Shown in pieces: positions 1 through 64,000 of a stretch of DNA of 64,000 bases (positions within the stretch are counted from its first letter, which is position 1; every line of letters begins with the position of its first letter). The stretch is from Candidatus Saccharimonadales bacterium (GTDB lineage: Bacteria > Patescibacteriota > Saccharimonadia > Saccharimonadales > DASZAF01). Under the pieces are notes generated by a model. That model ran no database searches. It saw only the letters and a program-made list of their open reading frames with translations, and was not told the origin of the DNA. The stretch is from positions 85,068-149,067 of the forward strand of contig DATIIB010000009.1 in the NCBI GenBank assembly GCA_035480055.1, written 5' to 3'. The position numbers and the translations under genes were made by a program.

Positions 1-503
1 TGGCTGAGCGCCAGGCGACCGATGGCTCAGTAGTGCTGGTGACAATGGAAGGGACGCGGCCGCTGTTGGTTGAAGTGCAGGCGCTCGTTAACAAGACGAG
101 CTTTGGTTACCCCAAGCGGACCGCCTCTGGGTTTGACCTTAATCGGCTCAACTTGTTGATCGCCGTGCTTGAGCGACGCACCTCCCTGTCCCTTAGTGAA
201 AGCGACGTGTATATTAACGTGGTTGGCGGTATTCGACTCAACGATCCGGCTGCAGACCTTGCCATCTGCATGGCCATTGCTACCTCAGCGCGGGAACGTC
301 GTCTTGAGCCGCAAGTGGCGGTCCTCGGCGAGGTTGGCCTTAGTGGCGAAATCCGGCGCGTGCCGCACATCGAAAAGCGCTGCAAAGAAGCCGAGAAACT
401 CGGTTTTACGACCGTCATTGGTCCGAATTATCAAAAGAACCCTACAAATTTAGCGAGCGTGCACGATCTTCGTGACGCGCTCAACACCTACCTGCAAAAA
501 TAA
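1..503 (+). CDS. radA: DNA repair protein RadA/Sms, C-terminal part (5' end lies outside the window)
   Basis: The frame is open from base 3. The sequence ...GSVVLVTMEGTRPLLVEVQALV... and the Lon-protease-like C-terminal domain (GEVGLSGEIRRV) are typical of RadA. Confidence 0.85.
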   Translation, partial: AERQATDGSVVLVTMEGTRPLLVEVQALVNKTSFGYPKRTASGFDLNRLNLLIAVLERRTSLSLSESDVYINVVGGIRLNDPAADLAICMAIATSARERRLEPQVAVLGEVGLSGEIRRVPHIEKRCKEAEKLGFTTVIGPNYQKNPTNLASVHDLRDALNTYLQK

Positions 504-519
504 CTGAAAGGAATTTCCT

Positions 520-1299
520 ATGCTTGAAATTATAAACTTACTACTTCTCCTCATTGTGATCGGCCAAATTGTGCTGTTGAGCCGTCGCAAGCCGACCACA
601 ATTCGCCGACATAAAGACGAAATCATTCTTGATACCTGCGCCTTAATCGACGGACGCATTGTCGAGCTGGTTGACTCTGGCTTTTTGCGCAGCGAATTAA
701 CCATCCCTCGCAGTGTCATTGCTGAACTGCAACATCTGGCGGATCATGGCGACCCGTATAAACGCGAGCGTGCCCGGTTCGGTTTGGATGTGGCCAAGCA
801 ATTGCAAGAAAGCGCTTCGGTGACTATTAGTACCGAAGATATTGATACCGATGTGCCCGTTGACGAGCGTTTGATTGCACTCGCCAAAGCGCACCACGCA
901 TCGCTCTACACTACCGACTTCAATCTTAACAAGGTCGCGCAAATCGAGGGCGTACACGTACTTAACATCAATGAACTGTCCCAGCAACTTCGCCCGCATG
1001 TACTGCCGGGTGAAACCAGGGAAATCAAAATTATCGACAAAGGTCAGGACCGCCAACAAGGTGTCGGGTATTTACCTGATGGCACCATGGTGGTGGTAGA
1101 GCGCGCCAGCAATAAGATTGGCAAGACGCTCAAAGTCGAATTTACGCGTATGCTCCAGACTCAAGCCGGACGCATGATGTTTGCGCAAATTTGGCAACCA
1201 GCGCATGCATCTAACGCTTCCAACAACAATACGAGTACCAAACGTGCCGCCAAGCCTGCGCCCACAGTACGCGAGCCACACGAACCCACCACGTATTAA
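520..1299 (+). CDS. PIN plus TRAM domain protein (YacL-like), with an N-terminal TM helix
   Basis: It has an N-terminal hydrophobic helix, a PIN-like core (ILDTCALIDGRI ... TTDFNLNKVA) and a C-terminal TRAM-like beta region (GYLPDGTMVVVE ... KVEFTRMLQTQAGRMMFA). It follows radA, as in many Gram-positive genomes. Confidence 0.7.
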   Translation: MLEIINLLLLLIVIGQIVLLSRRKPTTIRRHKDEIILDTCALIDGRIVELVDSGFLRSELTIPRSVIAELQHLADHGDPYKRERARFGLDVAKQLQESASVTISTEDIDTDVPVDERLIALAKAHHASLYTTDFNLNKVAQIEGVHVLNINELSQQLRPHVLPGETREIKIIDKGQDRQQGVGYLPDGTMVVVERASNKIGKTLKVEFTRMLQTQAGRMMFAQIWQPAHASNASNNNTSTKRAAKPAPTVREPHEPTTY

Positions 1300-1301
1300 C
1301 C

Positions 1302-4097
1302 TTACCGAAAGAGACCGGCCAGTTGCGCCGCACGCTTTGCTGCTGCGGCGCTTTGTTTTTTGGATGCTGAAGTCTCGCGGTTGGTGGCAGGTGGCAAGAA
1401 GGAAATGACATTAAAGGTCTTTTGGTCAGTTGCGTCGTAGAGAACAGAGTCAATGACGGTGACAGAGACGCTTGCCTGGCCTGGGCCGGTAAAGTTGTAG
1501 GGGAATTCGTAGGTTCCAGAACCGGTGACAGATTGCGTGCCAACGCTTTGGCCGCCCACGCTCACTTCAATCGACTGCAAGGGGTTTGATCCTTGGGTTG
1601 CAGCCACGATGATCTTATCGTTTTGCGTGTCAGCGTTAAGGCTTACGGTGGGCTTTGCATCGCCACAATGGTGGATATCATCATCTTCGTTGAGGTTATA
1701 GCCATCGGGTGCGCCAGACTGAACCTTGTTCTTGGTAATTGGATCCTGGATCTCGTAGACAGTGATGTCTTCTTTGGCGCGAGCAGGTGTACAGTCGGTC
1801 GCTTTCTTTTTAGAGATCTTGTCCATGGTGACCTTGGTGCCATCGGTCTTGTCGTTCTTGTACCAAGAGGGAGCAAGGTCATTGTGGCCATCTACCGTCA
1901 CTTTGTGGATACCTGCTGGCTGCGTAAACCAGTCGCCAGTCTTCCACCCATAGTCACTGCCGTATTGTTGGTGAGCATGTTGCATAAAGTAGCTAAACAT
2001 TGGCCCGGTTTGCAAGTGCGTCACCGCTGGTTGGCCGCCAGGAAGCATAGCCTGGCCGTCGCTGCGACCTTCCCAGACACCAAGGGTGATCTTGGTGCTA
2101 TAGCCCATCATCCATCCGTCCTTAGAATCGTCTGTGGTACCGGTCTTGACGGCAATTTTGACGCCGGGAGGATTGAAACCTACCTGGCCTGAGGCGCCGC
2201 CACCAAAGGTTGGTGCACGAGCGTTAACGTCTGAGAGCACATCGCTCAGCATGTAAGGAATTTGCGGATCAATAACGCGTTTGCCGCCGTTATCTTTCCA
2301 TTCTTGAAGTACATCACCATTTGGTCCACTTACTTTTAGAACGTACGTGAGATCTTTATAGACACCGCCGCGAGCGAGACTCGCATAGGCGTTGGTATGC
2401 TCGTCCAGACGGAGGCTGTACCCACCAATAGCTGCAGAAAGCCCGCAGTACCCGCCAGAATCGACCGTACAGTAGCTCTTGTCGCCCATATCGTGCGATA
2501 GGCTGACGACATTGTCCATTCCGGCAATGTAGGCTGCTTTCACTGCCGGAATGTTGCGCGACTCTGCGAGCGCGGAACGAATTGAGATATTGCCGCGACT
2601 ACGGTGGTCAAAGTCTTGGGGCTTATAGCCGTTAATGTCGATTGGCACATCAGACAATACGCTTCCCGGAGTGTATTGGGTCGGTGCCCGCTCTTTAAAG
2701 AGTTCCGAGTAGTCAAACGGTTTAATGCTCGAACCTGGCTGCAACAAAGCCCTAGCAGCGTTGTAGCTTCCATAGCCTGGATAGTTAAAGTCACGGCTGC
2801 CTTCGTAAGCCAGGACCTGACCAGTATCGTTTTGAATGGCAACCATGGCCGCGTTGTCACCCTTTTGTTTGGTGACCGCACTAATACCCATCTTCATGGC
2901 GTCGTCGGCGACCTTTTGCATGTTGCCATCAAGAGAGGTGATGACTGTTAAGCCGCCCGTTGTCACCAGCTTGGCGCCATATTTTTGCTCCAGCTGTCGT
3001 TGTACTTCAAGCACAAAGTGAGGGGCGACGATATTTTTGAACGAGTCGCTTGGCGGTTGGACTTTATCAAGCGTCTTCACCTTTTTGGCCGCTTCAGCAT
3101 CGCTCTTACTGATGTAGCCTTGATCGGTCATCTTATCGAGCGTGGTATGTTGGCGATTAACCAATCCTTGGACGTCTAAATCAGCTGATTGCGGGTTGAA
3201 GTCGGTCGGACGCTGCGGGATAGAGGCAAGCAAGGTGGCCTCGTCGAGAGTAAGGTCGCGTGCCGATTTGCCAAAGTACGCCTGCGATGCAGCTTCGACA
3301 CCATTGCGGTTACCACCATAGGAAACCTCGTTGAGGTACATGGTCAGAATTTGATCTTTGGTGTACAGCCGCTCTACTTCAATGGCCAAAATGAGCTCTT
3401 TAATCTTGCGTGAGAAAGTCCGCTCGTTGGTAAGCAACACGTTTTTAATGAGCTGCTGCGTGATGGTTGAACCGCCTTGATTCACACCGCCGCGAGCATT
3501 TGCCCAAGCCGCCCGGACCAATCCATTCGCGCTAAAACCACTGTGCTTATAAAAGTCTTTGTCTTCCAGCGCCACGGTGGCTTGCTTCATTACGGGCGCA
3601 ATGTCTTCTGACTTCACCACGGTGCGGTTTTCGGCACTGGTGTCTTCCCACAGAAGGGTTTTGCCACTGCGGTCGTAGTATTTGGTCGTAGAGCTATGAA
3701 CTCGTTTGCTCAGTTCAGCAGGATTAATCTTGTCGAGGTCTTTGCGGTAATAGGCAAAGAGCCCAACCAGAAAGACGAGAAACACCATGACCCCAATGCC
3801 AGCCAGTTTGAGCGCCATAATTGCGCCGTGTCGACTGAACCAATACTTAGCCATGCGTTTTGGATGCAGACTATATATAAATCGCTTGAATGGATTTTTG
3901 GGTAGCCCAGCGCGATACTCGGCTTTGCGGCGCGCCTTTAGATCGCGACGTGATGATAGATTTGAATAGACGCGCATATTAGAATTACCGCGTCGACCGG
4001 GTATGAGCCGGCGTAACTTAGCGACAAACGACAAATGCCGCGGGGCTGGTTTTCTCATAATGTATTTTGGTGCTCCGACTGTTATAAATCTACGCAA
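1302..4097 (-). CDS. Class A penicillin-binding protein (PBP1A family: glycosyltransferase plus transpeptidase) with a ~200-aa C-terminal extension
   Basis: An N-terminal TM anchor is present. GT51 motifs are EDKDFYKHSGF, GGSTITQQL and RKIKE. Transpeptidase motifs are SSIK (SxxK), SRN and KTGTT. The start codon is uncertain, with several in-frame Met between 4097 and ~3980. Confidence 0.9.
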   Translation of the reverse strand: MRRFITVGAPKYIMRKPAPRHLSFVAKLRRLIPGRRGNSNMRVYSNLSSRRDLKARRKAEYRAGLPKNPFKRFIYSLHPKRMAKYWFSRHGAIMALKLAGIGVMVFLVFLVGLFAYYRKDLDKINPAELSKRVHSSTTKYYDRSGKTLLWEDTSAENRTVVKSEDIAPVMKQATVALEDKDFYKHSGFSANGLVRAAWANARGGVNQGGSTITQQLIKNVLLTNERTFSRKIKELILAIEVERLYTKDQILTMYLNEVSYGGNRNGVEAASQAYFGKSARDLTLDEATLLASIPQRPTDFNPQSADLDVQGLVNRQHTTLDKMTDQGYISKSDAEAAKKVKTLDKVQPPSDSFKNIVAPHFVLEVQRQLEQKYGAKLVTTGGLTVITSLDGNMQKVADDAMKMGISAVTKQKGDNAAMVAIQNDTGQVLAYEGSRDFNYPGYGSYNAARALLQPGSSIKPFDYSELFKERAPTQYTPGSVLSDVPIDINGYKPQDFDHRSRGNISIRSALAESRNIPAVKAAYIAGMDNVVSLSHDMGDKSYCTVDSGGYCGLSAAIGGYSLRLDEHTNAYASLARGGVYKDLTYVLKVSGPNGDVLQEWKDNGGKRVIDPQIPYMLSDVLSDVNARAPTFGGGASGQVGFNPPGVKIAVKTGTTDDSKDGWMMGYSTKITLGVWEGRSDGQAMLPGGQPAVTHLQTGPMFSYFMQHAHQQYGSDYGWKTGDWFTQPAGIHKVTVDGHNDLAPSWYKNDKTDGTKVTMDKISKKKATDCTPARAKEDITVYEIQDPITKNKVQSGAPDGYNLNEDDDIHHCGDAKPTVSLNADTQNDKIIVAATQGSNPLQSIEVSVGGQSVGTQSVTGSGTYEFPYNFTGPGQASVSVTVIDSVLYDATDQKTFNVISFLPPATNRETSASKKQSAAAAKRAAQLAGLFR

Positions 4098-4182
4098 GCA
4101 TTATAGCATTTTGTGAGTGGATGCGACCATGCTGGCATGCAAAAATAATCTTTAGCTGAGAATCGCCGCCAAAACTGAGTTC

Positions 4183-4191
4183 TGCTATAAT
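4183..4191 (+). promoter_or_regulatory. Extended -10 promoter element TGcTATAAT upstream of tyrS
   Basis: TGCTATAAT lies 28 nt upstream of the tyrS ATG, with an AAGGAG SD between them. The same TGCTATAAT string recurs upstream of rpsL and fusA. Confidence 0.5.
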
Positions 4192-4219
4192 CAACAGAGA
4201 AAATTAAGGAGCACCACCA

Positions 4220-5434
4220 ATGACCTTGTCTGAAGAGTTGCAGTGGCGCGGGTTTGTTAATCAAACGACGCTTGCCGACATCACCGATCTTGATAAAGAA
4301 CCGCTGACGTTTTATTGGGGCGTGGATCCAAGTGCAGACTCTATGACTGTGGGTAATTTTGCCTTGGCGATGATGGTGCGCCATTTTATTGACTACGGCC
4401 ACAAGGCGATCTTGCTGGTCGGTGGCGCTACCGGCATGATTGGCGATCCTGACGGCAAGGCCGAGGAACGCGAGCTGAAGTCGCTAGAAGAAATCCAGAT
4501 TAATAAAGAGGGTATTGCTGCGCAGTACCAACGGGTGTTTGCTGGTAAATCTTTTACGATCGTTGATAACTATGATTGGTTTAAGGATTTGGGCTATTTA
4601 AACTTTCTACGTGATGTTGGCAAGCATTTTTCGATGACCCAACTGTTGGACCGCGAGTTTGTGCAATCACGGATTGGCGAAGGCGGCGCGGGTATTAGCT
4701 ATGCCGAATTTAGCTACTCACTCATTCAAGGCTACGACTTTTTGCACTTGTATCGAACGCACGGCGTCACTTTACAGATTGCTGGAGCGGACCAATGGGG
4801 CAATAGCATTTCGGGCGTGGAACTGATTCGCAAGGTTGAAAGCCGGGAAGCGCATGTCTGGACGGCGCCACTTGTGATGAACTCGCTGACCGGCAAAAAG
4901 TTTGGCAAATCAGAAGAGGGCGCGGTCTGGCTGGACGAAAAACGCACCAGTGTCTACCAGTTCTACCAATTTTGGCTTAATGTCGATGACGCTGGCGCGT
5001 TGGATTATCTCAAGATTTACACCTTGCTTCCCAAGGAAGAGATCGAACGACTTGCCAGCGCAATTAGCGCACGCCCAGAAGCACGCGAAGCTCAGAAAGT
5101 GCTTGCCCGCGAAGTGACCACCCTCGTGCATGGCAAAGAACGCATGGAACGGGTGGCCCGAGCAACCGACGCTCTCTTTGGTGGCACACCGGTGACCGAT
5201 TTGGGTCCCGAAGAGCTTGAGGTGCTCGCCGGCGAATTGCCGACAGTAACCGCCAACAGTTCTTTGATCGCCAGCTTAACAGAGAGCGGCTTGGCGAGCA
5301 GCAACGGCGAAGCAAAGCGCTTACTCGCGAGCAATGCGATCAGCGTGAACGGCGAGAAGGTCAATGAAGACATTACCCTGATTGCGCCAGCCTTGGTAAA
5401 AAAAGGCAAGAACAGTTTTATCTTAGTAAAATAA
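4220..5434 (+). CDS. tyrS: Tyrosyl-tRNA synthetase
   Basis: It has the LQWRGFVNQTT N-terminus, YWGVDPSADS, GYDF (the Tyr-OH binding Asp), KFGKS (KMSKS equivalent) and a C-terminal S4-like domain (AISVNGEKV). The HIGH position reads TVGN (see findings). Confidence 0.9.
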   Translation: MTLSEELQWRGFVNQTTLADITDLDKEPLTFYWGVDPSADSMTVGNFALAMMVRHFIDYGHKAILLVGGATGMIGDPDGKAEERELKSLEEIQINKEGIAAQYQRVFAGKSFTIVDNYDWFKDLGYLNFLRDVGKHFSMTQLLDREFVQSRIGEGGAGISYAEFSYSLIQGYDFLHLYRTHGVTLQIAGADQWGNSISGVELIRKVESREAHVWTAPLVMNSLTGKKFGKSEEGAVWLDEKRTSVYQFYQFWLNVDDAGALDYLKIYTLLPKEEIERLASAISARPEAREAQKVLAREVTTLVHGKERMERVARATDALFGGTPVTDLGPEELEVLAGELPTVTANSSLIASLTESGLASSNGEAKRLLASNAISVNGEKVNEDITLIAPALVKKGKNSFILVK

Positions 5435-5506
5435 AGTGCTTGACGCCGTGGGTCGCTCTGCGAAACTATAAGGCCCATGAAAAACCAATGTACAAACCCT
5501 TAGCTC

Positions 5507-5515
5507 TGCTATCCT
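5507..5515 (+). promoter_or_regulatory. Extended -10-like element TGcTATCCT, 6 nt upstream of the recG GTG start
   Basis: The sequence is TGCTATCCT, then aaaaac, then GTG. No SD is visible, which fits a leaderless or very short-leader transcript. Confidence 0.3.
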
Positions 5516-5521
5516 AAAAAC

Positions 5522-7552
5522 GTGGTACTTAGTGATTCCATCACCAAACTCAAAGGCGTGGGGCCCGCGTTATCTGAAAAGCTGGCGTTGCTTGGCGTGA
5601 CGACAGTACGCGACCTCATTTATTTTTTTCCGCGCCGCTACGATGATTTTTCGCACGTCACCAAGCTTAAAGATGTCCAGCCAGGTCCAGTTACGGTCAA
5701 GGTGAAGGTTGAAAAAGTCACCGCCCGCCATGTCCGCCGTGGCCTGCACATTACCGAAGCCATTATTGCGGACGAAACCAGCAAACTGCGCGCGGTCTGG
5801 TTTAATCAACCCTACCGACCAGAGAGCCTCAAGAGCGACGCCGTATTTTATATGTCAGGGACGTTTGACTTTCAGCGTGATCGGTTTATTTTGCAAAATC
5901 CTTCGGTGGAAAAAGTAGCGGAGTTTGCCAAAAACACTGCCCGCATTGTGCCGATCTACCCGCAAGTTAGGGGGCTTAAGTCGTATCAACTGCGCCAAAT
6001 GATCTCCCAGCTGCTGCCGCTTATTGCAATATTGCCAGACACCTTGCCGCCAGAAGTGGTGAAGCGCGAAAATCTATTGCCGCTTTCGGCAGCGCTGCTC
6101 CAAATGCATTTTCCCGAAAGCCACCAAGCGCTGCAGGAGGCCAAAAAACGCATTGCGTTTGAGGAGTTGTTTGAACTTCTCCTGGCTGCACACCTTAATA
6201 AGGTGGAGCATCGGGCGCATCTGGGTTGGGAAATTCCGTACGAACAAGCGGCGGCTGAAGCATTTACCGCGGCACTGAGTTTTACCCTCACCAATGCGCA
6301 GCGGCGGGTTGCTTGGGAGATTTTGCAAGATATTCAGCACGACCAGCCAATGAATCGTTTACTGCAAGGCGATGTCGGGTCTGGCAAAACGGTTGTCGCA
6401 GCTTTTGCGGCCTTTATGGCTGGACGCCAAGGGATGCAGAGCGCGTTTATGGCGCCGACCGAGGTATTGGCGGCGCAGCACGCCGAGTCGCTGTCGCAGC
6501 TGTTGCGACCTTTGGGCATGAGTGTGGGTTTGTTGGTGGGGTCGGTAAAACCCGGCGCCAAAAAAGTGCTGACACAGCAGATCAAAGAAGGCAACGTGGA
6601 TATTGTGGTTGGCACGCATGCACTTATTCAGCAAAAGATTGAGTTTGCAAAGCTTGGCCTGGTGGTGATCGACGAGCAGCACCGTTTTGGGGTCAACCAA
6701 CGTAAAGCACTACTGGCCAAGAGCGACCGCTTGCCGCATTTACTAGCCATGACGGCCACGCCGATTCCTCGGAGTCTCACCCTCACGGTGTATGGTGAGC
6801 TAGATGTATCTGTGATTGATGAACGCCCGCCTGGCCGCACGCCGATTATTACTGAGATCCATTCGCCGCATTCTGTAAAACCGCTGTATGAGCATATCGA
6901 CCAGCAGATCAACCAAGGTCGCCAGGTATATATCATCTGCCCGCTGGTCAGTGAATCCGACACACTCGGCTTTAAAAGTGTGGAGCAAGAATACGATCGT
7001 TTGCAAAAATCGGTCTTTAAACATCGCCGCATTGGGCTGTTGCACGGCCAACTTTCTTCGGTCGAAAAAGACGAAGTCATGACTCGCTTTAAAAATGGTG
7101 AGTTTGATATTTTGGTAGCCACCACAGTTGTCGAGGTGGGGGTGGATGTCCCAAATGCAACCATCATGCTGATTGAGGGCGCGGATCGCTTTGGCTTGGC
7201 ACAATTGCATCAACTGCGTGGCCGCGTGGGTCGCGGCAAGCATCAGTCGTATTGCTATCTGGTTCCCTCTACGGCTCAAAAGCCAAGTCAACGTCTGCAG
7301 GAAGTTGCGCGGAGTGATGACGGCTTTTACCTGGCGCAAGTTGACCTGGAGCTACGCGGTCCCGGCGAGCTGTACGGAACGCGCCAGCACGGTTCGCTCG
7401 ACCTCCGGGTGGCCAACATTGCAGATACCAAATTGGTGAGTCATGTGCAAAAAGTGGCAGAGGCTTTCGCCACGACTGCGACCGATCTGTTACAATATCC
7501 AGAGCTACACAAGCGTGTTGAGCGTTTACGGCGGGTCACCACCTTTAATTAG
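5522..7552 (+). CDS. recG: ATP-dependent DNA helicase RecG
   Basis: It has an N-terminal wedge/OB region, the Walker A motif GDVGSGKT, DEQHRFG, TATPIPRSL and QLRGRVGRG. Confidence 0.92.
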   Translation: MVLSDSITKLKGVGPALSEKLALLGVTTVRDLIYFFPRRYDDFSHVTKLKDVQPGPVTVKVKVEKVTARHVRRGLHITEAIIADETSKLRAVWFNQPYRPESLKSDAVFYMSGTFDFQRDRFILQNPSVEKVAEFAKNTARIVPIYPQVRGLKSYQLRQMISQLLPLIAILPDTLPPEVVKRENLLPLSAALLQMHFPESHQALQEAKKRIAFEELFELLLAAHLNKVEHRAHLGWEIPYEQAAAEAFTAALSFTLTNAQRRVAWEILQDIQHDQPMNRLLQGDVGSGKTVVAAFAAFMAGRQGMQSAFMAPTEVLAAQHAESLSQLLRPLGMSVGLLVGSVKPGAKKVLTQQIKEGNVDIVVGTHALIQQKIEFAKLGLVVIDEQHRFGVNQRKALLAKSDRLPHLLAMTATPIPRSLTLTVYGELDVSVIDERPPGRTPIITEIHSPHSVKPLYEHIDQQINQGRQVYIICPLVSESDTLGFKSVEQEYDRLQKSVFKHRRIGLLHGQLSSVEKDEVMTRFKNGEFDILVATTVVEVGVDVPNATIMLIEGADRFGLAQLHQLRGRVGRGKHQSYCYLVPSTAQKPSQRLQEVARSDDGFYLAQVDLELRGPGELYGTRQHGSLDLRVANIADTKLVSHVQKVAEAFATTATDLLQYPELHKRVERLRRVTTFN

Positions 7553-7565
7553 AATCTTGGGGTAT

Positions 7566-8375
7566 ATGTATTCTGGAACCACATTTCGAAACGCGTCGGG
7601 TAATGTCATGGGTGCACATCAAAAGATCGACCGAGTTGCCAGACGATTGCTTGGCGAACTGCAACCCGAAACACCTTTCCCGCCCATTAAACTCATCCTG
7701 CACTTTGAAGGCAAAAACGGTCCGGACGGCGTCAAGCGAAAATCGCCAGCCCAGGATGAACCGTGGCATTATTATGATCCCAAGAGCTCCGAGCCGCAGC
7801 CCTTGCTCGATCTGATCGAAGACCATTACCGTAACCTAGTCAGTCAACTGCGTGCCAAAAACGAAGAACGAGCTGCGTTCGAGGCCGCGTGGTTGGCGCA
7901 TGCTTTGGTGGATGGTTTAACGCCAGCTCACCATTATCCGTACGAAGAAGAGCTGACCAAACTGCGTGGCGAGGGCCTAGAGACTCGCGATTCACTCAAA
8001 GAAAAATTGGTCATTAATGGCGATACCACGCTTGAAAAATTGAGCAACAACTGGAAGATGTGGGGCGCCAAAGGTTTAATGACCACCCATGCCTTGTTTG
8101 AGCTGGGGATTGCGGTCATTGTCTCGCCTTTGCGGCTCAACCGCGCCATGCCGACCGAGGCTGAACTGGCGGCAATTAAAACTGATGGGCTGCCAGCAAC
8201 TTTTATTCGCTACGCCAAAGAGATCGATGCGCTTGAGATGTACGACCGCTACTACCGTTTGGGCTGGACCAAAAAGGCGGCCAAGCAAGTGCGGATTGAA
8301 CTCGCGCCACGCATTGTCAAAATCGTGACGCTGGCATGGTACTTGGCCGAGCAGGAGGCAGGGAAACAGGTATGA
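7566..8375 (+). CDS. Hypothetical protein, possibly with a zinc-dependent phospholipase C / S1-P1 nuclease-like fold
   Basis: The ORF overlaps the recG end if started at 7443, so ATG 7566 is the first start beyond recG. The motif WLAHALVDGLTPAHH resembles the His/Asp metal-binding helix of the PLC/P1 nuclease superfamily. The call is weak. Confidence 0.6.
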   Translation: MYSGTTFRNASGNVMGAHQKIDRVARRLLGELQPETPFPPIKLILHFEGKNGPDGVKRKSPAQDEPWHYYDPKSSEPQPLLDLIEDHYRNLVSQLRAKNEERAAFEAAWLAHALVDGLTPAHHYPYEEELTKLRGEGLETRDSLKEKLVINGDTTLEKLSNNWKMWGAKGLMTTHALFELGIAVIVSPLRLNRAMPTEAELAAIKTDGLPATFIRYAKEIDALEMYDRYYRLGWTKKAAKQVRIELAPRIVKIVTLAWYLAEQEAGKQV

Positions 8376-8911
8376 GACTGCGCATTGTGGCTGGCGAATT
8401 TGGCGGACGGCAGATTGAAGCGCCGTCCGGCTTTACCACGCATCCTATGAGCGAGCGAGTTCGCAACGCATTGTTTAATAGTCTGGGCGATATCTCAGGC
8501 AAAAGCATTCTTGATCCGTTCGCGGGCAGTGGCGCAATCAGCATTGAAGCCGTAAGTCGCGGTGCTGCGCATGCTGTCGCGATCGAAAAAGACCGCAAAG
8601 CGCAAACCGTGATTGCCAACAATCTCGCAGACTTAGGGCTGACATCACGCGTCAAATTGATTCGCGCCAACTGCCGGGCGTGGAGCGAAACCAGTCAGGA
8701 CCAAAAGTTTGATATTATTATTGCCGACCCACCCTATAACGATGTCAATTTATCCACAATTAATTTACTCGCTAGGCATTTAAAAAGCACAGGCAGTATG
8801 CTATTATCGCACTCAGGTAGGGAGTCAGCGCCGACCGTTAATGGAGTTGTTGTGGTGGACAAACGTAGTTACGGAGACGCGGCGCTGGCGATCTACCGTA
8901 AAGAGGCCTAG
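8372..8911 (+). CDS. rsmD: 16S rRNA (guanine966-N2)-methyltransferase RsmD
   Basis: It has MRLRIVAGEFGGRQI, the SAM motif DPFAGSGA and the DPPY motif (IIADPPYN). An ATGA start/stop overlap with the upstream gene supports a start at 8372. Confidence 0.85.
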   Translation: MRLRIVAGEFGGRQIEAPSGFTTHPMSERVRNALFNSLGDISGKSILDPFAGSGAISIEAVSRGAAHAVAIEKDRKAQTVIANNLADLGLTSRVKLIRANCRAWSETSQDQKFDIIIADPPYNDVNLSTINLLARHLKSTGSMLLSHSGRESAPTVNGVVVVDKRSYGDAALAIYRKEA

Positions 8912-8932
8912 AATGAAAGGCCTCTTATTTTA
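8902..8932 (+). terminator. Intrinsic terminator after rsmD
   Basis: An 8-bp perfect stem (AGAGGCCT / AGGCCTCT) with an 8-nt loop that includes the stop codon is followed by TATTTTA. Confidence 0.6.
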
Positions 8933-8986
8933 TGGTAATTTTTACAAACTGAGTATATAATATGTCTCACTAAAGGGAGAGCTGAC

Positions 8987-9541
8987 ATGGCTGAGACTCA
9001 AGGACCGATTGAAGACACTATCACTCAGGCGCAAATTGACCAGAGGAACGGTGAAGCGTCACCAAATCGTCGAAAAGTTATAATTCTTGGTGCCGTCGGA
9101 GTCGCCGCCATCACCTCGTGTCTCGTGTACGGTGGGTTTCAACTCCAAAAACAACAAGCTGCGGAAGAGCAAGATGGCAGAGATGGTGTTGTGGTTGCGA
9201 AGCATGACGGCCTTAAGCTTGATCCTTCGACCATACTGGTCGGCGGTGATACAGGTAGAGCGACGCTTGATCTTGGCGGATGCATGATCGGTGGAGTCGC
9301 ATTTGATGTTGTTCGTGGTCCAGGTGGCAAAGTATCAGATGTAAAGAACTATGAAATCGATGGCATTGCCTATCCACCGGTAACGACAAATAATCGTCAG
9401 CAGGTTGTTGTCGATGGCGCACCTATAACTATTAGATTCCAAAATGCCGGTGACTTTAAGACTGATTTTGGCCCTAACCCCTGCGCTACGCTTGCCCATT
9501 CGGCACTCATGTTGGGGTACGACACGCAAACGGGCTCATAA
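8987..9541 (+). CDS. Hypothetical N-terminally membrane-anchored protein
   Basis: A GGGAGAG SD precedes the ATG. There is one TM helix (VIILGAVGVAAITSCLVYGGF) and then a ~120-aa ectodomain. I recognise no motifs. Confidence 0.7.
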   Translation: MAETQGPIEDTITQAQIDQRNGEASPNRRKVIILGAVGVAAITSCLVYGGFQLQKQQAAEEQDGRDGVVVAKHDGLKLDPSTILVGGDTGRATLDLGGCMIGGVAFDVVRGPGGKVSDVKNYEIDGIAYPPVTTNNRQQVVVDGAPITIRFQNAGDFKTDFGPNPCATLAHSALMLGYDTQTGS

Positions 9542-9588
9542 AGCTACTCCCCATCTCGAGAAACTAATGCTATCATAAAAGCGGCCGC

Positions 9589-9675
9589 GGGCGAGTGGCG
9601 GAATTGGTATACGCGACGGACTTAAAATCCGTTGGTTGAAAGACCTTGTGGGTTCAAGTCCCACCTCGCCCACCA
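9589..9675 (+). tRNA. tRNA-Leu (anticodon UAA), class II with a long variable arm and encoded CCA
   Basis: The acceptor stem is GGGCGAG / CTCGCCC, followed by discriminator A and CCA. The anticodon stem ACGGA / TCCGT encloses the loop CTTAAAA (anticodon TAA). The T arm is GTGGG-TTCAAGT-CCCAC. The total length is 87 nt. Confidence 0.9.
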
Positions 9676-9720
9676 CGAGTGAACGGTTCTTTTTTGGAAG
9701 CGCTCAGTCGTGGTGTGAAG

Positions 9721-10653
9721 TTATGGCAGCGCAAACTTTGTAGCTGCGGCGTAGCCTAATTTATATAATCGTGTCTGTTGCTCGCGCGAAAGATTAAAGT
9801 CGGTGGCTTGAATGTCGCCAGTGTCCACAAAAACGGTGTGTGCTTGGGTTTCGGGGTCGTCGATGTGCAGTTGGTCGTGGCCGCGAATACTGGTTTCAAC
9901 GAGGGCCAGGATATATTCCACCAGATTATCAGTGGGCATACGCAGGCCCGTGGCCTTTTCTTTGGCCGACAACTTGATGCCGATTGTATTCCACGGCTTG
10001 TCTTTGAGCGGGCCAAATATGTCGATTGGGTAGTTCGAAAGCATGCCGCCATCAACAAATTGATCGCCAGCAAAAGTGACTGGCCGAAAATGGAATGGCA
10101 TGGCCATCGAGGCATGCACAGCATCGGCAACGTTCTGCTCGTCGGGGTCAAGACCGAGTTTGGGGTAATCAAAAGGAAAACGGAACATTTCGGTGCGCGT
10201 AATGTCCGAGGTTACTACCACGAGTTTATAGCGCTCACTTTCTGGTATGTCTGCAGCCCAGCCGTCAGTAAGCCGCAAATCGCCAAAAGTTCGGACGCCT
10301 TTGGTTTCGAGCTGCTGGGCCAGCCAATCCCGCGCGTAATTACCTTTATAAATTCCCCTATAGAGTGCCAACGAGGCCAGCTTGCCGGGCAGACCAAAGC
10401 GAGCCAGAAGCCCTTCGTCTTGAAACTTGCGGTAGTCGAGTTCTTCGACCATGGCTTTCATTTCGTCTGGCGTAAAACCAGCGGCTGTCAGCGCACCGAC
10501 AATTGCGCCAGCGCTGGTCCCAGCCACGCGGCGGAACTCGCAACCCTTTGCGGCAAGCGCGCCAACGGCACCGACCAACGCAATGCCTTTCACGCCACCA
10601 CCTTCTAAAACAATATCGCACGTATTCTCTGTGGAAGATGTAATTTCTGACAT
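9721..10653 (-). CDS. Patatin-like phospholipase
   Basis: It has the oxyanion motif GGGVKG, the nucleophile motif GTSAGA (GxSxG) and the catalytic Asp motif FVDGGMLSNYP. Confidence 0.88.
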   Translation of the reverse strand: MSEITSSTENTCDIVLEGGGVKGIALVGAVGALAAKGCEFRRVAGTSAGAIVGALTAAGFTPDEMKAMVEELDYRKFQDEGLLARFGLPGKLASLALYRGIYKGNYARDWLAQQLETKGVRTFGDLRLTDGWAADIPESERYKLVVVTSDITRTEMFRFPFDYPKLGLDPDEQNVADAVHASMAMPFHFRPVTFAGDQFVDGGMLSNYPIDIFGPLKDKPWNTIGIKLSAKEKATGLRMPTDNLVEYILALVETSIRGHDQLHIDDPETQAHTVFVDTGDIQATDFNLSREQQTRLYKLGYAAATKFALP

Positions 10654-10703
10654 AACACCATAATATCAGCAAATTGCTTGTGCTCGCTAAAGTGCTCACC
10701 TGA

Positions 10704-10812
10704 TGCTACAATAAGCCTCAATGCAACAGTTTGTTTGTAGCCATCATAGTCATAGTTTGCCGGAGGCACGCGGTTAGTTTGCAATGCAAACGCCGGTTAC
10801 TCCGGCGTTTTT
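10704..10812 (+). promoter_or_regulatory. Candidate hisS leader/attenuator: an extended -10, a leaderless 18-codon ORF with 3 His codons, and an intrinsic terminator
   Basis: TGcTACAAT sits at 10704-10712. The ORF at 10721-10777 encodes MQQFVCSHHSHSLPEARG. A small hairpin GTTTGC-aat-GCAAAC (10777-10791) overlaps the 5' arm of a perfect 9-bp terminator stem, AAACGCCGG-ttact-CCGGCGTTT (10788-10810), which is followed by TT. Confidence 0.45.
10721..10777 (+). CDS. Putative leader peptide (18 aa, MQQFVCSHHSHSLPEARG)
   Basis: The ATG lies 8 nt after the -10 box. His codons sit at positions 8, 9 and 11. The TAG stop abuts the hairpin region. The call is speculative. Confidence 0.3.
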   Translation: MQQFVCSHHSHSLPEARG

Positions 10813-10822
10813 GATAAAATAT

Positions 10823-10831
10823 TGGTACAAT
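10823..10831 (+). promoter_or_regulatory. Second extended -10-like element TGgTACAAT, 11 nt upstream of the hisS ATG
   Basis: The sequence is TGGTACAAT, then aggaaacgatt, then ATG. This could be a constitutive proximal promoter downstream of the terminator hairpin. Confidence 0.3.
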
Positions 10832-10842
10832 AGGAAACGATT

Positions 10843-12147
10843 ATGGCTTTATCAACACAACCTTACAAAGGCGCCAGGGATCTGTATCCCGAAGAAAAGC
10901 GCGTTCAAAACTACATCTTTGATATCTGGAAAAAAGTCGCCGAAGGCTACGGCTACGAAAACTACGATGCTCCAATGCTCGAACCGTACGAGCTATACGC
11001 CGCTAAGTCCGGCCAAGAAATTGTCAGCGAACAAACCTATACCTTTACCGATCGTGGTGGTCGCACGGTGTGCATTCGGCCAGAAATGACCCCGAGTGTT
11101 AGCCGTATGGTAGCTGGTCGCCGCCAGGAACTTGCGTATCCAGCTCGCTGGTATTCCATTCCAAACTTATGGCGCTACGAGCGGCCGCAGCGTGGACGTT
11201 TGCGTGAGCACTGGCAGCTTAATGTCGACCTGTTTGGCGTGGACACGATTGATGGCGACCTCGAGCTGATCATGGTGGCCAACGACATCATGAAGGCTTT
11301 TGGCGCGACGGACAAAATGTACAAGATTAAGATCAACAGCCGCATGTTGGTGAACGAAATGATGAGCGGCTACTTGGGCTTGGACGTGATTCAGTCGCAA
11401 CTGATGATCAAACTGTTTGATCGCAAAGATAAGGTTAATCACGAAGAATTTAGCCAGCAAGCGGCTTCAATTTTTGACGATAATCAACGAAGTGATGGGC
11501 TGCGCAAAATTGCTCGCTTGCTCGGTGCCAGCACCATGGCAGAGCTACCAGATGAGCTGCGCGAGACTCACGCGATGCAGGAAGTCCAAGCGCTCTTTAG
11601 CTTGTTGCACGAGCATGGTGTTGCCAACGCGACATTTGATATTACTCTGATGCGTGGGTTTGATTATTACACCGACATTGTGTTTGAGGTCTTTGACACC
11701 AATCCCGAAAACAGTCGTTCGCTATTTGGCGGCGGTCGTTATGACGGACTGGTCGGCTTATTCGGCGTTGAGCCGGTACCGACCGTAGGGTTTGGCATGG
11801 GTGATGTCACGATTCGCGACTTTCTGGATGTGCACGGCCTTTTGCCGCAATTAGACCCAGCGGCTGAGATCTACTTAATTGTCCTGGGCGATGTCATGAA
11901 GCAAGCTCAAAAAGTGGCACGCGACCTCCGTGAAGAAGGTGTGAAGGTGGCGGTGGATATTACGCAGCGCAAGCTGGATAAACAACTTAAAACTGCCATT
12001 AAGCAGGGCATTCCGCACATTTTGTTCATTGGCAAAGAAGAACTGAGCGAAGAAATGTTCACCCTTAAAGACACCCGGACCGAAAAAGAAGAAAAACTCT
12101 CGCTAGAGCGCATAATAACCACCGTAAAGGACGTTCGAGAGGTCTGA
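10843..12147 (+). CDS. hisS: Histidyl-tRNA synthetase
   Basis: It has KGARDLYPEE, class II motifs including RYERPQRGRLREHWQLNVDLFG, GGGRYDGL and a C-terminal anticodon-binding domain. Confidence 0.9.
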   Translation: MALSTQPYKGARDLYPEEKRVQNYIFDIWKKVAEGYGYENYDAPMLEPYELYAAKSGQEIVSEQTYTFTDRGGRTVCIRPEMTPSVSRMVAGRRQELAYPARWYSIPNLWRYERPQRGRLREHWQLNVDLFGVDTIDGDLELIMVANDIMKAFGATDKMYKIKINSRMLVNEMMSGYLGLDVIQSQLMIKLFDRKDKVNHEEFSQQAASIFDDNQRSDGLRKIARLLGASTMAELPDELRETHAMQEVQALFSLLHEHGVANATFDITLMRGFDYYTDIVFEVFDTNPENSRSLFGGGRYDGLVGLFGVEPVPTVGFGMGDVTIRDFLDVHGLLPQLDPAAEIYLIVLGDVMKQAQKVARDLREEGVKVAVDITQRKLDKQLKTAIKQGIPHILFIGKEELSEEMFTLKDTRTEKEEKLSLERIITTVKDVREV

Positions 12148-12172
12148 TCTGTTAATAGTTTTCAAAAGAAGG

Positions 12173-12178
12173 TATACT
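12173..12178 (+). promoter_or_regulatory. -10 box TATACT, 8 nt upstream of the tig ATG
   Basis: The sequence is TATACT, then accaagtt, then ATG. There is no correctly spaced SD, which suggests a leaderless architecture. Confidence 0.3.
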
Positions 12179-12186
12179 ACCAAGTT

Positions 12187-13473
12187 ATGAAACATATTCT
12201 TACCAAACCGTCTGCAACTCACGCAGAGCTCACTATCACTTTGGATGCAAAAGATTTAGCGCCTATTAAAAAAGCTGCTTTGGCAAAACTGGCCAAGCAC
12301 GTGAAGGTTGCGGGCTTTCGTCCGGGCAAAATCCCGGCGAATGTGGCTGAAAAGCACATCGATCCCAACACTTTGCAACAGGAAATCCTGGAGATTGCAG
12401 TTAATCAGTACTACATCGAAGCCATGCTGGAAGCAAAGCTGCAGCCGCTTGATCGTCCAGAGATTGCAGTTACCAAATTAGTCCCTGACGAGACTGCAGA
12501 ATTTACCGCCAAAGTCGAAGTTGTGCCAGAAATTAAATTGGCCGACTACACCAAGATCAAAAAGACGCCAGCCAAGGTAAGTATCAAAGCTACTGAAGTC
12601 ACCGAAGTACTTGACCGCTTGCAGCGCCAAATGGCTGAGAAAAAAGAGGTTGATCGTGCCGCCAAAGATGGCGACGAAGTCCTGATTGATTTTGCCGGCA
12701 AAGATGCTGATGGCAAAGAAGTCCCTGGCGCAACTGGTACAAACTATCCGCTGAGCTTGGGTTCCAAGACCTTCATTGATGGTTTTGAAGAAAATCTGAT
12801 CGGCTTAAAGCCTAGTGACAAAAAGGAATTTACGCTGACGTTCCCCAAAGACTACGCGCATAAGCCACTGGCTAACAAAAAGGTGACCTTTGCGGTTACC
12901 CTCAAGAAAGTCAACGAGCTTGTCCTGCCTACACTTGACGATGACTTTGCCAAAAAGGCTGGCCCATTCGAAACTTTGGATGATCTAAAGAAGGACGTTA
13001 AAGCCGAACTGATTCGCCAGCAGGAATCCACTGCACGCAACGAACTCAAGAATGATGTTATCGAAGAGATCATTGCAAAGAGCACTGTGCCAATGCCAGA
13101 GTCGTTGGTAAAAGACCAAACGCAAATGGTTCGCCAAGATGTGTTGCAAAACCTTGCGTACCGCGGCATGACGCTTGATGAGTATCTTAAGGCTGAAGCG
13201 ACGACCGAAGAAGAATGGCTCAAAAAAGAGGTCACGCCTGCAGCTGAAAAGCGAGTGGCCACTGGTTTGATTCTGTCTGAGATTGCCAAAAAAGAGGGCA
13301 TTGAGGTAGACACTGCCGAAGTGCATGCCCGACTGGATGAACTGAAGCGTCAATACCAAGAGCCAAAGATGCGTGCCCAGCTCGATACGACTGAAGCGCG
13401 TCGTGACATCGAAAGCCGCTTGGCAACCGAGAAAACCATCGACCGCATTCTTGAAATCGCCTCTTCGAAATAA
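12187..13473 (+). CDS. tig: Trigger factor
   Basis: It has the ribosome-binding signature GFRPGKIP, a central FKBP-like PPIase region and a C-terminal helical arm. It sits immediately upstream of clpP, as in many bacteria. Confidence 0.9.
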   Translation: MKHILTKPSATHAELTITLDAKDLAPIKKAALAKLAKHVKVAGFRPGKIPANVAEKHIDPNTLQQEILEIAVNQYYIEAMLEAKLQPLDRPEIAVTKLVPDETAEFTAKVEVVPEIKLADYTKIKKTPAKVSIKATEVTEVLDRLQRQMAEKKEVDRAAKDGDEVLIDFAGKDADGKEVPGATGTNYPLSLGSKTFIDGFEENLIGLKPSDKKEFTLTFPKDYAHKPLANKKVTFAVTLKKVNELVLPTLDDDFAKKAGPFETLDDLKKDVKAELIRQQESTARNELKNDVIEEIIAKSTVPMPESLVKDQTQMVRQDVLQNLAYRGMTLDEYLKAEATTEEEWLKKEVTPAAEKRVATGLILSEIAKKEGIEVDTAEVHARLDELKRQYQEPKMRAQLDTTEARRDIESRLATEKTIDRILEIASSK

Positions 13474-13478
13474 CCCAT

Positions 13479-13505
13479 TTAGCACTCTTGACGGTTGAGT
13501 GCTAA
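13479..13505 (+). promoter_or_regulatory. Perfect CIRCE element (HrcA operator) TTAGCACTC-N9-GAGTGCTAA
   Basis: The sequence matches the CIRCE consensus inverted repeat exactly, with a 9-nt spacer (TTGACGGTT). The spacer itself carries the candidate -35 box of the clpP promoter. Confidence 0.8.
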
Positions 13506-13517
13506 TGGCGCTACTAT
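13488..13517 (+). promoter_or_regulatory. clpP promoter TTGACG-18-TACTAT
   Basis: The -35 TTGACG (13488-13493) lies inside the CIRCE loop. The -10 TACTAT (13512-13517) ends 6 nt before the clpP ATG and there is no SD. Confidence 0.5.
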
Positions 13518-13523
13518 AGAGCT

Positions 13524-14132
13524 ATGCAAAGCTCAATTCTTGTTCCAACAGTCATCGAAAAAACGCACATGGGCGAACGCGCGTACGACATTTACTCGCG
13601 CTTGCTCAAGGAGCGCATTATCTTTCTGGGTTCAGAGGTGGAATCTACTTCTGCCAACTTAATTGTGGCTCAACTTTTATTCTTGCAAAGCGAAGACGCC
13701 AAGAAAGACATCTACTTTTATATCAACAGCCCGGGCGGCAGTGTCTACGATGGCATGGCGATTTACGACACCATGAATTACATCAAACCTGACGTGCAAA
13801 CAATCTGTGTTGGTTTGGCTGCCAGCATGGGTGCCTTTTTGCTCAGCTCTGGCGCAAAGGGCAAACGTTTTGCCTTGCCGCACAGCCGCATTATGATTCA
13901 CCAACCCTCAAGCGGTACTCAAGGAAAAGTCTCCGACCAAGAGATCACCCTGCGTGAAGCGATCCGCACCAAAGAGATGCTGGAAAAAATCACTGCCGAG
14001 AACACTGGCCAAAAGCTTGCGAAAGTTCATAACGATATGGACCGCGATTACTATATGACCGCAGGCGAAGCCAAAGAATATGGTGTGATCGACAACGTGA
14101 TCGGCAGTTTGCCAAAACCTTCCCTCGCCTAA
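13524..14132 (+). CDS. clpP: ATP-dependent Clp protease proteolytic subunit ClpP
   Basis: It has [30 protein letters not shown], the catalytic Ser context [11 protein letters not shown] and the His context RIMIHQP. Confidence 0.93.
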
Positions 14133-14138
14133 AATTCC

Positions 14139-14167
14139 TTGACATACCTGTTACTTTCCGGCACAAT
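14139..14167 (+). promoter_or_regulatory. Candidate rpoBC promoter TTGACA-17-CACAAT, with a ~170-nt leader
   Basis: A consensus -35 and a 17-nt spacer are present, but the -10 is weak. The leader contains short hairpins (CCGCA..TGCGG and CTCGCT..AGCGAG). Confidence 0.35.
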
Positions 14168-14339
14168 TACTATCAAGAAGTAGTGTAAGTTGGGTTAGTA
14201 CCGCACCATATGCGGAGCAACGCAGAACTTAGTGTGACTTCGGCGCCAAAATCACATTACAAAAACAAAATATTTTATGTCTCGCTGCAGGTAAGTAGCG
14301 AGCGTTCTATCTATCACTCATAAAGTCCGCGGGAGGAAT

Positions 14340-17300
14340 ATGGCTAGAAGCGTTGCCACCAAGCGCAAATCGTTTACTAAAGTAGACGAGCAGATTGCGC
14401 TGCCTAATTTAATTGAGCACCAGCTCAAATCATTTCAATGGTTTGTCCAGGAGGGTCTGGGTGAAATCTTTGCTGAAGTAAATCCAGTAGAAGATTACAC
14501 TGGCACCAAATTGGAACTCCGTTTTAAGGACTATCGTTTTGGCGACCCCAAGATGAGCGAGCGAGATGCCCGCGAAAACAACACCAACTTTGAAGCACCG
14601 CTGCACGCAACCGTCGAACTCACCAACAAGGTGACGGGCGAAGTCAAAGAGCAAGAGATCTACCTGGGCGACTACCCATGGATGACCGACCGCGGTACTT
14701 TTGTGATCAACGGCGCCGAGCGTGTCGTTGTCTCGCAGCTGATCCGCAGCCCTGGCGTCTTCTTTACTGCCGATTCCAGCAGTGGCCGCAACCATTATGG
14801 TGCCAAGCTGATTCCTGGCCGTGGTGCCTGGCTCGAATTTGAAACCGCTGCCAACGGCGCAATTTACGTTAAGATCGACCGCCGTCGCAAGATTCCGGTC
14901 AGCACTTTGCTGCGTGCACTTGGCTACCCAACCAACAGCAGCATCAAAGAATTGTTTGCTCACGTTGACACTAGCGACACGCATTACATCGATGCCACCT
15001 TTGACAAAGACCCTTCCCGCGGTCAGAACGAAGCCTTGATTGAAGTGTACCGTCGTTTGCGTCCTGGTGACCTCGCCACTGTAGATAACGCGCGAAGCTT
15101 GATCGAAAACATGTTCTTCAACTTTAAGCGCTACGATGTCAGTCGCGTTGGTCGGTACAAGATCAACCAGCGTCTCGACCTTGATGTTGCAAACACGACC
15201 GAAAACCGTGTGATGCGCCTTGACGACCTCGTGGCTATTATTGCTGAAGTAATTCGCCTCAACAACACTCAAGAAAAACCAGATGACATCGACGCGCTGC
15301 ATAACCGGCGCGTAAAACTTGTCGGTGAATTGGTGCAACGCCAGTTCCGCATTGGTATGCTGCGCATGGAGCGCAATGCCAAAGACCGCATGAGCATGAG
15401 CGACATCGAAACGGTTACCCCTGGACAACTCATCAACGCTCGCCCAGTGGTGGCTGCAGTACGCGAGTTTTTTGCAAGCTCACAGCTGAGTCAATTCATG
15501 GATCAGACCAACCCTCTTTCTGAGCTCAGCCACAAGCGTCGCCTTAGCTCAATGGGCCCTGGAGGCTTGAGTCGCGAACGTGCTGGCTTTGAGGTTCGTG
15601 ACGCTCACGCAACACACTATGGTCGCATCTGTACCGTAGAAACTCCTGAAGGACCGAACATTGGATTGGTACTGAACTTGGCGAGCTATGCACGGATTAA
15701 CGAATACGGCTTTTTGGAAGCTCCTTATCGCAAGGTAATCAACGCTGTTACTGCCAAAGAAGCTGAAGGTCACATCCTTCGCGCTGACGTCAAAGACGAC
15801 AAAGACAAAGTTGTTGCCAAAGCTGGTGACAAGATTACCAAAGAAATTGCTGCCAAGCTGGCCAAACTGGACCACGCAACCTTCCCTGTAAAGGCTCAGC
15901 TGACCGACAAAGTCGTTTACCTGGACGCTGCCCAAGAAGCTGGCTCAGTAATTGCCGGTGCTGGTAACGATATTGATGAAGACGGTTACTTTACGGAAAG
16001 CCGCATCATGGCGCGCACCAGCCTGGTCCCAGGTGAGGTAGACGCGAACGAAGCGACCTACATGGACGCCTCGCTGCAAGAAATCCTTGGTTCGACCGCA
16101 GCGCTGATTCCATTTATTGAGAAAAACCGTGTTGACCGCAGTTTGACCGGTTCGAACATGCAACGGCAAGCTGTCCCACTGCTGCGTCCAGAATCGGCTA
16201 CCGTTGGTACCGGTTTGGAAGGCCACGTGGCTCGCAACACCGGTCAGATGGTGATTGCTGAAGAAGACGGTGAAGTCGTGAAGGCAAACGGCGATGAAGT
16301 ACAAGTAAAGTACAAGACCGAAACCAAGACCTATCAGCCACAACACTTTGTGCGCAGTAACGAAGGCTCATGCATTAACCAAAAAGTAGTCGTGGTTCGT
16401 GGCGACAAGGTTAAGAAGGGCGACGTATTGATTGAAGGTATGTCGATTGCTGATGGCGAAATCGCTCTTGGTAAGAACCTGCTGGTTGCCTTTATGCCTT
16501 GGGGTGGTTACAACATGGACGACGCCATTATTTTGAGCGATCGTCTGGTGAAAGAAGACGCCTTGACCTCAATCCACATTGTGGACTTTATGGTTGAGGT
16601 GCGTGAAACCAAGTTAGGCCCAGAAATTGTGACTCGTGACATTCCAAACGTCAGCGAAGAAGCTTTGCGTCACCTCGACGACAACGGTATTGTCCGCATT
16701 GGCGCTGAAGTGCACGCTGGCGACATCCTGGTTGGTAAGATTACACCAAAGGGTGAGCAAGAGCTGAGCTCAGAAGAGCGTTTGCTCCGCGCAATCTTTG
16801 GTGAAAAAGCCAAGGACGTCCGCGACACCAGCCAACGCATGCCAAATGGCAAGCACGGTAAGGTTGTTGGCGTAAAAGTCTTTAGCCGCGAAGCTGGCCA
16901 CGAACTCAAAGCTGGTGTGCTCATGCAGATCCAGGTCTTTGTGGCGCAAATGCGCAAAATCGCTGTTGGTGACAAGCTGGCTGGACGTCACGGTAACAAG
17001 GGTGTAGTGGCTCGGATTCTTCCTGAAGGCGACATGCCATTCATGGAAGATGGAACTCCAGTCGATGTAATTCTTAACCCACTCGGTGTGCCAAGTCGTA
17101 TGAACCTTGGGCAGCTATTTGAAACCCACTTGGGTATGGCCGCGCGAGCACTTGGCTACAAAGTGATTACCTCACCATTCAACGGTGTGCCAACTGAAGA
17201 AATCGAGAAACAACTTGAACTTGCTGGCATTGCCAAAGATGGTAAGAGCCAACTCTTTGATGGCCGCACTGGTGATTCATTCAAGGAACGCACCACTGTT

Positions 17301-17924
17301 GGTGTGATGCACATCATCAAACTGCACCACATGATTGCCGACAAGATCCACGCCCGCAGCATCGGACCATACACCATGGTGACGCAACAGCCACTCGGTG
17401 GTAAGGCACAAAACGGTGGTCAGCGCTTTGGAGAAATGGAAGTGTGGGCGCTTGAAGCATATGGCGCCGCAACCAGCCTGCAAGAAATGCTGACGATCAA
17501 GTCCGACGATGTCTTTGGACGTAGCAAAGCCTACGAGTCGATCATCAAGGGTGAACCAATCACCGGTCCAAAGGTTCCAGAAAGCTTTAACGTGCTTGTA
17601 AAAGAACTGCAAGGTCTTGGACTCCGCGTCGACTTGATTACACAGAAGAAAAAAGAAATCGATGCTGAAGAAATTCTGGAAGTAGCCGTGGCCGATCAAG
17701 CCGCCAATGCGCCAGAAGTGGTGATGGAGAAGAGCTCGATTGATGTCAGCCAAGAGGTTGCCACCAACGAGTACGAGCTTGCGCAAACTGAAGGCATCGA
17801 GATTACCGACGCTGAAGATACGACAAGTGATGACTTTGTCACCATCGATGCAACCGATGACACAGATGCGGGCGACGACAAAACCGTCCCAGACGATAAC
17901 GATAACGAAGGGGAGGAGGCCTAA
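14340..17924 (+). CDS. rpoB: DNA-directed RNA polymerase subunit beta
   Basis: It is 1194 aa with conserved blocks throughout, including GRHGNKGVV, NLGQLFETHLG and FGEMEVWALEAYGA. It carries an acidic C-terminal tail. A GGGAGGA SD is present. Confidence 0.97.
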   Translation: MARSVATKRKSFTKVDEQIALPNLIEHQLKSFQWFVQEGLGEIFAEVNPVEDYTGTKLELRFKDYRFGDPKMSERDARENNTNFEAPLHATVELTNKVTGEVKEQEIYLGDYPWMTDRGTFVINGAERVVVSQLIRSPGVFFTADSSSGRNHYGAKLIPGRGAWLEFETAANGAIYVKIDRRRKIPVSTLLRALGYPTNSSIKELFAHVDTSDTHYIDATFDKDPSRGQNEALIEVYRRLRPGDLATVDNARSLIENMFFNFKRYDVSRVGRYKINQRLDLDVANTTENRVMRLDDLVAIIAEVIRLNNTQEKPDDIDALHNRRVKLVGELVQRQFRIGMLRMERNAKDRMSMSDIETVTPGQLINARPVVAAVREFFASSQLSQFMDQTNPLSELSHKRRLSSMGPGGLSRERAGFEVRDAHATHYGRICTVETPEGPNIGLVLNLASYARINEYGFLEAPYRKVINAVTAKEAEGHILRADVKDDKDKVVAKAGDKITKEIAAKLAKLDHATFPVKAQLTDKVVYLDAAQEAGSVIAGAGNDIDEDGYFTESRIMARTSLVPGEVDANEATYMDASLQEILGSTAALIPFIEKNRVDRSLTGSNMQRQAVPLLRPESATVGTGLEGHVARNTGQMVIAEEDGEVVKANGDEVQVKYKTETKTYQPQHFVRSNEGSCINQKVVVVRGDKVKKGDVLIEGMSIADGEIALGKNLLVAFMPWGGYNMDDAIILSDRLVKEDALTSIHIVDFMVEVRETKLGPEIVTRDIPNVSEEALRHLDDNGIVRIGAEVHAGDILVGKITPKGEQELSSEERLLRAIFGEKAKDVRDTSQRMPNGKHGKVVGVKVFSREAGHELKAGVLMQIQVFVAQMRKIAVGDKLAGRHGNKGVVARILPEGDMPFMEDGTPVDVILNPLGVPSRMNLGQLFETHLGMAARALGYKVITSPFNGVPTEEIEKQLELAGIAKDGKSQLFDGRTGDSFKERTTVGVMHIIKLHHMIADKIHARSIGPYTMVTQQPLGGKAQNGGQRFGEMEVWALEAYGAATSLQEMLTIKSDDVFGRSKAYESIIKGEPITGPKVPESFNVLVKELQGLGLRVDLITQKKKEIDAEEILEVAVADQAANAPEVVMEKSSIDVSQEVATNEYELAQTEGIEITDAEDTTSDDFVTIDATDDTDAGDDKTVPDDNDNEGEEA

Positions 17925-17925
17925 C

Positions 17926-20900
17926 ATGAGCAAGTTTAGCACCACCGCCAGCATTGCTGATTTTGACGCAGTGCGCCTGGCCGTTGCCTCGAGCGACGAC
18001 ATTAAATCTTGGTCATATGGCGAGGTCACCAAGCCAGAAACCATTAACTACCGAACCCAAAAACCAGAACGTGACGGGCTGTTCTGTGAACGAATCTTTG
18101 GACCAGTCAAAGACATTTCGCCTCATGACGCCAAGCTCAAAGGTGTTCGTAGCCGCGAAGTCGCGGTGGATAAGAACGGTGAGATCGTTACCAAGAGTAT
18201 TGTCCGCCGTGAGCGAATGGGTCACATCACCCTGGCTGCTCCTGTGGCTCACATTTGGTTCCTGCGCGGCACTCCAAGCGCCATCGGTTTGCTGCTGGGA
18301 ATGACCGTCAAGAACCTGGAGCGCGTTGCATACTTTGCCAGCTACATCATTATGGGTGTCGACACGGCCAAGCGCGACCAGCTGTTAGCTGATGCTGAAG
18401 CTGAGCTCGAGGTCAAGAAAAACGAGATCAAAAAGAAATTCGAAGAAATGGCCGAAGCCCCAGAAGCGAATGTCAAAGCTTTGGCTGAACAACAGACCAA
18501 AGAGCTGGCTGAAGCTGAAGAAGTGTACCTCGAGCAAAAGAATCAGCTTGAGAGTCTTGAGAAGTGTCGTTTGATTAGCGAGACTGATTTCCGCAACTTG
18601 CCAAGCGAATACCGCGCGATTACCAAAGTTGGTATGGGCGGTGAATCGCTGAAGGCACTGTTGGACGAGATCAAACTCGACAACTTAATCAAAGAACTGA
18701 CCGAGGAAGCTGAAGCTGCCAAGGGTCAACGCCACAAGAAGATCATGAAGCGGCTTAAGATGCTGGAAGGCATGCACCGCGCCGGCATCCAGCCATCAAG
18801 CATGTGTGTCGCTATATTGCCAGTGATTCCTCCAGACCTGCGACCTATGGTGCAGCTGACCGGCGGACGATTTGCCACTAGCGACCTCAACGACCTTTAT
18901 CGCCGCGTCATCAACCGTAACAATCGTTTGAAGAAGCTGATGGAGCTCAATGCCCCAGAAGTAATTCGCCGTAACGAAATGCGCATGCTTCAAGAAGCGG
19001 TTGACGCGCTTATCGACAACAACGCTGCCCGTGGTGGCCGCGCTGTCTCAACTGCCGGTGGTCGCCGTCGCTTGAAGAGCCTGAGCGATATGCTCAAGGG
19101 TAAGCAGGGACGTTTCCGCCAGAACTTGCTGGGTAAGCGTGTGGACTACTCTGGTCGTTCAGTTATTGTGGCCGGTCCAGAGCTCAAGATTAGCCAATGT
19201 GGATTGCCAAAGCTGATGGCTCTCGAACTCTTTAAGCCGTTCGTGATCAACTATCTGCTGCAACACGACCACGCTCACAACATTAAGAGCGCGACTCGTT
19301 TGATCGAGTCTGGTAACACCGTGATTTGGGACGCGCTTGATGAAGTGATTAAGGGCAAGTACGTGCTGCTGAACCGTGCGCCAACCCTGCACCGTCTGTC
19401 AATCCAGGCCTTTATGCCGAAGCTGATCGAAGGTAAAGCTATTCAGCTGCACCCACTGGTATGTAAAGGTTTCAACGCCGACTTCGATGGTGACCAGATG
19501 GCCGTACACCTTCCGCTCAGCGACGCTGCGCAAAAAGAAGCGGCAGAGCTGATGTCAGCGACCAAGAACTTGCTGAAGCCAGCCGATGGTTCACCAGTAT
19601 TGAACATTTCGCAGGACATCGTCCTCGGGTGTTACTACCTGACCTATCCAAAGCCAAGCGCCCAGACTGAGCTCAAGCTCTACTCGAGCATTCACGAAGC
19701 CATCTTTGCGTATGACAAAGGCTTGATCAAACTCCAAAGCCCCATTCGCATTCCTGTAAAGGGTGAAGCTCGCGAGACAACTCTTGGCCGATTCTTCTTT
19801 AACGAAGCCTTGCCCGCTGACATGGCTTACCAAGAAGATGTCATGACCAAGAAGAAACTCAACCGAGTTCTCTCAATGGTCTTCCAACAGTACGGCCAGG
19901 ATCGCACTGCCGAGATTGCCGACGAGCTGAAAGATCTTTCGCTCAAGTACGCCACCGAAGCTGCGGTGTCGACCGGTATGACCGACTACTTTGAAGTCGA
20001 CTGGTTAGAGGACATGATTAGCGATGGGGATACCCGCGCTAAAGAAATTCACGACCAGTACGAAATGGGTCTGATTACCGATGAAGAGCGGTACAGCCTG
20101 ACCGTTGGCGCATGGCGTAGCGTGGACAAACAAGTTTCTGACCGTTTGCAGGAAGAGCTGAAGAACCAAGATACCTCGATCGCCGTAATGGTTGACTCAG
20201 GTGCTCGTGGTGACCTCAGTAACGTCAAGCTGGCTGCGGCCATGATTGGTGTCATGGTTGACGCTACCGGTCGTGAGATTGAGCTGCCAATTCGCTCCAG
20301 CTACAAGAAGGGCCTGAGCCCACTTGAATCCTTTGTTGCCACCCGTGGTACACGTAAAGGTCTGATTGACACCGCCCTTAAGACTGCCGACTCGGGGTAC
20401 CTGACTCGTCGTCTGGTGGATGTGAGCCAAGATATCTTTACCGTGACTGACGAAAGCGACGACCCTGGCTTTGCGATCCTCCGATCCGAAGCTGAAGAAA
20501 CAATGGTGAGCTTTGCCGATCGTTTGTACGGTCGCTGTGCTGCCGAAGACATTAAGGTTGCTGGTAAGGTTGTTGTCTCTCGTGGCGACATCATCACTCG
20601 TGACGTTGCTGATGCAATCGAAGCGAGCGATTTGCAAGAAGCCAAGATTCTCAGCATCTTAACCGACACCAGCTTGCGTGGCATTAGCCTCAAGAGCTAC
20701 GGTATCGACATGGCTACTGGCGTTATGGTCAAAGCCTACGAACCAGTTGGTGTCATCGCCGCCCAGTCGGTTGGTGAGCCTGGTACGCAGCTTACCCTGA
20801 ACACCTTCCACGCCTCAGGTGTGGCTGGTGAAGACATTACTCAGGGTCTGCCACGTGTTGAAGAGCTCTTTGAAGCTCGGACGCCAAAAGGTCAGGCATA

Positions 20901-21711
20901 CTTGAGTGAAGTCACTGGTGACGCAGAAGTGTGGGAAAACGGCGACGTCTATGTCGTGCAAATAACCCCAAGCGAAAGCAAGACCGAAACCTTGGAACTC
21001 GATGGCCGCATTGCCCGCATCAAATCTGGCAGCGACGTGCGAGCCGGTGATGTTCTTGCTTCTGATGATGACGAAAGCCGTCCATTGGTTGCACCATTTG
21101 ATGGCAAAGTTCATGTCACCAAGAAGCAAATTGTACTGACCGCTGGTGCAACCGCACCTGTTCGCTACGAAATCCCTGGCTTCAAGCAGCTTACCGTCCA
21201 GAGCAACGATCACGTACATGCAGGCGACCGCCTGACTACTGGTTCGATCAACCTGCACGATCTGCTTCGCCTAAAGGGCATCGAAGCCACAGAGCGTTAC
21301 ATCATCAACGAAGTACTGCGCATCTACGCTGCCCAAGGTCAGGACATCTCGGCCAAGCACCTTGAGGTGATCGTCCGTCAGATGTTCAGCCGCGTGCAGA
21401 TCGAAGACCCAGGCGACAGCTTGTTTGTCACTGGCGACATCGTCAGTAAAGCGGCAGTGATTGAAGCCAGTAACCTGCTCACCAAGGATAGCAAGCAGCC
21501 TGTTGAATTCACACAGCTCCTGCTGGGTATCACCAAGGTGTCGACATGGTCTGACTCATTCCTGTCAGCTGCCTCGTTCCAAGACACGACCCGCGTGCTC
21601 ATCAACGCCGCCACTAGTGGTAAAGTTGATAAGCTCTACGGTCTGAAAGAGAACGTGATTATCGGCCGCAAAATTCCGGTCGGTACTGGCGCTCGGGATA
21701 TCAAGGAGTAA
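17926..21711 (+). CDS. rpoC: DNA-directed RNA polymerase subunit beta'
   Basis: The ATG at 17926 lies 1 nt after the rpoB stop and follows a GGAGGAGG SD. The sequence includes MSKFSTTASIADFDAVRLAVASSDDI, the catalytic NADFDGDQM motif and further conserved blocks. The longer ORF from 17740 would overlap rpoB. Confidence 0.97.
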   Translation: MSKFSTTASIADFDAVRLAVASSDDIKSWSYGEVTKPETINYRTQKPERDGLFCERIFGPVKDISPHDAKLKGVRSREVAVDKNGEIVTKSIVRRERMGHITLAAPVAHIWFLRGTPSAIGLLLGMTVKNLERVAYFASYIIMGVDTAKRDQLLADAEAELEVKKNEIKKKFEEMAEAPEANVKALAEQQTKELAEAEEVYLEQKNQLESLEKCRLISETDFRNLPSEYRAITKVGMGGESLKALLDEIKLDNLIKELTEEAEAAKGQRHKKIMKRLKMLEGMHRAGIQPSSMCVAILPVIPPDLRPMVQLTGGRFATSDLNDLYRRVINRNNRLKKLMELNAPEVIRRNEMRMLQEAVDALIDNNAARGGRAVSTAGGRRRLKSLSDMLKGKQGRFRQNLLGKRVDYSGRSVIVAGPELKISQCGLPKLMALELFKPFVINYLLQHDHAHNIKSATRLIESGNTVIWDALDEVIKGKYVLLNRAPTLHRLSIQAFMPKLIEGKAIQLHPLVCKGFNADFDGDQMAVHLPLSDAAQKEAAELMSATKNLLKPADGSPVLNISQDIVLGCYYLTYPKPSAQTELKLYSSIHEAIFAYDKGLIKLQSPIRIPVKGEARETTLGRFFFNEALPADMAYQEDVMTKKKLNRVLSMVFQQYGQDRTAEIADELKDLSLKYATEAAVSTGMTDYFEVDWLEDMISDGDTRAKEIHDQYEMGLITDEERYSLTVGAWRSVDKQVSDRLQEELKNQDTSIAVMVDSGARGDLSNVKLAAAMIGVMVDATGREIELPIRSSYKKGLSPLESFVATRGTRKGLIDTALKTADSGYLTRRLVDVSQDIFTVTDESDDPGFAILRSEAEETMVSFADRLYGRCAAEDIKVAGKVVVSRGDIITRDVADAIEASDLQEAKILSILTDTSLRGISLKSYGIDMATGVMVKAYEPVGVIAAQSVGEPGTQLTLNTFHASGVAGEDITQGLPRVEELFEARTPKGQAYLSEVTGDAEVWENGDVYVVQITPSESKTETLELDGRIARIKSGSDVRAGDVLASDDDESRPLVAPFDGKVHVTKKQIVLTAGATAPVRYEIPGFKQLTVQSNDHVHAGDRLTTGSINLHDLLRLKGIEATERYIINEVLRIYAAQGQDISAKHLEVIVRQMFSRVQIEDPGDSLFVTGDIVSKAAVIEASNLLTKDSKQPVEFTQLLLGITKVSTWSDSFLSAASFQDTTRVLINAATSGKVDKLYGLKENVIIGRKIPVGTGARDIKE

Positions 21712-21733
21712 AATCCTTAGATTCCGCTACGAA

Positions 21734-21759
21734 ACGCCTCACGAGAGTGGGGCGTTTTT
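21734..21759 (+). terminator. Intrinsic terminator after rpoC
   Basis: A 9-bp stem, ACGCCTCAC-gaga-GTGGGGCGT (one G-U pair), is followed by TTTT. Confidence 0.7.
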
Positions 21760-21804
21760 GGTATGCTCGCGCTTCTCTACCAAATATTGTATAATATAGA
21801 TACA

Positions 21805-24291
21805 ATGTCGGAACCACAGCAGTATTCTCGAGCTGAAATTATGATGCCCGACGCACCTTGCCTACCTGAAGATACACCTCATGATCGGGTGAGTAAGAAC
21901 GCGGTTGCAGCCGCCGGGCGCGTCTGTCGTAAGTGTGTGTATGTCGATGACTGCAAAGCACAAGCAGAGGACATTACTGCATATCTCGGCGCGTCTGAAC
22001 CGATAACCGTCGGTGGCTTACAGATCCAAGCAACAGAGGCAGACATACTTCTCGCCCAAGCCAAGGAGCCAACTTTCAGATTCACCCCTCCAAGAGTTTC
22101 GCCTCCGACTGAAGAGCCACAATACTTCCGAGTTTTGTATCGTAGTCAAGGAGAGGATCGGCGGCCACTTAACGATACGGAAAGAGATCTCCTCCCCTTA
22201 GCCATGCGAACCGAGGATAAGGAGAGCCCATTTACTCCAGAGGAGAGAACCAAGGTGTACGAAACGGTCACGAGTGTCATCAGTAATGGCAATGGGTTGC
22301 CTGTCTCGGATGTCAACAAAGTAGCCGAAAATATTCTCAAAGACGCTGTCGCTTATATGGGACAAGGCATGGAACGCGAGCATGCTATAGAAAGAGCTCT
22401 AAGGTTTCCGTTTACTTCGGGAGAAACACGGAGCACTCAGGCATTTAACTCCACCAGCAGGATCAACTCTCGAGGACGCCAACGGTCAAAGAACCGTGCA
22501 GAACCGGAGATAATCCTTACGGATAAAGAAATGGATAGCCTGGCCGAGAAACTAAACGCCGAATTACTTGCTCGCACCAGTATCGTCTTAAAGGCTTCTT
22601 TAGCTGCGCAGGTTGGTTTGGATATAACTCGGGGCTACCCGCACTCCAGCTTCCCAGAAATGGTGGCCATACTGCAGAGCGTTGAACAACTCTTTACTCA
22701 AAGAGTGCTTGCAGTGGATGAAGCGACAGGAAAATTGAGTCTCTCCTCAAAGCTAGAATCACTCTCTAGCAGGGAGCGAGAACTTCTCGTTCAACTTCAT
22801 AAACTCTCTGGTATTTTGGGTGAAGCGACTAGCCCAGAATTAAGTGTCACCCAATCCGAAGAGACTGAACTGCAAGGTAAAGTTGCTGATCTGCTCCAGG
22901 AACAACTTCCAGATGATCCCTCTGAGGCACTCACAATGCTACGAGAGACTTCTGTGGGCAGACGACTGGCTTCAAAAATATCACGTAAGTACCTTGTTAC
23001 TTCTATGGCTAACGACTACATTGCCAAATCCAACTATGAGTTAGATGAATCAGGAGAGGAGGTAATCTTGAGACTTGCAAGCTGTCTTTACGCACACGGG
23101 GAACACTCCGGTGCAACGATAGAAGAGCAAAGTCAACAGCTTCATAAGCTTGCGCCTGAACTCTTGAAAGAACTTCTGCAGGTACGAACATTCAATCTTT
23201 CAATAAAAGATTTGGGGCGCCTGACTATGCATTATGGCTTTGCATATGTCGCTGCGTGTTTCGCCGAGTCTGAAGACAATCCTTATGTGTCTAGGAGTGA
23301 CGTGCTACGAGTCTTCGCGAGAGGAGGTGATCCTTTATCGAAGCTACGTGCTATGCCTGAAGCTTTGCTCCAGCTCGCCTCAACGGCAGGTGGACCAGAG
23401 CGAATTTCTCTAACCGCACGTAAATATGCACTCCACAGCGCCGACCCAGAGCGGACACTCGAGCTGTGCGGTCAGCACATTGTTGACTTAGGAAAGAAAT
23501 ATGCGCGTGACAAATTTGTCTCACCGAGCATTATCCGCTTATATTGTTTCACTCAGGCGGAAACTGCCCCAGTGGCGATCGATCGATTTAGGGAGCGCTG
23601 CGCAATGGTCGCTCCGGAGTTTCACAGCGCAGAAGTGACGGATAGAGTTGTCGCTTATTTCTGCCGTCACTTTTCTGACCCAGAAAAAATAATGACAGGT
23701 ATCATTGAATATCATACTAAATTTGCCCAGCTTAGGGATCAGGTCTGTACGACTGAAAGCGAAGTCGATGAAGATCTCTTGCTGATCATTGCTGAGCACA
23801 GCCCAAACGAGGTACGATGGGGTGTAGAATCATTTTATAAGCGTTACCGAATGCTTCAGGAGAGCATCGGTGAAAAGATTGAGCCACAAATAATCAAAGA
23901 AGTGGTGGCGAGATGTCCACGAAGGACGTTACCAGAACTGCGGCGCATGGCCTTCGGTTACCAAAGAGCAATACTGAGTCTCGATAGCGGAAACCACAGG
24001 ACCTCTTGGCCTTCCTTGCACCCTGATCTTCACGCAGTTGATCCTGCGAATGAGTTAGTCGAAGAAGAAACAACCCAAGAAAGGATTCGCCAGATCATCC
24101 CTCTTCTCTCCAGCCTCACCGAAGAAGAACGACAAGCGGTTGCCTTGGCATACGGCGTGGATGGCCTTATCGAGAGCCAGGAAGGGCTTACTGAAGATGA
24201 GTTAAAAAGATTCTTTACCACCGATAATCTCGTCGCGTATGTCAATCAGACTATTCTCCCTAAGATAAGCAAGCGGCTTACAGAGAGTTAG
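21805..24291 (+). CDS. Hypothetical ~828-aa cytoplasmic protein with an N-terminal WhiB-like Cys motif and a C-terminal sigma-70 region 4 / LuxR-like HTH
   Basis: It has no signal peptide or TM helix. C19-X21-C41-X2-C44-X5-C50 (AAAGRVCRKCVYVDDCKAQA) is followed by ITVGGL. The C-terminus reads LTEEERQAVALAYGVDGL...LTEDELKRFFTTDNLVAYVNQTILPKISKRL. The start could be 21763 or 21805; TATAAT at 21790-21795 favours 21805. Codon usage looks atypical, being rich in AGA/AGG/ATA/CTA/TTA. Confidence 0.75.
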   Translation: MSEPQQYSRAEIMMPDAPCLPEDTPHDRVSKNAVAAAGRVCRKCVYVDDCKAQAEDITAYLGASEPITVGGLQIQATEADILLAQAKEPTFRFTPPRVSPPTEEPQYFRVLYRSQGEDRRPLNDTERDLLPLAMRTEDKESPFTPEERTKVYETVTSVISNGNGLPVSDVNKVAENILKDAVAYMGQGMEREHAIERALRFPFTSGETRSTQAFNSTSRINSRGRQRSKNRAEPEIILTDKEMDSLAEKLNAELLARTSIVLKASLAAQVGLDITRGYPHSSFPEMVAILQSVEQLFTQRVLAVDEATGKLSLSSKLESLSSRERELLVQLHKLSGILGEATSPELSVTQSEETELQGKVADLLQEQLPDDPSEALTMLRETSVGRRLASKISRKYLVTSMANDYIAKSNYELDESGEEVILRLASCLYAHGEHSGATIEEQSQQLHKLAPELLKELLQVRTFNLSIKDLGRLTMHYGFAYVAACFAESEDNPYVSRSDVLRVFARGGDPLSKLRAMPEALLQLASTAGGPERISLTARKYALHSADPERTLELCGQHIVDLGKKYARDKFVSPSIIRLYCFTQAETAPVAIDRFRERCAMVAPEFHSAEVTDRVVAYFCRHFSDPEKIMTGIIEYHTKFAQLRDQVCTTESEVDEDLLLIIAEHSPNEVRWGVESFYKRYRMLQESIGEKIEPQIIKEVVARCPRRTLPELRRMAFGYQRAILSLDSGNHRTSWPSLHPDLHAVDPANELVEEETTQERIRQIIPLLSSLTEEERQAVALAYGVDGLIESQEGLTEDELKRFFTTDNLVAYVNQTILPKISKRLTES

Positions 24292-24305
24292 CGAAGAGCA
24301 AATGC

Positions 24306-24334
24306 TTGTTTTTTGTCCCTGTTTTTGCTATAAT
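24306..24334 (+). promoter_or_regulatory. rpsL-rpsG promoter TTGTTT-17-(TGc)TATAAT
   Basis: The -35-like TTGTTT is at 24306-24311. A 17-nt spacer ends in TGC and the consensus TATAAT is at 24329-24334. The leader to rpsL is ~120 nt. Confidence 0.55.
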
Positions 24335-24456
24335 TCAAGGCGAGTTTCATGCTTATGCGGAGTCAGAAGATCAGGTGTGTACGACTGATTCCTGCAAGCA
24401 CTGATAATAGTAAGTAAGACTGATGTGCTGTCGTCGGTTCACTTAAAAGGAAATCC

Positions 24457-24870
24457 ATGCCAACAATTAATCAACTCGTGCGGAAACCACGCAAGAGCGC
24501 TCGCCAGAAAAGCAAAGCGCCTGCCCTTGGTACCATCCACAACGCCTTGAAGACCCAATACAAAAAGCTGAATGCACCTCTTAAGCGCGGTGTGTGTATT
24601 AAAGTCACGACCAAAACTCCAAAGAAGCCAAACTCAGCGCTGCGTAAAGTAGCTCGTGTTCGTTTGACCAACCAGCAAGAAGTTTGGGCTTACATTGGCG
24701 GCGAAGGTCACAGCCTGCAAGAACACGCTGTGGTGCTTGTCCGTGGTGGCCGTGTGCCTGACCTTCCTGGTGTTCGTTACCACATCGTTCGTGGTGCACT
24801 CGACCTCCAAGGCGTTCAAGGGCGCAAGCAAGGCCGCAGTAAGTACGGCGCAAAGAAGGAGGCTAAGTAA
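24457..24870 (+). CDS. rpsL: 30S ribosomal protein S12
   Basis: It has [12 protein letters not shown] and [15 protein letters not shown]. Confidence 0.97.
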
Positions 24871-25349
24871 TGCCACGCAAAACTACCAAATCCCTGCAAC
24901 GCCGCGTCACTCCTGACCGCAAGTACAACAGCACCCTTGTCCAGCGCATGATCAACAAAAGCATGCTCGATGGCAAAAAACTGCTGGCTGAACGCCACGT
25001 CTATGACGCAATGGAAATTGCTGCCAAAAAACTGAAGAGCGACAATCCTCTCGAAGTCTTTGAAAAAGGCATCAAGAACGTCTACCCACAGATGGAAGTC
25101 AAAAGCCGTCGTGTCGGTGGTGCAAACTACCAAATCCCATTTCCTGTGAGTGGCCAGCGTCAGCTGCACCTCGCGTTTATGTGGTTTGTTGCAGCTGCCC
25201 GCGCTCGCAAAGGTATGCCATACGCTAACCGTTTGGCTGCCGAAATCGTGGACGCCTACAACCAATCTGGTGCTGCCTTCAAGAAGAAGGAAGATACTCA
25301 CCGAATGGCTGACGCCAACCGTGCCTTTGCACACTTTGCTCGAACCTAG
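24870..25349 (+). CDS. rpsG: 30S ribosomal protein S7
   Basis: The start overlaps the rpsL stop (TAATG). The sequence [24 protein letters not shown] ... GGANYQIP is typical of S7. Confidence 0.96.
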   Translation: MPRKTTKSLQRRVTPDRKYNSTLVQRMINKSMLDGKKLLAERHVYDAMEIAAKKLKSDNPLEVFEKGIKNVYPQMEVKSRRVGGANYQIPFPVSGQRQLHLAFMWFVAAARARKGMPYANRLAAEIVDAYNQSGAAFKKKEDTHRMADANRAFAHFART

Positions 25350-25397
25350 GACTGCATAGGACAAAACGAGCTGTGCTTCAAAAGAGCACACTAAAAA

Positions 25398-25422
25398 GGA
25401 GCCGAAACCGGCTCCTTTTTTT
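25398..25422. terminator. Bidirectional intrinsic terminator between convergent rpsG and the 25443-25982 gene
   Basis: A 7-bp GC-rich stem, GGAGCCG-aaac-CGGCTCC, is flanked by AAAAA upstream and TTTTTTT downstream. Confidence 0.75.
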
Positions 25423-25442
25423 GATGGGACTATTCCCGTGGT

Positions 25443-25982
25443 CTACTTCTGCACAGCGCCCTTAATCGCTTGGACGACCTTGCCGCTGTCTTTCAAGTTC
25501 TCCCAGAAGAGGACTTGGTCGCGGGCAATGTACATATTGTCCTCTGGGCCATGCAATTCGTCGCCGAGTTTGGCCAACGAAACCTGGGTGTTCTTGTTGT
25601 CGGCTGGCTGCACGCTTTGTTGCACCTGCAGGTAGTAAATGTTGGTAAGCCGCAATTGCTTACTATTCATGTCGGCTACCTTGCCAAAGTACACCTGGCC
25701 ATTGGTTAAGAAGACAGCTTGATACTGATCTTTCTTGATGCCTGTCATGCCATTTACGTCTTTGTGCTTCATCCACATAAATCCGCCGCAGACAGCGACG
25801 AGTAGTACTACGACAAGTACAATTGTAGGGACAAGAAGACGGAAAGAAGGGCGACGACCACGCATGCGTTCACCTTCGCCGGAAGAATGATGATATTCTT
25901 GCGGGCCTGCTGCTGGCCGCTGGGGCTCAGGACGGCGGGCGTTCTGTGCTGATGGATTGCTTTTAAATTCCATATGCTCCAA
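25443..25982 (-). CDS. Hypothetical single-pass membrane protein
   Basis: A basic, Pro-rich N-terminus is followed by one TM helix (LLVPTIVLVVVLLVAVCGGFMW) and a ~110-aa ectodomain. I recognise no motifs. Confidence 0.7.
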   Translation of the reverse strand: MEHMEFKSNPSAQNARRPEPQRPAAGPQEYHHSSGEGERMRGRRPSFRLLVPTIVLVVVLLVAVCGGFMWMKHKDVNGMTGIKKDQYQAVFLTNGQVYFGKVADMNSKQLRLTNIYYLQVQQSVQPADNKNTQVSLAKLGDELHGPEDNMYIARDQVLFWENLKDSGKVVQAIKGAVQK

Positions 25983-26123
25983 CCTCGTTAATTACCATAT
26001 ACCAACCTAGTGTAGTAGAAAGGACACCTAAGCACAAGCGCCAACGTGATATATTGAGTTAAATGCAACAGTTGACGCAAAATACAGTATAATCATAAAC
26101 AATATGGTGAGGGTACGGCAGCA

Positions 26124-26945
26124 ATGTTGATAAAGTCTTTCTTGTTGGTGACAGGTTTTGCTGTCTCTACGCTGGCTGCTGCACTGACAGGAAGCGCTCA
26201 GGCGCAGAGTGCAACCGCGATCTCGCAAGGTTTTGAGACCAACGATCCAGGCGTGACCGTTGGAGCATTGGTGGTGCTTGAGCCAGGCAAGCAAGGCATT
26301 GTGCATCTCGCCACTCCAGACCAAGTGAGCGGACTGGCAGGCGTGGTTGCAAACAAGCCCTTAGTGGAACTCAGTAGCTCCGGCAAAAGCGTCCAGGTGG
26401 TCACCAGCGGCGTCACCAAAGTGTTGGTCAGTGACATTAATGGTGCAGTTAAAACTGGCGACAAAATAACCGCCTCGCCGATTAGTGGCGTGGGCATGAA
26501 GGCCAACAGCAGTACGCAAATTGTGGGCATCGCCCAGGCTGACCTCCAGAGTGGCGACGTTACCGAACGCACCATCACGGACAAACAAGGCAAGCAGCAG
26601 CAAGTGCATATTGGCGTGATTTCTGTGCAGATAAATATCTCGTACTATATGTCAACTAACGACAAGCGCTCGTTAGTTCCGGCGTTTCTGCAAGGGTTTG
26701 CAAACTCGATCGCGGGCAAAGATGTCTCGATCGCCAGGGTCCTGGCCAGTAGTCTGGTGTTGCTCCTGGGATTTATGAGTATCGCCGTACTTTTGTATGC
26801 TTCTATCCACTCCAGTATTATTTCGATCGGCCGCAATCCGCTCTCTGAGAATGCGGTCCGCAAAAGCCTCTTTGAAGTCGGAGCAATTGCAATTGGTATT
26901 TTGCTAGTTATGCTTATTGCGATATATTTAATCTTGACGACATGA
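26124..26945 (+). CDS. Hypothetical secreted/membrane protein, first gene of the ATPase operon: signal peptide, ~175-aa beta-rich ectodomain, C-terminal two-helix hairpin
   Basis: The signal peptide is MLIKSFLLVTGFAVSTLAAALTGSAQAQ. The C-terminal hairpin has TM1 at ~205-233, the loop SIGRNPLSEN and TM2 at ~248-272 with E251. The next gene starts 13 nt later behind a GGGAGAG SD. A TATAAT at 26088-26093 lies upstream. Confidence 0.75.
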   Translation: MLIKSFLLVTGFAVSTLAAALTGSAQAQSATAISQGFETNDPGVTVGALVVLEPGKQGIVHLATPDQVSGLAGVVANKPLVELSSSGKSVQVVTSGVTKVLVSDINGAVKTGDKITASPISGVGMKANSSTQIVGIAQADLQSGDVTERTITDKQGKQQQVHIGVISVQINISYYMSTNDKRSLVPAFLQGFANSIAGKDVSIARVLASSLVLLLGFMSIAVLLYASIHSSIISIGRNPLSENAVRKSLFEVGAIAIGILLVMLIAIYLILTT

Positions 26946-26958
26946 AGATGGGAGAGAC

Positions 26959-27561
26959 ATGAGCAGTACCGAAATTTTCTTAGCACTTGGACTTGGTGGT
27001 ACGGCGCTGGCTTGTGTACTGTGGGCACTTCGCTTGCGCCAAGAGTTACGGTTGCGCCCAACCGCCAAGCATTACACCATTCACTTGGATGGCACGAAGT
27101 TTTTTGCCGACATTGATGAAGCTGAGGTGCGACATTTGGTACACGACAAGCTGATGGCCTCGGCCGCGAAAGCCGCTGAACGATTTGAGCATGCCTTGAA
27201 CGAAGCAGTTCCAAAGCTACTCAGTAATGTCAGCGATATGAATGCCAAAGCGTTGGCGGCTGAGTTTGAAAAAAGCCAAGCTAGCCTTAAAAACCTTAAC
27301 AGCGAAATTCTGCAAGAGCACGCCGCCTTGCAACAAGAAGTCACCGCTCGCCGAACCGAGCTAATGGATGCGCTTGATAAAGAAATTGTGGCGCAATACC
27401 AGCAGCGCTTGGCTGACTTTGACCAACGGTTTAACGATGTGGTAAGTTCTTTTATTGTAGAAAGTTTTGGGCCAGATGTTGACCTCAGCGCACAAACCAA
27501 TTACATTTTGCAGCAGCTTGAGCAGCATAAAGAACAGATCAAACAGGACATCCAAGCATGA
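26959..27561 (+). CDS. Putative F-type ATPase peripheral-stalk subunit b-like protein
   Basis: It has one N-terminal TM helix followed by a ~165-aa predicted helical, coiled-coil-like region. It sits immediately upstream of the delta-like gene with a 4-nt overlap. The call rests on position and architecture only. Confidence 0.5.
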   Translation: MSSTEIFLALGLGGTALACVLWALRLRQELRLRPTAKHYTIHLDGTKFFADIDEAEVRHLVHDKLMASAAKAAERFEHALNEAVPKLLSNVSDMNAKALAAEFEKSQASLKNLNSEILQEHAALQQEVTARRTELMDALDKEIVAQYQQRLADFDQRFNDVVSSFIVESFGPDVDLSAQTNYILQQLEQHKEQIKQDIQA

Positions 27562-28049
27562 GCGGCACCACATTACCTGGTGAGCTGTATTCTCCTGAAC
27601 ACCTTGGGGTGGTCATTATTGAACTCCGCAACTTTATTGCCAGAATGAACGACCGCGAGGTGCGCAAAAAAGTTACAGGCGCCACGGGTGAAGCCATGCC
27701 GCCATTATCGCGCTTGGCCGAACGCCTTTTGCAGGCTAACGAGCTGACGCCCAGCAAGCTTGAGGGCATTGAGCAGCTGCTCAAAAAGCTCGAAGCCATT
27801 CGCACCGAAGCGCCCACGGTGCACATTGTGCTCGCCGAGCTGCCAGATGCTACTTTGCGCCAGCAGCTGGCTGATTGGTTTCGTACTCAGGCGGATTCGC
27901 ATACTTTGCTGACCTTCGCCATGCGCAGCGACATTGGCGGAGGATTGTTGTTGCAAAGCGGTTCGCACTTGTATGATTTTTCGTTCCGCACCCAACTTTT
28001 AGCCAACAAGCAACGGCTGGCGGAGATATTGACCCATGGCCGAAAATAA
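27558..28049 (+). CDS. atpH: F-type ATPase subunit delta (OSCP)-like
   Basis: The C-terminal signature ...MRSDIGGGLLLQSGSHLYDFSFRTQLLANKQRL resembles the OSCP motif (liGG..v..g....D.S....L). Its position lies between the b-like gene and alpha. Confidence 0.6.
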   Translation: MSGTTLPGELYSPEHLGVVIIELRNFIARMNDREVRKKVTGATGEAMPPLSRLAERLLQANELTPSKLEGIEQLLKKLEAIRTEAPTVHIVLAELPDATLRQQLADWFRTQADSHTLLTFAMRSDIGGGLLLQSGSHLYDFSFRTQLLANKQRLAEILTHGRK

Positions 28050-29465
28050 CACCTTTCACAAACTGGTCGCTGCGGGAAGTCCAACCGGTGAAGTGGTGGG
28101 TTTGGATCGGTTTTTGCTGACCGTTAAAGGGTTAGACGGCATCGCCATTGGGGGCATGGTGCTGTTTGAGACCGGCCAGCATGGCATTATCCGTGAAGTA
28201 AATACCGAGACTGCCTTGGTGCTGAACCTTGATGCCGAAACCACGCCGCTGGGAACGCTGGCAGTGCTCCAAGCCAATACGCCAACCACTGGCGTGGGCG
28301 TGCAGCTTATCGGTCGCGTTATTACACCCCTCTGTCAGCCACTCGATGGCAAAGGACCGGTGCGGCTCGATGGCACCTGGCCACTTTTTTATAAAGCGCC
28401 AGGCATTATGGAGCGCAGCATGCTCAACGAGCAACTTTCTTCTGGCGTCTCGATTGTTGATTCGCTCTTTCCGATCGTACTTGGGCAACGCATTGCGGTG
28501 CTGGGTGATACTAAATCGGGCAAGACGACCTTTTTAACGCAGTTGGGGATTCAACAACTCGGCACTGACCGCGTGGTGGTGTATGTGCTGGTGGGCAAAC
28601 GACGGGTGGAGATTGATCAATTGGTCACCACGCTGACGCAAACCGGGGCGATCGCACACAGTATTGTCATCGTGGCCAACATTTTTGACTCACTTGCCCA
28701 ATCGTACATCGCGCCGTACGTGGGTTGCGCGATTGCCGAGCATCTATGGTACGGCGGGCGCGATGTGGTGATCGTCTACGATGATCTTTCTAGCCACGCC
28801 AAGGTCTACCGCGAGATCTCACTTCTTAGCGAGACAAATCCTGGGCGCGATTCCTATCCAGGCGACATGTTCTTTGCGCATTCGTCATTGCTGGAACGCG
28901 CCGGCAAGCTCGCCAGTAATGGCAAAACGCTCACGGCGCTCCCCACGGTCGTGACGCCAGGCGATGACATTACCGCTTACTTGCCGACCAGCATTATGTC
29001 GATTACCGATGGGCAGATCATTTTTGATCTTGCCACCTTCCGCCAGAACATTCGCCCTGCAGTAAATACCGGATTGTCGGTATCGCGTGTGGGCGGACGG
29101 GTGCAATCGCCACGCCAAAAGCAGGTCGCGGGTGCGCTGTTTAAAAAACTGGCCGATTACCGGCAGGCCACGGAATTTGCGCACTTCGGTTCGGAAATGA
29201 CGTTGGAAACTCGCCAATCATTGCAGCTTGGCCGGCTGATTTACGAAGCTTTTCGCCAAACGCCAACCGAACTTTACAATGTCCTGGAGCAACAGTTACT
29301 GATCGAGGTGGTCCTGCTCAGCGCTGGCGCCCGCACTCTTAATATGCAGCTGCTGCGCCAACAGGTTCGCGAACTTGCCCCGGCAACCGCCAAGGCTACC
29401 AGCGACCAAAACGATGAAATCGTTGCCAAGTTGCTCGACAAAGTAACCATTGAGGTGCTGCCCAC

Positions 29466-29469
<4 letters not shown>
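28036..29469 (+). CDS. atpA: F-type ATPase subunit alpha (divergent, 477 aa)
   Basis: It has the Walker A motif GDTKSGKTT, YDDLSSHAKVYREISLL, PGDMFFAHSSLLERA and TDGQIIFD. Confidence 0.85.
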
Positions 29470-31883
<2,414 letters not shown>

Positions 31884-31900
31884 AAAGCGCCTAAAGAGAT

Positions 31901-31928
31901 TTGTTTTTTTAAGCATAATCGCTATACT
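31901..31928 (+). promoter_or_regulatory. Candidate promoter TTGTTT-16-TATACT upstream of the giant ORF
   Basis: -35-like and -10-like hexamers are present. A ~37-nt leader ends in an AAGAGG SD next to the GTG start. Confidence 0.35.
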
Positions 31929-31965
31929 AAAAGCGAGAGACTATCGCAAGATATACAACAAAGAG

Positions 31966-34900
31966 GTGGAAGACAATTTGCAAAATACTGGTAGTAATTC
32001 CGGTGGCAATCGTTTAAGTAACACGACGATTGGCTTTTCTGATACGCCCAATTCTGGGGTTCAATACCAGGCTCCTTTGGCTGCGCCACTTCCACCTGCT
32101 CCACCGCCACCCACGCAATCGTTAGAGGTACCGCCTGACAAGCCGGTTAAACCTCCTAGAGATCTACGAAAACTTATCAAACCTGTCGGAATCGGCTTAT
32201 TACTATTTGCCCTGCTTTTTGGCGGGCTCTTTGTGTTTATTACCATGAAACAGCACGCCCGAAAGGCCGCTGTTGCGAACCAGCAAACCGTTGATGCCGA
32301 TGCTCGCTTTAATCCCTTATCAATTTCGTTAAGCGACCTGGCCAAAGCTGGACAATTGGCGATCGACACCACGCCGACGCTGAGTATTAACGGCCAGCTG
32401 AAGGTCAACAACTCGCTGGTCATTTCGCCAACCGACAAGCCAAATGACGCCGTCGCCGGCCAGGTGTACTACGATAAAGGCGATAACAAGCTCGGCTATT
32501 ACAATGGTCACCAATTTGTGTTTATGGCCGACGGAAACCAAGTGGTACATAGCTTCGGCGGGGCAAATGGCGATATTACGCTGGGCAATAATCTTACGGT
32601 AACCAACGGTCAGTTGAATGTGACGCTGCCAACTGCGCAGTCGGTTCTTTCAGTGCAAGGCCAGACCGGCAATGTTTCATTCACCGGAAGCAGCGGCATT
32701 GCCGTAGATGGCACCACTCTAAGCAATACTGGTGTGCTAAATATTGGCGGGCTCACCGGCAGTGTTGGGCTAGGCAGTGGACTCACCGTGACAAACAATA
32801 CGCTCCAAAATAGCGGCATCATCAGCGCCGCCTCTGGCAGTCCAAACGTGACGGTCACCAATGACGGCAGCGGTAACATTACGATTAGCAGTGCGAGCGG
32901 TGGTGGCACAGTGAATAGTCCGGGCGGGACAGCTGGCAAGATCGCCAAATTTACTGGGGTGCAGACGATTGCCGATTCATTACTCTCCGAAAGCGGCAGC
33001 ACCGTAACCGTGGGCGGTAACCTGTCGGTCACCGGCGGACTAACGCTGGGGACGCTACTAAGTGTCGCTAATGGCGGCACCGGCGCGGCCAGTTTGGCGA
33101 ACAATGGCGTTTTGCTGGGCCAAGGCACAAGTCCAATCACCAGCGTCACGGCAGCTGGCAGCGGACTTTGTTTGGTTTCGACCGCGGGCGCGCCAACCTT
33201 CCAAGCTTGTCCAGGTGGCGGTGGCGTCACTTCTTTGGACGGTCTGAGCGGTGGCTTGACGCTCGCGAACAGTACGGGCGCAGGAACCACGATCACCATT
33301 AACGACGCAAGCACCAGCCAAAAGGGCATTGCCAGTTTCAACAGCACCAACTTCACGGCTAGCGGCGGGGCAATCAACACCATCCAAGATATTAGCGTCA
33401 GCGCCACGCCGACCTTCGGCAGATTGAATGTCACTTCCAGCCAAGCGACTAATCCAATGTTGCTGGTGAACAACACAAACGCCGGAGCGAGCGGTAACCT
33501 CCTGGATCTGCAAGTGAATGGCGCCAGTAAGTTCTACGTCACTCCAAGTGGTGGCCTGACACTGACCGGCGCAATTGATGGCCAGACAATATCCAGTAGT
33601 GCCACATTGACCGGCACCTTAACGGTCTCCGGGCCGTCTAACTTGAATGGTGGCGCGACTGTGATAGGCACGTTAACTGCGAACACCATTACGCCCACCA
33701 GCGCGCTGACAGTCGGTGCAACAAACCAGAGCTTCACTCTGCAGGGTAATAGCTCGAGCAGCATTACTGCAACCAATGGCGCCAACACCACAACCGTGGC
33801 TTTCCAGGCGCCCACCGCTAACGTCACCTACCGCTTTCTGACGGCAGCTGCGGGCACTTATGACATCTGCACCACGGCAGGCAACTGTACGGGCGCTGGC
33901 GGCGGTGTGAGCACCACAGGCGGCACCACGGGCACGATCCCGCTCTTTACGGGCAGCCAAACCATTGGCGATTCAGTACTGACTCAAAGTGGCACGACCG
34001 TCACGGTTGGCGGTACTTTGGCGGTCAACACCATCACGCCAACCTCCGCCCTTGTCGTTGGATCAGCTGGCCAGAACCTGACACTGCAAGGCGCAACTAC
34101 TACCGTGAGTTCAAGCGCCGGCGGCGTGACCAACAGTCTGGTTTTTGCCACACCGAGTGGCGGCAACAAGACGATCACCCTACCAAACGCCAGTGGCACA
34201 GTGGCGGTGAGCGCCACGGGCGCACTCAGCATTGATGCGAATGGCAACATCACCTGCCCGAGCTGTCTAACCAGCGCGGTCACCAGCCTCAACGGCCTCA
34301 CAGGCGCCTTAAATATTGCCAACGCCACTGCCAGTGCAAGTACGGTCACCATTAACGACGCATCGACCAGCCAAAAAGGTATCGCGCAGTTCAACAGCAC
34401 CAACTTCACGGCCAGTGGGGGAACGGTAAATACCGTGCAAAACATCAACGTGACTGCAACTCCAACTTTTGGAGATCTGACGCTCACCAGCAGTCAAGCG
34501 AGCAATCCAATGCTACTAGTGAACAACACCAACGCCGGCGCGAGCGGTAATCTACTGGATCTGCAGCTCAACGGACTTAGCAAACTGTCTGTCAGTCCGG
34601 GCGGCAATATGACTTTGGCTGGGACGATCAACGGCCAGACGATATCGAGTACCGCGAGCCTGACTGGTACCTTGGGGGTGGCCGGACTTGCCAGTTTGAA
34701 CGGTGGCGCAACGGTCACTGGGACGTTAACTGCCAACACTATCACTCCTACTGGCGCATTAACGGTTGGCGCAACCAACCAAAGTCTTCTTTTGCAAGGC
34801 AATAGCGCGACCAGCATTACCGCAACCAATGGTGCTAACACGACCACCTTCAATTTCCAGGCACCGACAGCCAACGTGACGTATCGCCTGCTGACCGCAG

Positions 34901-37900
34901 CGGCCGGCACCTATGATATTTGTACAAGCGTCGGCAACTGTGCTGGCACTGGCGGGGGAGTAACCACACCTGGAGGCACGGCTGGCAAGGTTGCCAAGTT
35001 CACCGCCAGCGGCGTGATCGGCGATTCAATCATTACCGACAATGGCAGTACGGTCACCATCGGCGGAACCTTAGCGGTCAATACGCTGACGCCGACCGGC
35101 GCTTTGACCGTTGGCGCAACTGGTCAGAATTTGACCTTGCAAGGCGCAACAACATCAGTCAGCGCGACTTCAGCCGGCATCACCAACACCTTAACGTTTG
35201 CCACCCCAAGCGGCAGCAACAAGACAATCACCATCCCCGATGCCAGTGGCACAGTGGCGGTCAGTGCCAGCGGGCCGATTCAAGTAGATGCCGCGGGTAA
35301 CATTACCTGTCCTAACTGTGTCACGACCAGCGGTGGTGGCGGACAGTCGGCTGTCGATAGCTTGAACGGCCTGACAGGCGCGCTGACACTCGCCAATGCC
35401 ACCGGCAGCGGCGGAACAGTCACCATCAACGATGCGAGCACCAGCCAAAAAGGTATCGCCCAGTTTAACAGCACCAACTTTACGGCGAGTGGCGGAACGG
35501 TCAACACCATTCAAGACATCAATACCACCGCAGCGCCAACTTTTGGTCGTCTGAATATCACTTCTAGCCAAGCCACTAACGACATGATCGCGGTCAACAA
35601 TACAAACGTCAGCGCGGCAGGTAATTTGCTCAAACTCCAATTGAATGGCGCTAATCGCTTTAGCGTCGATGCTGCAGGGAATGTGGTTGCGACAGGCACA
35701 CTGACCTCTGGCGCAATCAATGGCCAAACGATTTCAAACGCTGCAAGCCTGACCGGCACACTTGGTGTTGCTGGTTTAGCCAGTTTGAACGGCGGTGCGA
35801 CGGTCACTGGAACCTTGACTGCCAACACCATCACCTCCACCGCAGCCATGACGGTGGGCAATACGGGCCAAAATCTGACCCTGCAAGGTGCAGCCACAAC
35901 CATCACCTCTACCAGTGGTGCCAACACAACCACCTTGGCACTCCAAACTCCAACCGCCAACGTGACCTACCGACTACTGACCGCAGCAGCCGGCACCTAC
36001 GATATCTGTACCACCGTGGGAAACTGTGCAGGTGTGGGCGGGGGAGTGACGACGCCTGGCGGCACGGCAGGCAAGATCGCCAAGTTTACGGCCAGCGGCG
36101 TGATCGCCGATTCATTGCTTTCCGAAAGTGGTTCGACAATAACTGTGGCCGGGAACCTTAATTTAGTCACCGGCAATCAGTACCAGATCAATGGCACCCA
36201 GATCTCCTCGGCTGATCTTTCCAATGATGCCAATCTCGCCAAATTAAATGCCGCCCAAACCTTTACCGGCACCACCAATACTTTCAAAAACAGCAGCGAC
36301 TCGACCAGCGGCTTCACCATCCAAAACGCTGCGGGCCGCAATCTGCTGAATGCCAATACCTCCACCGGCGTCTTTACCTTTGGCAACATCACCAGCACGG
36401 CTGCTCAAGGCATTGCTGGCGCGTTGCAGTTGGCTGACGGGACCAATGATAACTTTGGTCTGACACTCAATACCACCACCTTAACCGGCAATCGAACCAT
36501 CAGCCTGCCAGATGCCGGTGGAACGGTGTGTCTGCAGAACTCAGCTTCATGTGGATTTGCAACGTCGTCGGGCTCAGGTAATTACATTCAGAATCAAATT
36601 GCGGCCGACCAAACCGCTAATTTCCGCATTACAGGTACCGGCCAAGCCAATACCTCATTACTGACGCCATTGCTCGACACTGCCACGGCGGTCGCCTTAA
36701 ATATCGGTACCAACAATGCCACAGTGATTAATCTTAATCAAAGCACCACAGTTGCTGCCAACAAGAACATTACATTTGCCGCGGGTGCAGGTAATTTTGA
36801 CCAATCAAACTCGACTGGGACATTCGCGACCGGGACAGGTCTGGTCAACCTCAATGGCAATACAACTGTAGCCAGCGGCAAGACCTTTACCGCCAACGGC
36901 GCTGCGCTTTTCCAAAGCAATGCCAACTCGGCCACTGCCTTCCAAGTGCAAAACGCTGCCGGGCGACACCTGCTGGCTGTTGATACATCGGGCAACAAAA
37001 CCACACTCGGCAATATCACCAGCACTGCAGGACAGGGGATTGCTGGCGCGTTGCAGTTGGCTGACGGGACCAATGATAACTTTGGCGCCACAATCAACAC
37101 CACCACGCTGACCGCTAACCGAACAATCATCGTTCCAGACGAATCTGGCACTCTCTGTTTACAAAGTTCTGGTTCATGTGGCTTTGCTGCCGCAACCGGC
37201 TCGGCCAACTACTTGCAGAACCAAAATAGCGTCGACCAAACGGCAAACTTCCGCATTACCGGCACCGGCCAGGCCAACACTTCACTCCTGACGCCACTAC
37301 TTGATACGGCCTCAGCAGTTGCGCTAAATATCGGGACAACGAACGCGACGGGCATCAACCTTAACCAGAGCACCAGCATTGCCGCCAACAAAAACCTCAG
37401 CTTTGCGGCTGGCGCAGGCAACTTTGACCAATCCAACTCGACCGGCACCTTTGCAACCGGCTCGGGCGCAGTCGGGCTAAACGGCAATGTGACCATTGCG
37501 GCAGGCAAAACGCTGACCTCCAACGGTACGGCTTTGTTCCAGAATAATGCAAACACCGCCACCGCCTTCCAAGTGCAGAATGCGGCCGGCCGGCAAATCT
37601 TAACGGTCGATACCTCTGGAAGCAAAACAACTTTTGGTAACATTACCAGCACGGCTGCGCAGGGGATTGCTGGCAACCTGGTATTGGCCGATGGCACAAA
37701 TGATAACTTTGGCCTGACCCTCAACACCACCACCTTGACCGCAAGCCGAACCATCACCTTCCCAGATGCGGCTGGCACGGTGTGTCTGCAAAGCTCGGCA
37801 GCATGTGGCTTTGCACTGTCATCCGGATCTGGCAATTACATCCAGAACCAAAGCGCCTCCGATCAAAGCGCTGATTTGCGCATTACCGGCACAGCCCGAG

Positions 37901-40900
37901 CCAACACTTCCGTACTGACCCCATTACTCGACACAGCCAGTGCCGCAGCACTCAACATCGGCACCACCAACGCCACGGCAATCAACTTGAACCAGAACAC
38001 CACCGTTGCCAGCGGCAAAACCTTTACCGCCAATGGGACGGCTCTGTTCAAACCAAATGCCGATTCAACCACCGCGTTCCAAATTCAGCCAGCAAGCATC
38101 AGCACCCCTGTATTTGACGTCAACACCACCAACCAGCGAGTGGGAATCAATACCAACGCACCAACCGAAGCTTTGGACGTAGTAGGAAACCTGCAAGTCA
38201 AAGACGCGGCCACAGCCACCAAAGCGTATCGGCTTCGTACTTCGGGCGGCGCGCTCGACCTTGAAGCTGGCGGCGCAAACTTGGTCCTGTCGGTATGGAG
38301 TGCCGCCGACTACACCGGGACACAGTACAGCCAATTCACGTTCCACAATGATGGATCGAGTATAGATGCCGGGCGCGGGATTATTGTTGGCGGTAACCTG
38401 GTCACGCACGGAACTGGACTCTTTAAGAACTCTTCGGACGGCGCAGGGGCGGTACAAGTCCAGAACGCGAGTGGTCTGAGTATTCTCTCCACCGATACCA
38501 GTACTGGAAAAACGACGCTGGGCAACATTACTAGTACTGCTGCCCAGGGAGTGGCAGGTGCGCTGGTACTCGCCGATGGCACCAACGACAACTTTGGTAT
38601 GACGCTGAACACCACCACCTTGACCGCCAACCGCACCATTAGCTTGCCTGATGCCGCCGGTACCATCTGTCTGCAGAATGCCACGGCGTGTGGATTTGCT
38701 GCTGCTAGCGGTTCAGCCAACTACATCCAAAACCAAAGCAGTGCTGACCAAACCGCTGATTTCCGCATCAGCGGCACTGCCAGGGCTAACACCTCGGTGG
38801 TTACTCCATTGCTCGATACAGCCTCAGGTGTTGCACTCAACATCGGCACCACCAACGCCACAGCCATCAACCTCAACAAAGCAACGGCGGTCACTGGGAA
38901 CTTATCGCAATCAGGCGGGACTATCACCCTTACCGGCAACAACACTTCGAGTGTCAGCACCACCACGGGCACCCTCACGCTACAAGGCGCAGGAGGCGTA
39001 ACCATTAACTCAACCAATGTTTCGGGAGCTTCTGGCGCAATCAGTTTGCAAAGCGGCAACTCGTCGGCAGGAACAGCGGGTAACGTCACCATTGATACCG
39101 GCACTACCTCCACTGGCACGCCAACGGTGAATGTGGGTGCCACCAATGCCAAAGCGGTGGCGGTGGGCAATACCGGCGGCACTGTCGCAATTCAAGGAAA
39201 CGGCACCTCAACAGCGGTGAGCATTCAATCAGCCGCTTCGGGCACGATTGCCATTGGAACGGCCAACGCCGCCAACACAATTCAGCTTGGCAACATTGCC
39301 AATGCCATCGCCCAGACCATCGGCATTGGCAACAACGCCACTGCCAGTTCAACCACCACGTTAGCAATGGGGAACTTACTCGGCACCAGCACAACGACAA
39401 TTCAAGGTGGCACTGGCGCCTCGGCGGTTGGCATTCAAGCTGGCACCAACGGCACAATCTCAATCGGAACCGCCAACGCCAATGCGGTTGTTATTGGCAA
39501 CACGGGTGCGACTGGTACAAACTCGATTACCGTTGGCCAATCAACTGCCAGCAACACGATCAACATCGGCAATGCGACTACCGCAACTGGTAACACGCAG
39601 ACGATTAACCTGGGTACCGCAGCAACCGGTACGGGCAAAGCAACAATCACCGTCGGCAACACCAACGGTGGGTCAGCCCTTAACTTGCAAGCCGGCACGG
39701 GCAACACCAATGTCCTCACCAACACCAGCGTCACCAGCTCGCCAATGTTCCTGCTCCAAAATGCAGGAGCTGGCGATGCAGGCCTAGAGGTAAAAACCGC
39801 CAACGCTGGCAGTAGCTACTACGTGGGAGTCGATGCCAGCAATGGTAACGCCTTTAACATCAACTCGTACACCGCGGCCACGCAAAACGGTACGGCGTAT
39901 GTATTCGGTCAGCAAACTCCTAACGCCTCGACTGACTCCAACGCGGGTGTCATCGAAACCTCGGACTTCACTACCAGTACCGCGGGCTCGATTTCGGCCA
40001 TTACCATGGACTTCAGTAACGTGGCCACGGTGGGCGATACTGTCTCAGTAGGGTTATATACTGATAGCGCTGGCTCTCCAGGTACACTCCTAGCTTCAAG
40101 CGGCACGCAAACCATCAATATTACCAGCGCTGGTGGACACAACTTAAATACCGTCAGTATTCCAACCACTGCTTTGAGCGCTACAACCAAATACTGGCTC
40201 GCCTTTAACACCAGCGGCCTCGACCCTTACTGGCAAGGAGCGAATAACTCTGGCCACTCAATTAAATACCTCACTCATGCCAACACCAGCTGGCCAGCTA
40301 GCTTTGGCACTCCAGGTGGAACCGACAGCAACACCGTCCTGACCGTGTATGGAACGGTAACCCCTAGCGGCTCGCTGACTGATACGTACACCAATTCACT
40401 CTTTAACTTAACTCAGGGCGGAGTTGCCACCTTCCGTAACGCGTCAAACTCCACTGGCGGATTCCAAGTACAGAACGCAAGCAGCGTGAACCAACTCGCC
40501 ATTGATACCACCAACTCACGCGTGATCTTAGGCACCAGCGATGGCGACACCACCGGAACATTGCTGGTCCTTGGCACCAAGACTACCAGCGGCGACCCTA
40601 CCGAAGTTGATGGCGCAATGTACTACAACAACGCCACTGAATCATTCCGTTGCGGCGTCAATGGAGCGTGGTACAGCTGTTTGGGCGGCATGCGCTATTC
40701 GCAAACGAGCCAAGGCAACCAGTCTGGGAACTTGCCACCTGCGAGTGATACGGTTGCAAACACTGTGACAGCCACAACATTTAACGATAAATATAGCGTA
40801 CCTGCAGGTGACTGTACGCCAGGACGCGTTTATCGCATAACTGCAGGTGGCGTCATCACCTTCCCAAGTACCTCGGGGTCACCAGCAAACGATATATCCG

Positions 40901-41244
40901 TGAAGATCCTGTGGGGCGCTACAACTATCGGTGTTACTGACTCCGGCGCGAGCTACCCAACTACCAGCGCAAATACCAATGTACCGTGGTACCTCAAGGC
41001 AACCATTACGTGTTACTCAACTTTCAGCGGTGGAACCACTTCTGCCGAGGTGCAGGGAGAGTTCTCGCTTAGCTCTAACGCGACTGGGCCAGCGCAACTT
41101 TCAATGATCGGCAACAGCTCAATCGGCCAAACGATTACAGTTAACAGCGCTCAGAACCTCGCACTTCAGTGGAAGTGGGGAACCGCCACCTCAACCCGAA
41201 GTATTACGCTACGCACATTTGTTGTCGAAGCACTCGGCCCATAA
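31966..41244 (+). CDS. Giant (3092 aa) membrane-anchored, repeat-rich surface fibre/adhesin-like protein
   Basis: The ORF is uninterrupted. A Pro-rich cytoplasmic N-terminus precedes one TM helix (IGLLLFALLFGGLFVFITM). The remaining ~3000 aa are rich in G/T/N/S/A with very few charged residues. They comprise three ~350-aa repeats, four ~209-aa repeats, a short-period repeat block and a unique C-terminal ~480 aa. Confidence 0.9.
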   Translation: MEDNLQNTGSNSGGNRLSNTTIGFSDTPNSGVQYQAPLAAPLPPAPPPPTQSLEVPPDKPVKPPRDLRKLIKPVGIGLLLFALLFGGLFVFITMKQHARKAAVANQQTVDADARFNPLSISLSDLAKAGQLAIDTTPTLSINGQLKVNNSLVISPTDKPNDAVAGQVYYDKGDNKLGYYNGHQFVFMADGNQVVHSFGGANGDITLGNNLTVTNGQLNVTLPTAQSVLSVQGQTGNVSFTGSSGIAVDGTTLSNTGVLNIGGLTGSVGLGSGLTVTNNTLQNSGIISAASGSPNVTVTNDGSGNITISSASGGGTVNSPGGTAGKIAKFTGVQTIADSLLSESGSTVTVGGNLSVTGGLTLGTLLSVANGGTGAASLANNGVLLGQGTSPITSVTAAGSGLCLVSTAGAPTFQACPGGGGVTSLDGLSGGLTLANSTGAGTTITINDASTSQKGIASFNSTNFTASGGAINTIQDISVSATPTFGRLNVTSSQATNPMLLVNNTNAGASGNLLDLQVNGASKFYVTPSGGLTLTGAIDGQTISSSATLTGTLTVSGPSNLNGGATVIGTLTANTITPTSALTVGATNQSFTLQGNSSSSITATNGANTTTVAFQAPTANVTYRFLTAAAGTYDICTTAGNCTGAGGGVSTTGGTTGTIPLFTGSQTIGDSVLTQSGTTVTVGGTLAVNTITPTSALVVGSAGQNLTLQGATTTVSSSAGGVTNSLVFATPSGGNKTITLPNASGTVAVSATGALSIDANGNITCPSCLTSAVTSLNGLTGALNIANATASASTVTINDASTSQKGIAQFNSTNFTASGGTVNTVQNINVTATPTFGDLTLTSSQASNPMLLVNNTNAGASGNLLDLQLNGLSKLSVSPGGNMTLAGTINGQTISSTASLTGTLGVAGLASLNGGATVTGTLTANTITPTGALTVGATNQSLLLQGNSATSITATNGANTTTFNFQAPTANVTYRLLTAAAGTYDICTSVGNCAGTGGGVTTPGGTAGKVAKFTASGVIGDSIITDNGSTVTIGGTLAVNTLTPTGALTVGATGQNLTLQGATTSVSATSAGITNTLTFATPSGSNKTITIPDASGTVAVSASGPIQVDAAGNITCPNCVTTSGGGGQSAVDSLNGLTGALTLANATGSGGTVTINDASTSQKGIAQFNSTNFTASGGTVNTIQDINTTAAPTFGRLNITSSQATNDMIAVNNTNVSAAGNLLKLQLNGANRFSVDAAGNVVATGTLTSGAINGQTISNAASLTGTLGVAGLASLNGGATVTGTLTANTITSTAAMTVGNTGQNLTLQGAATTITSTSGANTTTLALQTPTANVTYRLLTAAAGTYDICTTVGNCAGVGGGVTTPGGTAGKIAKFTASGVIADSLLSESGSTITVAGNLNLVTGNQYQINGTQISSADLSNDANLAKLNAAQTFTGTTNTFKNSSDSTSGFTIQNAAGRNLLNANTSTGVFTFGNITSTAAQGIAGALQLADGTNDNFGLTLNTTTLTGNRTISLPDAGGTVCLQNSASCGFATSSGSGNYIQNQIAADQTANFRITGTGQANTSLLTPLLDTATAVALNIGTNNATVINLNQSTTVAANKNITFAAGAGNFDQSNSTGTFATGTGLVNLNGNTTVASGKTFTANGAALFQSNANSATAFQVQNAAGRHLLAVDTSGNKTTLGNITSTAGQGIAGALQLADGTNDNFGATINTTTLTANRTIIVPDESGTLCLQSSGSCGFAAATGSANYLQNQNSVDQTANFRITGTGQANTSLLTPLLDTASAVALNIGTTNATGINLNQSTSIAANKNLSFAAGAGNFDQSNSTGTFATGSGAVGLNGNVTIAAGKTLTSNGTALFQNNANTATAFQVQNAAGRQILTVDTSGSKTTFGNITSTAAQGIAGNLVLADGTNDNFGLTLNTTTLTASRTITFPDAAGTVCLQSSAACGFALSSGSGNYIQNQSASDQSADLRITGTARANTSVLTPLLDTASAAALNIGTTNATAINLNQNTTVASGKTFTANGTALFKPNADSTTAFQIQPASISTPVFDVNTTNQRVGINTNAPTEALDVVGNLQVKDAATATKAYRLRTSGGALDLEAGGANLVLSVWSAADYTGTQYSQFTFHNDGSSIDAGRGIIVGGNLVTHGTGLFKNSSDGAGAVQVQNASGLSILSTDTSTGKTTLGNITSTAAQGVAGALVLADGTNDNFGMTLNTTTLTANRTISLPDAAGTICLQNATACGFAAASGSANYIQNQSSADQTADFRISGTARANTSVVTPLLDTASGVALNIGTTNATAINLNKATAVTGNLSQSGGTITLTGNNTSSVSTTTGTLTLQGAGGVTINSTNVSGASGAISLQSGNSSAGTAGNVTIDTGTTSTGTPTVNVGATNAKAVAVGNTGGTVAIQGNGTSTAVSIQSAASGTIAIGTANAANTIQLGNIANAIAQTIGIGNNATASSTTTLAMGNLLGTSTTTIQGGTGASAVGIQAGTNGTISIGTANANAVVIGNTGATGTNSITVGQSTASNTINIGNATTATGNTQTINLGTAATGTGKATITVGNTNGGSALNLQAGTGNTNVLTNTSVTSSPMFLLQNAGAGDAGLEVKTANAGSSYYVGVDASNGNAFNINSYTAATQNGTAYVFGQQTPNASTDSNAGVIETSDFTTSTAGSISAITMDFSNVATVGDTVSVGLYTDSAGSPGTLLASSGTQTINITSAGGHNLNTVSIPTTALSATTKYWLAFNTSGLDPYWQGANNSGHSIKYLTHANTSWPASFGTPGGTDSNTVLTVYGTVTPSGSLTDTYTNSLFNLTQGGVATFRNASNSTGGFQVQNASSVNQLAIDTTNSRVILGTSDGDTTGTLLVLGTKTTSGDPTEVDGAMYYNNATESFRCGVNGAWYSCLGGMRYSQTSQGNQSGNLPPASDTVANTVTATTFNDKYSVPAGDCTPGRVYRITAGGVITFPSTSGSPANDISVKILWGATTIGVTDSGASYPTTSANTNVPWYLKATITCYSTFSGGTTSAEVQGEFSLSSNATGPAQLSMIGNSSIGQTITVNSAQNLALQWKWGTATSTRSITLRTFVVEALGP
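32900..36170 (+). repeat. Intragenic tandem repeat type A: three full units of ~1.05-1.08 kb plus partial flanks
   Basis: Units start at 33225, 34279 and 35354. Each encodes V(T/D)SL(D/N)GL(S/T)G.L..AN...TINDASTSQKGIAQFNSTNFTASGG.(V/I)NT(I/V)Q(D/N)I, ...LLVNNTNAGASGNLLDLQ.NG, ...TAAAGTYDICT..GNC.G.GGGV and ...GNITCP.C. DNA identity between units is ~80-85% by eye. Confidence 0.85.
36283..38900 (+). repeat. Intragenic tandem repeat type B: 627-nt (209-aa) units
   Basis: Units start at 36283, 36910 and 37537, giving an exact 627-nt period. A fourth starts at 38422 after a ~375-nt unique insert (38047-38421). The unit motif is F(K/Q)N..(D/N)....F.(I/V)QNA.G...L..DTS..KTT.GNITSTAAQGIAG.L.LADGTNDNFG...NTTTLT.NRTI..PD..GT.CLQ.S..CGFA...GS.NY(I/L)QNQ...DQ(T/S)A(N/D)(F/L)RI(T/S)GT..ANTS.(L/V)TPLLDTA...ALNIGT.NAT.INLN. 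Confidence 0.85.
38900..39760 (+). repeat. Intragenic short-period degenerate repeat block (beta-helix-like)
   Basis: The block contains runs such as GTIAIGTANAANTIQLGN, GTISIGTANANAVVIGN, NTINIGNATTATGNTQTINLG and KATITVGNTNGG, with a ~15-20-aa periodicity. Confidence 0.6.
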
Positions 41245-41272
41245 TGCACTTAAAAAATATAAGGAGAACGAG

Positions 41273-41839
41273 ATGAAATATCTCAAAAAACTACCTATAA
41301 AATCAGTAAGCCAGAAAGGGAGATTTGTGCTGGCAGTCGTCATTGGCGCAGTGGTTGGTGGAGCATCGACCGCCATTGTGCAGGCCGCAATTCCGAGTAG
41401 TAATGGGACAATTAGCGGCTGTTACAGCAAAGTGACAGGCGCCCTAAAAGTAAAGGACACCGAGGCCGGGCAAACGTGTACCGGATTGGAGAACAGTATT
41501 AGCTGGCCATCGCAAGGCGGCGGTTCGCAGCAAGCGATAAGTTATGTACGACTAAACGCCGACGGAACTCTCGATACTAGCTACTCTCGTGGCGTACAGA
41601 CTGCCGACCTAGTGCCTATACCAAACAGCGATCCTATTGTTTACAATCTATGTCTTAAGATGAGCACAACGCCTAAAGCTGCGCTAAAGAACGGCACACA
41701 TTACGGTGGCTTACCCCTTGCAGCGGGAGACCCTAACCAAGCTTCCGAGATACAAGACTCATGTGGTTCAGGCTATAATGCAGAGTTGGCAAGTTTGAGC
41801 CCGCCATATGAAACCCAAATTGGTATTTACTTCAACTAA
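41273..41839 (+). CDS. Hypothetical small secreted or N-terminally anchored protein
   Basis: The ATG at 41273 follows an AAGGAGA SD, 28 nt after the giant ORF's stop. It has an N-terminal TM/signal anchor (FVLAVVIGAVVGGASTAIVQAA) and the Cys-containing motif GTISGCYSKVTGALKVKD...QTCTGLENSISW. Confidence 0.7.
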   Translation: MKYLKKLPIKSVSQKGRFVLAVVIGAVVGGASTAIVQAAIPSSNGTISGCYSKVTGALKVKDTEAGQTCTGLENSISWPSQGGGSQQAISYVRLNADGTLDTSYSRGVQTADLVPIPNSDPIVYNLCLKMSTTPKAALKNGTHYGGLPLAAGDPNQASEIQDSCGSGYNAELASLSPPYETQIGIYFN

Positions 41840-41844
41840 AGGAG

Positions 41845-42396
41845 TTAATTCGGCACCTTCACCAACGCTTCAGCAATCTGCTGGAGCGTTTTGGTTGAGA
41901 CATCCGTGGGAGCATTGAGGATAATCCAGGTTCCGGTTTTGTCATTACTCACCAGACTGGCAACATGAACCGTTTTTTGGGCATCGGTTAATTTGCCAAC
42001 CGTGCCTTGGCCAGCTTGAGCCGTAATGTGGCTGGCATCTTCAAAGTTTTTAGTAAAAGTTCCCATGTCAAAGCCAGACGGAACCGCTTGCTGGCTCATA
42101 TAAATTGGCGGCTTGCCCTTGGCGGTGAATGACATCACCGTCACGCCTTTTTGAGGCTGCGACACCCGGCTCGGATCCATGGTGTAACCGCCCGGCAGTT
42201 TGGTTGGGTAATACAGCTGCGTCTGCGCGTTAGATTGCACCAGCACCGTAAAGGGGTTCTTCTGCGTATGGCGATGCAGTAAAGTATACACACCAGCAAG
42301 TCCCGCGACCACCAAAATGGTGCTGAAGCAACCCACCAACACCGCGCTCAGCGGCAGCGAACGACGTACTTTCATATTGCTTATTGTAACAAACAA
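41845..42396 (-). CDS. Hypothetical N-terminally membrane-anchored protein
   Basis: It has one TM helix (LSAVLVGCFSTILVVAGLAGVYTLL) and a ~130-aa ectodomain. It is convergent with the preceding gene, separated by a 5-nt gap. An alternative start lies at 42375. Confidence 0.65.
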   Translation of the reverse strand: MFVTISNMKVRRSLPLSAVLVGCFSTILVVAGLAGVYTLLHRHTQKNPFTVLVQSNAQTQLYYPTKLPGGYTMDPSRVSQPQKGVTVMSFTAKGKPPIYMSQQAVPSGFDMGTFTKNFEDASHITAQAGQGTVGKLTDAQKTVHVASLVSNDKTGTWIILNAPTDVSTKTLQQIAEALVKVPN

Positions 42397-42435
42397 CGTG
42401 CAAATAGTGCGCCTCTCGCGTAGCTCAACATTTTA

Positions 42436-42444
42436 TGCTATAAT
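42436..42444 (+). promoter_or_regulatory. Extended -10 promoter TGcTATAAT upstream of fusA
   Basis: An exact TGCTATAAT lies 63 nt before the fusA ATG. A GAAGGA SD sits 7 nt before the start. Confidence 0.5.
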
Positions 42445-42507
42445 TTGGGGAAAGCGATCTTTTTTTGTGTCTCAAAATATAGATTTATAAAGTAATGAAG
42501 GAACTGT

Positions 42508-44610
42508 ATGGCCGCCACCAAAACACCACTGGATAAAATTCGTAACATCGGCATTATTGCTCACATTGATGCTGGCAAGACTACTACCACTGAGGGTATT
42601 TTGTATCGCACCGGCATGGTGCACAAAATTGGCGAAGTTCACGAAGGTGAAGCCACCATGGACTGGATGGAGCAAGAGCGCGAACGCGGTATCACCATTA
42701 CCAGTGCAGCTACCACGTGTTTTTGGACACCAGATGGTGGTAACTTTGGCAACCAAGAACACCGTATTAACATTATCGACACTCCTGGTCACATCGACTT
42801 TACGGTTGAAGTAGAACGCAGCCTTCGCGTACTTGACGGCGCAGTGACCGTTTTTGACGGCAAGATGGGTGTGGAATCACAGTCCGAAACCGTCTGGCGC
42901 CAAGCTGACAAATACGGCGTGCCTCGTATCTGTTTTATCAACAAGATCAACCAAACTGGTGGTGACTTTTACAAGAGTTTGGAGAGCATCCACGCTCGTC
43001 TTAACAAACGTGCCTACCCAATTCATTTGCCAATTGGCTTTGAACAAAGTATCAACGGCGTGATCGACCTCATCAGCATGAAAGCCTACACCTACAAAGA
43101 TTACACCGACCACGAACTGGTTGAAGGTGAAATCCCGGAAGACATGAAGGAAAAGGCTGCCCGTTACCGCGAGCACCTCATTGAAGCTGCGATCGAAATC
43201 GACGACGCTTTGTTGGAGCGCTACCTCGAAACAGGCGAGATTACCGAAGCCGAACTTCGCGGTGCGGTTCGTCAGTCAGTCCTTTCTGGCCAATTCTACG
43301 CCGTTACCGGTGGCGACGGCCGTGGGGTGATCGTGCAGAAATTGCTCGACGCCATTGTTGACTTCCTGCCTTCACCAATCGACGCCGGCGCAGTTTGGGG
43401 CACCCACCCCAAGACTGGCGAAGAAATCAGCCGCGAGCCAGACACTGCGCAACCATTTGCCGCATTGGCTTTTAAAATCGCTACCGACCCGTTTGTTGGT
43501 AAGCTCGCGTTCTTCCGCGTCTACTCAGGCAAGGTAGAAGCTGGCAGCTACATCTTTAACAGCTCCACCGGCGAGAAAGAGCGCGTTGGCCGCATCGTCC
43601 GTATACACGCCGACAAGCGCGAAGATGTCACCGAAGTCTCAGCTGGTGACATTGCCGCCATCGTAGGCCTCAAGGGCACCACAACCGGCAACACACTTTG
43701 CGACCAAGGCAACCCGATCATCCTGGAAAGCATTACCTTCCCAGAACCACCGGTCAGCATTGCGATCGAACCAAAGACCAAAGCCGACCAAGAAAAAATG
43801 GGTATCGCCCTCCAACGTCTTGCTGAAGAAGACCCAACCTTCCGCGTCCGCGTTGACCACGAGACCAACCAGACCATCATCAGCGGTATGGGCGAGTTGC
43901 ACCTCGAAATCATCGTGGACCGCATGAAGCGCGAATTCAAAGTGGAGGCCAACATTGGCCAGCCACAAGTTGCGTACCGCGAAACCATCAAGAAACAGGT
44001 TGAAGTTGAAGGTAAATACATCAAGCAGTCTGGTGGCCGCGGCCAATACGGTCATGTCTGGCTACGTATTGAACCAAACGAAACCGGTGCTGGCTTTGAA
44101 TTTGCAGACGAGATCAAAGGTGGTGTGGTGCCGCAGGAATACCGCACACCAGTTAAGAACGGTATCGAAGAAACCCTTAAAGGTGGTGTCATTGCTGGTT
44201 ACCCAGTGGTCGACGTGAAGGCAACTCTGTACGACGGTAGCTACCACGAAGTCGACTCCAACGAACTAGCCTTTAAGATGGCTGGTGCGCTTGCCACTCG
44301 TGATGGTGTCAAGAAAGCTTCGCCAGTCTTGCTTGAACCAATCATGAAGGTGGTAGTAGTTACCCCTGAAGCCTTCATGGGCGACGTCATCGGTGACCTC
44401 AACTCCAAGCGTGGCCGCATTGAAAGTATGGAAGATCTGCCATCAGGCATCAAAGAAATTACCGCTTTTGTCCCACTAGGCGAAATGTTCGGTTACACCA
44501 CCAGCCTGCGCAGCATGACTCAAGGTCGTGCCAGCTCCAGCATGGAACTTGACCACTATGACGAGGTTCCACCACACGTGACTGAAGCGATTATCGCCAA
44601 GAAGGCGTAA
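42508..44610 (+). CDS. fusA: Elongation factor G
   Basis: It has [28 protein letters not shown] and the full five-domain length of 700 aa. Confidence 0.97.
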
Positions 44611-44613
44611 CTG

Positions 44614-45666
44614 TTAGTCCCAAAGATCCGACTGAACAACAAACCGTAGGTCTCTGTATGGTTCATCTGTCGCAATCTCTGGATGCGAAAAGTATATCGG
44701 CCGATCTTCAGTCCAACTGGAATCATGGACGGTTGGGACACAGGACCGGGATGAATGACTGACATAAAGTCCGGGCCCCACCACAAATCCCAGATGATAT
44801 TGAGTGTAAGGCTCGGGGAACCATGCTACGACATCTCCGATTCGCTCCTCTTCATCAGGCTCCCAGCCATTCTCTCGCATGCATTGCATCGTGGATTCGG
44901 TAGTGGCATGTGCGCAAGGGAGTAAACCTTGGTCTTCAAGAACGTTGCTCACGAAGAAAGCGCAAGATTCTCTCCCGTCTTCGAGCACATCTACTTCTTC
45001 GCCAGTTTCTGGGTCGCGTACGTAGTAGTGCTGGTAGTCAGTGCTCCCAACCTCTCCAGCGATAGCTGACATAAGTTCAGTATGCTCAGGACTTAGTTCC
45101 AGCTCGTCTGGCAGGGGTAGCTCCGAGGTTTCGTTTGAGCGCACGATAGCAAGATCGGCGCGTTCAGAAGGAGTTTCCGTAAGTTGAAAATCTGCCTTAT
45201 CTTCGACAGGGATGCTTACTTGTTCTGGCCTTGACGATTCTGCCGCCGCAACCGTGGCTGCTACAGCGATTGGGCCCGGCGCTGGAGCTTCGAATGTCAG
45301 GGCAAGTGGTGCCTCTTCTGAGCTAGACTCGTCTATAGGTGATCTGGGTATTTTCCCCTCAGTACCTTCTGGCTCGAAGATCTCAAGGTTAGTTGGAAGC
45401 GCTGCGCGAGAAATTTTATCAGCCACAGAAGTCGCCGCGCCTTTATTCATTTCCGTGTCGGCTGGATCTTCCAGAATAGACCCGGCGGGTCTGGCTTCTT
45501 CTATAGAACGTTGCAGCGCGGCCTGAAATGCATTGCCATCGTCTTCTGCGGCACCATCAGAAGTTGCCCCCGAAAGAGGCGCGGATTGTTCGGGATAATT
45601 AGCCAGGTCGTTGTAAGTAAACTCTTCTGCAGCCATAGAATAGCTGCTATGATACCACAAAAGCAT
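44614..45666 (-). CDS. Hypothetical protein with an acidic, low-complexity N-terminal ~210 aa and a C-terminal NlpC/P60-like (papain-fold) domain
   Basis: There is no signal peptide. The C-terminal segment reads ...GRESCAFFVSNVLEDQGLL...ERIGDVVAWFPEPYTQYHLGFVVGPGLYVSHSS, matching the Cys...GD-hydrophobic...H-hydrophobic-G...H order of NlpC/P60/CHAP-type hydrolases. An alternative start (MAAEEF) at 45636 is preceded by TGgTATCAT. Codon usage looks atypical. Confidence 0.7.
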   Translation of the reverse strand: MLLWYHSSYSMAAEEFTYNDLANYPEQSAPLSGATSDGAAEDDGNAFQAALQRSIEEARPAGSILEDPADTEMNKGAATSVADKISRAALPTNLEIFEPEGTEGKIPRSPIDESSSEEAPLALTFEAPAPGPIAVAATVAAAESSRPEQVSIPVEDKADFQLTETPSERADLAIVRSNETSELPLPDELELSPEHTELMSAIAGEVGSTDYQHYYVRDPETGEEVDVLEDGRESCAFFVSNVLEDQGLLPCAHATTESTMQCMRENGWEPDEEERIGDVVAWFPEPYTQYHLGFVVGPGLYVSHSSRSCVPTVHDSSWTEDRPIYFSHPEIATDEPYRDLRFVVQSDLWD

Positions 45667-45677
45667 GGCAAAAACCC

Positions 45678-45706
45678 TTTACATTTCCCTCAGTTAGCTC
45701 TATAAT
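45678..45706 (+). promoter_or_regulatory. tuf promoter TTTACA-17-TATAAT
   Basis: A near-consensus -35 (45678-45683), a 17-nt spacer and a consensus -10 (45701-45706) are present. The ~60-nt leader carries a TAGGAGA SD. Confidence 0.6.
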
Positions 45707-45769
45707 TTAACCATCTGTCGTGGGGTATAGTATTCTACGCGTAAAAAGATAAGTAATTAGGAGATATAA

Positions 45770-46957
45770 ATGGCCGCTCAATTCGACCGAACTAAGCCGC
45801 ATGTTAACGTTGGAACCATGGGTCACGTTGACCACGGTAAAACCACTTTAACTGCAGCAATCACCGCAGTACTCGCTAAGAAACTTCCTAGCGACGTCAA
45901 CAAAGCCGTTAAATACGACGAAATCGACAAAGCTCCTGAAGAGCGTGCACGTGGTATTACCATTGCAACTTCACACCAGGAATACGAGAGCGAAAAGCGT
46001 CACTACGCACACGTCGACATGCCAGGTCACGCCGACTACGTTAAGAACATGATCACCGGTGCTGCACAGGTTGATGGTGCTATCCTCGTGGTTTCTGCTG
46101 CTGATGGCCCTATGCCTCAGACTCGCGAACACGTTCTTTTGGCTCGTCAGGTTGGTGTGCCAAAGATCGTTGTCTTCCTTAACAAGATGGACATGGCTGA
46201 CCCAGAGTTGGTTGAATTGGTTGAGATGGACGTTCGCGAACTTCTTACCAAGAACGGCTTCGACGGCGACAACGTTCCTATGATCAAGGGTTCTGCCCTC
46301 AAGGCTCTCGATGGCAATGCTGCTGACGAAGACGCCATTATGGAACTCGTCAAAGCTATGGACGACTACATCGAAGAGCCAGTGCGCGACCTCGACAAGC
46401 CATTCCTGATGCCAATCGAAGATGTCTTCTCAATCAAAGGTCGTGGCACTGTTGCCACCGGTCGTATCGAGCAAGGTATCGTCAAGCTGAACGACGAAGT
46501 TGAAATCGTTGGTGTCCGTGACACCAAGAAGTCAGTTGTAACCGGCATCGAAGCTTTCAAGAAAGCTCTCGACCAAGGTCAAGCTGGTGACAACGCCGGT
46601 GTTCTGCTGCGCGGTATTGAGCGCGACGACATTGAGCGCGGTCAGGTACTCGCCAAGCCAGGTACGGTAACTCCTCACACTGAGTTTGACGCTGAAGTCT
46701 ACATTCTTACCAAAGAAGAAGGCGGCCGTCACACTCCATTCTTCAAGGGTTACAAGCCACAGTTTTACTTCCGCACCACTGACGTGACCGGCGAAGTTGA
46801 ACTTCCAGCCGACAAAGAAATGGTCATGCCAGGCGACACCATTACCTTTAAGGTAAAACTGCTCGCCCCAATCGCCATGGACGAAGGTCTTCGCTTCGCA
46901 ATCCGCGAAGGTGGCCGAACCGTCGGCGCCGGTGTGGTAACTAAGATCACTAAATAA
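45770..46957 (+). CDS. tuf: Elongation factor Tu
   Basis: It has [21 protein letters not shown] and NKMD, and is 395 aa. Confidence 0.98.
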
Positions 46958-47000
46958 CCTTCACAGGTAGTACATTAACAAGAGAACAGGAACCAGCAAT

Positions 47001-47324
47001 ATGACCGCAGCAACCCCAACTAAGCAGCGAATTCGCATCAGCCTTAAGGCCTATGATCAAAAAGTGATTGACCAAGCCGCCCGGCAGATCGTGGAAACCG
47101 TTTTACGAACCGGTGCATCGGTCGCTGGTCCTGTTCCTCTTCCTACCAAACGAAGCACTTACACGGTTATCAAAAGCCCACACGTCTATAAAAAAGGCGG
47201 TGAGGCATTCGAAATCCGCGTGCACAAACGCCTGATCGACGTCAGCGACCCAACCCCAAAGACGATCGACAGCTTGCAGAATCTGAGCATTCCTGCAGGA
47301 TGCGACATCGAAATTCGCATGTAA
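47001..47324 (+). CDS. rpsJ: 30S ribosomal protein S10
   Basis: It has [25 protein letters not shown]...GPVPLPT...[23 protein letters not shown]. Confidence 0.96.
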
Positions 47325-47355
47325 ACGTGCACCCTGCTTTCGCGGCAGCACTATG

Positions 47356-47386
47356 GCCGGTTTCAATCTTGAGACCGGCTATTTTT
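47356..47386 (+). terminator. Intrinsic terminator after rpsJ
   Basis: A 10-bp stem, GCCGGTTTCA-atct-TGAGACCGGC (one G-U pair), is followed by TATTTTT. Confidence 0.75.
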
Positions 47387-47428
47387 GTGTCGGACTGTAA
47401 TAGAATAGCCAGCTCCTCACAGATACGC

Positions 47429-47434
47429 TACAAT
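47429..47434 (+). promoter_or_regulatory. -10 box TACAAT, 7 nt upstream of the 47442 ATG
   Basis: The sequence is gcTACAAT, then aatactt, then ATG. There is no SD, which suggests a leaderless architecture. Confidence 0.35.
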
Positions 47435-47441
47435 AATACTT

Positions 47442-47717
47442 ATGCCTAAAAAGAAACAAACATCCAAGTCAAAAACCGAAGGCGATGGCGCCTATTTCCT
47501 CAAAGTCGTCTTATTTCTGATCCTCGGAACCTTTTGGTTACGAATTAGCGACGCAAACATCGGCCCATTCCAGCACGTCAGCATTCCTGTCGGCCTGCTG
47601 ATCGGATTACTATTTGCGATGCATGAACACTTCCAGATCGACCGCAAAATGGAGTATGCCTTGCTTTTGATGGCAACGATCATGAGCTTTTATTTGCCGA
47701 TGGGCATTGTCGTTTAG
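47442..47717 (+). CDS. Hypothetical small membrane protein (91 aa, ~3 TM helices)
   Basis: A Lys-rich N-terminus is followed by hydrophobic segments (YFLKVVLFLILGTFWL, VSIPVGLLIGLLFAM, ALLLMATIMSFYLPMGIVV). Confidence 0.6.
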   Translation: MPKKKQTSKSKTEGDGAYFLKVVLFLILGTFWLRISDANIGPFQHVSIPVGLLIGLLFAMHEHFQIDRKMEYALLLMATIMSFYLPMGIVV

Positions 47718-47755
47718 ATTGCGCTGAGCGCCGTCGGCCTATATCATAAAGGCGC

Positions 47756-49243
47756 ATGCGCAGCTCAATTATTACCCTGAAACGCCGCGTTATATTTGGC
47801 ACGCTTCTTTTTTGGAGTGCTGTGGCCTTATTTCACATATGGTTGGCAGTGACCAATCCTTACGCAGCCGTGAATTTGGTGCAACAACCTTACACCACCA
47901 AAGTGCAGCAAAATCAGATTGTGCTGACTCGACATTTTAAGCTAAAAAGTTTTGGCAATAATAGCGCGGGACTTTTAGGGTACTACAAATCTGGCTTTCT
48001 GATTTTGCAAAATACCTACTTTGGAAGCAAGCCAGCTTCAAGTACTAGTGCGCCAGGTATTATCACAGATATCCATGCGCTCCGGTTTGACCCAACCCAA
48101 CCTTACCTGATTTCTGGCGACTCGTTTAGTGTGTTATATCCGCGTAACCTTGGCGTTTTTTATAACTCGATTCTTAATCCCTATACTGCGTTCAACCAAC
48201 AGGACTGGGAAAATCGCCAGCGAATCTATCTCCAGTCAACGGCTTACGCCCTGGACGCATTTGCTGAGCAGAAAAAACTAACCACCACAATCGTTCCTAT
48301 TGGCCAACGCGACGTGTTATTGACTGAGGTCCACCCGGGCTCAGTTCCCTCTGATTCGCTCTATGGTATCCTGTTCGCCCTCCAGGCGCTTCAAGATCCA
48401 ACCTATTATCCCAGTCCTGCGCCATATCAGCTGCAAACGGTTACTGCGGCTCGCAAGCTTACCGCGGAACACAGACAGGATCTCCGCACGCTTTTGCAGG
48501 TATATCTTGCGCAAGTACAAGACCCATCAAGCGGCTTGGTCCGCGCAGATGCCAAGTTAGCCAGCGCGCGAGATGGTGCGACGCGGCGCAGTTCGTTCTA
48601 CGATACTGTCATCCTATGGAAAACGCTCAGCTTGGCAAGCGAACTCGGCGTACAATACACTTCAACCGAAAGTTTGGATAGGCTACACGATACAATCTTA
48701 CAAAAATATTGGAACGAAACCGAAGGGCATTTCCTCGACGATCTTACTCCAGGGCCGCTTGACCAAAACTATTCCTCTGATTGGCTCATCGCTTTGCCAA
48801 CTGGATTCCTGCAGCCAGGTCGGCAGGTCGATCTGCAGTATCTTACGCGAAGTGTCACATTTATTCGCCAGCACCATCTGGCCGAACCATTCCCCATAAA
48901 GTACCGGGCTGGGCAAGTAGCCAATGCGCCATGGGCGGTGCGAACATTTGTCTCAAATTATGGTGGCGATGCAATTTGGAGTTACTGGGGTTCCGAATAC
49001 ATCGATCTGCTGAGCGAGTTAGGCACGGCAACTCATCAAGCAGATTACTCCGCAGAAGCCACACGACATATCTTTACGTATCGCCAAAAGATGATTGAGA
49101 CTCGTGGGTTTCCCGAAACCTTCACGGCTCAAGGCACGTTTCTGCACACCGTCGTGTACGAAAGCATCTGCCAAACTGGGTGGGTGGTTCAGTTCGAGGA
49201 CGCGCTATGGCATAGTGGAGTAAGCATGGAGCAATTACAGTGA
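47756..49243 (+). CDS. Hypothetical N-terminally anchored 495-aa protein, possibly an (alpha/alpha)6-barrel glycoside-hydrolase-like fold
   Basis: It has an N-terminal TM helix (VIFGTLLFWSAVALFHIWLAV). Its aromatic- and acid-rich helical repeat character (e.g. SFYDTVILWKTLSLA, GGDAIWSYWGSEYIDLL) resembles six-hairpin glycosidases. The fold call is weak. Confidence 0.65.
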   Translation: MRSSIITLKRRVIFGTLLFWSAVALFHIWLAVTNPYAAVNLVQQPYTTKVQQNQIVLTRHFKLKSFGNNSAGLLGYYKSGFLILQNTYFGSKPASSTSAPGIITDIHALRFDPTQPYLISGDSFSVLYPRNLGVFYNSILNPYTAFNQQDWENRQRIYLQSTAYALDAFAEQKKLTTTIVPIGQRDVLLTEVHPGSVPSDSLYGILFALQALQDPTYYPSPAPYQLQTVTAARKLTAEHRQDLRTLLQVYLAQVQDPSSGLVRADAKLASARDGATRRSSFYDTVILWKTLSLASELGVQYTSTESLDRLHDTILQKYWNETEGHFLDDLTPGPLDQNYSSDWLIALPTGFLQPGRQVDLQYLTRSVTFIRQHHLAEPFPIKYRAGQVANAPWAVRTFVSNYGGDAIWSYWGSEYIDLLSELGTATHQADYSAEATRHIFTYRQKMIETRGFPETFTAQGTFLHTVVYESICQTGWVVQFEDALWHSGVSMEQLQ

Positions 49244-50229
49244 CCCAACGATTTCGGAAATTCATCGTATTTAATAACCCGCGCAGCACGCACCATCAGT
49301 TGGCGGAGTCGCGCCTGGCAGAGTTGCGGCGCTTATACCCTGACATCCCGATGATGACCATTGCGGTTGGTAAAGACGGAATTGAGCAGCTCAAGAAAGC
49401 GGTTGCTGAGGAACCTCATGCGCTTATTCTGATCGCTGGCGGTGATGGGACGGTTAATTCGGTTCTGAGCGCGCTCCTTACCCATGAACATCTTGCAACT
49501 GCCGCCCGGCACACTCCAATTTTGCCAATGTGGGGTGGCAACGCCAATGACCTGGCGGGCATGTTGAATGGGTTCGCGTTTCGCTCAAAGCTGCCAAGCA
49601 TCATTCAAGAGGGGAGCATCGTTCCCATCCAACCGCTGGAATGCGAGATTATTGCGCCAGGCCAACTTCCACAAAGATATATCGCAGCCTGCTACATCAG
49701 TTTTGGGGCAACCGCCCGCGCTGCTGAGCTCCTTAATCGTACTAGTCATCGTACGCACAAGCTTCGCCGGCTGCCTATTATGGCCACGCTGCGCGATATT
49801 CACAAAGGCGTTTGGGCGATCTTGACCTCACCGAGCTTTCTTTTTCAAGAAGCAGACCGCGAACAGCGTGCGTACGAGCGTGCCTTTATTAATGGTTCGC
49901 GTATGGCGCAGTTAGAAGCTTTCCCAGTAGTTTTAAGCGACAAACAGTTCTTGCAGCGCACCTTTGTGCGCAAGCAAAAGCCTCGCTCATTTATCCCACG
50001 CGTCCAATCTTCCCACCACCATGCCATGAACGAAGCCATGGCAACTATCACTTTTAGCCTTAAAGAACCAACCTGGATGCAGTACGACGGTGAACCGCTC
50101 CAACTCGCAACCGGCACGACCGTGACGATAAGCCACCATCATGGGCACTTTACGGCGCTGAGTACGCGGCTACCACGGCAAAAAGCTAAGAAGAAAGGGC
50201 GTCCTGAACCGAATAGATTACCTGACTAA
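49240..50229 (+). CDS. Diacylglycerol/lipid kinase family protein (DAGK catalytic domain, YegS/BmrU-like)
   Basis: It has the LILIAGGDGTVNSVLSAL (GGDGT) signature. Its start overlaps the upstream stop by 4 nt. Confidence 0.75.
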   Translation: MTQRFRKFIVFNNPRSTHHQLAESRLAELRRLYPDIPMMTIAVGKDGIEQLKKAVAEEPHALILIAGGDGTVNSVLSALLTHEHLATAARHTPILPMWGGNANDLAGMLNGFAFRSKLPSIIQEGSIVPIQPLECEIIAPGQLPQRYIAACYISFGATARAAELLNRTSHRTHKLRRLPIMATLRDIHKGVWAILTSPSFLFQEADREQRAYERAFINGSRMAQLEAFPVVLSDKQFLQRTFVRKQKPRSFIPRVQSSHHHAMNEAMATITFSLKEPTWMQYDGEPLQLATGTTVTISHHHGHFTALSTRLPRQKAKKKGRPEPNRLPD

Positions 50230-51723
50230 CGCATTTTCGATAATACGCGCTCCTTTAATAAAATCTCGCGGAGTATATTGCAGTACATCAAGCTGTTCGA
50301 AAAGACCTGGGCGAATGTCATTGACCGCGCTTTTAAATTCATCGAGCCTGCTTAGGTCTGCGTGCGCTTCCTTCATGAGCGCTAACAACCCTGGTGAGCG
50401 CGCATCAAGTAGGTCAAGGCCATATGCGGCTGGGGCAGTCATAAGGCTAATTCCGCTTGGATTAGTAACTCCAAAGCGCTTTACTGCGACTGCATATCGC
50501 ACCGGCAAGCTAAATTGGAGATCTGGGGGTGGAGCGGCATCCTCACCCACATACCGAATCCCTCCAATCATCATACTTCTGCGACCAAGCCGTGGTGTCT
50601 TTCCGGCTCGTTCCATGCCTTTTACTCGGTGGACATCTGCAAAACCCTCTCCCCAGAAAAGCCCCTTTTCTCGTACCTCGCCATCATCTTGTACGTCATA
50701 CCTCACGAAACCCCCAAGGCCCGCATGTAAGACATGGACCCGATTAAGTGGATTTTCTCCTTCGGGCACTTTGCTTACCAGGACCGGCTGCGCTTCTTCT
50801 TCATGGAGGTGACTTCCCTCGTGCAAGGCCATGGCCTGCACATAATTACGCTCCAAACTTCCCAGGTTACCCGGCACAGGCACAAGAGCTCTACCCATAG
50901 CAGCTCCTCCCATCTCAAAGGACTTCTCGAAGTGAAGTAAGTCCAGGGCTTGATCAAAATATGTCTGAGGCAACACGATAATTTGACCCGAGGAGAGCCC
51001 TTCCTCCTCGAGATACCTTTTGGCCTCCTCAAGTTCCTCAGCGAATGTATCGTTTAAATTGGGAGCCTCGTCCACGAAATGGCAAAATGCCTCCATACGT
51101 CTTGCTTGACTCTCTGCGACCTCTTCGGCATATTCTTGCACACGTGGGTCTTGAGGAAACTCGTTCACATAGACGGCGCCGTCGCTTACGTAATGAAAAT
51201 ATTGGACCTGTTGCCGCAAGGGCACCTGTTCCGTCGCATCTTCAGAAGATTGTGCTTCTTCACCACCCTCACCGTCATCATCATTTTCATCAAACATTTC
51301 CATATTACGTTCGGGTGGTTCAATGCCGCCGCCAGATCCAGCCGCTTGCGTTTCTGGAGTGGGATCTACCTCTGGGATATCATCAAGCAAATCTTCGCTC
51401 GCAGCTGCAGCGTCTGGCGGAGTTTCGCCCTCATCTTCAGAAGTATCAACAGGAATAGCAACGAGCAGTTTCAGTGATGCCTCAAATTGAAGCTGAGGTC
51501 TGGGCAGTTCTTCTTCTATAGGGTCTAAAACTTGCTCTGTGGCAATACTTTTCGCCAATACGTCTTCCAAAGAAACCGCAGTCTCTCCTTCGTCACTTGC
51601 CTGAGTGTCAGTATCGCCCTCGTATCTTACAGTTGCGACATATGGATGAAGATCTCCATGCTCAGTGTAAATTTCACTCTCCAACATAAACCGATTATGC
51701 AAGGACCAGCGGTTGCTGTCCAC
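50218..51723 (-). CDS. Hypothetical 501-aa protein with an acidic N-terminal half and a C-terminal zincin-like region (HEGSH ... WGEGFAD)
   Basis: There is no signal peptide or TM helix. It contains long D/E-rich tracts. An HEXXH motif (MALHEGSHLHEE) is followed ~50 aa later by LFWGEGFAD, which resembles the Glu-containing third-ligand motif of MA-clan gluzincins. The 3' end overlaps the convergent lipid kinase gene by 12 nt. Confidence 0.7.
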   Translation of the reverse strand: MDSNRWSLHNRFMLESEIYTEHGDLHPYVATVRYEGDTDTQASDEGETAVSLEDVLAKSIATEQVLDPIEEELPRPQLQFEASLKLLVAIPVDTSEDEGETPPDAAAASEDLLDDIPEVDPTPETQAAGSGGGIEPPERNMEMFDENDDDGEGGEEAQSSEDATEQVPLRQQVQYFHYVSDGAVYVNEFPQDPRVQEYAEEVAESQARRMEAFCHFVDEAPNLNDTFAEELEEAKRYLEEEGLSSGQIIVLPQTYFDQALDLLHFEKSFEMGGAAMGRALVPVPGNLGSLERNYVQAMALHEGSHLHEEEAQPVLVSKVPEGENPLNRVHVLHAGLGGFVRYDVQDDGEVREKGLFWGEGFADVHRVKGMERAGKTPRLGRRSMMIGGIRYVGEDAAPPPDLQFSLPVRYAVAVKRFGVTNPSGISLMTAPAAYGLDLLDARSPGLLALMKEAHADLSRLDEFKSAVNDIRPGLFEQLDVLQYTPRDFIKGARIIENALVR

Positions 51724-51737
51724 AATATTTTTACCTC

Positions 51738-51766
51738 TTGACCAAAGAAGGGAAATTGGTTACAAT
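51738..51766 (+). promoter_or_regulatory. Promoter TTGACC-17-TACAAT for the rplC-led ribosomal protein operon
   Basis: The -35 TTGACC is at 51738-51743, the spacer is 17 nt and the -10 TACAAT is at 51761-51766. The leader to rplC is ~115 nt. Confidence 0.55.
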
Positions 51767-51884
51767 TGAACGGTAAATCTTTTACGCCTTTATATAAAAA
51801 GTGAGTAAAATCTTGGCGAATTCGCAGGTCCCTACGGGAAACCGCCCATCGACCAAGGTTTTTATATGAGAGAAGGGTTGAGTA

Positions 51885-52502
51885 ATGAAAGCACTCATCG
51901 GTACCAAGATAGGTATGACCCAGATCCTCGGTGAGGATGGTGTTGTCACGCCCGTGACACTCATTCAAGCTGGCCCTTGCACGGTGACTCAGGTAAAGAC
52001 TGTCGAAAAAGACGGTTACAACGCAGTGCAATTGGGTTTTGGATCGGGTAAGAACCTGAGCAATGCCGTGGCCGGTCATGTAAAGACCGCCAACGTCACA
52101 CCAAAAGTAATTCGCGAAATTCGAGACATTGCGTTTGATGCTGAGAGCACCCAAGTGGGGAGCTCTTTTGATGTCAGTGTCTTTGAAGTTGGCGATAAGG
52201 TTAAAGTTACTGGCACCAGTAAGGGTAAGGGCTTTGCCGGCACCGTGAAGCGCCACAACTTTAACACCAGCAAACGCACCCACGGTGGTAACGGCAACGT
52301 CCGTAAGCCGGGTTCGATCGGTTCTATGTACCCTCAGAAAATTTTCAAAGGGAAGCGTATGGCTGGTCAGATGGGTGGCGAGCAGGTAACGGTTAAGAAT
52401 CTCCTCGTCGCACTTGTGGACGCAGAACTTGGCGTTATTGGCGTAAAAGGGGCTGTTCCTGGCCCGCGTAAATCGACTGTAATCATTGGAGGTGCCGCAT
52501 AA
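51885..52502 (+). CDS. rplC: 50S ribosomal protein L3
   Basis: It has MKALIGTKIGMTQILGEDG and FAGTVKRHNF. Confidence 0.97.
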   Translation: MKALIGTKIGMTQILGEDGVVTPVTLIQAGPCTVTQVKTVEKDGYNAVQLGFGSGKNLSNAVAGHVKTANVTPKVIREIRDIAFDAESTQVGSSFDVSVFEVGDKVKVTGTSKGKGFAGTVKRHNFNTSKRTHGGNGNVRKPGSIGSMYPQKIFKGKRMAGQMGGEQVTVKNLLVALVDAELGVIGVKGAVPGPRKSTVIIGGAA

Positions 52503-53128
52503 TGGCCACGACAACTCCTGCAACTAAAAAGGCGACCACCGCTGTGCTTCCTAAAGAAGTTTTCGCAGTGGAAGTCAAAAATCACGAGCTGCTTAAGCTC
52601 GCGTACGAGGCATATCTTGCCAACGGCCGCCCAAACCTCGCCAAGACTTTGCGTCGTGGTGAAGTGAGCGGTGGAGGCCGAAAGCCTTGGAAGCAAAAGG
52701 GAACTGGACGCGCTCGCTTCGGTTCAACTCGTAACCCAATTTGGCGCACCGGTGGTGTGGTCTTTGGTCCGCTCGGCAACGAGAACTACGCCAAGATCGT
52801 GCCAAAGAACGCCAAGCGTGTGGCTTTGCGCCAGGCACTGACACTTGCTGCGCAAGCAGACAAGATTCTGATCTCTGACGCGCTCAAGCCTACTGGTAAG
52901 ACCAAAGACATGTCTGAGCAGCTTGCCAAACTCGGCGCTACCCGCCGCGTTATCATCGCTGTCACTGACAAAACTCCAGAATTACTGCGCGCTACTGGCA
53001 ACCTGCAAAACGTGACCGTCATGCAAGCTACCTATCTGAACGTCTATCACATTATGAATGCCGATAAGATTATCGTCACCAAAGATGCGCTTGCCGCAAT
53101 TACTGCGTGGCTGGGAGGTGAGAAGTAA
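52502..53128 (+). CDS. rplD: 50S ribosomal protein L4
   Basis: It has GGGRKPWKQKGTGRARFGSTRNPIWRTGGVVFGP. Confidence 0.96.
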   Translation: MATTTPATKKATTAVLPKEVFAVEVKNHELLKLAYEAYLANGRPNLAKTLRRGEVSGGGRKPWKQKGTGRARFGSTRNPIWRTGGVVFGPLGNENYAKIVPKNAKRVALRQALTLAAQADKILISDALKPTGKTKDMSEQLAKLGATRRVIIAVTDKTPELLRATGNLQNVTVMQATYLNVYHIMNADKIIVTKDALAAITAWLGGEK

Positions 53129-53451
53129 TGGACGCTGCACATATCGTTCTTAAACCACGCGTCAGCGAAAAGAGCTACGACCACTCGCTGAGCAGCAACA
53201 CCTACGTCTTTGATGTCAACAAAAGCGTCAACAAACAGCAAATCGCTGATGCTGTTGCCGCCCAGTTCAACGTTAAGGTCACCGGTGTTCGCACCTTGAT
53301 CGCCAAAGGCAAACCGGTTCGCAGTATGGTCATGAGCCGTACTCGCCGCCGCGTTGATGTCACCCGAAGTAACTTCAAAAAAGCTTACGTGACTCTCGCC
53401 GAAGGTGACAGCATCAAGATCTTTGATGAGCAAACAGAGGAGAAGAAGTAA
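53128..53451 (+). CDS. rplW: 50S ribosomal protein L23
   Basis: It lies between L4 and L2 and contains VFDVNKSVNKQQIADAVAAQFNVKVTGVRT. Confidence 0.93.
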   Translation: MDAAHIVLKPRVSEKSYDHSLSSNTYVFDVNKSVNKQQIADAVAAQFNVKVTGVRTLIAKGKPVRSMVMSRTRRRVDVTRSNFKKAYVTLAEGDSIKIFDEQTEEKK

Positions 53452-54284
53452 TGGCTATTAAAGCATATCGCCCAACGACCAATGCCCGTCGCGGCATGAC
53501 CAGCCAGGACTTCGACGCCATCACGACCAAGAAGCCGGTAAAATCACTGCTGAAGGTCAAGAAGAGTAACGCCGGTCGCAACAACACCGGTAAGATCACC
53601 ATCCGTCACCGCGGTGGTGGCGTCAAGAAGTTCTACCGTTTGGTCAACTACCGTTTGGCACCTGGCATGAGCGCCGTGATCGAGCACATTGAGTACGATC
53701 CAAATCGGACTGCGCATATTGCTCGCGTCAAGGACACCGAAGGCAAATATCACTACCTGATCGCCGACAGCAACATGAAGGTTGGTCAGACCATCCAAGC
53801 TGGCCCAGAAGCAACCGTTGAAGCCAGCAACCGTTTGCCACTCAGCGCCATTCCTACTGGTAGCAGCATCTATAACATCGAGCTACAGCCCGGCAAGGGC
53901 GGTCAAATGGTTCGTTCAGCTGGCGCTAAAGCCCAGTTGATGGCCAAAGAAGGCGATTACGCCTTGGTCCGCCTGCCAAGTGGCGAAGTTCGTCGCGTCC
54001 GCGTCGAATGTATGGCCCACATCGGCCAAGTTGGTAACGAGCAGTGGCAGAACGTCAAGCTCGGTTCAGCTGGTCGTCGTCGTCGGCTTGGTTGGCGCCC
54101 ACATGTTCGCGGTAAAGCCATGAACCCAGCCGATCACCCAATGGGTGGTGGTGAAGGTCAGACCGGTCCAGGTCGTCACCCACGCACTCCTTGGGGTGCG
54201 AAGGCTATCGGCCTCAAGACCCGCCGCCGTAAGAGTACAACTAAATATATTGTCCGTAGTCGTCATCAGGCGAAGAGGAAATAG
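53451..54284 (+). CDS. rplB: 50S ribosomal protein L2
   Basis: It has RHRGGGVKKFYR and MNPADHPMGGGEG. Confidence 0.97.
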   Translation: MAIKAYRPTTNARRGMTSQDFDAITTKKPVKSLLKVKKSNAGRNNTGKITIRHRGGGVKKFYRLVNYRLAPGMSAVIEHIEYDPNRTAHIARVKDTEGKYHYLIADSNMKVGQTIQAGPEATVEASNRLPLSAIPTGSSIYNIELQPGKGGQMVRSAGAKAQLMAKEGDYALVRLPSGEVRRVRVECMAHIGQVGNEQWQNVKLGSAGRRRRLGWRPHVRGKAMNPADHPMGGGEGQTGPGRHPRTPWGAKAIGLKTRRRKSTTKYIVRSRHQAKRK

Positions 54285-54294
54285 GGAGTAACAT

Positions 54295-54555
54295 ATGAGT
54301 CGTTCACTGAAAAAAGGACCATTTGTCGACCCGAAGCTCGCTAAGAAAGTGGCGGCACTCGGGCAAAATGACCGCACCGTTATTAAAACTTGGGCTCGCG
54401 CTAGCACCATCACTCCAGATATGGTAGGCCGCACCATTGCTGTACACAACGGCAAGGTGCACGTACCTGTATTTGTCAGTGAAAACATGGTTGGCCACAA
54501 GCTTGGTGAATTTTCACCAACTCGCAAGTTCCGTAAGCACGGCGGGAAAGGATAG
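54295..54555 (+). CDS. rpsS: 30S ribosomal protein S19
   Basis: It has [12 protein letters not shown] and [12 protein letters not shown]. Confidence 0.96.
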
Positions 54556-54557
54556 TC

Positions 54558-54950
54558 ATGGCAGAAGTACAAGCTATCTCAAAAGGCATCCGCATGAGCC
54601 CGCGTAAAGTTGGCTTAATTGCCAGCCTGGTTCGTGACCGCACCGTTGCTGACGCCCTGGTTATCTTGCAGCACACACCCAAGCGTGCCGCTGGTCCAGT
54701 AGTCAAAGCAATTGCAAGCGCCAAAGCCAACGCCCTGAACAACCACGGCTTAGCCGAGCAGAGCTTGGTGATCGCTTCATTGGAAGTCACCGCTGGTGCA
54801 ACCATGAAACGTTTCCGCCCGATTGCTCACGGTGCAGCGCACCCCATCGCCAAGCGAACCAGCCACATCCGCGTGGTACTTACCGGCGAACCAAAACCCA
54901 AGAAAACCCCCGCTACTAAAGCAGCAACTAAGAAAGTGGAAAAGGAGTAG
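54558..54950 (+). CDS. rplV: 50S ribosomal protein L22
   Basis: It has IRMSPRKVGLIASLVRDRTVADAL and its position fits the conserved order. Confidence 0.94.
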   Translation: MAEVQAISKGIRMSPRKVGLIASLVRDRTVADALVILQHTPKRAAGPVVKAIASAKANALNNHGLAEQSLVIASLEVTAGATMKRFRPIAHGAAHPIAKRTSHIRVVLTGEPKPKKTPATKAATKKVEKE

Positions 54951-54953
54951 GCT

Positions 54954-55589
54954 ATGGGACAAAAAGTTAACCCGATTAGCATGCGCCTCCAGGTCACCAA
55001 AGACTGGCGATCAAAATGGTTTGCTGGTTCCAAGCGTGAGTTTGCCAACACACTCATTCAAGACCTGAAGGTCCGCGAAGTAATCGAAAAGAAATTCGCT
55101 GGTCGCGCCGTGATCAGCAAGATTGACATCGAGCGCTCAACCAGCCTCGTCACAGTCACCATTTACACCGCCAAAGCTGGTGTGGTGATTGGCCGCGGTG
55201 GTGTTGGCGCCAAGGAGCTTAAAGAATCTATCGAGAAAATCATGGGGATCACCACCCGAGTAAACATCGAAGAGATCAAGCGCCCAGAACTCAGCGCCAA
55301 ACTGGTTGCTGAAAACATTGCCCGCCAGCTCGAACGCCGTATTGCCTTCCGCCGCGCAGTAAAGATGAGTGCTCAAAACACCATGAATGCTGGCGCGAAA
55401 GGTGTCCGCATCGAGGTGGCTGGCCGATTAAACAACGCCGACATGAGTCGTCGCGAAAAGGAAATCCAGGGCTCAGTGCCACTGCACACTCTTCGCGCTG
55501 ACGTTGATTATCACAGTGCCCGTGCCCTTATCAAAGGCTACGGCATCATTGGTATCAAGGTGTGGGTCTATAAGGGCGAGCGAGCCTAA
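54954..55589 (+). CDS. rpsC: 30S ribosomal protein S3
   Basis: It has MGQKVNPISMRL and a KH domain, followed by GRLNNADMSRRE. Confidence 0.96.
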   Translation: MGQKVNPISMRLQVTKDWRSKWFAGSKREFANTLIQDLKVREVIEKKFAGRAVISKIDIERSTSLVTVTIYTAKAGVVIGRGGVGAKELKESIEKIMGITTRVNIEEIKRPELSAKLVAENIARQLERRIAFRRAVKMSAQNTMNAGAKGVRIEVAGRLNNADMSRREKEIQGSVPLHTLRADVDYHSARALIKGYGIIGIKVWVYKGERA

Positions 55590-55605
55590 GGTTAAGGAGT
55601 AAGAT

Positions 55606-56028
55606 ATGTTATTACCCAAGAAAACCAAGTTTCGCAAAGCCTTTAAGGGCCGCAACCGCGGTGAAGCAACCAGCGGCAACTACATTGCCTTTGGTGAATT
55701 CGGCCTCCAAAGCCAAGACAACGAGCGCATTACCTCTCGCCAGATCGAGGCAGCTCGTCAAGCAATGACCCGTCACGTCAAACGTGGCGGTAAGATCTGG
55801 ATCCGCATCTTCCCACACACTCCGGTGACTCGCAAGCCACAGGATGTGAAGATGGGTAGCGGTAAAGGTAACCCAGAGTTCTTCGTGGCGAAAGTCAAAG
55901 CTGGCACCGTTTTGTTTGAAATGGCCGGCGTGAGCGAAGAACTCGCTCGCGAAGCAATGCGTTTGGCTGCGCACAAGTTGCCAGTTAAATGTAAATTCGT
56001 GATCCGCGAACAGGAGACAGCACTATGA
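55606..56028 (+). CDS. rplP: 50S ribosomal protein L16
   Basis: It has [16 protein letters not shown] and [12 protein letters not shown]. Confidence 0.96.
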
Positions 56029-56207
56029 GTAAGCAAGAAGAGAAGAAAGTAATGACTGTCGCCGAACTTCGTCAGGAATTAGCTGAAGCGAAGCGTTCAC
56101 ACAAAATGGGTGAACTGAAGAACACCGCCCACTTACGTGAGTTACGAGTAGCAATTGCTCGTGCGCTCACCACTGAGAGTGCGGATAAGAAAGTAGAGGA
56201 GAAATAA
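56025..56207 (+). CDS. rpmC: 50S ribosomal protein L29
   Basis: It is 60 aa and helical, and lies between L16 and S17. It contains [12 protein letters not shown]. Confidence 0.9.
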
Positions 56208-56208
56208 G

Positions 56209-56487
56209 ATGGCACGTCGCATTATAGGTACCGTCACCTCTGACAAGCAGGATAAGACTATTGTAGTGACTGTCCAGCGCCAAAAGACGCATCCAATTTA
56301 TAAAAAGACCTTTAAAGTGAGCAAGAAATTTCAAGCTCATGACGAAAAAGGTCAGGCAAAAATTGGTGACAAGGTTGAGATTATCGAAACCATCCCAATG
56401 AGCAAGACAAAGCATTTCAAGCTCGTTAAAGTTCTTGAAACCGCCAATGTTCTTGAGACGCTTGCCGATGAGGAGCCGAAGGTATGA
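56209..56487 (+). CDS. rpsQ: 30S ribosomal protein S17
   Basis: It has [28 protein letters not shown]. Confidence 0.95.
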
Positions 56488-56852
56488 TCCAACAAGAATC
56501 TCGCCTAAAGGTCGCTGATAACAGCGGCGCGAAGCAGATCCTCTGCATCCGCGTTCTTGGCGGCACCCGTCGTCGGTACGCTCGCGTTGGTGACATTATT
56601 GTTGCCACCGTCAAGCAAGCCAACCCAAGCGGTAACGTCAAAAAGAAGACTGTAGTCAAGGCCGTTGTGGTTCGCACCACCGACCAAATCCGTCGTAAAG
56701 ACGGTTCGACCATTCGTTTTGACGATAACGCTGCTGTCATTATCGACGAAAACAAGCAACCTAAAGCCACGCGTATCTTTGGCCCAGTCCCCCGCGAACT
56801 GCGCGACCACGGCTACATGAAGATCGTGTCGCTCGCACCGGAGGTACTCTAA
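56484..56852 (+). CDS. rplN: 50S ribosomal protein L14
   Basis: It has [17 protein letters not shown]. Confidence 0.97.
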
Positions 56853-56853
56853 A

Positions 56854-57180
56854 ATGAGTGCATTACGTATCAAAAAAGGCGACACCGTTATGGTTCGCGC
56901 CGGCCGCGAAAAAGGAAAGACCGGTAAAGTGCTCAGCGTCAGTCCAACTGCCGGTACTGTGATGGTCGAAGGTGTCAACATTGTCACCAAACACATCAAA
57001 CGCACCCAAGCCAACCCTCGTGGTGGCATCGAAAAAGTGGCTCGTCCACTACCAATCAGCAAAGTCTCGATTGTGCATCCAGATAAAGAAGGTCGAACCA
57101 GCCGAGTTGGTTATCAACTCGCCAAAGATGGCACCAAGACTCGCGTCTACCGCCAAGCTGCAAATAAGGAGATCAAGTAA
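56854..57180 (+). CDS. rplX: 50S ribosomal protein L24
   Basis: It has IKKGDTVMVRAGREKGKTGKV (KOW motif). Confidence 0.95.
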   Translation: MSALRIKKGDTVMVRAGREKGKTGKVLSVSPTAGTVMVEGVNIVTKHIKRTQANPRGGIEKVARPLPISKVSIVHPDKEGRTSRVGYQLAKDGTKTRVYRQAANKEIK

Positions 57181-57764
57181 TGGCTACCAAGAAAGCAACG
57201 ACAACGTACGTTCCTCGTCTCAAAGCTCTCTACAAAGAGCAGATTGCTGCTGATCTCCAAAAGAAGCTGGAACTACGCAACATCAACCAAGTGCCACGCC
57301 TTGAGAAGATTGTTATCAATGTCGGTATCGGCAAACACAAGGACGACAAGCGCTACCACGAAATCGTGGTGAACACCTTGCGAAAGATCACTGGCCAACA
57401 GCCAATCGATCGCATGGCCAAAAAGTCGGTTGCAACCTTTAAGATTCGCGCCGGCATGAACCGCATTGGGGTGAGTGTAACTCTTCGCGACCAACGCATG
57501 TACGAGTTTATGGACCGTTTGGTTAACGTCGTGTTGCCACGTGTCCGTGACTTCCACGGTGTGAGCAAAAAAGCCTTTGATAAGTCCGGCAATTATAGCC
57601 TTGGTCTTAGCGAACAATCAGTCTTTCCAGAACTTACATTCGAAGAAACCACTGTTCCGCACGGCTTGCAAATAACATTTGTGGTACGAGGTGAGGAGCC
57701 AGCGCATTCACGTGCCTTGCTCGAAGCCTTTGGCATGCCATTTGAGAAAGAGGAGACACGCTAA
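57180..57764 (+). CDS. rplE: 50S ribosomal protein L5
   Basis: It has [18 protein letters not shown] and FRGMPFEK-like GMPFEKE. Confidence 0.96.
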
Positions 57765-58033
57765 TGGCCCGAAAATCAAACATCGCACGCGACTTAAAAC
57801 GACAAAAAATGAACGAAAAGTACGCAGCAAAGCGCGCTGAGCTCAAAGCAGCTGGCGACTTAGAGAGCCTGGCACTGTTGCCACGCAATAGCAGCCCAAC
57901 TCGCCTAAAGAACCGCTGTGCTGAGACCGGCCGTCCGCATGCCTACATGCGCCGCTTCGGCCTTAGCCGTATCGCGTTCCGTGAACATGCAAGTAAAGGG
58001 GAGATCCCCGGCGTCACTAAGGCGAGCTGGTAG
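57764..58033 (+). CDS. rpsN: 30S ribosomal protein S14 (long, 89-aa form)
   Basis: It has [15 protein letters not shown] and [26 protein letters not shown]...W. Confidence 0.95.
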
Positions 58034-58051
58034 AAGGAGTAAGGAAAGAAA

Positions 58052-58453
58052 ATGAGTATGCTTTCAACCGATCCTATAGCAGATATGCTGACCCGTATCC
58101 GCAACGCCATCATGGTTAACAAGCGTGAAGTTCGTCTTCCGCACAGCACCATGAAGGAGCGTGTTGCCCGAGAGTTGGTCAACGCTGGCTTCCTCGCTAA
58201 AGTTGAGGTCAAAGAGACCAAACCGCAAAGCGAGATGATCATCACTATTAACCGTGAAGGTCAAAATCCAGTTATTACCGCAATCGAGCGTGTCAGTAAA
58301 CCAGGTCGTCGCCTCTACGCCAAAGCGTCAGAGTTGCCTCGTATTAAGAGCGGCCGTGGTGTTGTCATCGTTTCCACCAGCAAAGGTGTGATGACCGGCC
58401 AGGCTGCAACCAAAGCGAAGCTCGGCGGCGAACTTATCTGTAAGGTATATTAA
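58052..58453 (+). CDS. rpsH: 30S ribosomal protein S8
   Basis: It has DPIADMLTRIRNA. Confidence 0.96.
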   Translation: MSMLSTDPIADMLTRIRNAIMVNKREVRLPHSTMKERVARELVNAGFLAKVEVKETKPQSEMIITINREGQNPVITAIERVSKPGRRLYAKASELPRIKSGRGVVIVSTSKGVMTGQAATKAKLGGELICKVY

Positions 58454-58477
58454 AAGAGAGAAGAGAAGGATAAAGGA

Positions 58478-59014
58478 ATGAGTCGAATCGGAAAACTACC
58501 AGTGGCGATTCCCACCGGCGTGACAATCACGGTCGATAATGACATCGTGACCGTCACCGGACCAAAGGGAACGCTAACCCAAACCGCGCTCTCCGACGTC
58601 AAGCTTGAACTTGACGACAAAGAGCTGCGTGTCACCCGTAATTCGGATGAAAAAATCGCCAAAAGCCAACACGGCTTGATGCGTGCCTTAATTGCCAACA
58701 TGGTCAAAGGTGTGACCGAAGGGTTTGAGAAAAAACTCGAGCTCAACGGTGTCGGCTATCGCGTCAGCGGTGGTGGCCAGGCATTAACCTTTGCCCTCGG
58801 CTTTTCGCACCCTGTTGAATTCAAAGCACCAGAAGGTGTAAAGCTTGAAGTGCAACAGAACGTGATCACCGTGACCGGAATTAGCAAACAACAAGTTGGG
58901 CAGGTTGCTGCAGACATTCGCGCACTCAAGAAGCCAGAGCCTTACAAGGGTAAAGGTATTAAGTACGAGAACGAGCAGATTCGCCGCAAGGCCGGAAAGG
59001 CAGGGACTAAATAA
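58478..59014 (+). CDS. rplF: 50S ribosomal protein L6
   Basis: It has MSRIGKLPVAIPTGV and PEPYKGKGI. Confidence 0.96.
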   Translation: MSRIGKLPVAIPTGVTITVDNDIVTVTGPKGTLTQTALSDVKLELDDKELRVTRNSDEKIAKSQHGLMRALIANMVKGVTEGFEKKLELNGVGYRVSGGGQALTFALGFSHPVEFKAPEGVKLEVQQNVITVTGISKQQVGQVAADIRALKKPEPYKGKGIKYENEQIRRKAGKAGTK

Positions 59015-59370
59015 TGAGTAACAATGTTGCCAAAAAACTATTCAATCGCATTTTGCGCAAGCGTCGCATTCGCGCTCGCGTTAGCGGTACTGCCGAGCGT
59101 CCACGTCTGAACGTGTTTGTAAGCAATCGCCACGTCAGTGCGCAGATCATCGATGACAGCACCAACACCACCCTAGTCGCTAGTAGTACCGTCAAGGCTA
59201 AGACCGACGGGACACTTACCGAAAAGGCTGCGTGGGTTGGCACCGATATTGCCAAAAAGGCAAAGAAGGCAAAGATTACTCATGTCGTCTTTGACCGAGG
59301 TGGCCGTAAATACCATGGCCGTGTCGCTGCCCTTGCCGACGCCGCCCGTAAAGAAGGACTGGAGTTCTAA
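59014..59370 (+). CDS. rplR: 50S ribosomal protein L18
   Basis: It has RPRLNVFVSNRHVSAQIIDD and YHGRVAALADAARKEGLEF. Confidence 0.95.
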   Translation: MSNNVAKKLFNRILRKRRIRARVSGTAERPRLNVFVSNRHVSAQIIDDSTNTTLVASSTVKAKTDGTLTEKAAWVGTDIAKKAKKAKITHVVFDRGGRKYHGRVAALADAARKEGLEF

Positions 59371-59372
59371 TC

Positions 59373-59948
59373 ATGGTTGACCAAAAATCAGCTCCCCGCA
59401 CCGACCACCGCCGCCCAAACTCGCGAGGCGATCGCCCTGGTGAACGCGAAGAGAAAATCTTCGAAGAATACGTCATCAGCATCGACCGCGTTGCGCGTGT
59501 TGTAAAAGGTGGCCGCCGGTTCCGTTTTAAAGCCCTCGTGGTAGTTGGTGACAAGAAAAACCGCATTGGCGTTGGCGTATCCAAAGGCGCTGACGTTCAG
59601 TCAGCTGTTGCCAAAGCGGTTGATAAGGCCAAAAAGAACCTTATCACTTTCCCAATGAAAAACGGCACCATTCCTCACGAAGTTGAAGCCAAAGTGGCAG
59701 GCGCACAGATTTTGCTTAAACCTGCCGCTCCTGGTACTGGTTTGATTGCCGGTGGTGTGGTTCGTTCAATGATGGGCCTGACTGGCGCGCACAACTTGCT
59801 GAGTAAATCACTCGGCTCGACCAACAAGGTGAACACTGCCTATGCAGTCATCGCTGCGCTGCAGATGTTAGTACCTCGCGAAGAATGGATTACCACCAAA
59901 AACGCTCCCAAAGCGACCAAAAAAGTTGCCGCGAAGGAGGAGAAGTAA
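59373..59948 (+). CDS. rpsE: 30S ribosomal protein S5
   Basis: It has VISIDRVARVVKGGRRFRFKALVVVGD and GTGLIAGG. Confidence 0.96.
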   Translation: MVDQKSAPRTDHRRPNSRGDRPGEREEKIFEEYVISIDRVARVVKGGRRFRFKALVVVGDKKNRIGVGVSKGADVQSAVAKAVDKAKKNLITFPMKNGTIPHEVEAKVAGAQILLKPAAPGTGLIAGGVVRSMMGLTGAHNLLSKSLGSTNKVNTAYAVIAALQMLVPREEWITTKNAPKATKKVAAKEEK

Positions 59949-60421
59949 TGAAAGTTCATGAATTAAACCTGGTTGCCAACAAAGACCGCAAACGCGTTGG
60001 TCGTGGCATTGCTGCCGGCGGTGGTAAAACTGCTGGTCGTGGTACCAAAGGACAGAACGCTCGTACAGGTAAAAAACTCCGCGCCGGTTTTGAAGGTGGC
60101 CAATTGCCATTGATGAAGCGTATTCCAAAGAAGCGCGGTTTCCGAAGTATTCGAGTACCTGCTCAGGTGGTATACACCTTCCAGCTTGACGCTCTTAAGG
60201 GTAAGGAAGCAACTAATGAGAGCCTGGCTGAAGCTGGCTTGGTTGCTACTCCATATCACTCGATCAAGATCGTCCTTAAAGGCGAACTCAAAAAAGCTGG
60301 TGCCGTAAAAGTGCAGGCCGCAAGCAAAGGTGCCATTGAAGCAATTACCGCAGCAGGCGGCAGCTTTGCAAAGACCGATACCTCACGCAAACCATCAACC
60401 AAAAAAGCAAAAGAAGCCTAG
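59948..60421 (+). CDS. rplO: 50S ribosomal protein L15
   Basis: The ATG at 59948 overlaps the rpsE stop (TAATG). The sequence is MKVHELNLVANKDRKRVGRGIAAGGGKTAGRGTKGQ. The longer ORF from 59885 would overlap rpsE. Confidence 0.95.
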   Translation: MKVHELNLVANKDRKRVGRGIAAGGGKTAGRGTKGQNARTGKKLRAGFEGGQLPLMKRIPKKRGFRSIRVPAQVVYTFQLDALKGKEATNESLAEAGLVATPYHSIKIVLKGELKKAGAVKVQAASKGAIEAITAAGGSFAKTDTSRKPSTKKAKEA

Positions 60422-60489
60422 ACCGCTACTGCCTTTAAAGTGTATAGTAAGTAAGAATTTACTGCACAAACTGCTAGCCCGGAGGGAAT

Positions 60490-61911
60490 ATGAACTGGCG
60501 AACGACCCTAAAAGCATTTAAAAACCGCGACATGCAACGTCGCTTGCTTATTCTGTTACTCTTGATTGTTTCCTACCGATTGCTCGCCCATATTCCCATT
60601 CCACTTGCTGAACCGACCCAGCTTAAGCAGCTGATTTCGTCGGTCTTTCAGAACCAACAATTGCTGGGCTTCTTAAACTTGCTCTCTGGTGGAGCGCTAG
60701 CGAGTCTGTCGATTATGCTCGTCGGATTGACGCCGTATATTAACGCCTCGATCATCATGCAGCTGCTCACCAAAGCCATTCCTCAGATGGAAGAGCTTAA
60801 CAAAGAAGGCGAGGCCGGCCGACGCAAGATTCAGCAATGGACGCGGCTTATCACCTTTCCGTTGGCGATTTTGCAGTCGATTGGATTTATCTTTATCCTC
60901 CGACAGACCACTGTGTCGGCCAACTTGGGTATCGATATTACTGCGCATACCAGCATGCTACAGTGGATCTTGATGATTGGCACCATGACCGCTGGAGCCA
61001 TGATGTTGATGTGGATTGGCGAGCTGATTACTGAACAAGGTTTGGGAAACGGCATTTCGCTCCTGGTTTTTGCTGGCGTTGTCTCGCAGCTTCCTTCGAC
61101 CCTCAACCTGCTCACACAAGCACTTACCGCAAATCACAATCACCTCAAGGTCTTCCACTGGTTTACGTTGCCCGTGGATGCGAAGGCACTCGGGATTACC
61201 GCGGGCTTAGGGTTGCTTGCGCTGATTAGTACGTACCTCGTGGTCAAACTCAACGAGGCGCAGCGCATCATCACCGTCAACTATGCCAAACGAGTTCAGG
61301 GCAACAAAACCTACGGCGGCGTACAGGGAATATTACCCATCAAGCTTATTACGGCTGGAGTGATCCCGGTAATCTTTGCGGTAGCCTTTTTGGCCCTGCC
61401 GAGCTTTATCGGTCAATTACTGACGAGCATGCACGGTCAGCCACATTGGGTAGAGATTGGCCAAAAGATGGTCACCTGGTTCCAAACGCCTACGGCCCAA
61501 ACTTTTGCCTCAGCGCAGCCGTCAGCATTCATTTACCCGGCCTTGTATTTCTTCCTGGTTGTGGCCTTTACGTACTTTTACACCAACATCGCCTTTAACG
61601 CCAAAGAGGCAGCCGAGAACTTACAGAAGCAAGGTGGCTTCATTTCAGAGATTCGCCCTGGCAAACAAACCGAGAAATACCTCACGCGGACCATCAACCG
61701 CCTAATGCTCTTTGGATCGCTGTCGCTTGGCCTGATTGCCGTGCTGCCGTTTGTGACCGAGTTTGTGATGGCCTACTTCTTTAGCATTGATACAGGGCGC
61801 CAGCTAGCTATTGGCGGCACAGGGCTTCTCATTGTTGTCTCAGTAACTCTTGAGACAATTCGACTCATCAACTCCCGCGCCCTAATGGTCATGTATGACG
61901 AGCAGTATTAG
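60490..61911 (+). CDS. secY: Preprotein translocase subunit SecY
   Basis: It has ~10 TM segments and the motifs GLTPYINASIIMQLL and GNGISLLVFAGVV. Its position follows rplO. Confidence 0.96.
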   Translation: MNWRTTLKAFKNRDMQRRLLILLLLIVSYRLLAHIPIPLAEPTQLKQLISSVFQNQQLLGFLNLLSGGALASLSIMLVGLTPYINASIIMQLLTKAIPQMEELNKEGEAGRRKIQQWTRLITFPLAILQSIGFIFILRQTTVSANLGIDITAHTSMLQWILMIGTMTAGAMMLMWIGELITEQGLGNGISLLVFAGVVSQLPSTLNLLTQALTANHNHLKVFHWFTLPVDAKALGITAGLGLLALISTYLVVKLNEAQRIITVNYAKRVQGNKTYGGVQGILPIKLITAGVIPVIFAVAFLALPSFIGQLLTSMHGQPHWVEIGQKMVTWFQTPTAQTFASAQPSAFIYPALYFFLVVAFTYFYTNIAFNAKEAAENLQKQGGFISEIRPGKQTEKYLTRTINRLMLFGSLSLGLIAVLPFVTEFVMAYFFSIDTGRQLAIGGTGLLIVVSVTLETIRLINSRALMVMYDEQY

Positions 61912-61943
61912 GCATACTGTGGACGTAGTTTCTATTTTTATTC

Positions 61944-61972
61944 TTTACAAACAGAGAGAAACCCTCTATAAT
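61944..61972 (+). promoter_or_regulatory. infA promoter TTTACA-17-TATAAT
   Basis: The hexamers are near consensus with a 17-nt spacer. The -10 lies inside a small inverted repeat, CCTCTA-taat-TAGAGG. Confidence 0.5.
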
Positions 61973-61987
61973 TAGAGGCTGTAACTT

Positions 61988-62209
61988 ATGGCCGATACAA
62001 AAGCAGTGATCAAGTTGGAAGGAACCGTGGTGGAGGCATTGCCAAACACCATGTTTCGGGTCGAGCTGGAGAACGGCCACGTCATCCTGACAGTAGTTGC
62101 AGGTCGTATGCGAAAGCATTACATCAAGATTCTGCCAGGTGACAAAGTAGTAGTCGAGTTGAGCCCTTACGATCTTGAAAAGGGCAGAATCGTCTACCGC
62201 AAGGGATAA
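61988..62209 (+). CDS. infA: Translation initiation factor IF-1
   Basis: It has [64 protein letters not shown]. Confidence 0.97.
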
Positions 62210-62243
62210 TAATTTTTTAAATTAAGCGCGAAGGAGCGTTGGC

Positions 62244-62357
62244 ATGAAAGTATCTGCGAGCGTTAAGCCACGATGTAGGAACTGTCAAACAGCACGTCGA
62301 GGCCGCAAACTCTATATTATTTGTAGCGACCCTAAACACAAGCAGCGTCAGGGTTAA
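62244..62357 (+). CDS. rpmJ: 50S ribosomal protein L36 (37 aa; below the ORF-track size cutoff)
   Basis: My manual translation gives [47 protein letters not shown] is present. It lies between infA and rpsM. Confidence 0.93.
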
Positions 62358-62365
62358 GGAGAGAT

Positions 62366-62749
62366 ATGGCTCGAATTGCAGGAGTAACGGTTCCACCCGA
62401 AAAACAAGTCCAAATCTCGTTGACATATGTCTACGGGATTGGCCCAGTATACGCTCGTCGTATTCTGGAAGCGGTCAATGTTGACCCCACCACCCGTGTC
62501 AAAGATCTGACTGAGTCAGAGCTGGCACGTATTCGTGACGAAGTCGCTCACTACACCGTTGAAGGTGAGTTGCGCCGTGTCGTCACTGCCAACATCAAAC
62601 GCCTCAAAGATATCAACGCCTACCGCGGCTTGCGCCACAAGAACGGTTTGCCTTCACGCGGCCAACGTACACGCACCAATGCACGTACTCGCCGAGGCAA
62701 GAAGACCACCGTTGGCGGTACTAAGAAGAAAGTCGCATCAAAGACCTAA
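62366..62749 (+). CDS. rpsM: 30S ribosomal protein S13
   Basis: It has [15 protein letters not shown] and [23 protein letters not shown]. Confidence 0.97.
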
Positions 62750-62763
62750 GGTAGGATTTAATT

Positions 62764-63159
62764 ATGGCAGCAACTAGCACAACCACCAAGAAGAAAAAAG
62801 CCAAGCGAATCGTCGCCGCCGGACAACTCCACGTCCAGGCAACGTTCAACAACACTATGGTTACCTTTACTGACAAAAACGGTAATGTCCTGACCGCCTC
62901 AAGTGCCGGTGCCTGCGGATTCCGCGGTTCCAAAAAAGGCACTGCATACGCCGCCCAAATTGCGAGCGAAAAAGCTGCGACTGCGGTAAAGCAGCAGTAC
63001 GGCATGACCAGTGTTGATGTATTCGTCAAAGGCGTTGGCCTTGGCCGCGATGCCGCAATCCGCGCACTCGGCAGCCAAGATATCCAAGTTGAGAGTATTA
63101 GAGATGAAACTGGCGTTCCCCACGGCGGTGTCCGTCCACGTAAAGCGAGGAGAGCGTAA
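62764..63159 (+). CDS. rpsK: 30S ribosomal protein S11
   Basis: It has QLHVQATFNNTMVTFTDKNGNVL and RDETGVPHGGVRPRKARR. Confidence 0.97.
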   Translation: MAATSTTTKKKKAKRIVAAGQLHVQATFNNTMVTFTDKNGNVLTASSAGACGFRGSKKGTAYAAQIASEKAATAVKQQYGMTSVDVFVKGVGLGRDAAIRALGSQDIQVESIRDETGVPHGGVRPRKARRA

Positions 63160-63779
63160 TGGCCCGAGATCGAAGCCCTATTGTGAAGCAAAGTCGCCGT
63201 GAAGGGTATGCCCTTCACCCCAAGGCGCACAAAATTATGGTCAAAAAGACCGGCATTCCTGGTGCTCACGCCCACGACCGTCACAGCAAGCCAAGCTTGT
63301 ATTCCATTCAGTTGCGCGAAAAGCAAAAAGTTCGTCGCATTTACGGCCTGCTCGAACGCCAGTTCAGCAAGCTGATGAAAGAAGCGAGCCGCAAGCAAGG
63401 TCAATCTGGCGAAGTGCTTCTGCAGTTCCTGGAACAGCGACTTGACAACGTCGTCTACCGTGCTGGTTTTGCAGTTAGCCGCCGTGGCGCTCGTCAGCTT
63501 ACTGGCCACGGCCACTTTATGCTGAACGGCCGTCGCGTCGACATCCCTTCAATTCGCATTAAACCTGGTGACGTTATTACCGTCCGCCCATCTAGCGCAA
63601 AGAACGAATACTTCAGCAAGCAGCTTGACGACGTACTGAAAGCATCAGTACAGACGCAGCTTAGCTGGATGAAGAGCGATCCCAAGAAAATGACTATCAC
63701 CATTACTGGTTTGCCTTCGCGAGAAGAAGCAGAGCCAGAAATCAATGAGCAATTAATTGTTGAGTACTACTCACGTTAG
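63159..63779 (+). CDS. rpsD: 30S ribosomal protein S4
   Basis: It has YSIQLREKQKVRRIYGLLERQF and an S4 RNA-binding domain (RLDNVVYRAGFAVSRRGARQL). Confidence 0.96.
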   Translation: MARDRSPIVKQSRREGYALHPKAHKIMVKKTGIPGAHAHDRHSKPSLYSIQLREKQKVRRIYGLLERQFSKLMKEASRKQGQSGEVLLQFLEQRLDNVVYRAGFAVSRRGARQLTGHGHFMLNGRRVDIPSIRIKPGDVITVRPSSAKNEYFSKQLDDVLKASVQTQLSWMKSDPKKMTITITGLPSREEAEPEINEQLIVEYYSR

Positions 63780-63794
63780 TACGAGGAGAAACAT

Positions 63795-64000
63795 ATGCCA
63801 AAGACAATTCATAACCCCACCCTCGCTCAAATTGACGAGCACTCAACAACCAGCGCCACCTTTGTGATCGAACCATTGCACACTGGCTATGGTATGACTC
63901 TCGGCAACAGCCTTCGTCGCGTGCTCCTCGCCAGCATTGCTGGTGCCGCAGTGACCGCATTTAAAATCGAAGGTGTGACTCACGAGTTCACTACTGTCAG
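63795..64000 (+). CDS. rpoA: DNA-directed RNA polymerase subunit alpha, N-terminal part (3' end lies outside the window)
   Basis: My manual translation gives [75 protein letters not shown] is present. Confidence 0.93.

Follow-up and report, generated by a model that had tools for sequence, protein, structure and literature searches.

Organisation of the region upstream of hisS

The window, which is the whole 64-kb stretch of Saccharibacteria (TM7) DNA that was analysed, carries a histidine--tRNA ligase gene (hisS) on the plus strand and, upstream of it, a patatin-like gene on the minus strand. The hisS ORF was identified by its match to TIGR00442, with 350.8 bits against a cutoff of 286.75. 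The space between the two genes is occupied by a series of short elements, which an earlier note on this DNA had read as a leader-peptide attenuator with His codons; direct reading of the sequence recovered all of them where they had been placed. The features are listed below, with the type of evidence in brackets.

9721-10653, minus strand: patatin-like gene upstream (gene annotation)
10704..10712, plus strand: P1, extended -10 box TGCTACAAT, putative promoter (sequence)
10721..10777, plus strand: leader ORF of 18 codons, ATG at 10721, MQQFVCSHHSHSLPEARG, stop codon TAG at 10775-77 (sequence, covariance model, frame conservation)
10742..10753, plus strand: putative regulatory His codons, CAT at 10742-44, CAT at 10745-47 and CAT at 10751-53 (sequence, family conservation)
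10759..10763, plus strand: segment 1, GCCGG, containing the Pro codon CCG at 10760-62 (sequence, alternative pairings)
10764..10770, plus strand: linker AGGCACG between segments 1 and 2 (folding, linker-loop covariation)
10771..10780, plus strand: segment 2, CGGTTAGTTT, with the leader stop codon inside (nucleotide-level conservation)
10777..10791, plus strand: tip hairpin of the putative antiterminator, GTTTGC-aat-GCAAAC (sequence, folding)
10788..10812, plus strand: predicted intrinsic terminator AAACGCCGG-ttact-CCGGCGTTT followed by TT, its arms being segments 3 and 4 (sequence, folding, covariation)
10823..10831, plus strand: P2, second extended -10 box TGGTACAAT, candidate basal promoter of hisS (sequence, conservation)
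10832..10836, plus strand: AGGAA, Shine-Dalgarno-like, for hisS (sequence)
10843..12147, plus strand: hisS, histidine--tRNA ligase, ATG at 10843, proposed regulated gene (TIGR00442; Pfam tRNA-synt_His and HGTP_anticodon)

P1 is separated from the leader ATG by 8 nt, and the leader contains three His codons within four codons. The last of them, CAT at 10751-53, is the codon that is invariant in related leaders, where it lies 6 nt 5' of the Pro codon CCG in every case. Segment 1, which spans positions +9 to +13 counted from the first base of this codon, lies within GTTTGCCGG (10755-10763, confirmed on reading the sequence) and could pair either with segment 2, through CGG, or with the terminator 3' arm, through CCGGC; GCCGG(AG) at 10759-65 can indeed pair with the 3' arm, as had been suggested for this earlier segment. 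Segment 2 likewise has two possible partners, namely segment 3, which would give the antiterminator, and, weakly, segment 1. The terminator consists of a 9-bp stem and a U-run and has a folding energy of -14.2 kcal/mol. In relatives, AGGA or GGAG is found at the position equivalent to AGGAA of the window.

The 130-nt leader folds with -39.7 kcal/mol, corresponding to z = -2.8 relative to dinucleotide shuffles. The motif CGCCG-N3-12-CGGCG occurs a single time in the 64-kb window, and the terminator hairpin is among just three strong intergenic sites there that combine a hairpin with a T-run. A covariance model of the element (R1) matched the window only at 10721-10816, with 68.1 bits and E = 6e-13, and neither this model nor the hairpin and T-run search found any further leader-plus-terminator unit in the 64 kb. 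A generic promoter and terminator scan missed the terminator and both extended -10 boxes, which was not counted against these elements; the hairpin was missed presumably because its A-T closing pairs consume part of the T-run under the tail rule of the tool.

The tRNA-Leu near the locus is tRNA-Leu(UAG) in the relatives and tRNA-Leu(UAA) in the window. Insertion of the patatin gene between the tRNA-Leu gene and the leader was considered and dropped because of this difference in anticodons.

Distribution of the leader family

Judged by sequence comparison, the element is a member of a conserved, previously uncatalogued family located before hisS and histidine genes. At least 79 metagenome contigs and genomes of relatives carry a member of it, and the whole arrangement is present in 78 loci besides the window. 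Of 80 Saccharibacteria hisS loci, 23 matched the covariance model, each of them once (E <= 1.5e-7), while 55 metagenome loci were retrieved by a DNA pattern comprising RNA segments 1-4 alone; no His codon was required by this pattern, so that the count of His codons in the retrieved sequences is unbiased.

The leader-bearing Saccharibacteria include distant ones, with HisRS only 52-75% identical. No leader, even a degenerate one, was detected by eye or by the covariance model in the closest sampled relatives (L001-L004, HisRS 62-73% identical). The distribution of the family is patchy, and this was not taken as evidence against function. At one locus (L069) the match to the model is weak (44.8 bits), and the His-containing frame lacks an ATG and stops early; this leader has possibly decayed, and no conclusions were drawn from it.

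The gene immediately downstream of the leader is hisS in 28 loci, and in 30 loci hisS stands later in the operon; hisG, hisD or other genes can be placed between the leader and hisS in the same operon. At several loci the leader heads operons containing hisG and hisD, the identity of these genes being confirmed with Pfam in three of them (L058, L041 and L035) and assigned by BLAST similarity in the remaining ones.

A search of Rfam with the 207-nt region, covering the T-box and His_leader (RF00514) families among others, returned no family match even at E <= 10. The only hit, a weak one to sroD, was rejected as due to chance; it scored 23.8 bits where the gathering score is 50, and covered little beyond the terminator hairpin. 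No paper on this leader family in the phylum was found in the literature searched.

Conservation of the leader ORF, the alternative pairings and the putative promoters

The leader ORF appears to be under selection for translation. The mini-ORF is in frame at all 55 metagenome loci, and the codon at -3 from the fixed Pro codon is CAT in each of the 52 unique sequences, all retrieved with no His requirement. His is also encoded at -5 in 40 and at -6 in 37 of these 52 sequences, and 48 of them have two or more His codons. In 68 of 70 members the regulatory His codon is reached from an ATG in this frame with no intervening stop, and the same holds for one and two members in the other two frames. 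The ATG that comes first downstream of the best -10 hexamer lies in this frame in 49 of 51 cases. The distance from the ATG to the His codon changes across the family in steps of 3 nt only; the Pro codon is always CCG, and the spacing is fixed, with no indels. In 67 of 74 members the stop codon falls inside segment 2, at +16 counted from where segment 1 begins. At the level of the peptide, the motif HHxHxxPE..G is conserved and the N-terminal half is not.

The terminator stem is likewise maintained, with 97.8% of cells paired across the family and five pairs showing compensatory double changes, a number reached by none of 500 shuffles. The GC-rich hairpin has a U-run after it in almost every member; 30-85 nt separate it from the start codon of hisS, and it does not overlap the Shine-Dalgarno sequence. 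When folded without segments 1 and 4, each of the 74 members has at least 4 of the 6 nt in the 5' arm of the terminator paired to sequence upstream of it, and the mean energy of this antiterminator is -12.3 kcal/mol versus -15.5 kcal/mol for the terminator. The mutually exclusive pairings involve the 5' arm of the terminator rather than the ribosome-binding site.

The alternative structure itself proved to be larger than had been described. The hairpin formed by GTTTGC and GCAAAC is present, and relatives carry equivalent tip hairpins of different sequence, for example GTTTTT/AAAAAC and GCTTT/AAAGC. In the window the full antiterminator adds to this hairpin the pairing of CGGU (10771-74) with GCCG (10792-95), as well as linker pairs that join A10768 and C10769 to G10796 and U10797, where the terminator stem passes into its loop; the AG of the linker pairs with CU of the terminator loop. 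The core pairs between segments 1 and 4 and between segments 2 and 3 are invariant, which makes counting of covariation uninformative, and permutation tests of matched versus mismatched duplexes were used instead. Linker and loop give a duplex of -21.4 kcal/mol when taken from the same member and of -17.8 kcal/mol when mismatched (z = -12.6, 0 of 20000 permutations), and this covariation of the linker with the terminator loop supports an antiterminator. The nucleotides of segment 2 are conserved even where the ORF stops earlier (L007, L013, L015). All the features whose conservation in relatives had been proposed as a check, namely the short ORF, its His codons and the hairpin, are kept in distant Saccharibacteria, together with the reading frame and the alternative pairing.

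A -10-like hexamer is found 4-12 nt before the in-frame ATG in 62 of 74 members, most often at 7 nt, and carries the TG extension in 36 of these 62; in 41 of the 74 the distance is 6-7 nt. A -10 box so close to the ATG leaves no room for a Shine-Dalgarno sequence, and the spacing of P1 suggests a leaderless or nearly leaderless transcript, so the leader mRNA is probably leaderless. Of the 28 loci in which hisS is the gene following the terminator, 19 have the motif TGnTAnnnT in the intervening sequence, versus 2 of the 30 in which another gene follows. The conservation of P2 specifically where hisS adjoins the terminator supports the previously suggested role of this putative promoter in basal expression.

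Attenuation model, alternatives and relation to known systems

The best explanation of the region, with a probability of about 80%, is an attenuator of the trpL/hisL/pheM type, which would be specific for histidine and would control transcription of hisS through the ribosome. Such an attenuator had been proposed from the window alone, and the comparative evidence strongly supports it. A counterpoint is that the leader has three His codons only, against seven in enterobacterial hisL.

In this scheme promoter use, leaderless translation, the geometry of the ribosome footprint, termination efficiency and the response to histidine are all predicted. Transcripts from P1 would begin more or less with the AUG of the leader, whose 18 codons a ribosome would translate. 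If His-tRNA(His) is plentiful, the ribosome would reach the UAG inside segment 2 (CGGUUAGUUU) and cover this segment, so that segment 3 (AAACGCCGG) could pair with segment 4 (CCGGCGUUU); the resulting terminator would stop transcription at the U-run, about 30 nt before hisS. If charged tRNA(His) is scarce, the CAU codons would stall the ribosome. A ribosome whose A site is occupied by the invariant CAU (10751-53) would cover segment 1 (10759-63) with its leading edge and leave the linker and segment 2 free, the masking of segment 1 at the last His codon being deduced from known ribosome footprints. The antiterminator would then arise by pairing of the linker and segment 2 with segment 3, the tip hairpin and the loop's first base; segment 4 would have no partner, and RNA polymerase would read into hisS. 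P2, located 3' of the terminator, would provide a constitutive floor of expression for the essential hisS gene. In the window, an RNA started at P2 would be missing AGGAA, the Shine-Dalgarno-like sequence of hisS. In naked RNA, segment 4 can be closed by either segment 3 or segment 1, so termination would be the default state. As the terminator is the stronger of the two structures, control in this model has to be kinetic and co-transcriptional, and probably also requires a pause of RNA polymerase.

Three other explanations were weighed against this attenuator. The stalled leader ORF could act through Rho-dependent polarity, mRNA stability or translation initiation, the hairpin then serving chiefly in processing or stabilisation. 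The window shows few canonical terminators, and leaderless Cys-containing short ORFs of mycobacteria act on translation by unmasking a ribosome-binding site, both of which would fit such an output; however, the covarying stem, the GC-rich hairpin with its U-run, its position clear of the hisS Shine-Dalgarno sequence and the involvement of the terminator 5' arm in the exclusive pairings make this quite unlikely. An autonomous small-protein gene is very unlikely. According to this explanation the 18-residue peptide is itself functional and has its own promoter P1 and terminator, hisS is transcribed from P2 only, and the neighbourhood of the two reflects co-function or history. A complete promoter-ORF-terminator unit followed by a conserved promoter-like P2, and the conserved peptide motif, agree with it, and P2 could in principle supply all hisS transcription, with the upstream unit then autonomous. 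But a gene selected for its peptide would not need linker-loop covariation, and it does not account for the conservation of segment 2 outside the ORF, for frozen synonymous sites (Pro always CCG, the regulatory His always CAT) or for the lack of conservation in the N-terminal half of the peptide. Moreover, in 30 loci the terminator is directly followed by the Shine-Dalgarno sequence of his-related genes, and P2 occurs in only two of these.

The third explanation dispenses with the ribosome: a T-box-like or riboswitch-type RNA would bind uncharged tRNA(His) or histidine directly, with CAU as the specifier and the ORF incidental. The hisS gene is under T-box control in Firmicutes (PMC2965389), and the invariant CAU combined with alternative terminator and antiterminator pairings is what a specifier-type sensor would have. 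As the earlier note had observed, though, T-box elements are lacking: the 207-nt region alone has no T-box or other Rfam match at E <= 10, and the conserved segments of the family alignment (A1) contain no UGGN bulge. The sequence 5' of the His codons shows no conserved sequence or structure that could serve as a platform like Stem I, whereas the ATG, the frame and the stop codon are conserved, indels come in multiples of three, and the -10 box is positioned for a transcript starting at the ATG. Such a sensor is therefore considered extremely unlikely.

Candidate Phyla Radiation (CPR) bacteria such as Saccharibacteria have tiny genomes with few recognisable regulators, and no described cis-regulatory attenuator for these bacteria was found in the literature searched. 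The ribosome-mediated attenuator proposed here would allow tRNA(His) charging to be monitored and the synthetase, as well as hisG and hisD where present, to be adjusted through classical coupling of transcription and translation. The switch is compact, about 95 nt, and the family yields a ready covariance model for annotation; it also ties several unannotated protein families to histidine by guilt by association. A more far-reaching reading, which is tentative and rather doubtful, is that a distinct attenuator design defines a histidine 'ribulon' of Saccharibacteria, combining a leaderless sensory ORF, a double-locked terminator and a sensor wired to hisS, hisG/hisD and several families of unknown function. 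The 3' arm would be closed either by segment 3 or, via the linker/loop pairing, by segment 1, and would be opened only by a ribosome parked on one specific CAU codon. If true, this would mean that ultra-small episymbiotic CPR bacteria sense amino acids and couple transcription tightly to translation, and would flag the unknown protein families as histidine-linked.

The attenuation mechanism itself is classical, and the family is without a counterpart in Rfam. Like hisL (RF00514), the element combines a short ORF with clustered His codons and, after it, alternative antiterminator and terminator hairpins; charged tRNA(His) would be sensed through the position of the ribosome, the predicted output is read-through into histidine genes, and in relatives the Saccharibacteria leader heads hisG-hisD operons. 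The two have no homology in sequence or structure, RF00514 being unmatched at E <= 10. The Saccharibacteria leader has two or three His codons in a span of four to six codons, compared with seven in a row in hisL, and is probably leaderless, whereas hisL is led by a Shine-Dalgarno sequence; furthermore, the target in the window is a synthetase gene rather than a biosynthetic operon, and segment 4 has two possible partners. Control of a synthetase gene by leader-peptide attenuation is known from Escherichia coli, where the pheM leader controls pheST. There, as proposed here, a synthetase gene is attenuated through leader codons for its own amino acid; the amino acid and the phylum are different, the sequences are unrelated, and the Saccharibacteria element has an additional conserved downstream promoter.

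His leader peptides were also predicted before a hisS paralog and hisZ of Bacillus (PMC2965389). Comparative genomics revealed there, as here, a His-codon short ORF with a premature terminator before a gene of the HisRS family; this likeness is drawn from their description, with no comparison of sequences, and those leaders belong to Firmicutes and precede a paralog and hisZ, unlike the sole hisS of the window. Leaderless sensory short ORFs are known from the polycysteine attenuators of mycobacteria (Canestrari et al., bioRxiv 10.1101/834739), which would share with the present element a sensory ORF as the first cistron, probably leaderless here, and the remodelling of downstream RNA upon stalling on cognate codons. 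In mycobacteria the ribosome-binding site is unmasked and the control is translational, while here the predicted terminator lies at least 30 nt before the start codon and leaves the Shine-Dalgarno sequence outside, which suggests transcriptional control. The hisS T-box of Firmicutes (RF00230) acts on the same gene and shares the terminator/antiterminator logic and the signal of tRNA(His) charging that are predicted here. A T-box has no ORF and binds tRNA directly, with a specifier loop in Stem I, a conserved T-box sequence and a bulge of the antiterminator to which the NCCA end of the tRNA pairs; the window has no T-box features. The hisS gene would thus be controlled by a T-box in one phylum and, as predicted here, by a leader peptide in another.

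Organisation of the leader region upstream of hisS

Direct reading of the window confirmed every sequence element of the candidate leader-peptide attenuator named in the earlier note, at the following positions.

Elements of the candidate attenuator, read from the sequence (window positions)
10704-10712: extended -10 box TGCTACAAT (P1)
10721-10777: leader ORF MQQFVCSHHSHSLPEARG, ATG at 10721 and TAG stop at 10775-10777
10755-10763: earlier segment GTTTGCCGG
10777-10791: small hairpin GTTTGC-aat-GCAAAC
10788-10812: 9-bp stem AAACGCCGG-ttact-CCGGCGTTT followed by TT
10823-10831: second extended -10 box TGGTACAAT (P2)
10843: ATG of hisS

The ORF located 3' of the leader is a bona fide histidine--tRNA ligase, matching TIGR00442 at 350.8 bits (cutoff 286.75) and containing the Pfam tRNA-synt_His and anticodon-binding domains. 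The gene on the 5' side is patatin-like and divergent, as previously noted, and therefore the hairpin cannot terminate an upstream gene. Folding of the 130-nt leader gives -39.7 kcal/mol (z = -2.8). The motif CGCCG-N3-12-CGGCG occurs once in the 64-kb window, and the leader hairpin is among only three sites there that combine a strong intergenic hairpin with a T-run. No T-box, His_leader or other credible Rfam match was found, even with the 207-nt intergenic region alone at E <= 10, in line with the lack of T-box elements reported from inspection. Elsewhere in the window, a perfect 12-bp hairpin (AAAAAGGAGCCG-aaac-CGGCTCCTTTTT, 25393-25420) with T-runs on both strands lies between two minus-strand genes and is probably a bidirectional terminator, and a very long ORF of about 3090 codons occupies positions 31966-41244 of the plus strand.

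Distribution of the element, histidine codons and downstream genes

A HisRS search led to Saccharibacteria (TM7) genomes, the best match being 73% identical and the majority 55-60%. Upstream regions of hisS were read in 80 species-level loci, and many distant relatives were found to share the same order of elements, starting with a -10 box. Next comes a mini-ORF that opens with ATG, spans 14-22 codons, contains the motif H-H-x-H-x-x-P and mostly closes with G-stop; it is accompanied by two nucleotide blocks, GCCGG and CGGTTAGTTT, and by a hairpin (A)AACGCCGG-loop-CCGGCGTTTT located 30-85 nt 5' of the hisS ATG. The ORF, His codons and hairpin, the conservation of which had been proposed as a check, thus recur in distant relatives. 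A covariance model (R1) was built from 15 cleanly aligning relatives (alignment A1), picked partly for their His ORFs; 23 hisS loci out of the 80 each gave one strong plus-strand match to it, and the window gave exactly one (10721-10816, 68 bits, E = 6e-13). Neither reading of the upstream DNA nor R1 revealed the leader in the four closest relatives sampled (L001-L004). A weak family member directly upstream of hisS (L069:2858-2962, 44.8 bits) has a His-codon frame with no ATG and a stop just 5' of CCG, and may represent a copy in decay or one with non-canonical initiation.

Metagenomes were scanned with a pattern comprising the four RNA segments only, GCCGG-N7-CGGTTAGTTT-N8-38-CGCCG-N3-12-CGGCG, in which segment 1 (GCCGG) and segment 2 are separated by a 7-nt linker and segments 3 and 4 are the terminator arms. 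The pattern leaves everything 5' of the Pro codon unconstrained and has 25 specified bases, with chance matches estimated at about one or fewer. It matched 55 loci, which were selected for segments 1-4 and are independent only with respect to His codons, ATG, -10 box, linker-loop covariation and downstream genes. An in-frame mini-ORF is present in all 55. Among the 52 unique sequences, with the consensus ..T-N-Q-H-H-L-H-I-(L/S)-P-E-(R/L)-(V/I)-G-stop, codon -3 from Pro is invariably His, His also occupies position -5 in 40 and position -6 in 37, and 48 carry at least two His codons inside six codons. The invariant codon (columns 36-38 of the 79-sequence alignment A2, window 10751-10753) is CAT in 52/52 and never CAC, and the remaining His positions are also CAT-biased (30:7 and 34:6), a preference that slower decoding by wobble or a constraint at the RNA level could explain. 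The candidate family comprises at least 79 members.

An ATG-started frame open to the invariant His codon was found in the His frame for 68 of 70 members; the two remaining frames gave 1 and 2. Counting from the best -10 hexamer, the nearest downstream ATG shares the His frame in 49 of 51 instances, and ATG-to-His distances are 24, 27, 30, 33 ... nt. Most of the -10-like hexamers are TATAAT or TACAAT, and a TG extension is common. The distance from the end of the hexamer to the ATG is 6-7 nt in 41 of 74 members and 4-12 nt in 62; the gap in the window is 8 nt. This proximity leaves no space for a Shine-Dalgarno sequence, and the leader mRNA, judged from its inferred start site, is therefore probably leaderless. 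Three loci have the leader downstream of a tRNA-Leu gene and lack a -10 box; in L079, one of the three, AGGAG takes its place 5' of the ATG. A tRNA-Leu gene (anticodon UAG) lies just 5' of the leader or hisS in several relatives (L029:2705-2788, L046:2777-2861, L079:2770-2853, L006, L009, L020), and in the window tRNA-Leu(UAA) at 9589-9675 is followed by the patatin-like gene and then the leader.

Among loci with enough DNA 3' of the element, hisS is the first gene in 28 and lies further along the same gene string in 30; of those with 6 kb downstream, a single locus, beginning hisG-hisD, has no hisS. Genes between leader and hisS encode ATP phosphoribosyltransferase (HisG), histidinol dehydrogenase (HisD) and a HisG-PRA-PH fusion, assignments confirmed by Pfam in L058, L041 and L035 and made by similarity for HisG/HisD-type genes in L081, L083, L088, L093, L103, L120, L134 and others. 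The leader precedes hisG-hisD in L058:922-3001, L081, L134, L120 and L103, the HisG-PRA-PH fusion in L041 and L093, and a HisG-like gene followed by hisS in L035, L083, L088 and L106; in these Saccharibacteria, short-form HisG and HisD are thus encoded immediately 5' of hisS under the same His leader. That one sensor should serve the synthetase as well as the enzymes at the beginning and end of the histidine pathway is difficult to account for unless histidine or tRNA(His) is what is sensed. The downstream DNA covered at these leader-hisG/hisD loci showed no hisZ, and short-form HisG without a visible hisZ prompts the question of whether HisRS also serves as the HisZ regulatory subunit. A passage of one paper attributes limited biosynthetic capabilities to the Saccharibacteria lineage (PMC7427843), which raises the further question of why it retains the first and last enzymes of the pathway. 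Some genes between leader and hisS belong to families without Pfam matches; being placed under a histidine sensor, such families are candidates for histidine-linked functions. One family occurs in L040:2321-2989, L084, L086, L112 and L123, and another in L072:1170-1988, L102, L104, L124, L125 and L131, while L030:2449-3000 (SLOG cluster 4) and L038:2004-2984 (DUF6282) occupy the same position; Pfam matches for these families are absent or uninformative.

Alternative RNA structures and predicted mechanism

In L007, L013 and L015 the ORF stops early (..LPA-stop), yet CGGTTGCTTT is kept 3' of the stop; the Pro codon is invariably CCG, at a fixed gap of 6 nt from the last His codon with zero indels in A1. 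This suggests that the 3' half of the leader is constrained by RNA structure rather than by the peptide. RNAalifold predicted a small hairpin formed by segment 1 CCG and segment 2 CGG, together with the terminator. In A2, 97.8% of terminator cells pair and compensatory double changes occur at five pairs (16 cells), a result reached by 0 of 500 shuffles.

All 15 of the first sequences have, as the minimum-energy fold across segments 1-4, one long nested hairpin formed by segments 1:4 (GCCGG:CCGGC) and 2:3 (CGGU:GCCG) and a GUUU../..AAAC tip hairpin. Of the pairings the earlier note envisaged for the GTTTGCCGG region, it is that with the terminator 3' arm that appears in these predicted folds. 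Comparison of the alternative energies, also suggested there, gave -28.4 kcal/mol for the nested fold in the window versus -4.9 (1:2) plus -14.2 (3:4). Upon removal of segments 1 and 4, the 5' arm of the terminator pairs with upstream sequence in all 74 unique members, through no fewer than 4 of its 6 core nucleotides; this residual fold averages -12.3 versus -15.5 kcal/mol for the terminator (window, -11.6 versus -14.2). The core 1:4 and 2:3 pairs are 99% pairable and give no covariation signal because they are invariant. The variable linker covaries with the terminator loop: segment 1-linker-segment 2 pairs with its own segment 3-loop-segment 4 at -25.1 kcal/mol versus -21.5 with mismatched partners (0/10000 permutations), and with stems set constant and linker and loop alone varying the values are -21.4 versus -17.8 (z = -12.6, 0/20000). 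This complementarity is no by-product of the two small hairpins, and therefore selection acts on the nested conformation or on its inner part (the antiterminator).

Counted from the first nucleotide of the invariant CAU, segment 1 occupies +9 to +13. Established footprints place the leading edge of a stalled ribosome about 12-13 nt beyond the first nucleotide of the A-site codon, so a ribosome with this CAU in the A site would cover segment 1 and leave the linker and segment 2 free. If His-tRNA is scarce, stalling at the invariant CAU would mask segment 1, the exposed linker and segment 2 would pair with segment 3 and the adjacent loop as an antiterminator, and segment 4 would remain unpaired, allowing read-through. 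The stop codon lies inside segment 2 (+16 from the segment 1 start in 67 of 74 members), so that a ribosome done with the peptide would mask segment 2 and, with plentiful His-tRNA, the 3:4 terminator would form. With no ribosome, segment 4 could be closed by segment 3 or segment 1; termination with low leakiness would be the default, termination by the long-range 1:4 helix being putative. As modelled, the leader geometry appears a close fit to the classical attenuation model. The His codons, frame, covariation and downstream his genes lend computational backing to the His leader-peptide attenuator originally proposed, and we consider His-responsive, ribosome-mediated transcription attenuation likely, with a probability of about 0.8.

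A TGnTAnnnT motif is present between terminator and next gene in 19 of 28 loci if that gene is hisS versus 2 of 30 if it is another. These counts fit the suggestion that P2, a predicted promoter, supplies basal expression of the essential synthetase on top of attenuated transcription from P1. In the window, P2 ends merely 11 nt 5' of the hisS ATG, and its predicted transcript start probably falls after the AGGAA Shine-Dalgarno sequence (10832-10836); in most relatives P2 instead lies about 7 nt 5' of the Shine-Dalgarno. Speculatively, the P1 read-through mRNA might be the better-translated form.

Comparison with known leader-peptide systems

Naville and Gautheret predicted His leader peptides 5' of a Bacillus hisS paralog and hisZ, and noted a switch of hisS between T-box and leader-peptide control (PMC2965389). 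Mycobacteria provide documented examples of leaderless sensory short ORFs, but these act on ribosome-binding-site access and not on termination (bioRxiv 10.1101/834739). A literature search of incomplete coverage found nothing joining the Candidate Phyla Radiation with transcription attenuation and no regulatory leader peptide in Saccharibacteria. On sequence evidence the element is a new family of a well-known switch type, none having been found described in this phylum in the literature searched. It has no homology to the enterobacterial His_leader, as judged by the absence of an Rfam match, and contains three His codons in the window compared with seven in enterobacterial hisL, while its proposed regulatory logic is the same as that of hisL, trpL and pheM.

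Follow-up and report, generated by a model that had tools for sequence, protein, structure and literature searches.

A giant, probably membrane-anchored repeat protein encoded beside the atp operon of Saccharimonadales as a candidate adhesion fibre with an exchangeable tip

Introduction

What does a protein of 3092 residues do for a Saccharimonadales cell that encodes it directly behind its ATP synthase genes? Apart from type IV pili and some generic adhesin domains, little has been learnt of how ultrasmall CPR/Patescibacteria recognize their hosts and stay attached to them, and the organism considered here, a Candidatus Saccharimonadales bacterium, is presumably epibiotic, as its order suggests. 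Among Patescibacteria, surface proteins of very large size have been put forward as candidates for host recognition (PMC13059738), and adhesins are essential for the epibiotic growth of one cultured saccharibacterium (PMC10633639). We have analysed the giant gene within a stretch of 64,000 nucleotides of contig DATIIB010000009.1, hereafter the window. A preliminary description of the same DNA had seen in it a membrane-anchored, fibre-like protein with a possible role in host attachment, and most of its anatomical claims, though not all of its comparisons, are borne out below.

Results

The giant gene is real and old

The giant gene is one intact open reading frame on the forward strand (window positions 31966..41244, GTG start, 3092 aa), which confirms the single 9.3-kb frame first described. 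That the gene is real is borne out by a second MAG record, in which a 341-kb contig encodes an identical protein of 3092 aa, HSX28689.1; other genomes contain intact orthologues of 1764–4635 aa, so the suspicion that the frame might be interrupted in other assemblies has not materialized. An open frame of 3092 codons cannot have arisen by chance at the local base composition. Between internal repeat copies dN/dS is 0.08–0.15, which indicates that selection acts on the reading frame, and dS is saturated, which indicates that the repeat array is old.

Two starts are in use for the gene. HSX28689.1 begins at the GTG, and the public gene call, P0029, begins at an in-frame TTG (31978) and is 3088 aa long, a difference of 4 aa. 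Because the Shine-Dalgarno-like AAGAGGTGG overlaps the GTG at 31966, translation may in fact begin at the TTG. P0029 had appeared as the top match, at "88% identical," and was rejected as an orthologue because it is the same gene called from the TTG. The intergenic motif AAGCATAAtCGCTATAcT, which includes a −10-like TATACT, is aligned and conserved across five syntenic loci and is a possible promoter by its sequence, although it was not among the calls of a generic sigma-70 scan. The features of the gene and its surroundings are collected in Table 1.

Table 1. Features of the giant gene and its immediate surroundings, in window coordinates.
Feature	Residues	Position	Strand	Remarks
Conserved intergenic motif AAGCATAAtCGCTATAcT		31911..31928	+	about 40 nt upstream of the start
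Translation start region: AAGAGGTGG, GTG 31966, in-frame TTG 31978		31961..31980	+	
N-terminal Pro/Ala/Gln-rich tail	1–69	31966..32172	+	predicted cytoplasmic
Sole transmembrane helix, predicted signal anchor	~70–93	32173..32244	+	Kyte-Doolittle scan
"Nterm" stalk-base module, motif GQVYYDKGDNKLGYYNG	95–200	32248..32565	+	
Degenerate partial A-type unit	~200–420	32566..33225	+	
Three A units	421–771, 772–1129, 1130–~1392	33226..36141	+	
Four B units	~1393–1600, 1601–1809, 1810–2035, 2131–2330	36142..38955	+	C-x6-C pair in each
~95-aa insert among the B units	2036–2130	38071..38355	+	
Short-repeat region	2331–2590	38956..39735	+	[VIL]x[VIL]G every ~10–15 residues
Linker module, then small beta-sandwich domain	2591–2680, 2681–2800	39736..40365	+	
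Conserved neck	~2810–2919	40393..40722	+	
C-terminal tip domain, predicted beta-sandwich	2920–3092	40723..41244	+	plus stop codon
Convergent 183-aa TM-anchored ORF		41845..42396	-	beside the giant gene

The protein belongs to a large, undescribed family

An exhaustive HMMER scan found 1739 related cluster representatives at E ≤ 1e-3 and 231 at E ≤ 1e-30, so that the family comprises about 1700 clusters at 50% identity; domain-wise word searches gave only 8 and 20 matches, since low-complexity words saturate the candidate list. Many of the related representatives are 1000–4600 aa long, most of those that lie on short contigs are cut off where the contig stops, and modules are shuffled among them. 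Every organism-level name obtained from the HMMER and genome scans belongs to Saccharibacteria or Saccharimonadales. The N-terminal half of the giant protein is about 61–64% identical to those of P0063 and P0062, and orthologues keep this half and the C-terminal neck and carry unrelated tip domains. The protein of the window possesses the whole set of family features: the tail, the transmembrane helix, the Nterm module and A units, the neck, and the position of its gene after atpC. No paralogue occurs elsewhere in the window.

Judged by sequence searches, the family is undescribed and its modules are covered by no curated domain library. No module of the giant protein has a Pfam, NCBIfam or PDB sequence match; sequence and profile searches of the PDB with the whole protein, the A units, the B units and a C-terminal profile returned nothing, and the A, B, short-repeat and tip modules scanned alone matched nothing in Pfam (E up to 5) or PHROGs (E up to 1). 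The preliminary description had likened the motif INDASTSQKGIAQFNSTNFT to phage tail-fibre repeats, and this likeness finds no support at those permissive thresholds in either the A or the B units. The profile check that it proposed, against trimeric autotransporter and pectate-lyase families, found no family match in the giant protein: YadA_anchor, Hep_Hag and HIM are absent from it by Pfam, as are Beta_helix, Pect-lyase_RHGA_epim and NosD. The modules of its relatives include CBM_4_9 (in four of 34) and also Beta_helix, Pect-lyase_RHGA_epim, GH85_C, NosD and Kelch.

The gene lies behind the atp operon

Upstream of the giant gene are rpsG (24870) and the atp operon (26124–31883), and downstream are fusA (42508), tuf and rpsJ. 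It had been placed inside the str operon region, and its location between rpsG and fusA/tuf/rpsJ is indeed right, but the conserved linkage is with the atp operon and not with the str genes: the giant gene directly follows atpC in eight loci (the window, L004–L007, L009, L010 and L013). AtpD is 71–80% identical among the syntenic loci, and the N-terminal half of the giant protein shows roughly the conservation of AtpG and AtpC. The flanks of the giant gene contain no phage genes. In S. epibionticum ML1, atpC is followed by folC, with no giant gene at the equivalent atp-adjacent position, and a keyword search of that genome found no comparable protein; because that position is without the gene, no Tn-seq data transfer from S. 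epibionticum to the giant locus.

The bulk of the protein is very likely extracytoplasmic

The Pro-rich N-terminus and single membrane anchor noted earlier are upheld by the hydropathy scan, which finds one hydrophobic segment. The tail that precedes it ends in ...APLAAPLPPAPPPPTQSLEVPPDKPVKPPRDLRKLIKP; the orthologue N-termini shown have a comparable composition, and the measurable orthologue tails (P0063, P0039 and P0062) are about 24–116 aa long. Six K/R residues flank the helix on its N-terminal side and three on its C-terminal side, and a positive-inside bias also appears in P0063, P0039 and P0062, the three orthologue N-termini that include the helix. All 24 cysteines of the giant protein fall in 12 pairs, 11 of them spaced by 2–12 residues (C-x5-C in GTYDICTxxGNC, C-x2-C in GNITCPxC, C-x6-C in CLQxSxxCGF, C-x12-C and C-x8-C) and one by 66. 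Across 29 relatives, the cysteines of the neck and tip vary little or not at all. Because of the K/R bias at the helix, the pairing of every cysteine and the conservation of the neck and tip pairs, it is very likely, as far as sequence can tell, that the bulk of the protein, the ~3000 residues claimed at the outset, is extracytoplasmic.

The composition is dominated by T (16.9%), G (13.0%), A (12.3%), S (10.0%) and N (9.6%), and charged residues are as few as had been stated (K+R 2.8%, D+E 3.7%). The predicted mass is 304 kDa and the pI 4.8, and there are 112 N-x-S/T sequons. Searches of Pfam and NCBIfam revealed no detectable catalytic domain and no SLH or other S-layer family match, and no intramolecular chaperone domain was found.

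The stalk is built of three repeat systems

The giant protein is fibre-like and modular, as its repeat structure supports. Three repeat systems, announced as nested in the preliminary description together with motifs that are all present, can be told apart: A units of 351–358 aa, B units of 209 aa, and short [VIL]x[VIL]G repeats. Tandem Repeats Finder, with its maximum period of 500 nt, missed the repeats. The Nterm module follows the transmembrane helix in 46 of the 177 family sequences examined, nearly all of which continue with A units, and a segment that runs from it into the degenerate A-type unit (aa 146–261) has weak PHROG matches (phrog_8309, E = 5.6e-6; phrog_6613, "tail protein," E = 0.0075). 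The A units are 68–84% identical as protein and 68–79% as DNA, and contain an internal sub-repeat of ~117 aa. The cysteine pairs ascribed to the repeats are in place and invariant among internal copies: each of the three A units has a C-x5-C pair and each B unit a C-x6-C pair, and a C-x2-C pair occurs in the first and second A units only. The insert among the B units has weak PHROG matches, including one to "tail fiber protein" (phrog_9942, E = 0.0034). The short-repeat region has a beta-solenoid-like sequence pattern and recurs as a module in relatives, with no match in Pfam or PHROGs.

The beta-helical or trimeric fibre that the preliminary description read from the composition is not demonstrated by an AlphaFold monomer model of the second and third A units with the first B unit: its pLDDT was 52.6, which would be compatible with an obligate oligomer and equally with a shallow alignment. 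The Foldseek matches to this low-confidence model (TM 0.16 or less, rmsd about 17–93 Å) are uninformative, including the top one, a "Phage tail fiber-like protein" of a Synechococcus phage.

A conserved neck bears a variable tip

The C-terminus (aa 2591–3092) is non-repetitive. Its small beta-sandwich domain (aa 2681–2800) is also found twice in P0006, a GH6 "endoglucanase," and AlphaFold blocks over aa 2680–2750 have a pLDDT of 66–86; the label "DUF4082-like" was tried for this domain and dropped, as it lacked Pfam support. Most Nterm/A-type relatives tested have the neck (FQVQNA...GDTTGTLLVLG.KTTSGDPTEVDGAMYYN....FRCG..GAW.SC.GG) at 47–62% identity, even where their tips are unrelated, and it recurs internally in relatives. 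Only P0063 and P0036 have the same tip as the giant protein, with no tip match in the other eight relatives tested, and complete copies of the tip module almost always end at the last residues of the protein.

The AlphaFold model of aa 2680–3092 has a mean pLDDT of 73, and the blocks of the tip (aa 2929–3092) have means mostly of 80–95, with three lower at 69–73. When the model was compared with BFVD by Foldseek, whose output gives no aligned residues, 100 matches were obtained at E ≤ 1e-3 (best 5e-12). Among them are phage depolymerase and tail-fibre proteins aligned over 166–183 columns with rmsd 3.0–4.3, a likeness at fold level only, at 12–23% identity. Examples are a "pectate lyase superfamily protein" of a phage (23% identity at rmsd 3.0), the depolymerase KP34 K63 (rmsd 4.1) and a protein of Alteromonas phage ZP6; proteins annotated as lambda Stf repeat-2 and as Mtd N-terminal domain match as well. 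The PDB yielded weak matches (E about 5e-4, TM 0.2–0.38) to lambda gpJ and, with probabilities of 0.9–1.0 and rmsd 7–17 Å, to legume lectins and the BoNT receptor-binding domain. At fold level, the distal C-terminus as modelled is a beta-sandwich of the class found in phage receptor-binding proteins. Beta-sandwiches are common and can converge.

Discussion

The anatomy described above suggests that the giant protein is a type-II (N-in, C-out) membrane-anchored surface fibre. The short Pro-rich cytoplasmic tail and the single transmembrane helix would hold the fibre in the membrane, and a stalk of ~3000 residues, made of disulfide-stapled, beta-rich modules (Nterm, A units, B units and the short-repeat region), would lead to the conserved neck and to the lectin-like beta-sandwich tip that it bears. 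The tip might bind a surface glycan or another ligand on another cell, most plausibly on the host bacterium of the presumably epibiotic organism, and the exchange of tip cassettes behind the neck would change the specificity of the fibre, much as phage receptor-binding proteins change theirs by swapping modules. The extracellular fibre geometry, the oligomeric state, the binding of a ligand and the role in host attachment are what we infer from these features. The attachment role advanced in the preliminary description is backed indirectly, by the lectin-like and phage-receptor-binding-like fold of the tip, by the swapping of tips behind the neck, and by the glycan-type modules of relatives. 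All in all, an adhesion or host-recognition fibre with a type-II anchor and an exchangeable tip seems to us a reasonably probable reading.

Several known systems resemble parts of this architecture. Phage receptor-binding proteins, such as long tail fibres, the KP34 K63 depolymerase and lambda Stf, are also long and beta-rich, with modular repeats rich in Thr, Gly, Asn and Ser, and, like the giant family, combine a conserved proximal part with an exchangeable distal part; the pectate-lyase-like beta-helices of phage tailspikes occur also in relatives of the giant protein. In contrast to these phage proteins, the giant gene is cellular and chromosomally syntenic and its product has an N-terminal membrane anchor, and its A, B, short-repeat and tip modules have neither a Pfam/PHROG match to phage tail-fibre families nor a sequence match in phage genomes. 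RTX/Bap-type adhesins and the large surface proteins of Patescibacteria (PMC13059738) likewise exceed 1500 aa, are targeted to the surface, contain tandem repeats whose number varies among relatives, as in the giant family, and have been proposed to act in attachment to hosts or surfaces. The giant protein differs from them in that none of its modules is in Pfam or NCBIfam, and its anchor is an N-terminal signal-anchor rather than a T1SS retention module, an LPXTG motif or an outer-membrane barrel. With the YadA family of trimeric autotransporters it shares a stalk-plus-head logic, and its short-repeat region (xIxIGxxNAxx...) resembles the YadA-head/Hep_Hag repeats in sequence, but the anchor of the giant protein is N-terminal and lies in the cytoplasmic membrane, and the domains typical of that family are missing from it. 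An outer membrane is generally taken to be absent from Saccharibacteria. Legume-lectin/concanavalin-A-like jelly-rolls, finally, gave many weak Foldseek matches to the tip, but no sequence-profile match.

One alternative, which we regard as unlikely, is that the protein is structural, an S-layer-like canopy, spacer or protective coat of the envelope and not a ligand-specific adhesin. Tetrabrachion of Staphylothermus, a membrane-anchored stalk protein, would be an analogue. The conserved chromosomal locus beside housekeeping genes and an N-terminal half that keeps pace with AtpG and AtpC would suit such a protein, as would its acidic, Thr/Ser/Asn-rich composition and its many sequons, which are typical of surface-layer glycoproteins. 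The distal end, however, is the variable part of the protein, with tips swapped behind the conserved neck; S-layer family matches are lacking, and relatives bear CBM, lectin-like, Kelch and depolymerase-like modules, and for these reasons ligand recognition fits better than a lattice. If the giant protein were only a structural coat, it would still be a major unannotated component of the envelope of these organisms.

Another possibility, in our view quite unlikely, is that the fibre does not recognize a host cell but helps to capture nutrients or to attach to a substrate, by binding or processing biofilm matrix or polysaccharide from the environment. The sandwich domain shared with the GH6 endoglucanase P0006, the CBM_4_9, GH85_C and pectate-lyase-like domains of relatives, and the glycoside hydrolase and transferase genes near the orthologue in L007 are in line with it, but the giant protein has no detectable catalytic domain, a stalk of ~3000 residues would be needless for the capture of a substrate, and the best fold matches of the tip are phage proteins that recognize cell surfaces.

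The same fold matches, to the C-termini of phage tail fibres and depolymerases, together with the weak PHROG tail and tail-fibre matches of the Nterm module and the B insert, might suggest that the gene belongs to a phage, prophage or tailocin, or was recently acquired from one. This seems very improbable given its neighbours (the atp operon, fusA and tuf, with no phage genes), the same locus conserved eight times, an N-terminal membrane anchor unsuited to virion assembly, a tblastn search of 50,697 phage genomes that gave no match, an IMG/VR scan for the pattern of the B unit that gave nothing, and the saturated dS between repeat copies of an old array. That the long frame is an artefact of repeat mis-assembly, or of chance in biased DNA, is scarcely credible in spite of the many long antisense ORFs that the base composition of the region produces and the truncation of most family members on short contigs, because repeat copies 68–79% identical as DNA differ too much for an assembler to collapse or multiply them, dN/dS is 0.08–0.145, the identical protein stands in a second MAG record, and homologues number in the hundreds.

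Returning to an adhesion or host-recognition fibre, a conserved anchor, stalk and neck with interchangeable tips of glycan-binding type are the anatomy that one would expect if the family determined specificity. Should this be right, the family would offer a host-range marker that can be read from sequence in uncultured Saccharimonadales, and the neck with the tip, about 280 aa, would be a concrete construct for binding assays; the cell and its viruses would also have reached the same modular receptor-binding architecture. A bolder version, which we put forward tentatively and would not yet wager on, is that the giant protein is a chromosomally fixed, membrane-anchored analogue of a tail fibre, in which unrelated tips are swapped on the stalk and neck and the tip sets the host cell. 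If so, the host range of environmental Saccharimonadales would evolve by a phage-like cassette logic.

The linkage with atp in eight loci and the convergent transmembrane protein would, on the same supposition, denote a dedicated locus with a partner for assembly or anchoring. The convergent 183-aa protein, which has no Pfam match, is a possible partner of the giant protein. Homologues of it lie at the same position in L004, L005 and L010 (26–32% identity, E 1e-6 to 2e-11), and L006 and L007 have ORFs of similar size there.

Results

The giant gene is a single open frame of 3092 codons with a GTG start, from which the NCBI protein HSX28689.1 also begins, and the choice between the GTG and the alternative TTG concerns four residues. 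The product, with a predicted mass of 304 kDa and a pI of 4.8, is rich in T (16.9%), G (13.0%), A (12.3%), S (10.0%), N (9.6%), and L (8.1%) and poor in charged residues (K+R, 2.8%; D+E, 3.7%), in agreement with the composition claimed in the preliminary description. Its sole strongly hydrophobic segment, aa ~70-93, follows a Pro-rich tail and is flanked by six K/R residues on the N-terminal side versus three on the C-terminal side. The 24 cysteines can all be assigned to 12 pairs, 11 of which are spaced by 2-12 residues (C-x5-C, C-x2-C, C-x6-C, C-x12-C, and C-x8-C) and one by 66 residues. The protein is single-pass and N-terminally anchored, and its paired cysteines, its composition, and the domains of its relatives indicate that it very likely lies outside the cell. 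More than 20 minus-strand ORFs of 90-288 aa inside the gene (window 32000-40300, e.g., 32610-33476) were rejected as genes; they are attributable to its codon composition (GC 0.54-0.57, GC skew to -0.15, and few reverse-complement stops).

The repeats were mapped by chunked self-BLAST, DNA repeat finding, and alignments, and the A units were found to contain an internal ~117-aa sub-repeat. Between repeat copies, dN/dS is 0.08-0.145 with dS of at least 1.4 or saturated (Nei-Gojobori), which indicates that the frame is under purifying selection and that the duplications are old; the giant gene is a real, selected gene. When copy number was compared among relatives, as had been proposed earlier, the numbers of A and B units and the total lengths varied widely across the 177 family sequences mapped.

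Features of the window, of the giant protein (aa), and of related metagenome loci (L numbers)
Feature	Position	Strand	Remarks
rpoB	14340		
rpoC	17740		
842-aa ORF	21763-24291	+	unannotated; between rpoC and rpsG region; charged; unrelated to giant family
rpsG	24870		
atp operon	26124-31883		
AAGCATAAnCGCTATAnT	31911-31928		conserved in atpC-giant spacer of five loci (window, L004-L007)
Giant gene	31966-41244	+	GTG at 31966
AAGAGGTGG	overlaps GTG at 31966		Shine-Dalgarno-like
Alternative TTG start	31978		in frame; used by public gene call P0029, 3088 aa
188-aa secreted ORF	41273-41839	+	signal-peptide-like N-terminus, several Cys; ~30 nt past giant stop codon
183-aa convergent ORF	41845-42396	-	TM-anchored
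Its counterpart, L004	17691-18212	-	TM-anchored
Its counterpart, L005	17491-18039	-	TM-anchored
Its counterpart, L010	~11143-11487	-	TM-anchored
fusA	42508		
350-aa acidic ORF	44614-45666	-	unannotated; between fusA and tuf
tuf	45770		
rpsJ	47001		
Degenerate partial A unit	aa ~200-420		
A units	aa 421-771, 772-1129, 1130-~1392		period 351-358 aa; protein identity 68-84%
B units	aa ~1393-1600, 1601-1809, 1810-2035, 2131-2330		period 209 aa
Insert inside B array	aa 2036-2130		~95 aa
Short-repeat region	aa 2331-2590		[VIL]x[VIL]G, spacing ~10-15 residues
C-terminus without repeats	aa 2591-3092		
Neck	aa ~2810-2919		FQVQNA...GDTTGTLLVLG.KTTSGDPTEVDGAMYYN....FRCG..GAW.SC.GG

The giant gene occupies a conserved locus. 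Its placement inside the str region, as first described, holds, with rpsG upstream and fusA, tuf, and rpsJ downstream; the neighbour with conserved linkage, however, is the atp operon. Relatives with the same N-terminal (Nterm) and A-type modules lie directly downstream of atpC in L004 (P0063, 3229 aa), L005 (P0039, 3143 aa), L006 (P0062, 4635 aa), L007 (P0033, 4418 aa), L009 (1764 aa), L010 (3510 aa), and L013, and in L008 two ORFs that correspond in size to the first two of the atp operon at other loci come after the relative P0079. Because L011, L012, and L014 have no atp genes upstream, the linkage is frequent, not universal. Across the compared loci, AtpD is 71-80% and AtpA 65-70% identical. 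In L013, two family genes stand in tandem after atpC, a short one (4242-5591; Nterm-like part and neck) and a longer one (6343-10947), an arrangement suggestive of local duplication or fission. The convergent ORF found downstream of the giant gene in several genomes (~175-190 aa; 26-32% identity) has an N-terminal TM helix and an extracytoplasmic domain with the motif YYPTKLPGGY; it gave no Pfam match, and its product could help to anchor or assemble the fibre.

Besides AAGCATAAnCGCTATAnT, the GGTGGA start region ~40 nt downstream of it is conserved in the five spacers, and together they suggest that the giant gene has its own promoter. A generic sigma-70 scan did not call AAGCATAAnCGCTATAnT, which, judged from its conservation, is possibly the dedicated promoter. 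Genetic data from the cultured S. epibionticum ML1 are not transferable to the giant locus because folC directly follows atpC there.

The giant protein belongs to a large modular family. Word-index searches returned merely 8 and 20 matches owing to the low complexity of the sequence, including a fragment labelled 'Nitrososphaera sp.' (P0012) and another labelled just 'bacterium'. In an exhaustive HMMER scan of 1.84 billion cluster representatives, aa 1893-3092 matched 1739 proteins at E<=1e-3, of which 908 passed E<=1e-10 and 231 passed E<=1e-30. Many of the proteins are 1000-4600 aa long, and the organism-level names in this and the genome scans were all Saccharibacteria or Saccharimonadales. 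Module definitions mapped onto the 177 sequences show shuffled modules behind two types of N-terminus: either a variable-length tail, TM helix, Nterm module, and A units, as in the window, or a start that resembles a signal peptide, then another N-terminal domain and B units. A Pfam scan of 34 members found CBM_4_9 (4 members), Beta_helix (2), GH85_C (2), Pect-lyase_RHGA_epim, NosD, NHL, SO2946-like_C, and DUF2793; precomputed matches in close relatives comprise Kelch, LVIVD, and NosD/Beta_helix, and NCBI names one member 'beta strand repeat-containing protein'. The beta-sandwich of giant aa ~2681-2800 also occurs twice in P0006, a secreted 709-aa protein from another metagenome (JGI 'endoglucanase'), N-terminal to a GH6 catalytic domain, the expected place of a carbohydrate-binding module.

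Base and neck are conserved in the family, and the tip is variable. The first ~1400-1470 residues are 61-64% identical to P0063 and P0062, and the neck, the first ~100 residues of a 263-aa C-terminal module, is 47-62% identical in most tested Nterm/A-type relatives. Complete copies of this module almost always end at the protein's last residues; the neck also occurs internally in relatives, and in P0061 and P0092 it is likewise kept near the C-terminus. The tip (aa 2920-3092) is common only to P0063 (56%) and P0036 (63%), with no match in the other eight relatives tested, and P0039, P0062, and P0033 carry unrelated sequences of 139-239 aa after the neck.

The modules of the giant protein are absent from every curated library. 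The whole protein gave nothing above noise in Pfam, PHROGs, and NCBIfam, so that the memberships among trimeric autotransporters (TAA) and beta-helix proteins considered at the outset are unsupported, and a PDB sequence search detected no relative even with A-unit, B-unit, or C-terminal-domain profiles. Scanned alone against Pfam and PHROGs, the A, B, short-repeat, linker, and tip modules had zero matches, and the likeness of INDASTSQKGIAQFNSTNFT to a phage tail-fibre repeat, suggested at the outset, therefore finds no backing. The Nterm region matches phrog_8309 (unknown function, E=5.6e-6) and phrog_6613 ('tail protein', E=0.0075), and the B insert, containing VGINTNAPTEALDVVG, matches phrog_5906 (E=4.3e-4) and phrog_9942 ('tail fiber protein', E=0.0034), which are faint sequence links to phage tail proteins; 50,697 phage genomes gave no sequence-level match.

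An AlphaFold2 model of aa 2680-3092 (29-sequence alignment; mean pLDDT 73) predicts beta-sandwiches in the first ~70 residues (blocks of 66-86) and the last ~165 (mostly 80-95). Foldseek gave weak PDB matches (E from 4.8e-4, TM 0.2-0.38) to legume lectins, the BoNT receptor-binding domain, alginate lyase, and lambda gpJ. Among BFVD viral models there were 100 matches at E<=1e-3 (best, 5e-12), mainly to uncharacterised Caudovirales proteins. Well superposed, in alignments of ~166-183 columns that are assigned to the tip domain by their length, were a phage 'pectate lyase superfamily protein' (rmsd 3.0, 23% identity), a 186-aa phage protein (rmsd 3.1, target TM 0.67), the Klebsiella phage KP34 K63 depolymerase (rmsd 4.1), and Alteromonas phage ZP6 (rmsd 4.3); others were annotated lambda Stf repeat-2 and Mtd N-terminal domain. 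As modelled, the tip is a lectin-like beta-sandwich whose fold comes closest to those of phage receptor-binding proteins in their C-terminal parts. Foldseek matches of an A2-A3-B1 model (829 aa, 30 rows) were disregarded because the model was unreliable (pLDDT 52.6, pTM 0.26).

Discussion

The stalk would form an extended fibre, the tip would bind a cell-surface ligand, and this ligand would sit on the host bacterium. T4 long tail fibres measure about 0.06 nm per residue, and by that analogy the length might be of the order of 150-200 nm, similar to the size of the cell itself. Of the earlier interpretation, the phage repeat and the two family memberships find no support, while the surface fibre stands and a host-attachment role is plausible and strengthened. 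Patescibacteria have very large surface proteins that have been put forward as host-recognition candidates (PMC13059738), and a cultured saccharibacterium cannot grow epibiotically without adhesins (PMC10633639); the giant-fibre family is described in neither paper, and a full-text literature search found no description of it. Within the known kind of giant modular surface adhesins and fibres, the protein stands apart in four respects: its modules are in no curated library, its membrane anchor is of type II, its neck and tip are organised as a cassette, and its gene keeps a conserved place next to the ATP synthase operon.

The main alternative to host attachment, a structural envelope or S-layer-like role, seems unlikely, and the next, that the protein binds an environmental polysaccharide, a little more so. 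The tip shares its predicted beta-sandwich fold with the C-terminal parts of phage receptor-binding proteins, but the TM anchor, the housekeeping genes around it, the synteny across eight loci, and the lack of matches in the viral collections searched nearly exclude a phage or prophage origin of the window's copy. Even less probable is an assembly or ORF artefact: the repeat copies are merely 68-79% identical as DNA, so that collapse or expansion in assembly is unlikely, and the frame is not interrupted in a second MAG record of Candidatus Saccharimonadales bacterium, which may share reads and whose 341-kb contig encodes the 100% identical 3092-aa HSX28689.1.

Other features of the window

The classical rpsL-rpsG-fusA-tuf (str) cluster is split (24870-47324), with ~17 kb, holding the entire atp operon, the giant gene, and two small ORFs, between rpsG and fusA. 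A longer TTG-initiated frame of the 188-aa ORF, from 41219, overlaps the giant gene's end; L004-L007 have no plus-strand equivalent at that position. The 842-aa ORF has no Pfam match, nor has a 495-aa ORF (47756-49243, +) with an N-terminal hydrophobic segment, which lies ~430 nt past rpsJ after a 91-aa ORF, where rplC is the usual gene. The window's only RNA gene detected by Rfam and ARAGORN is a tRNA-Leu(TAA) at 9589-9675 (+).
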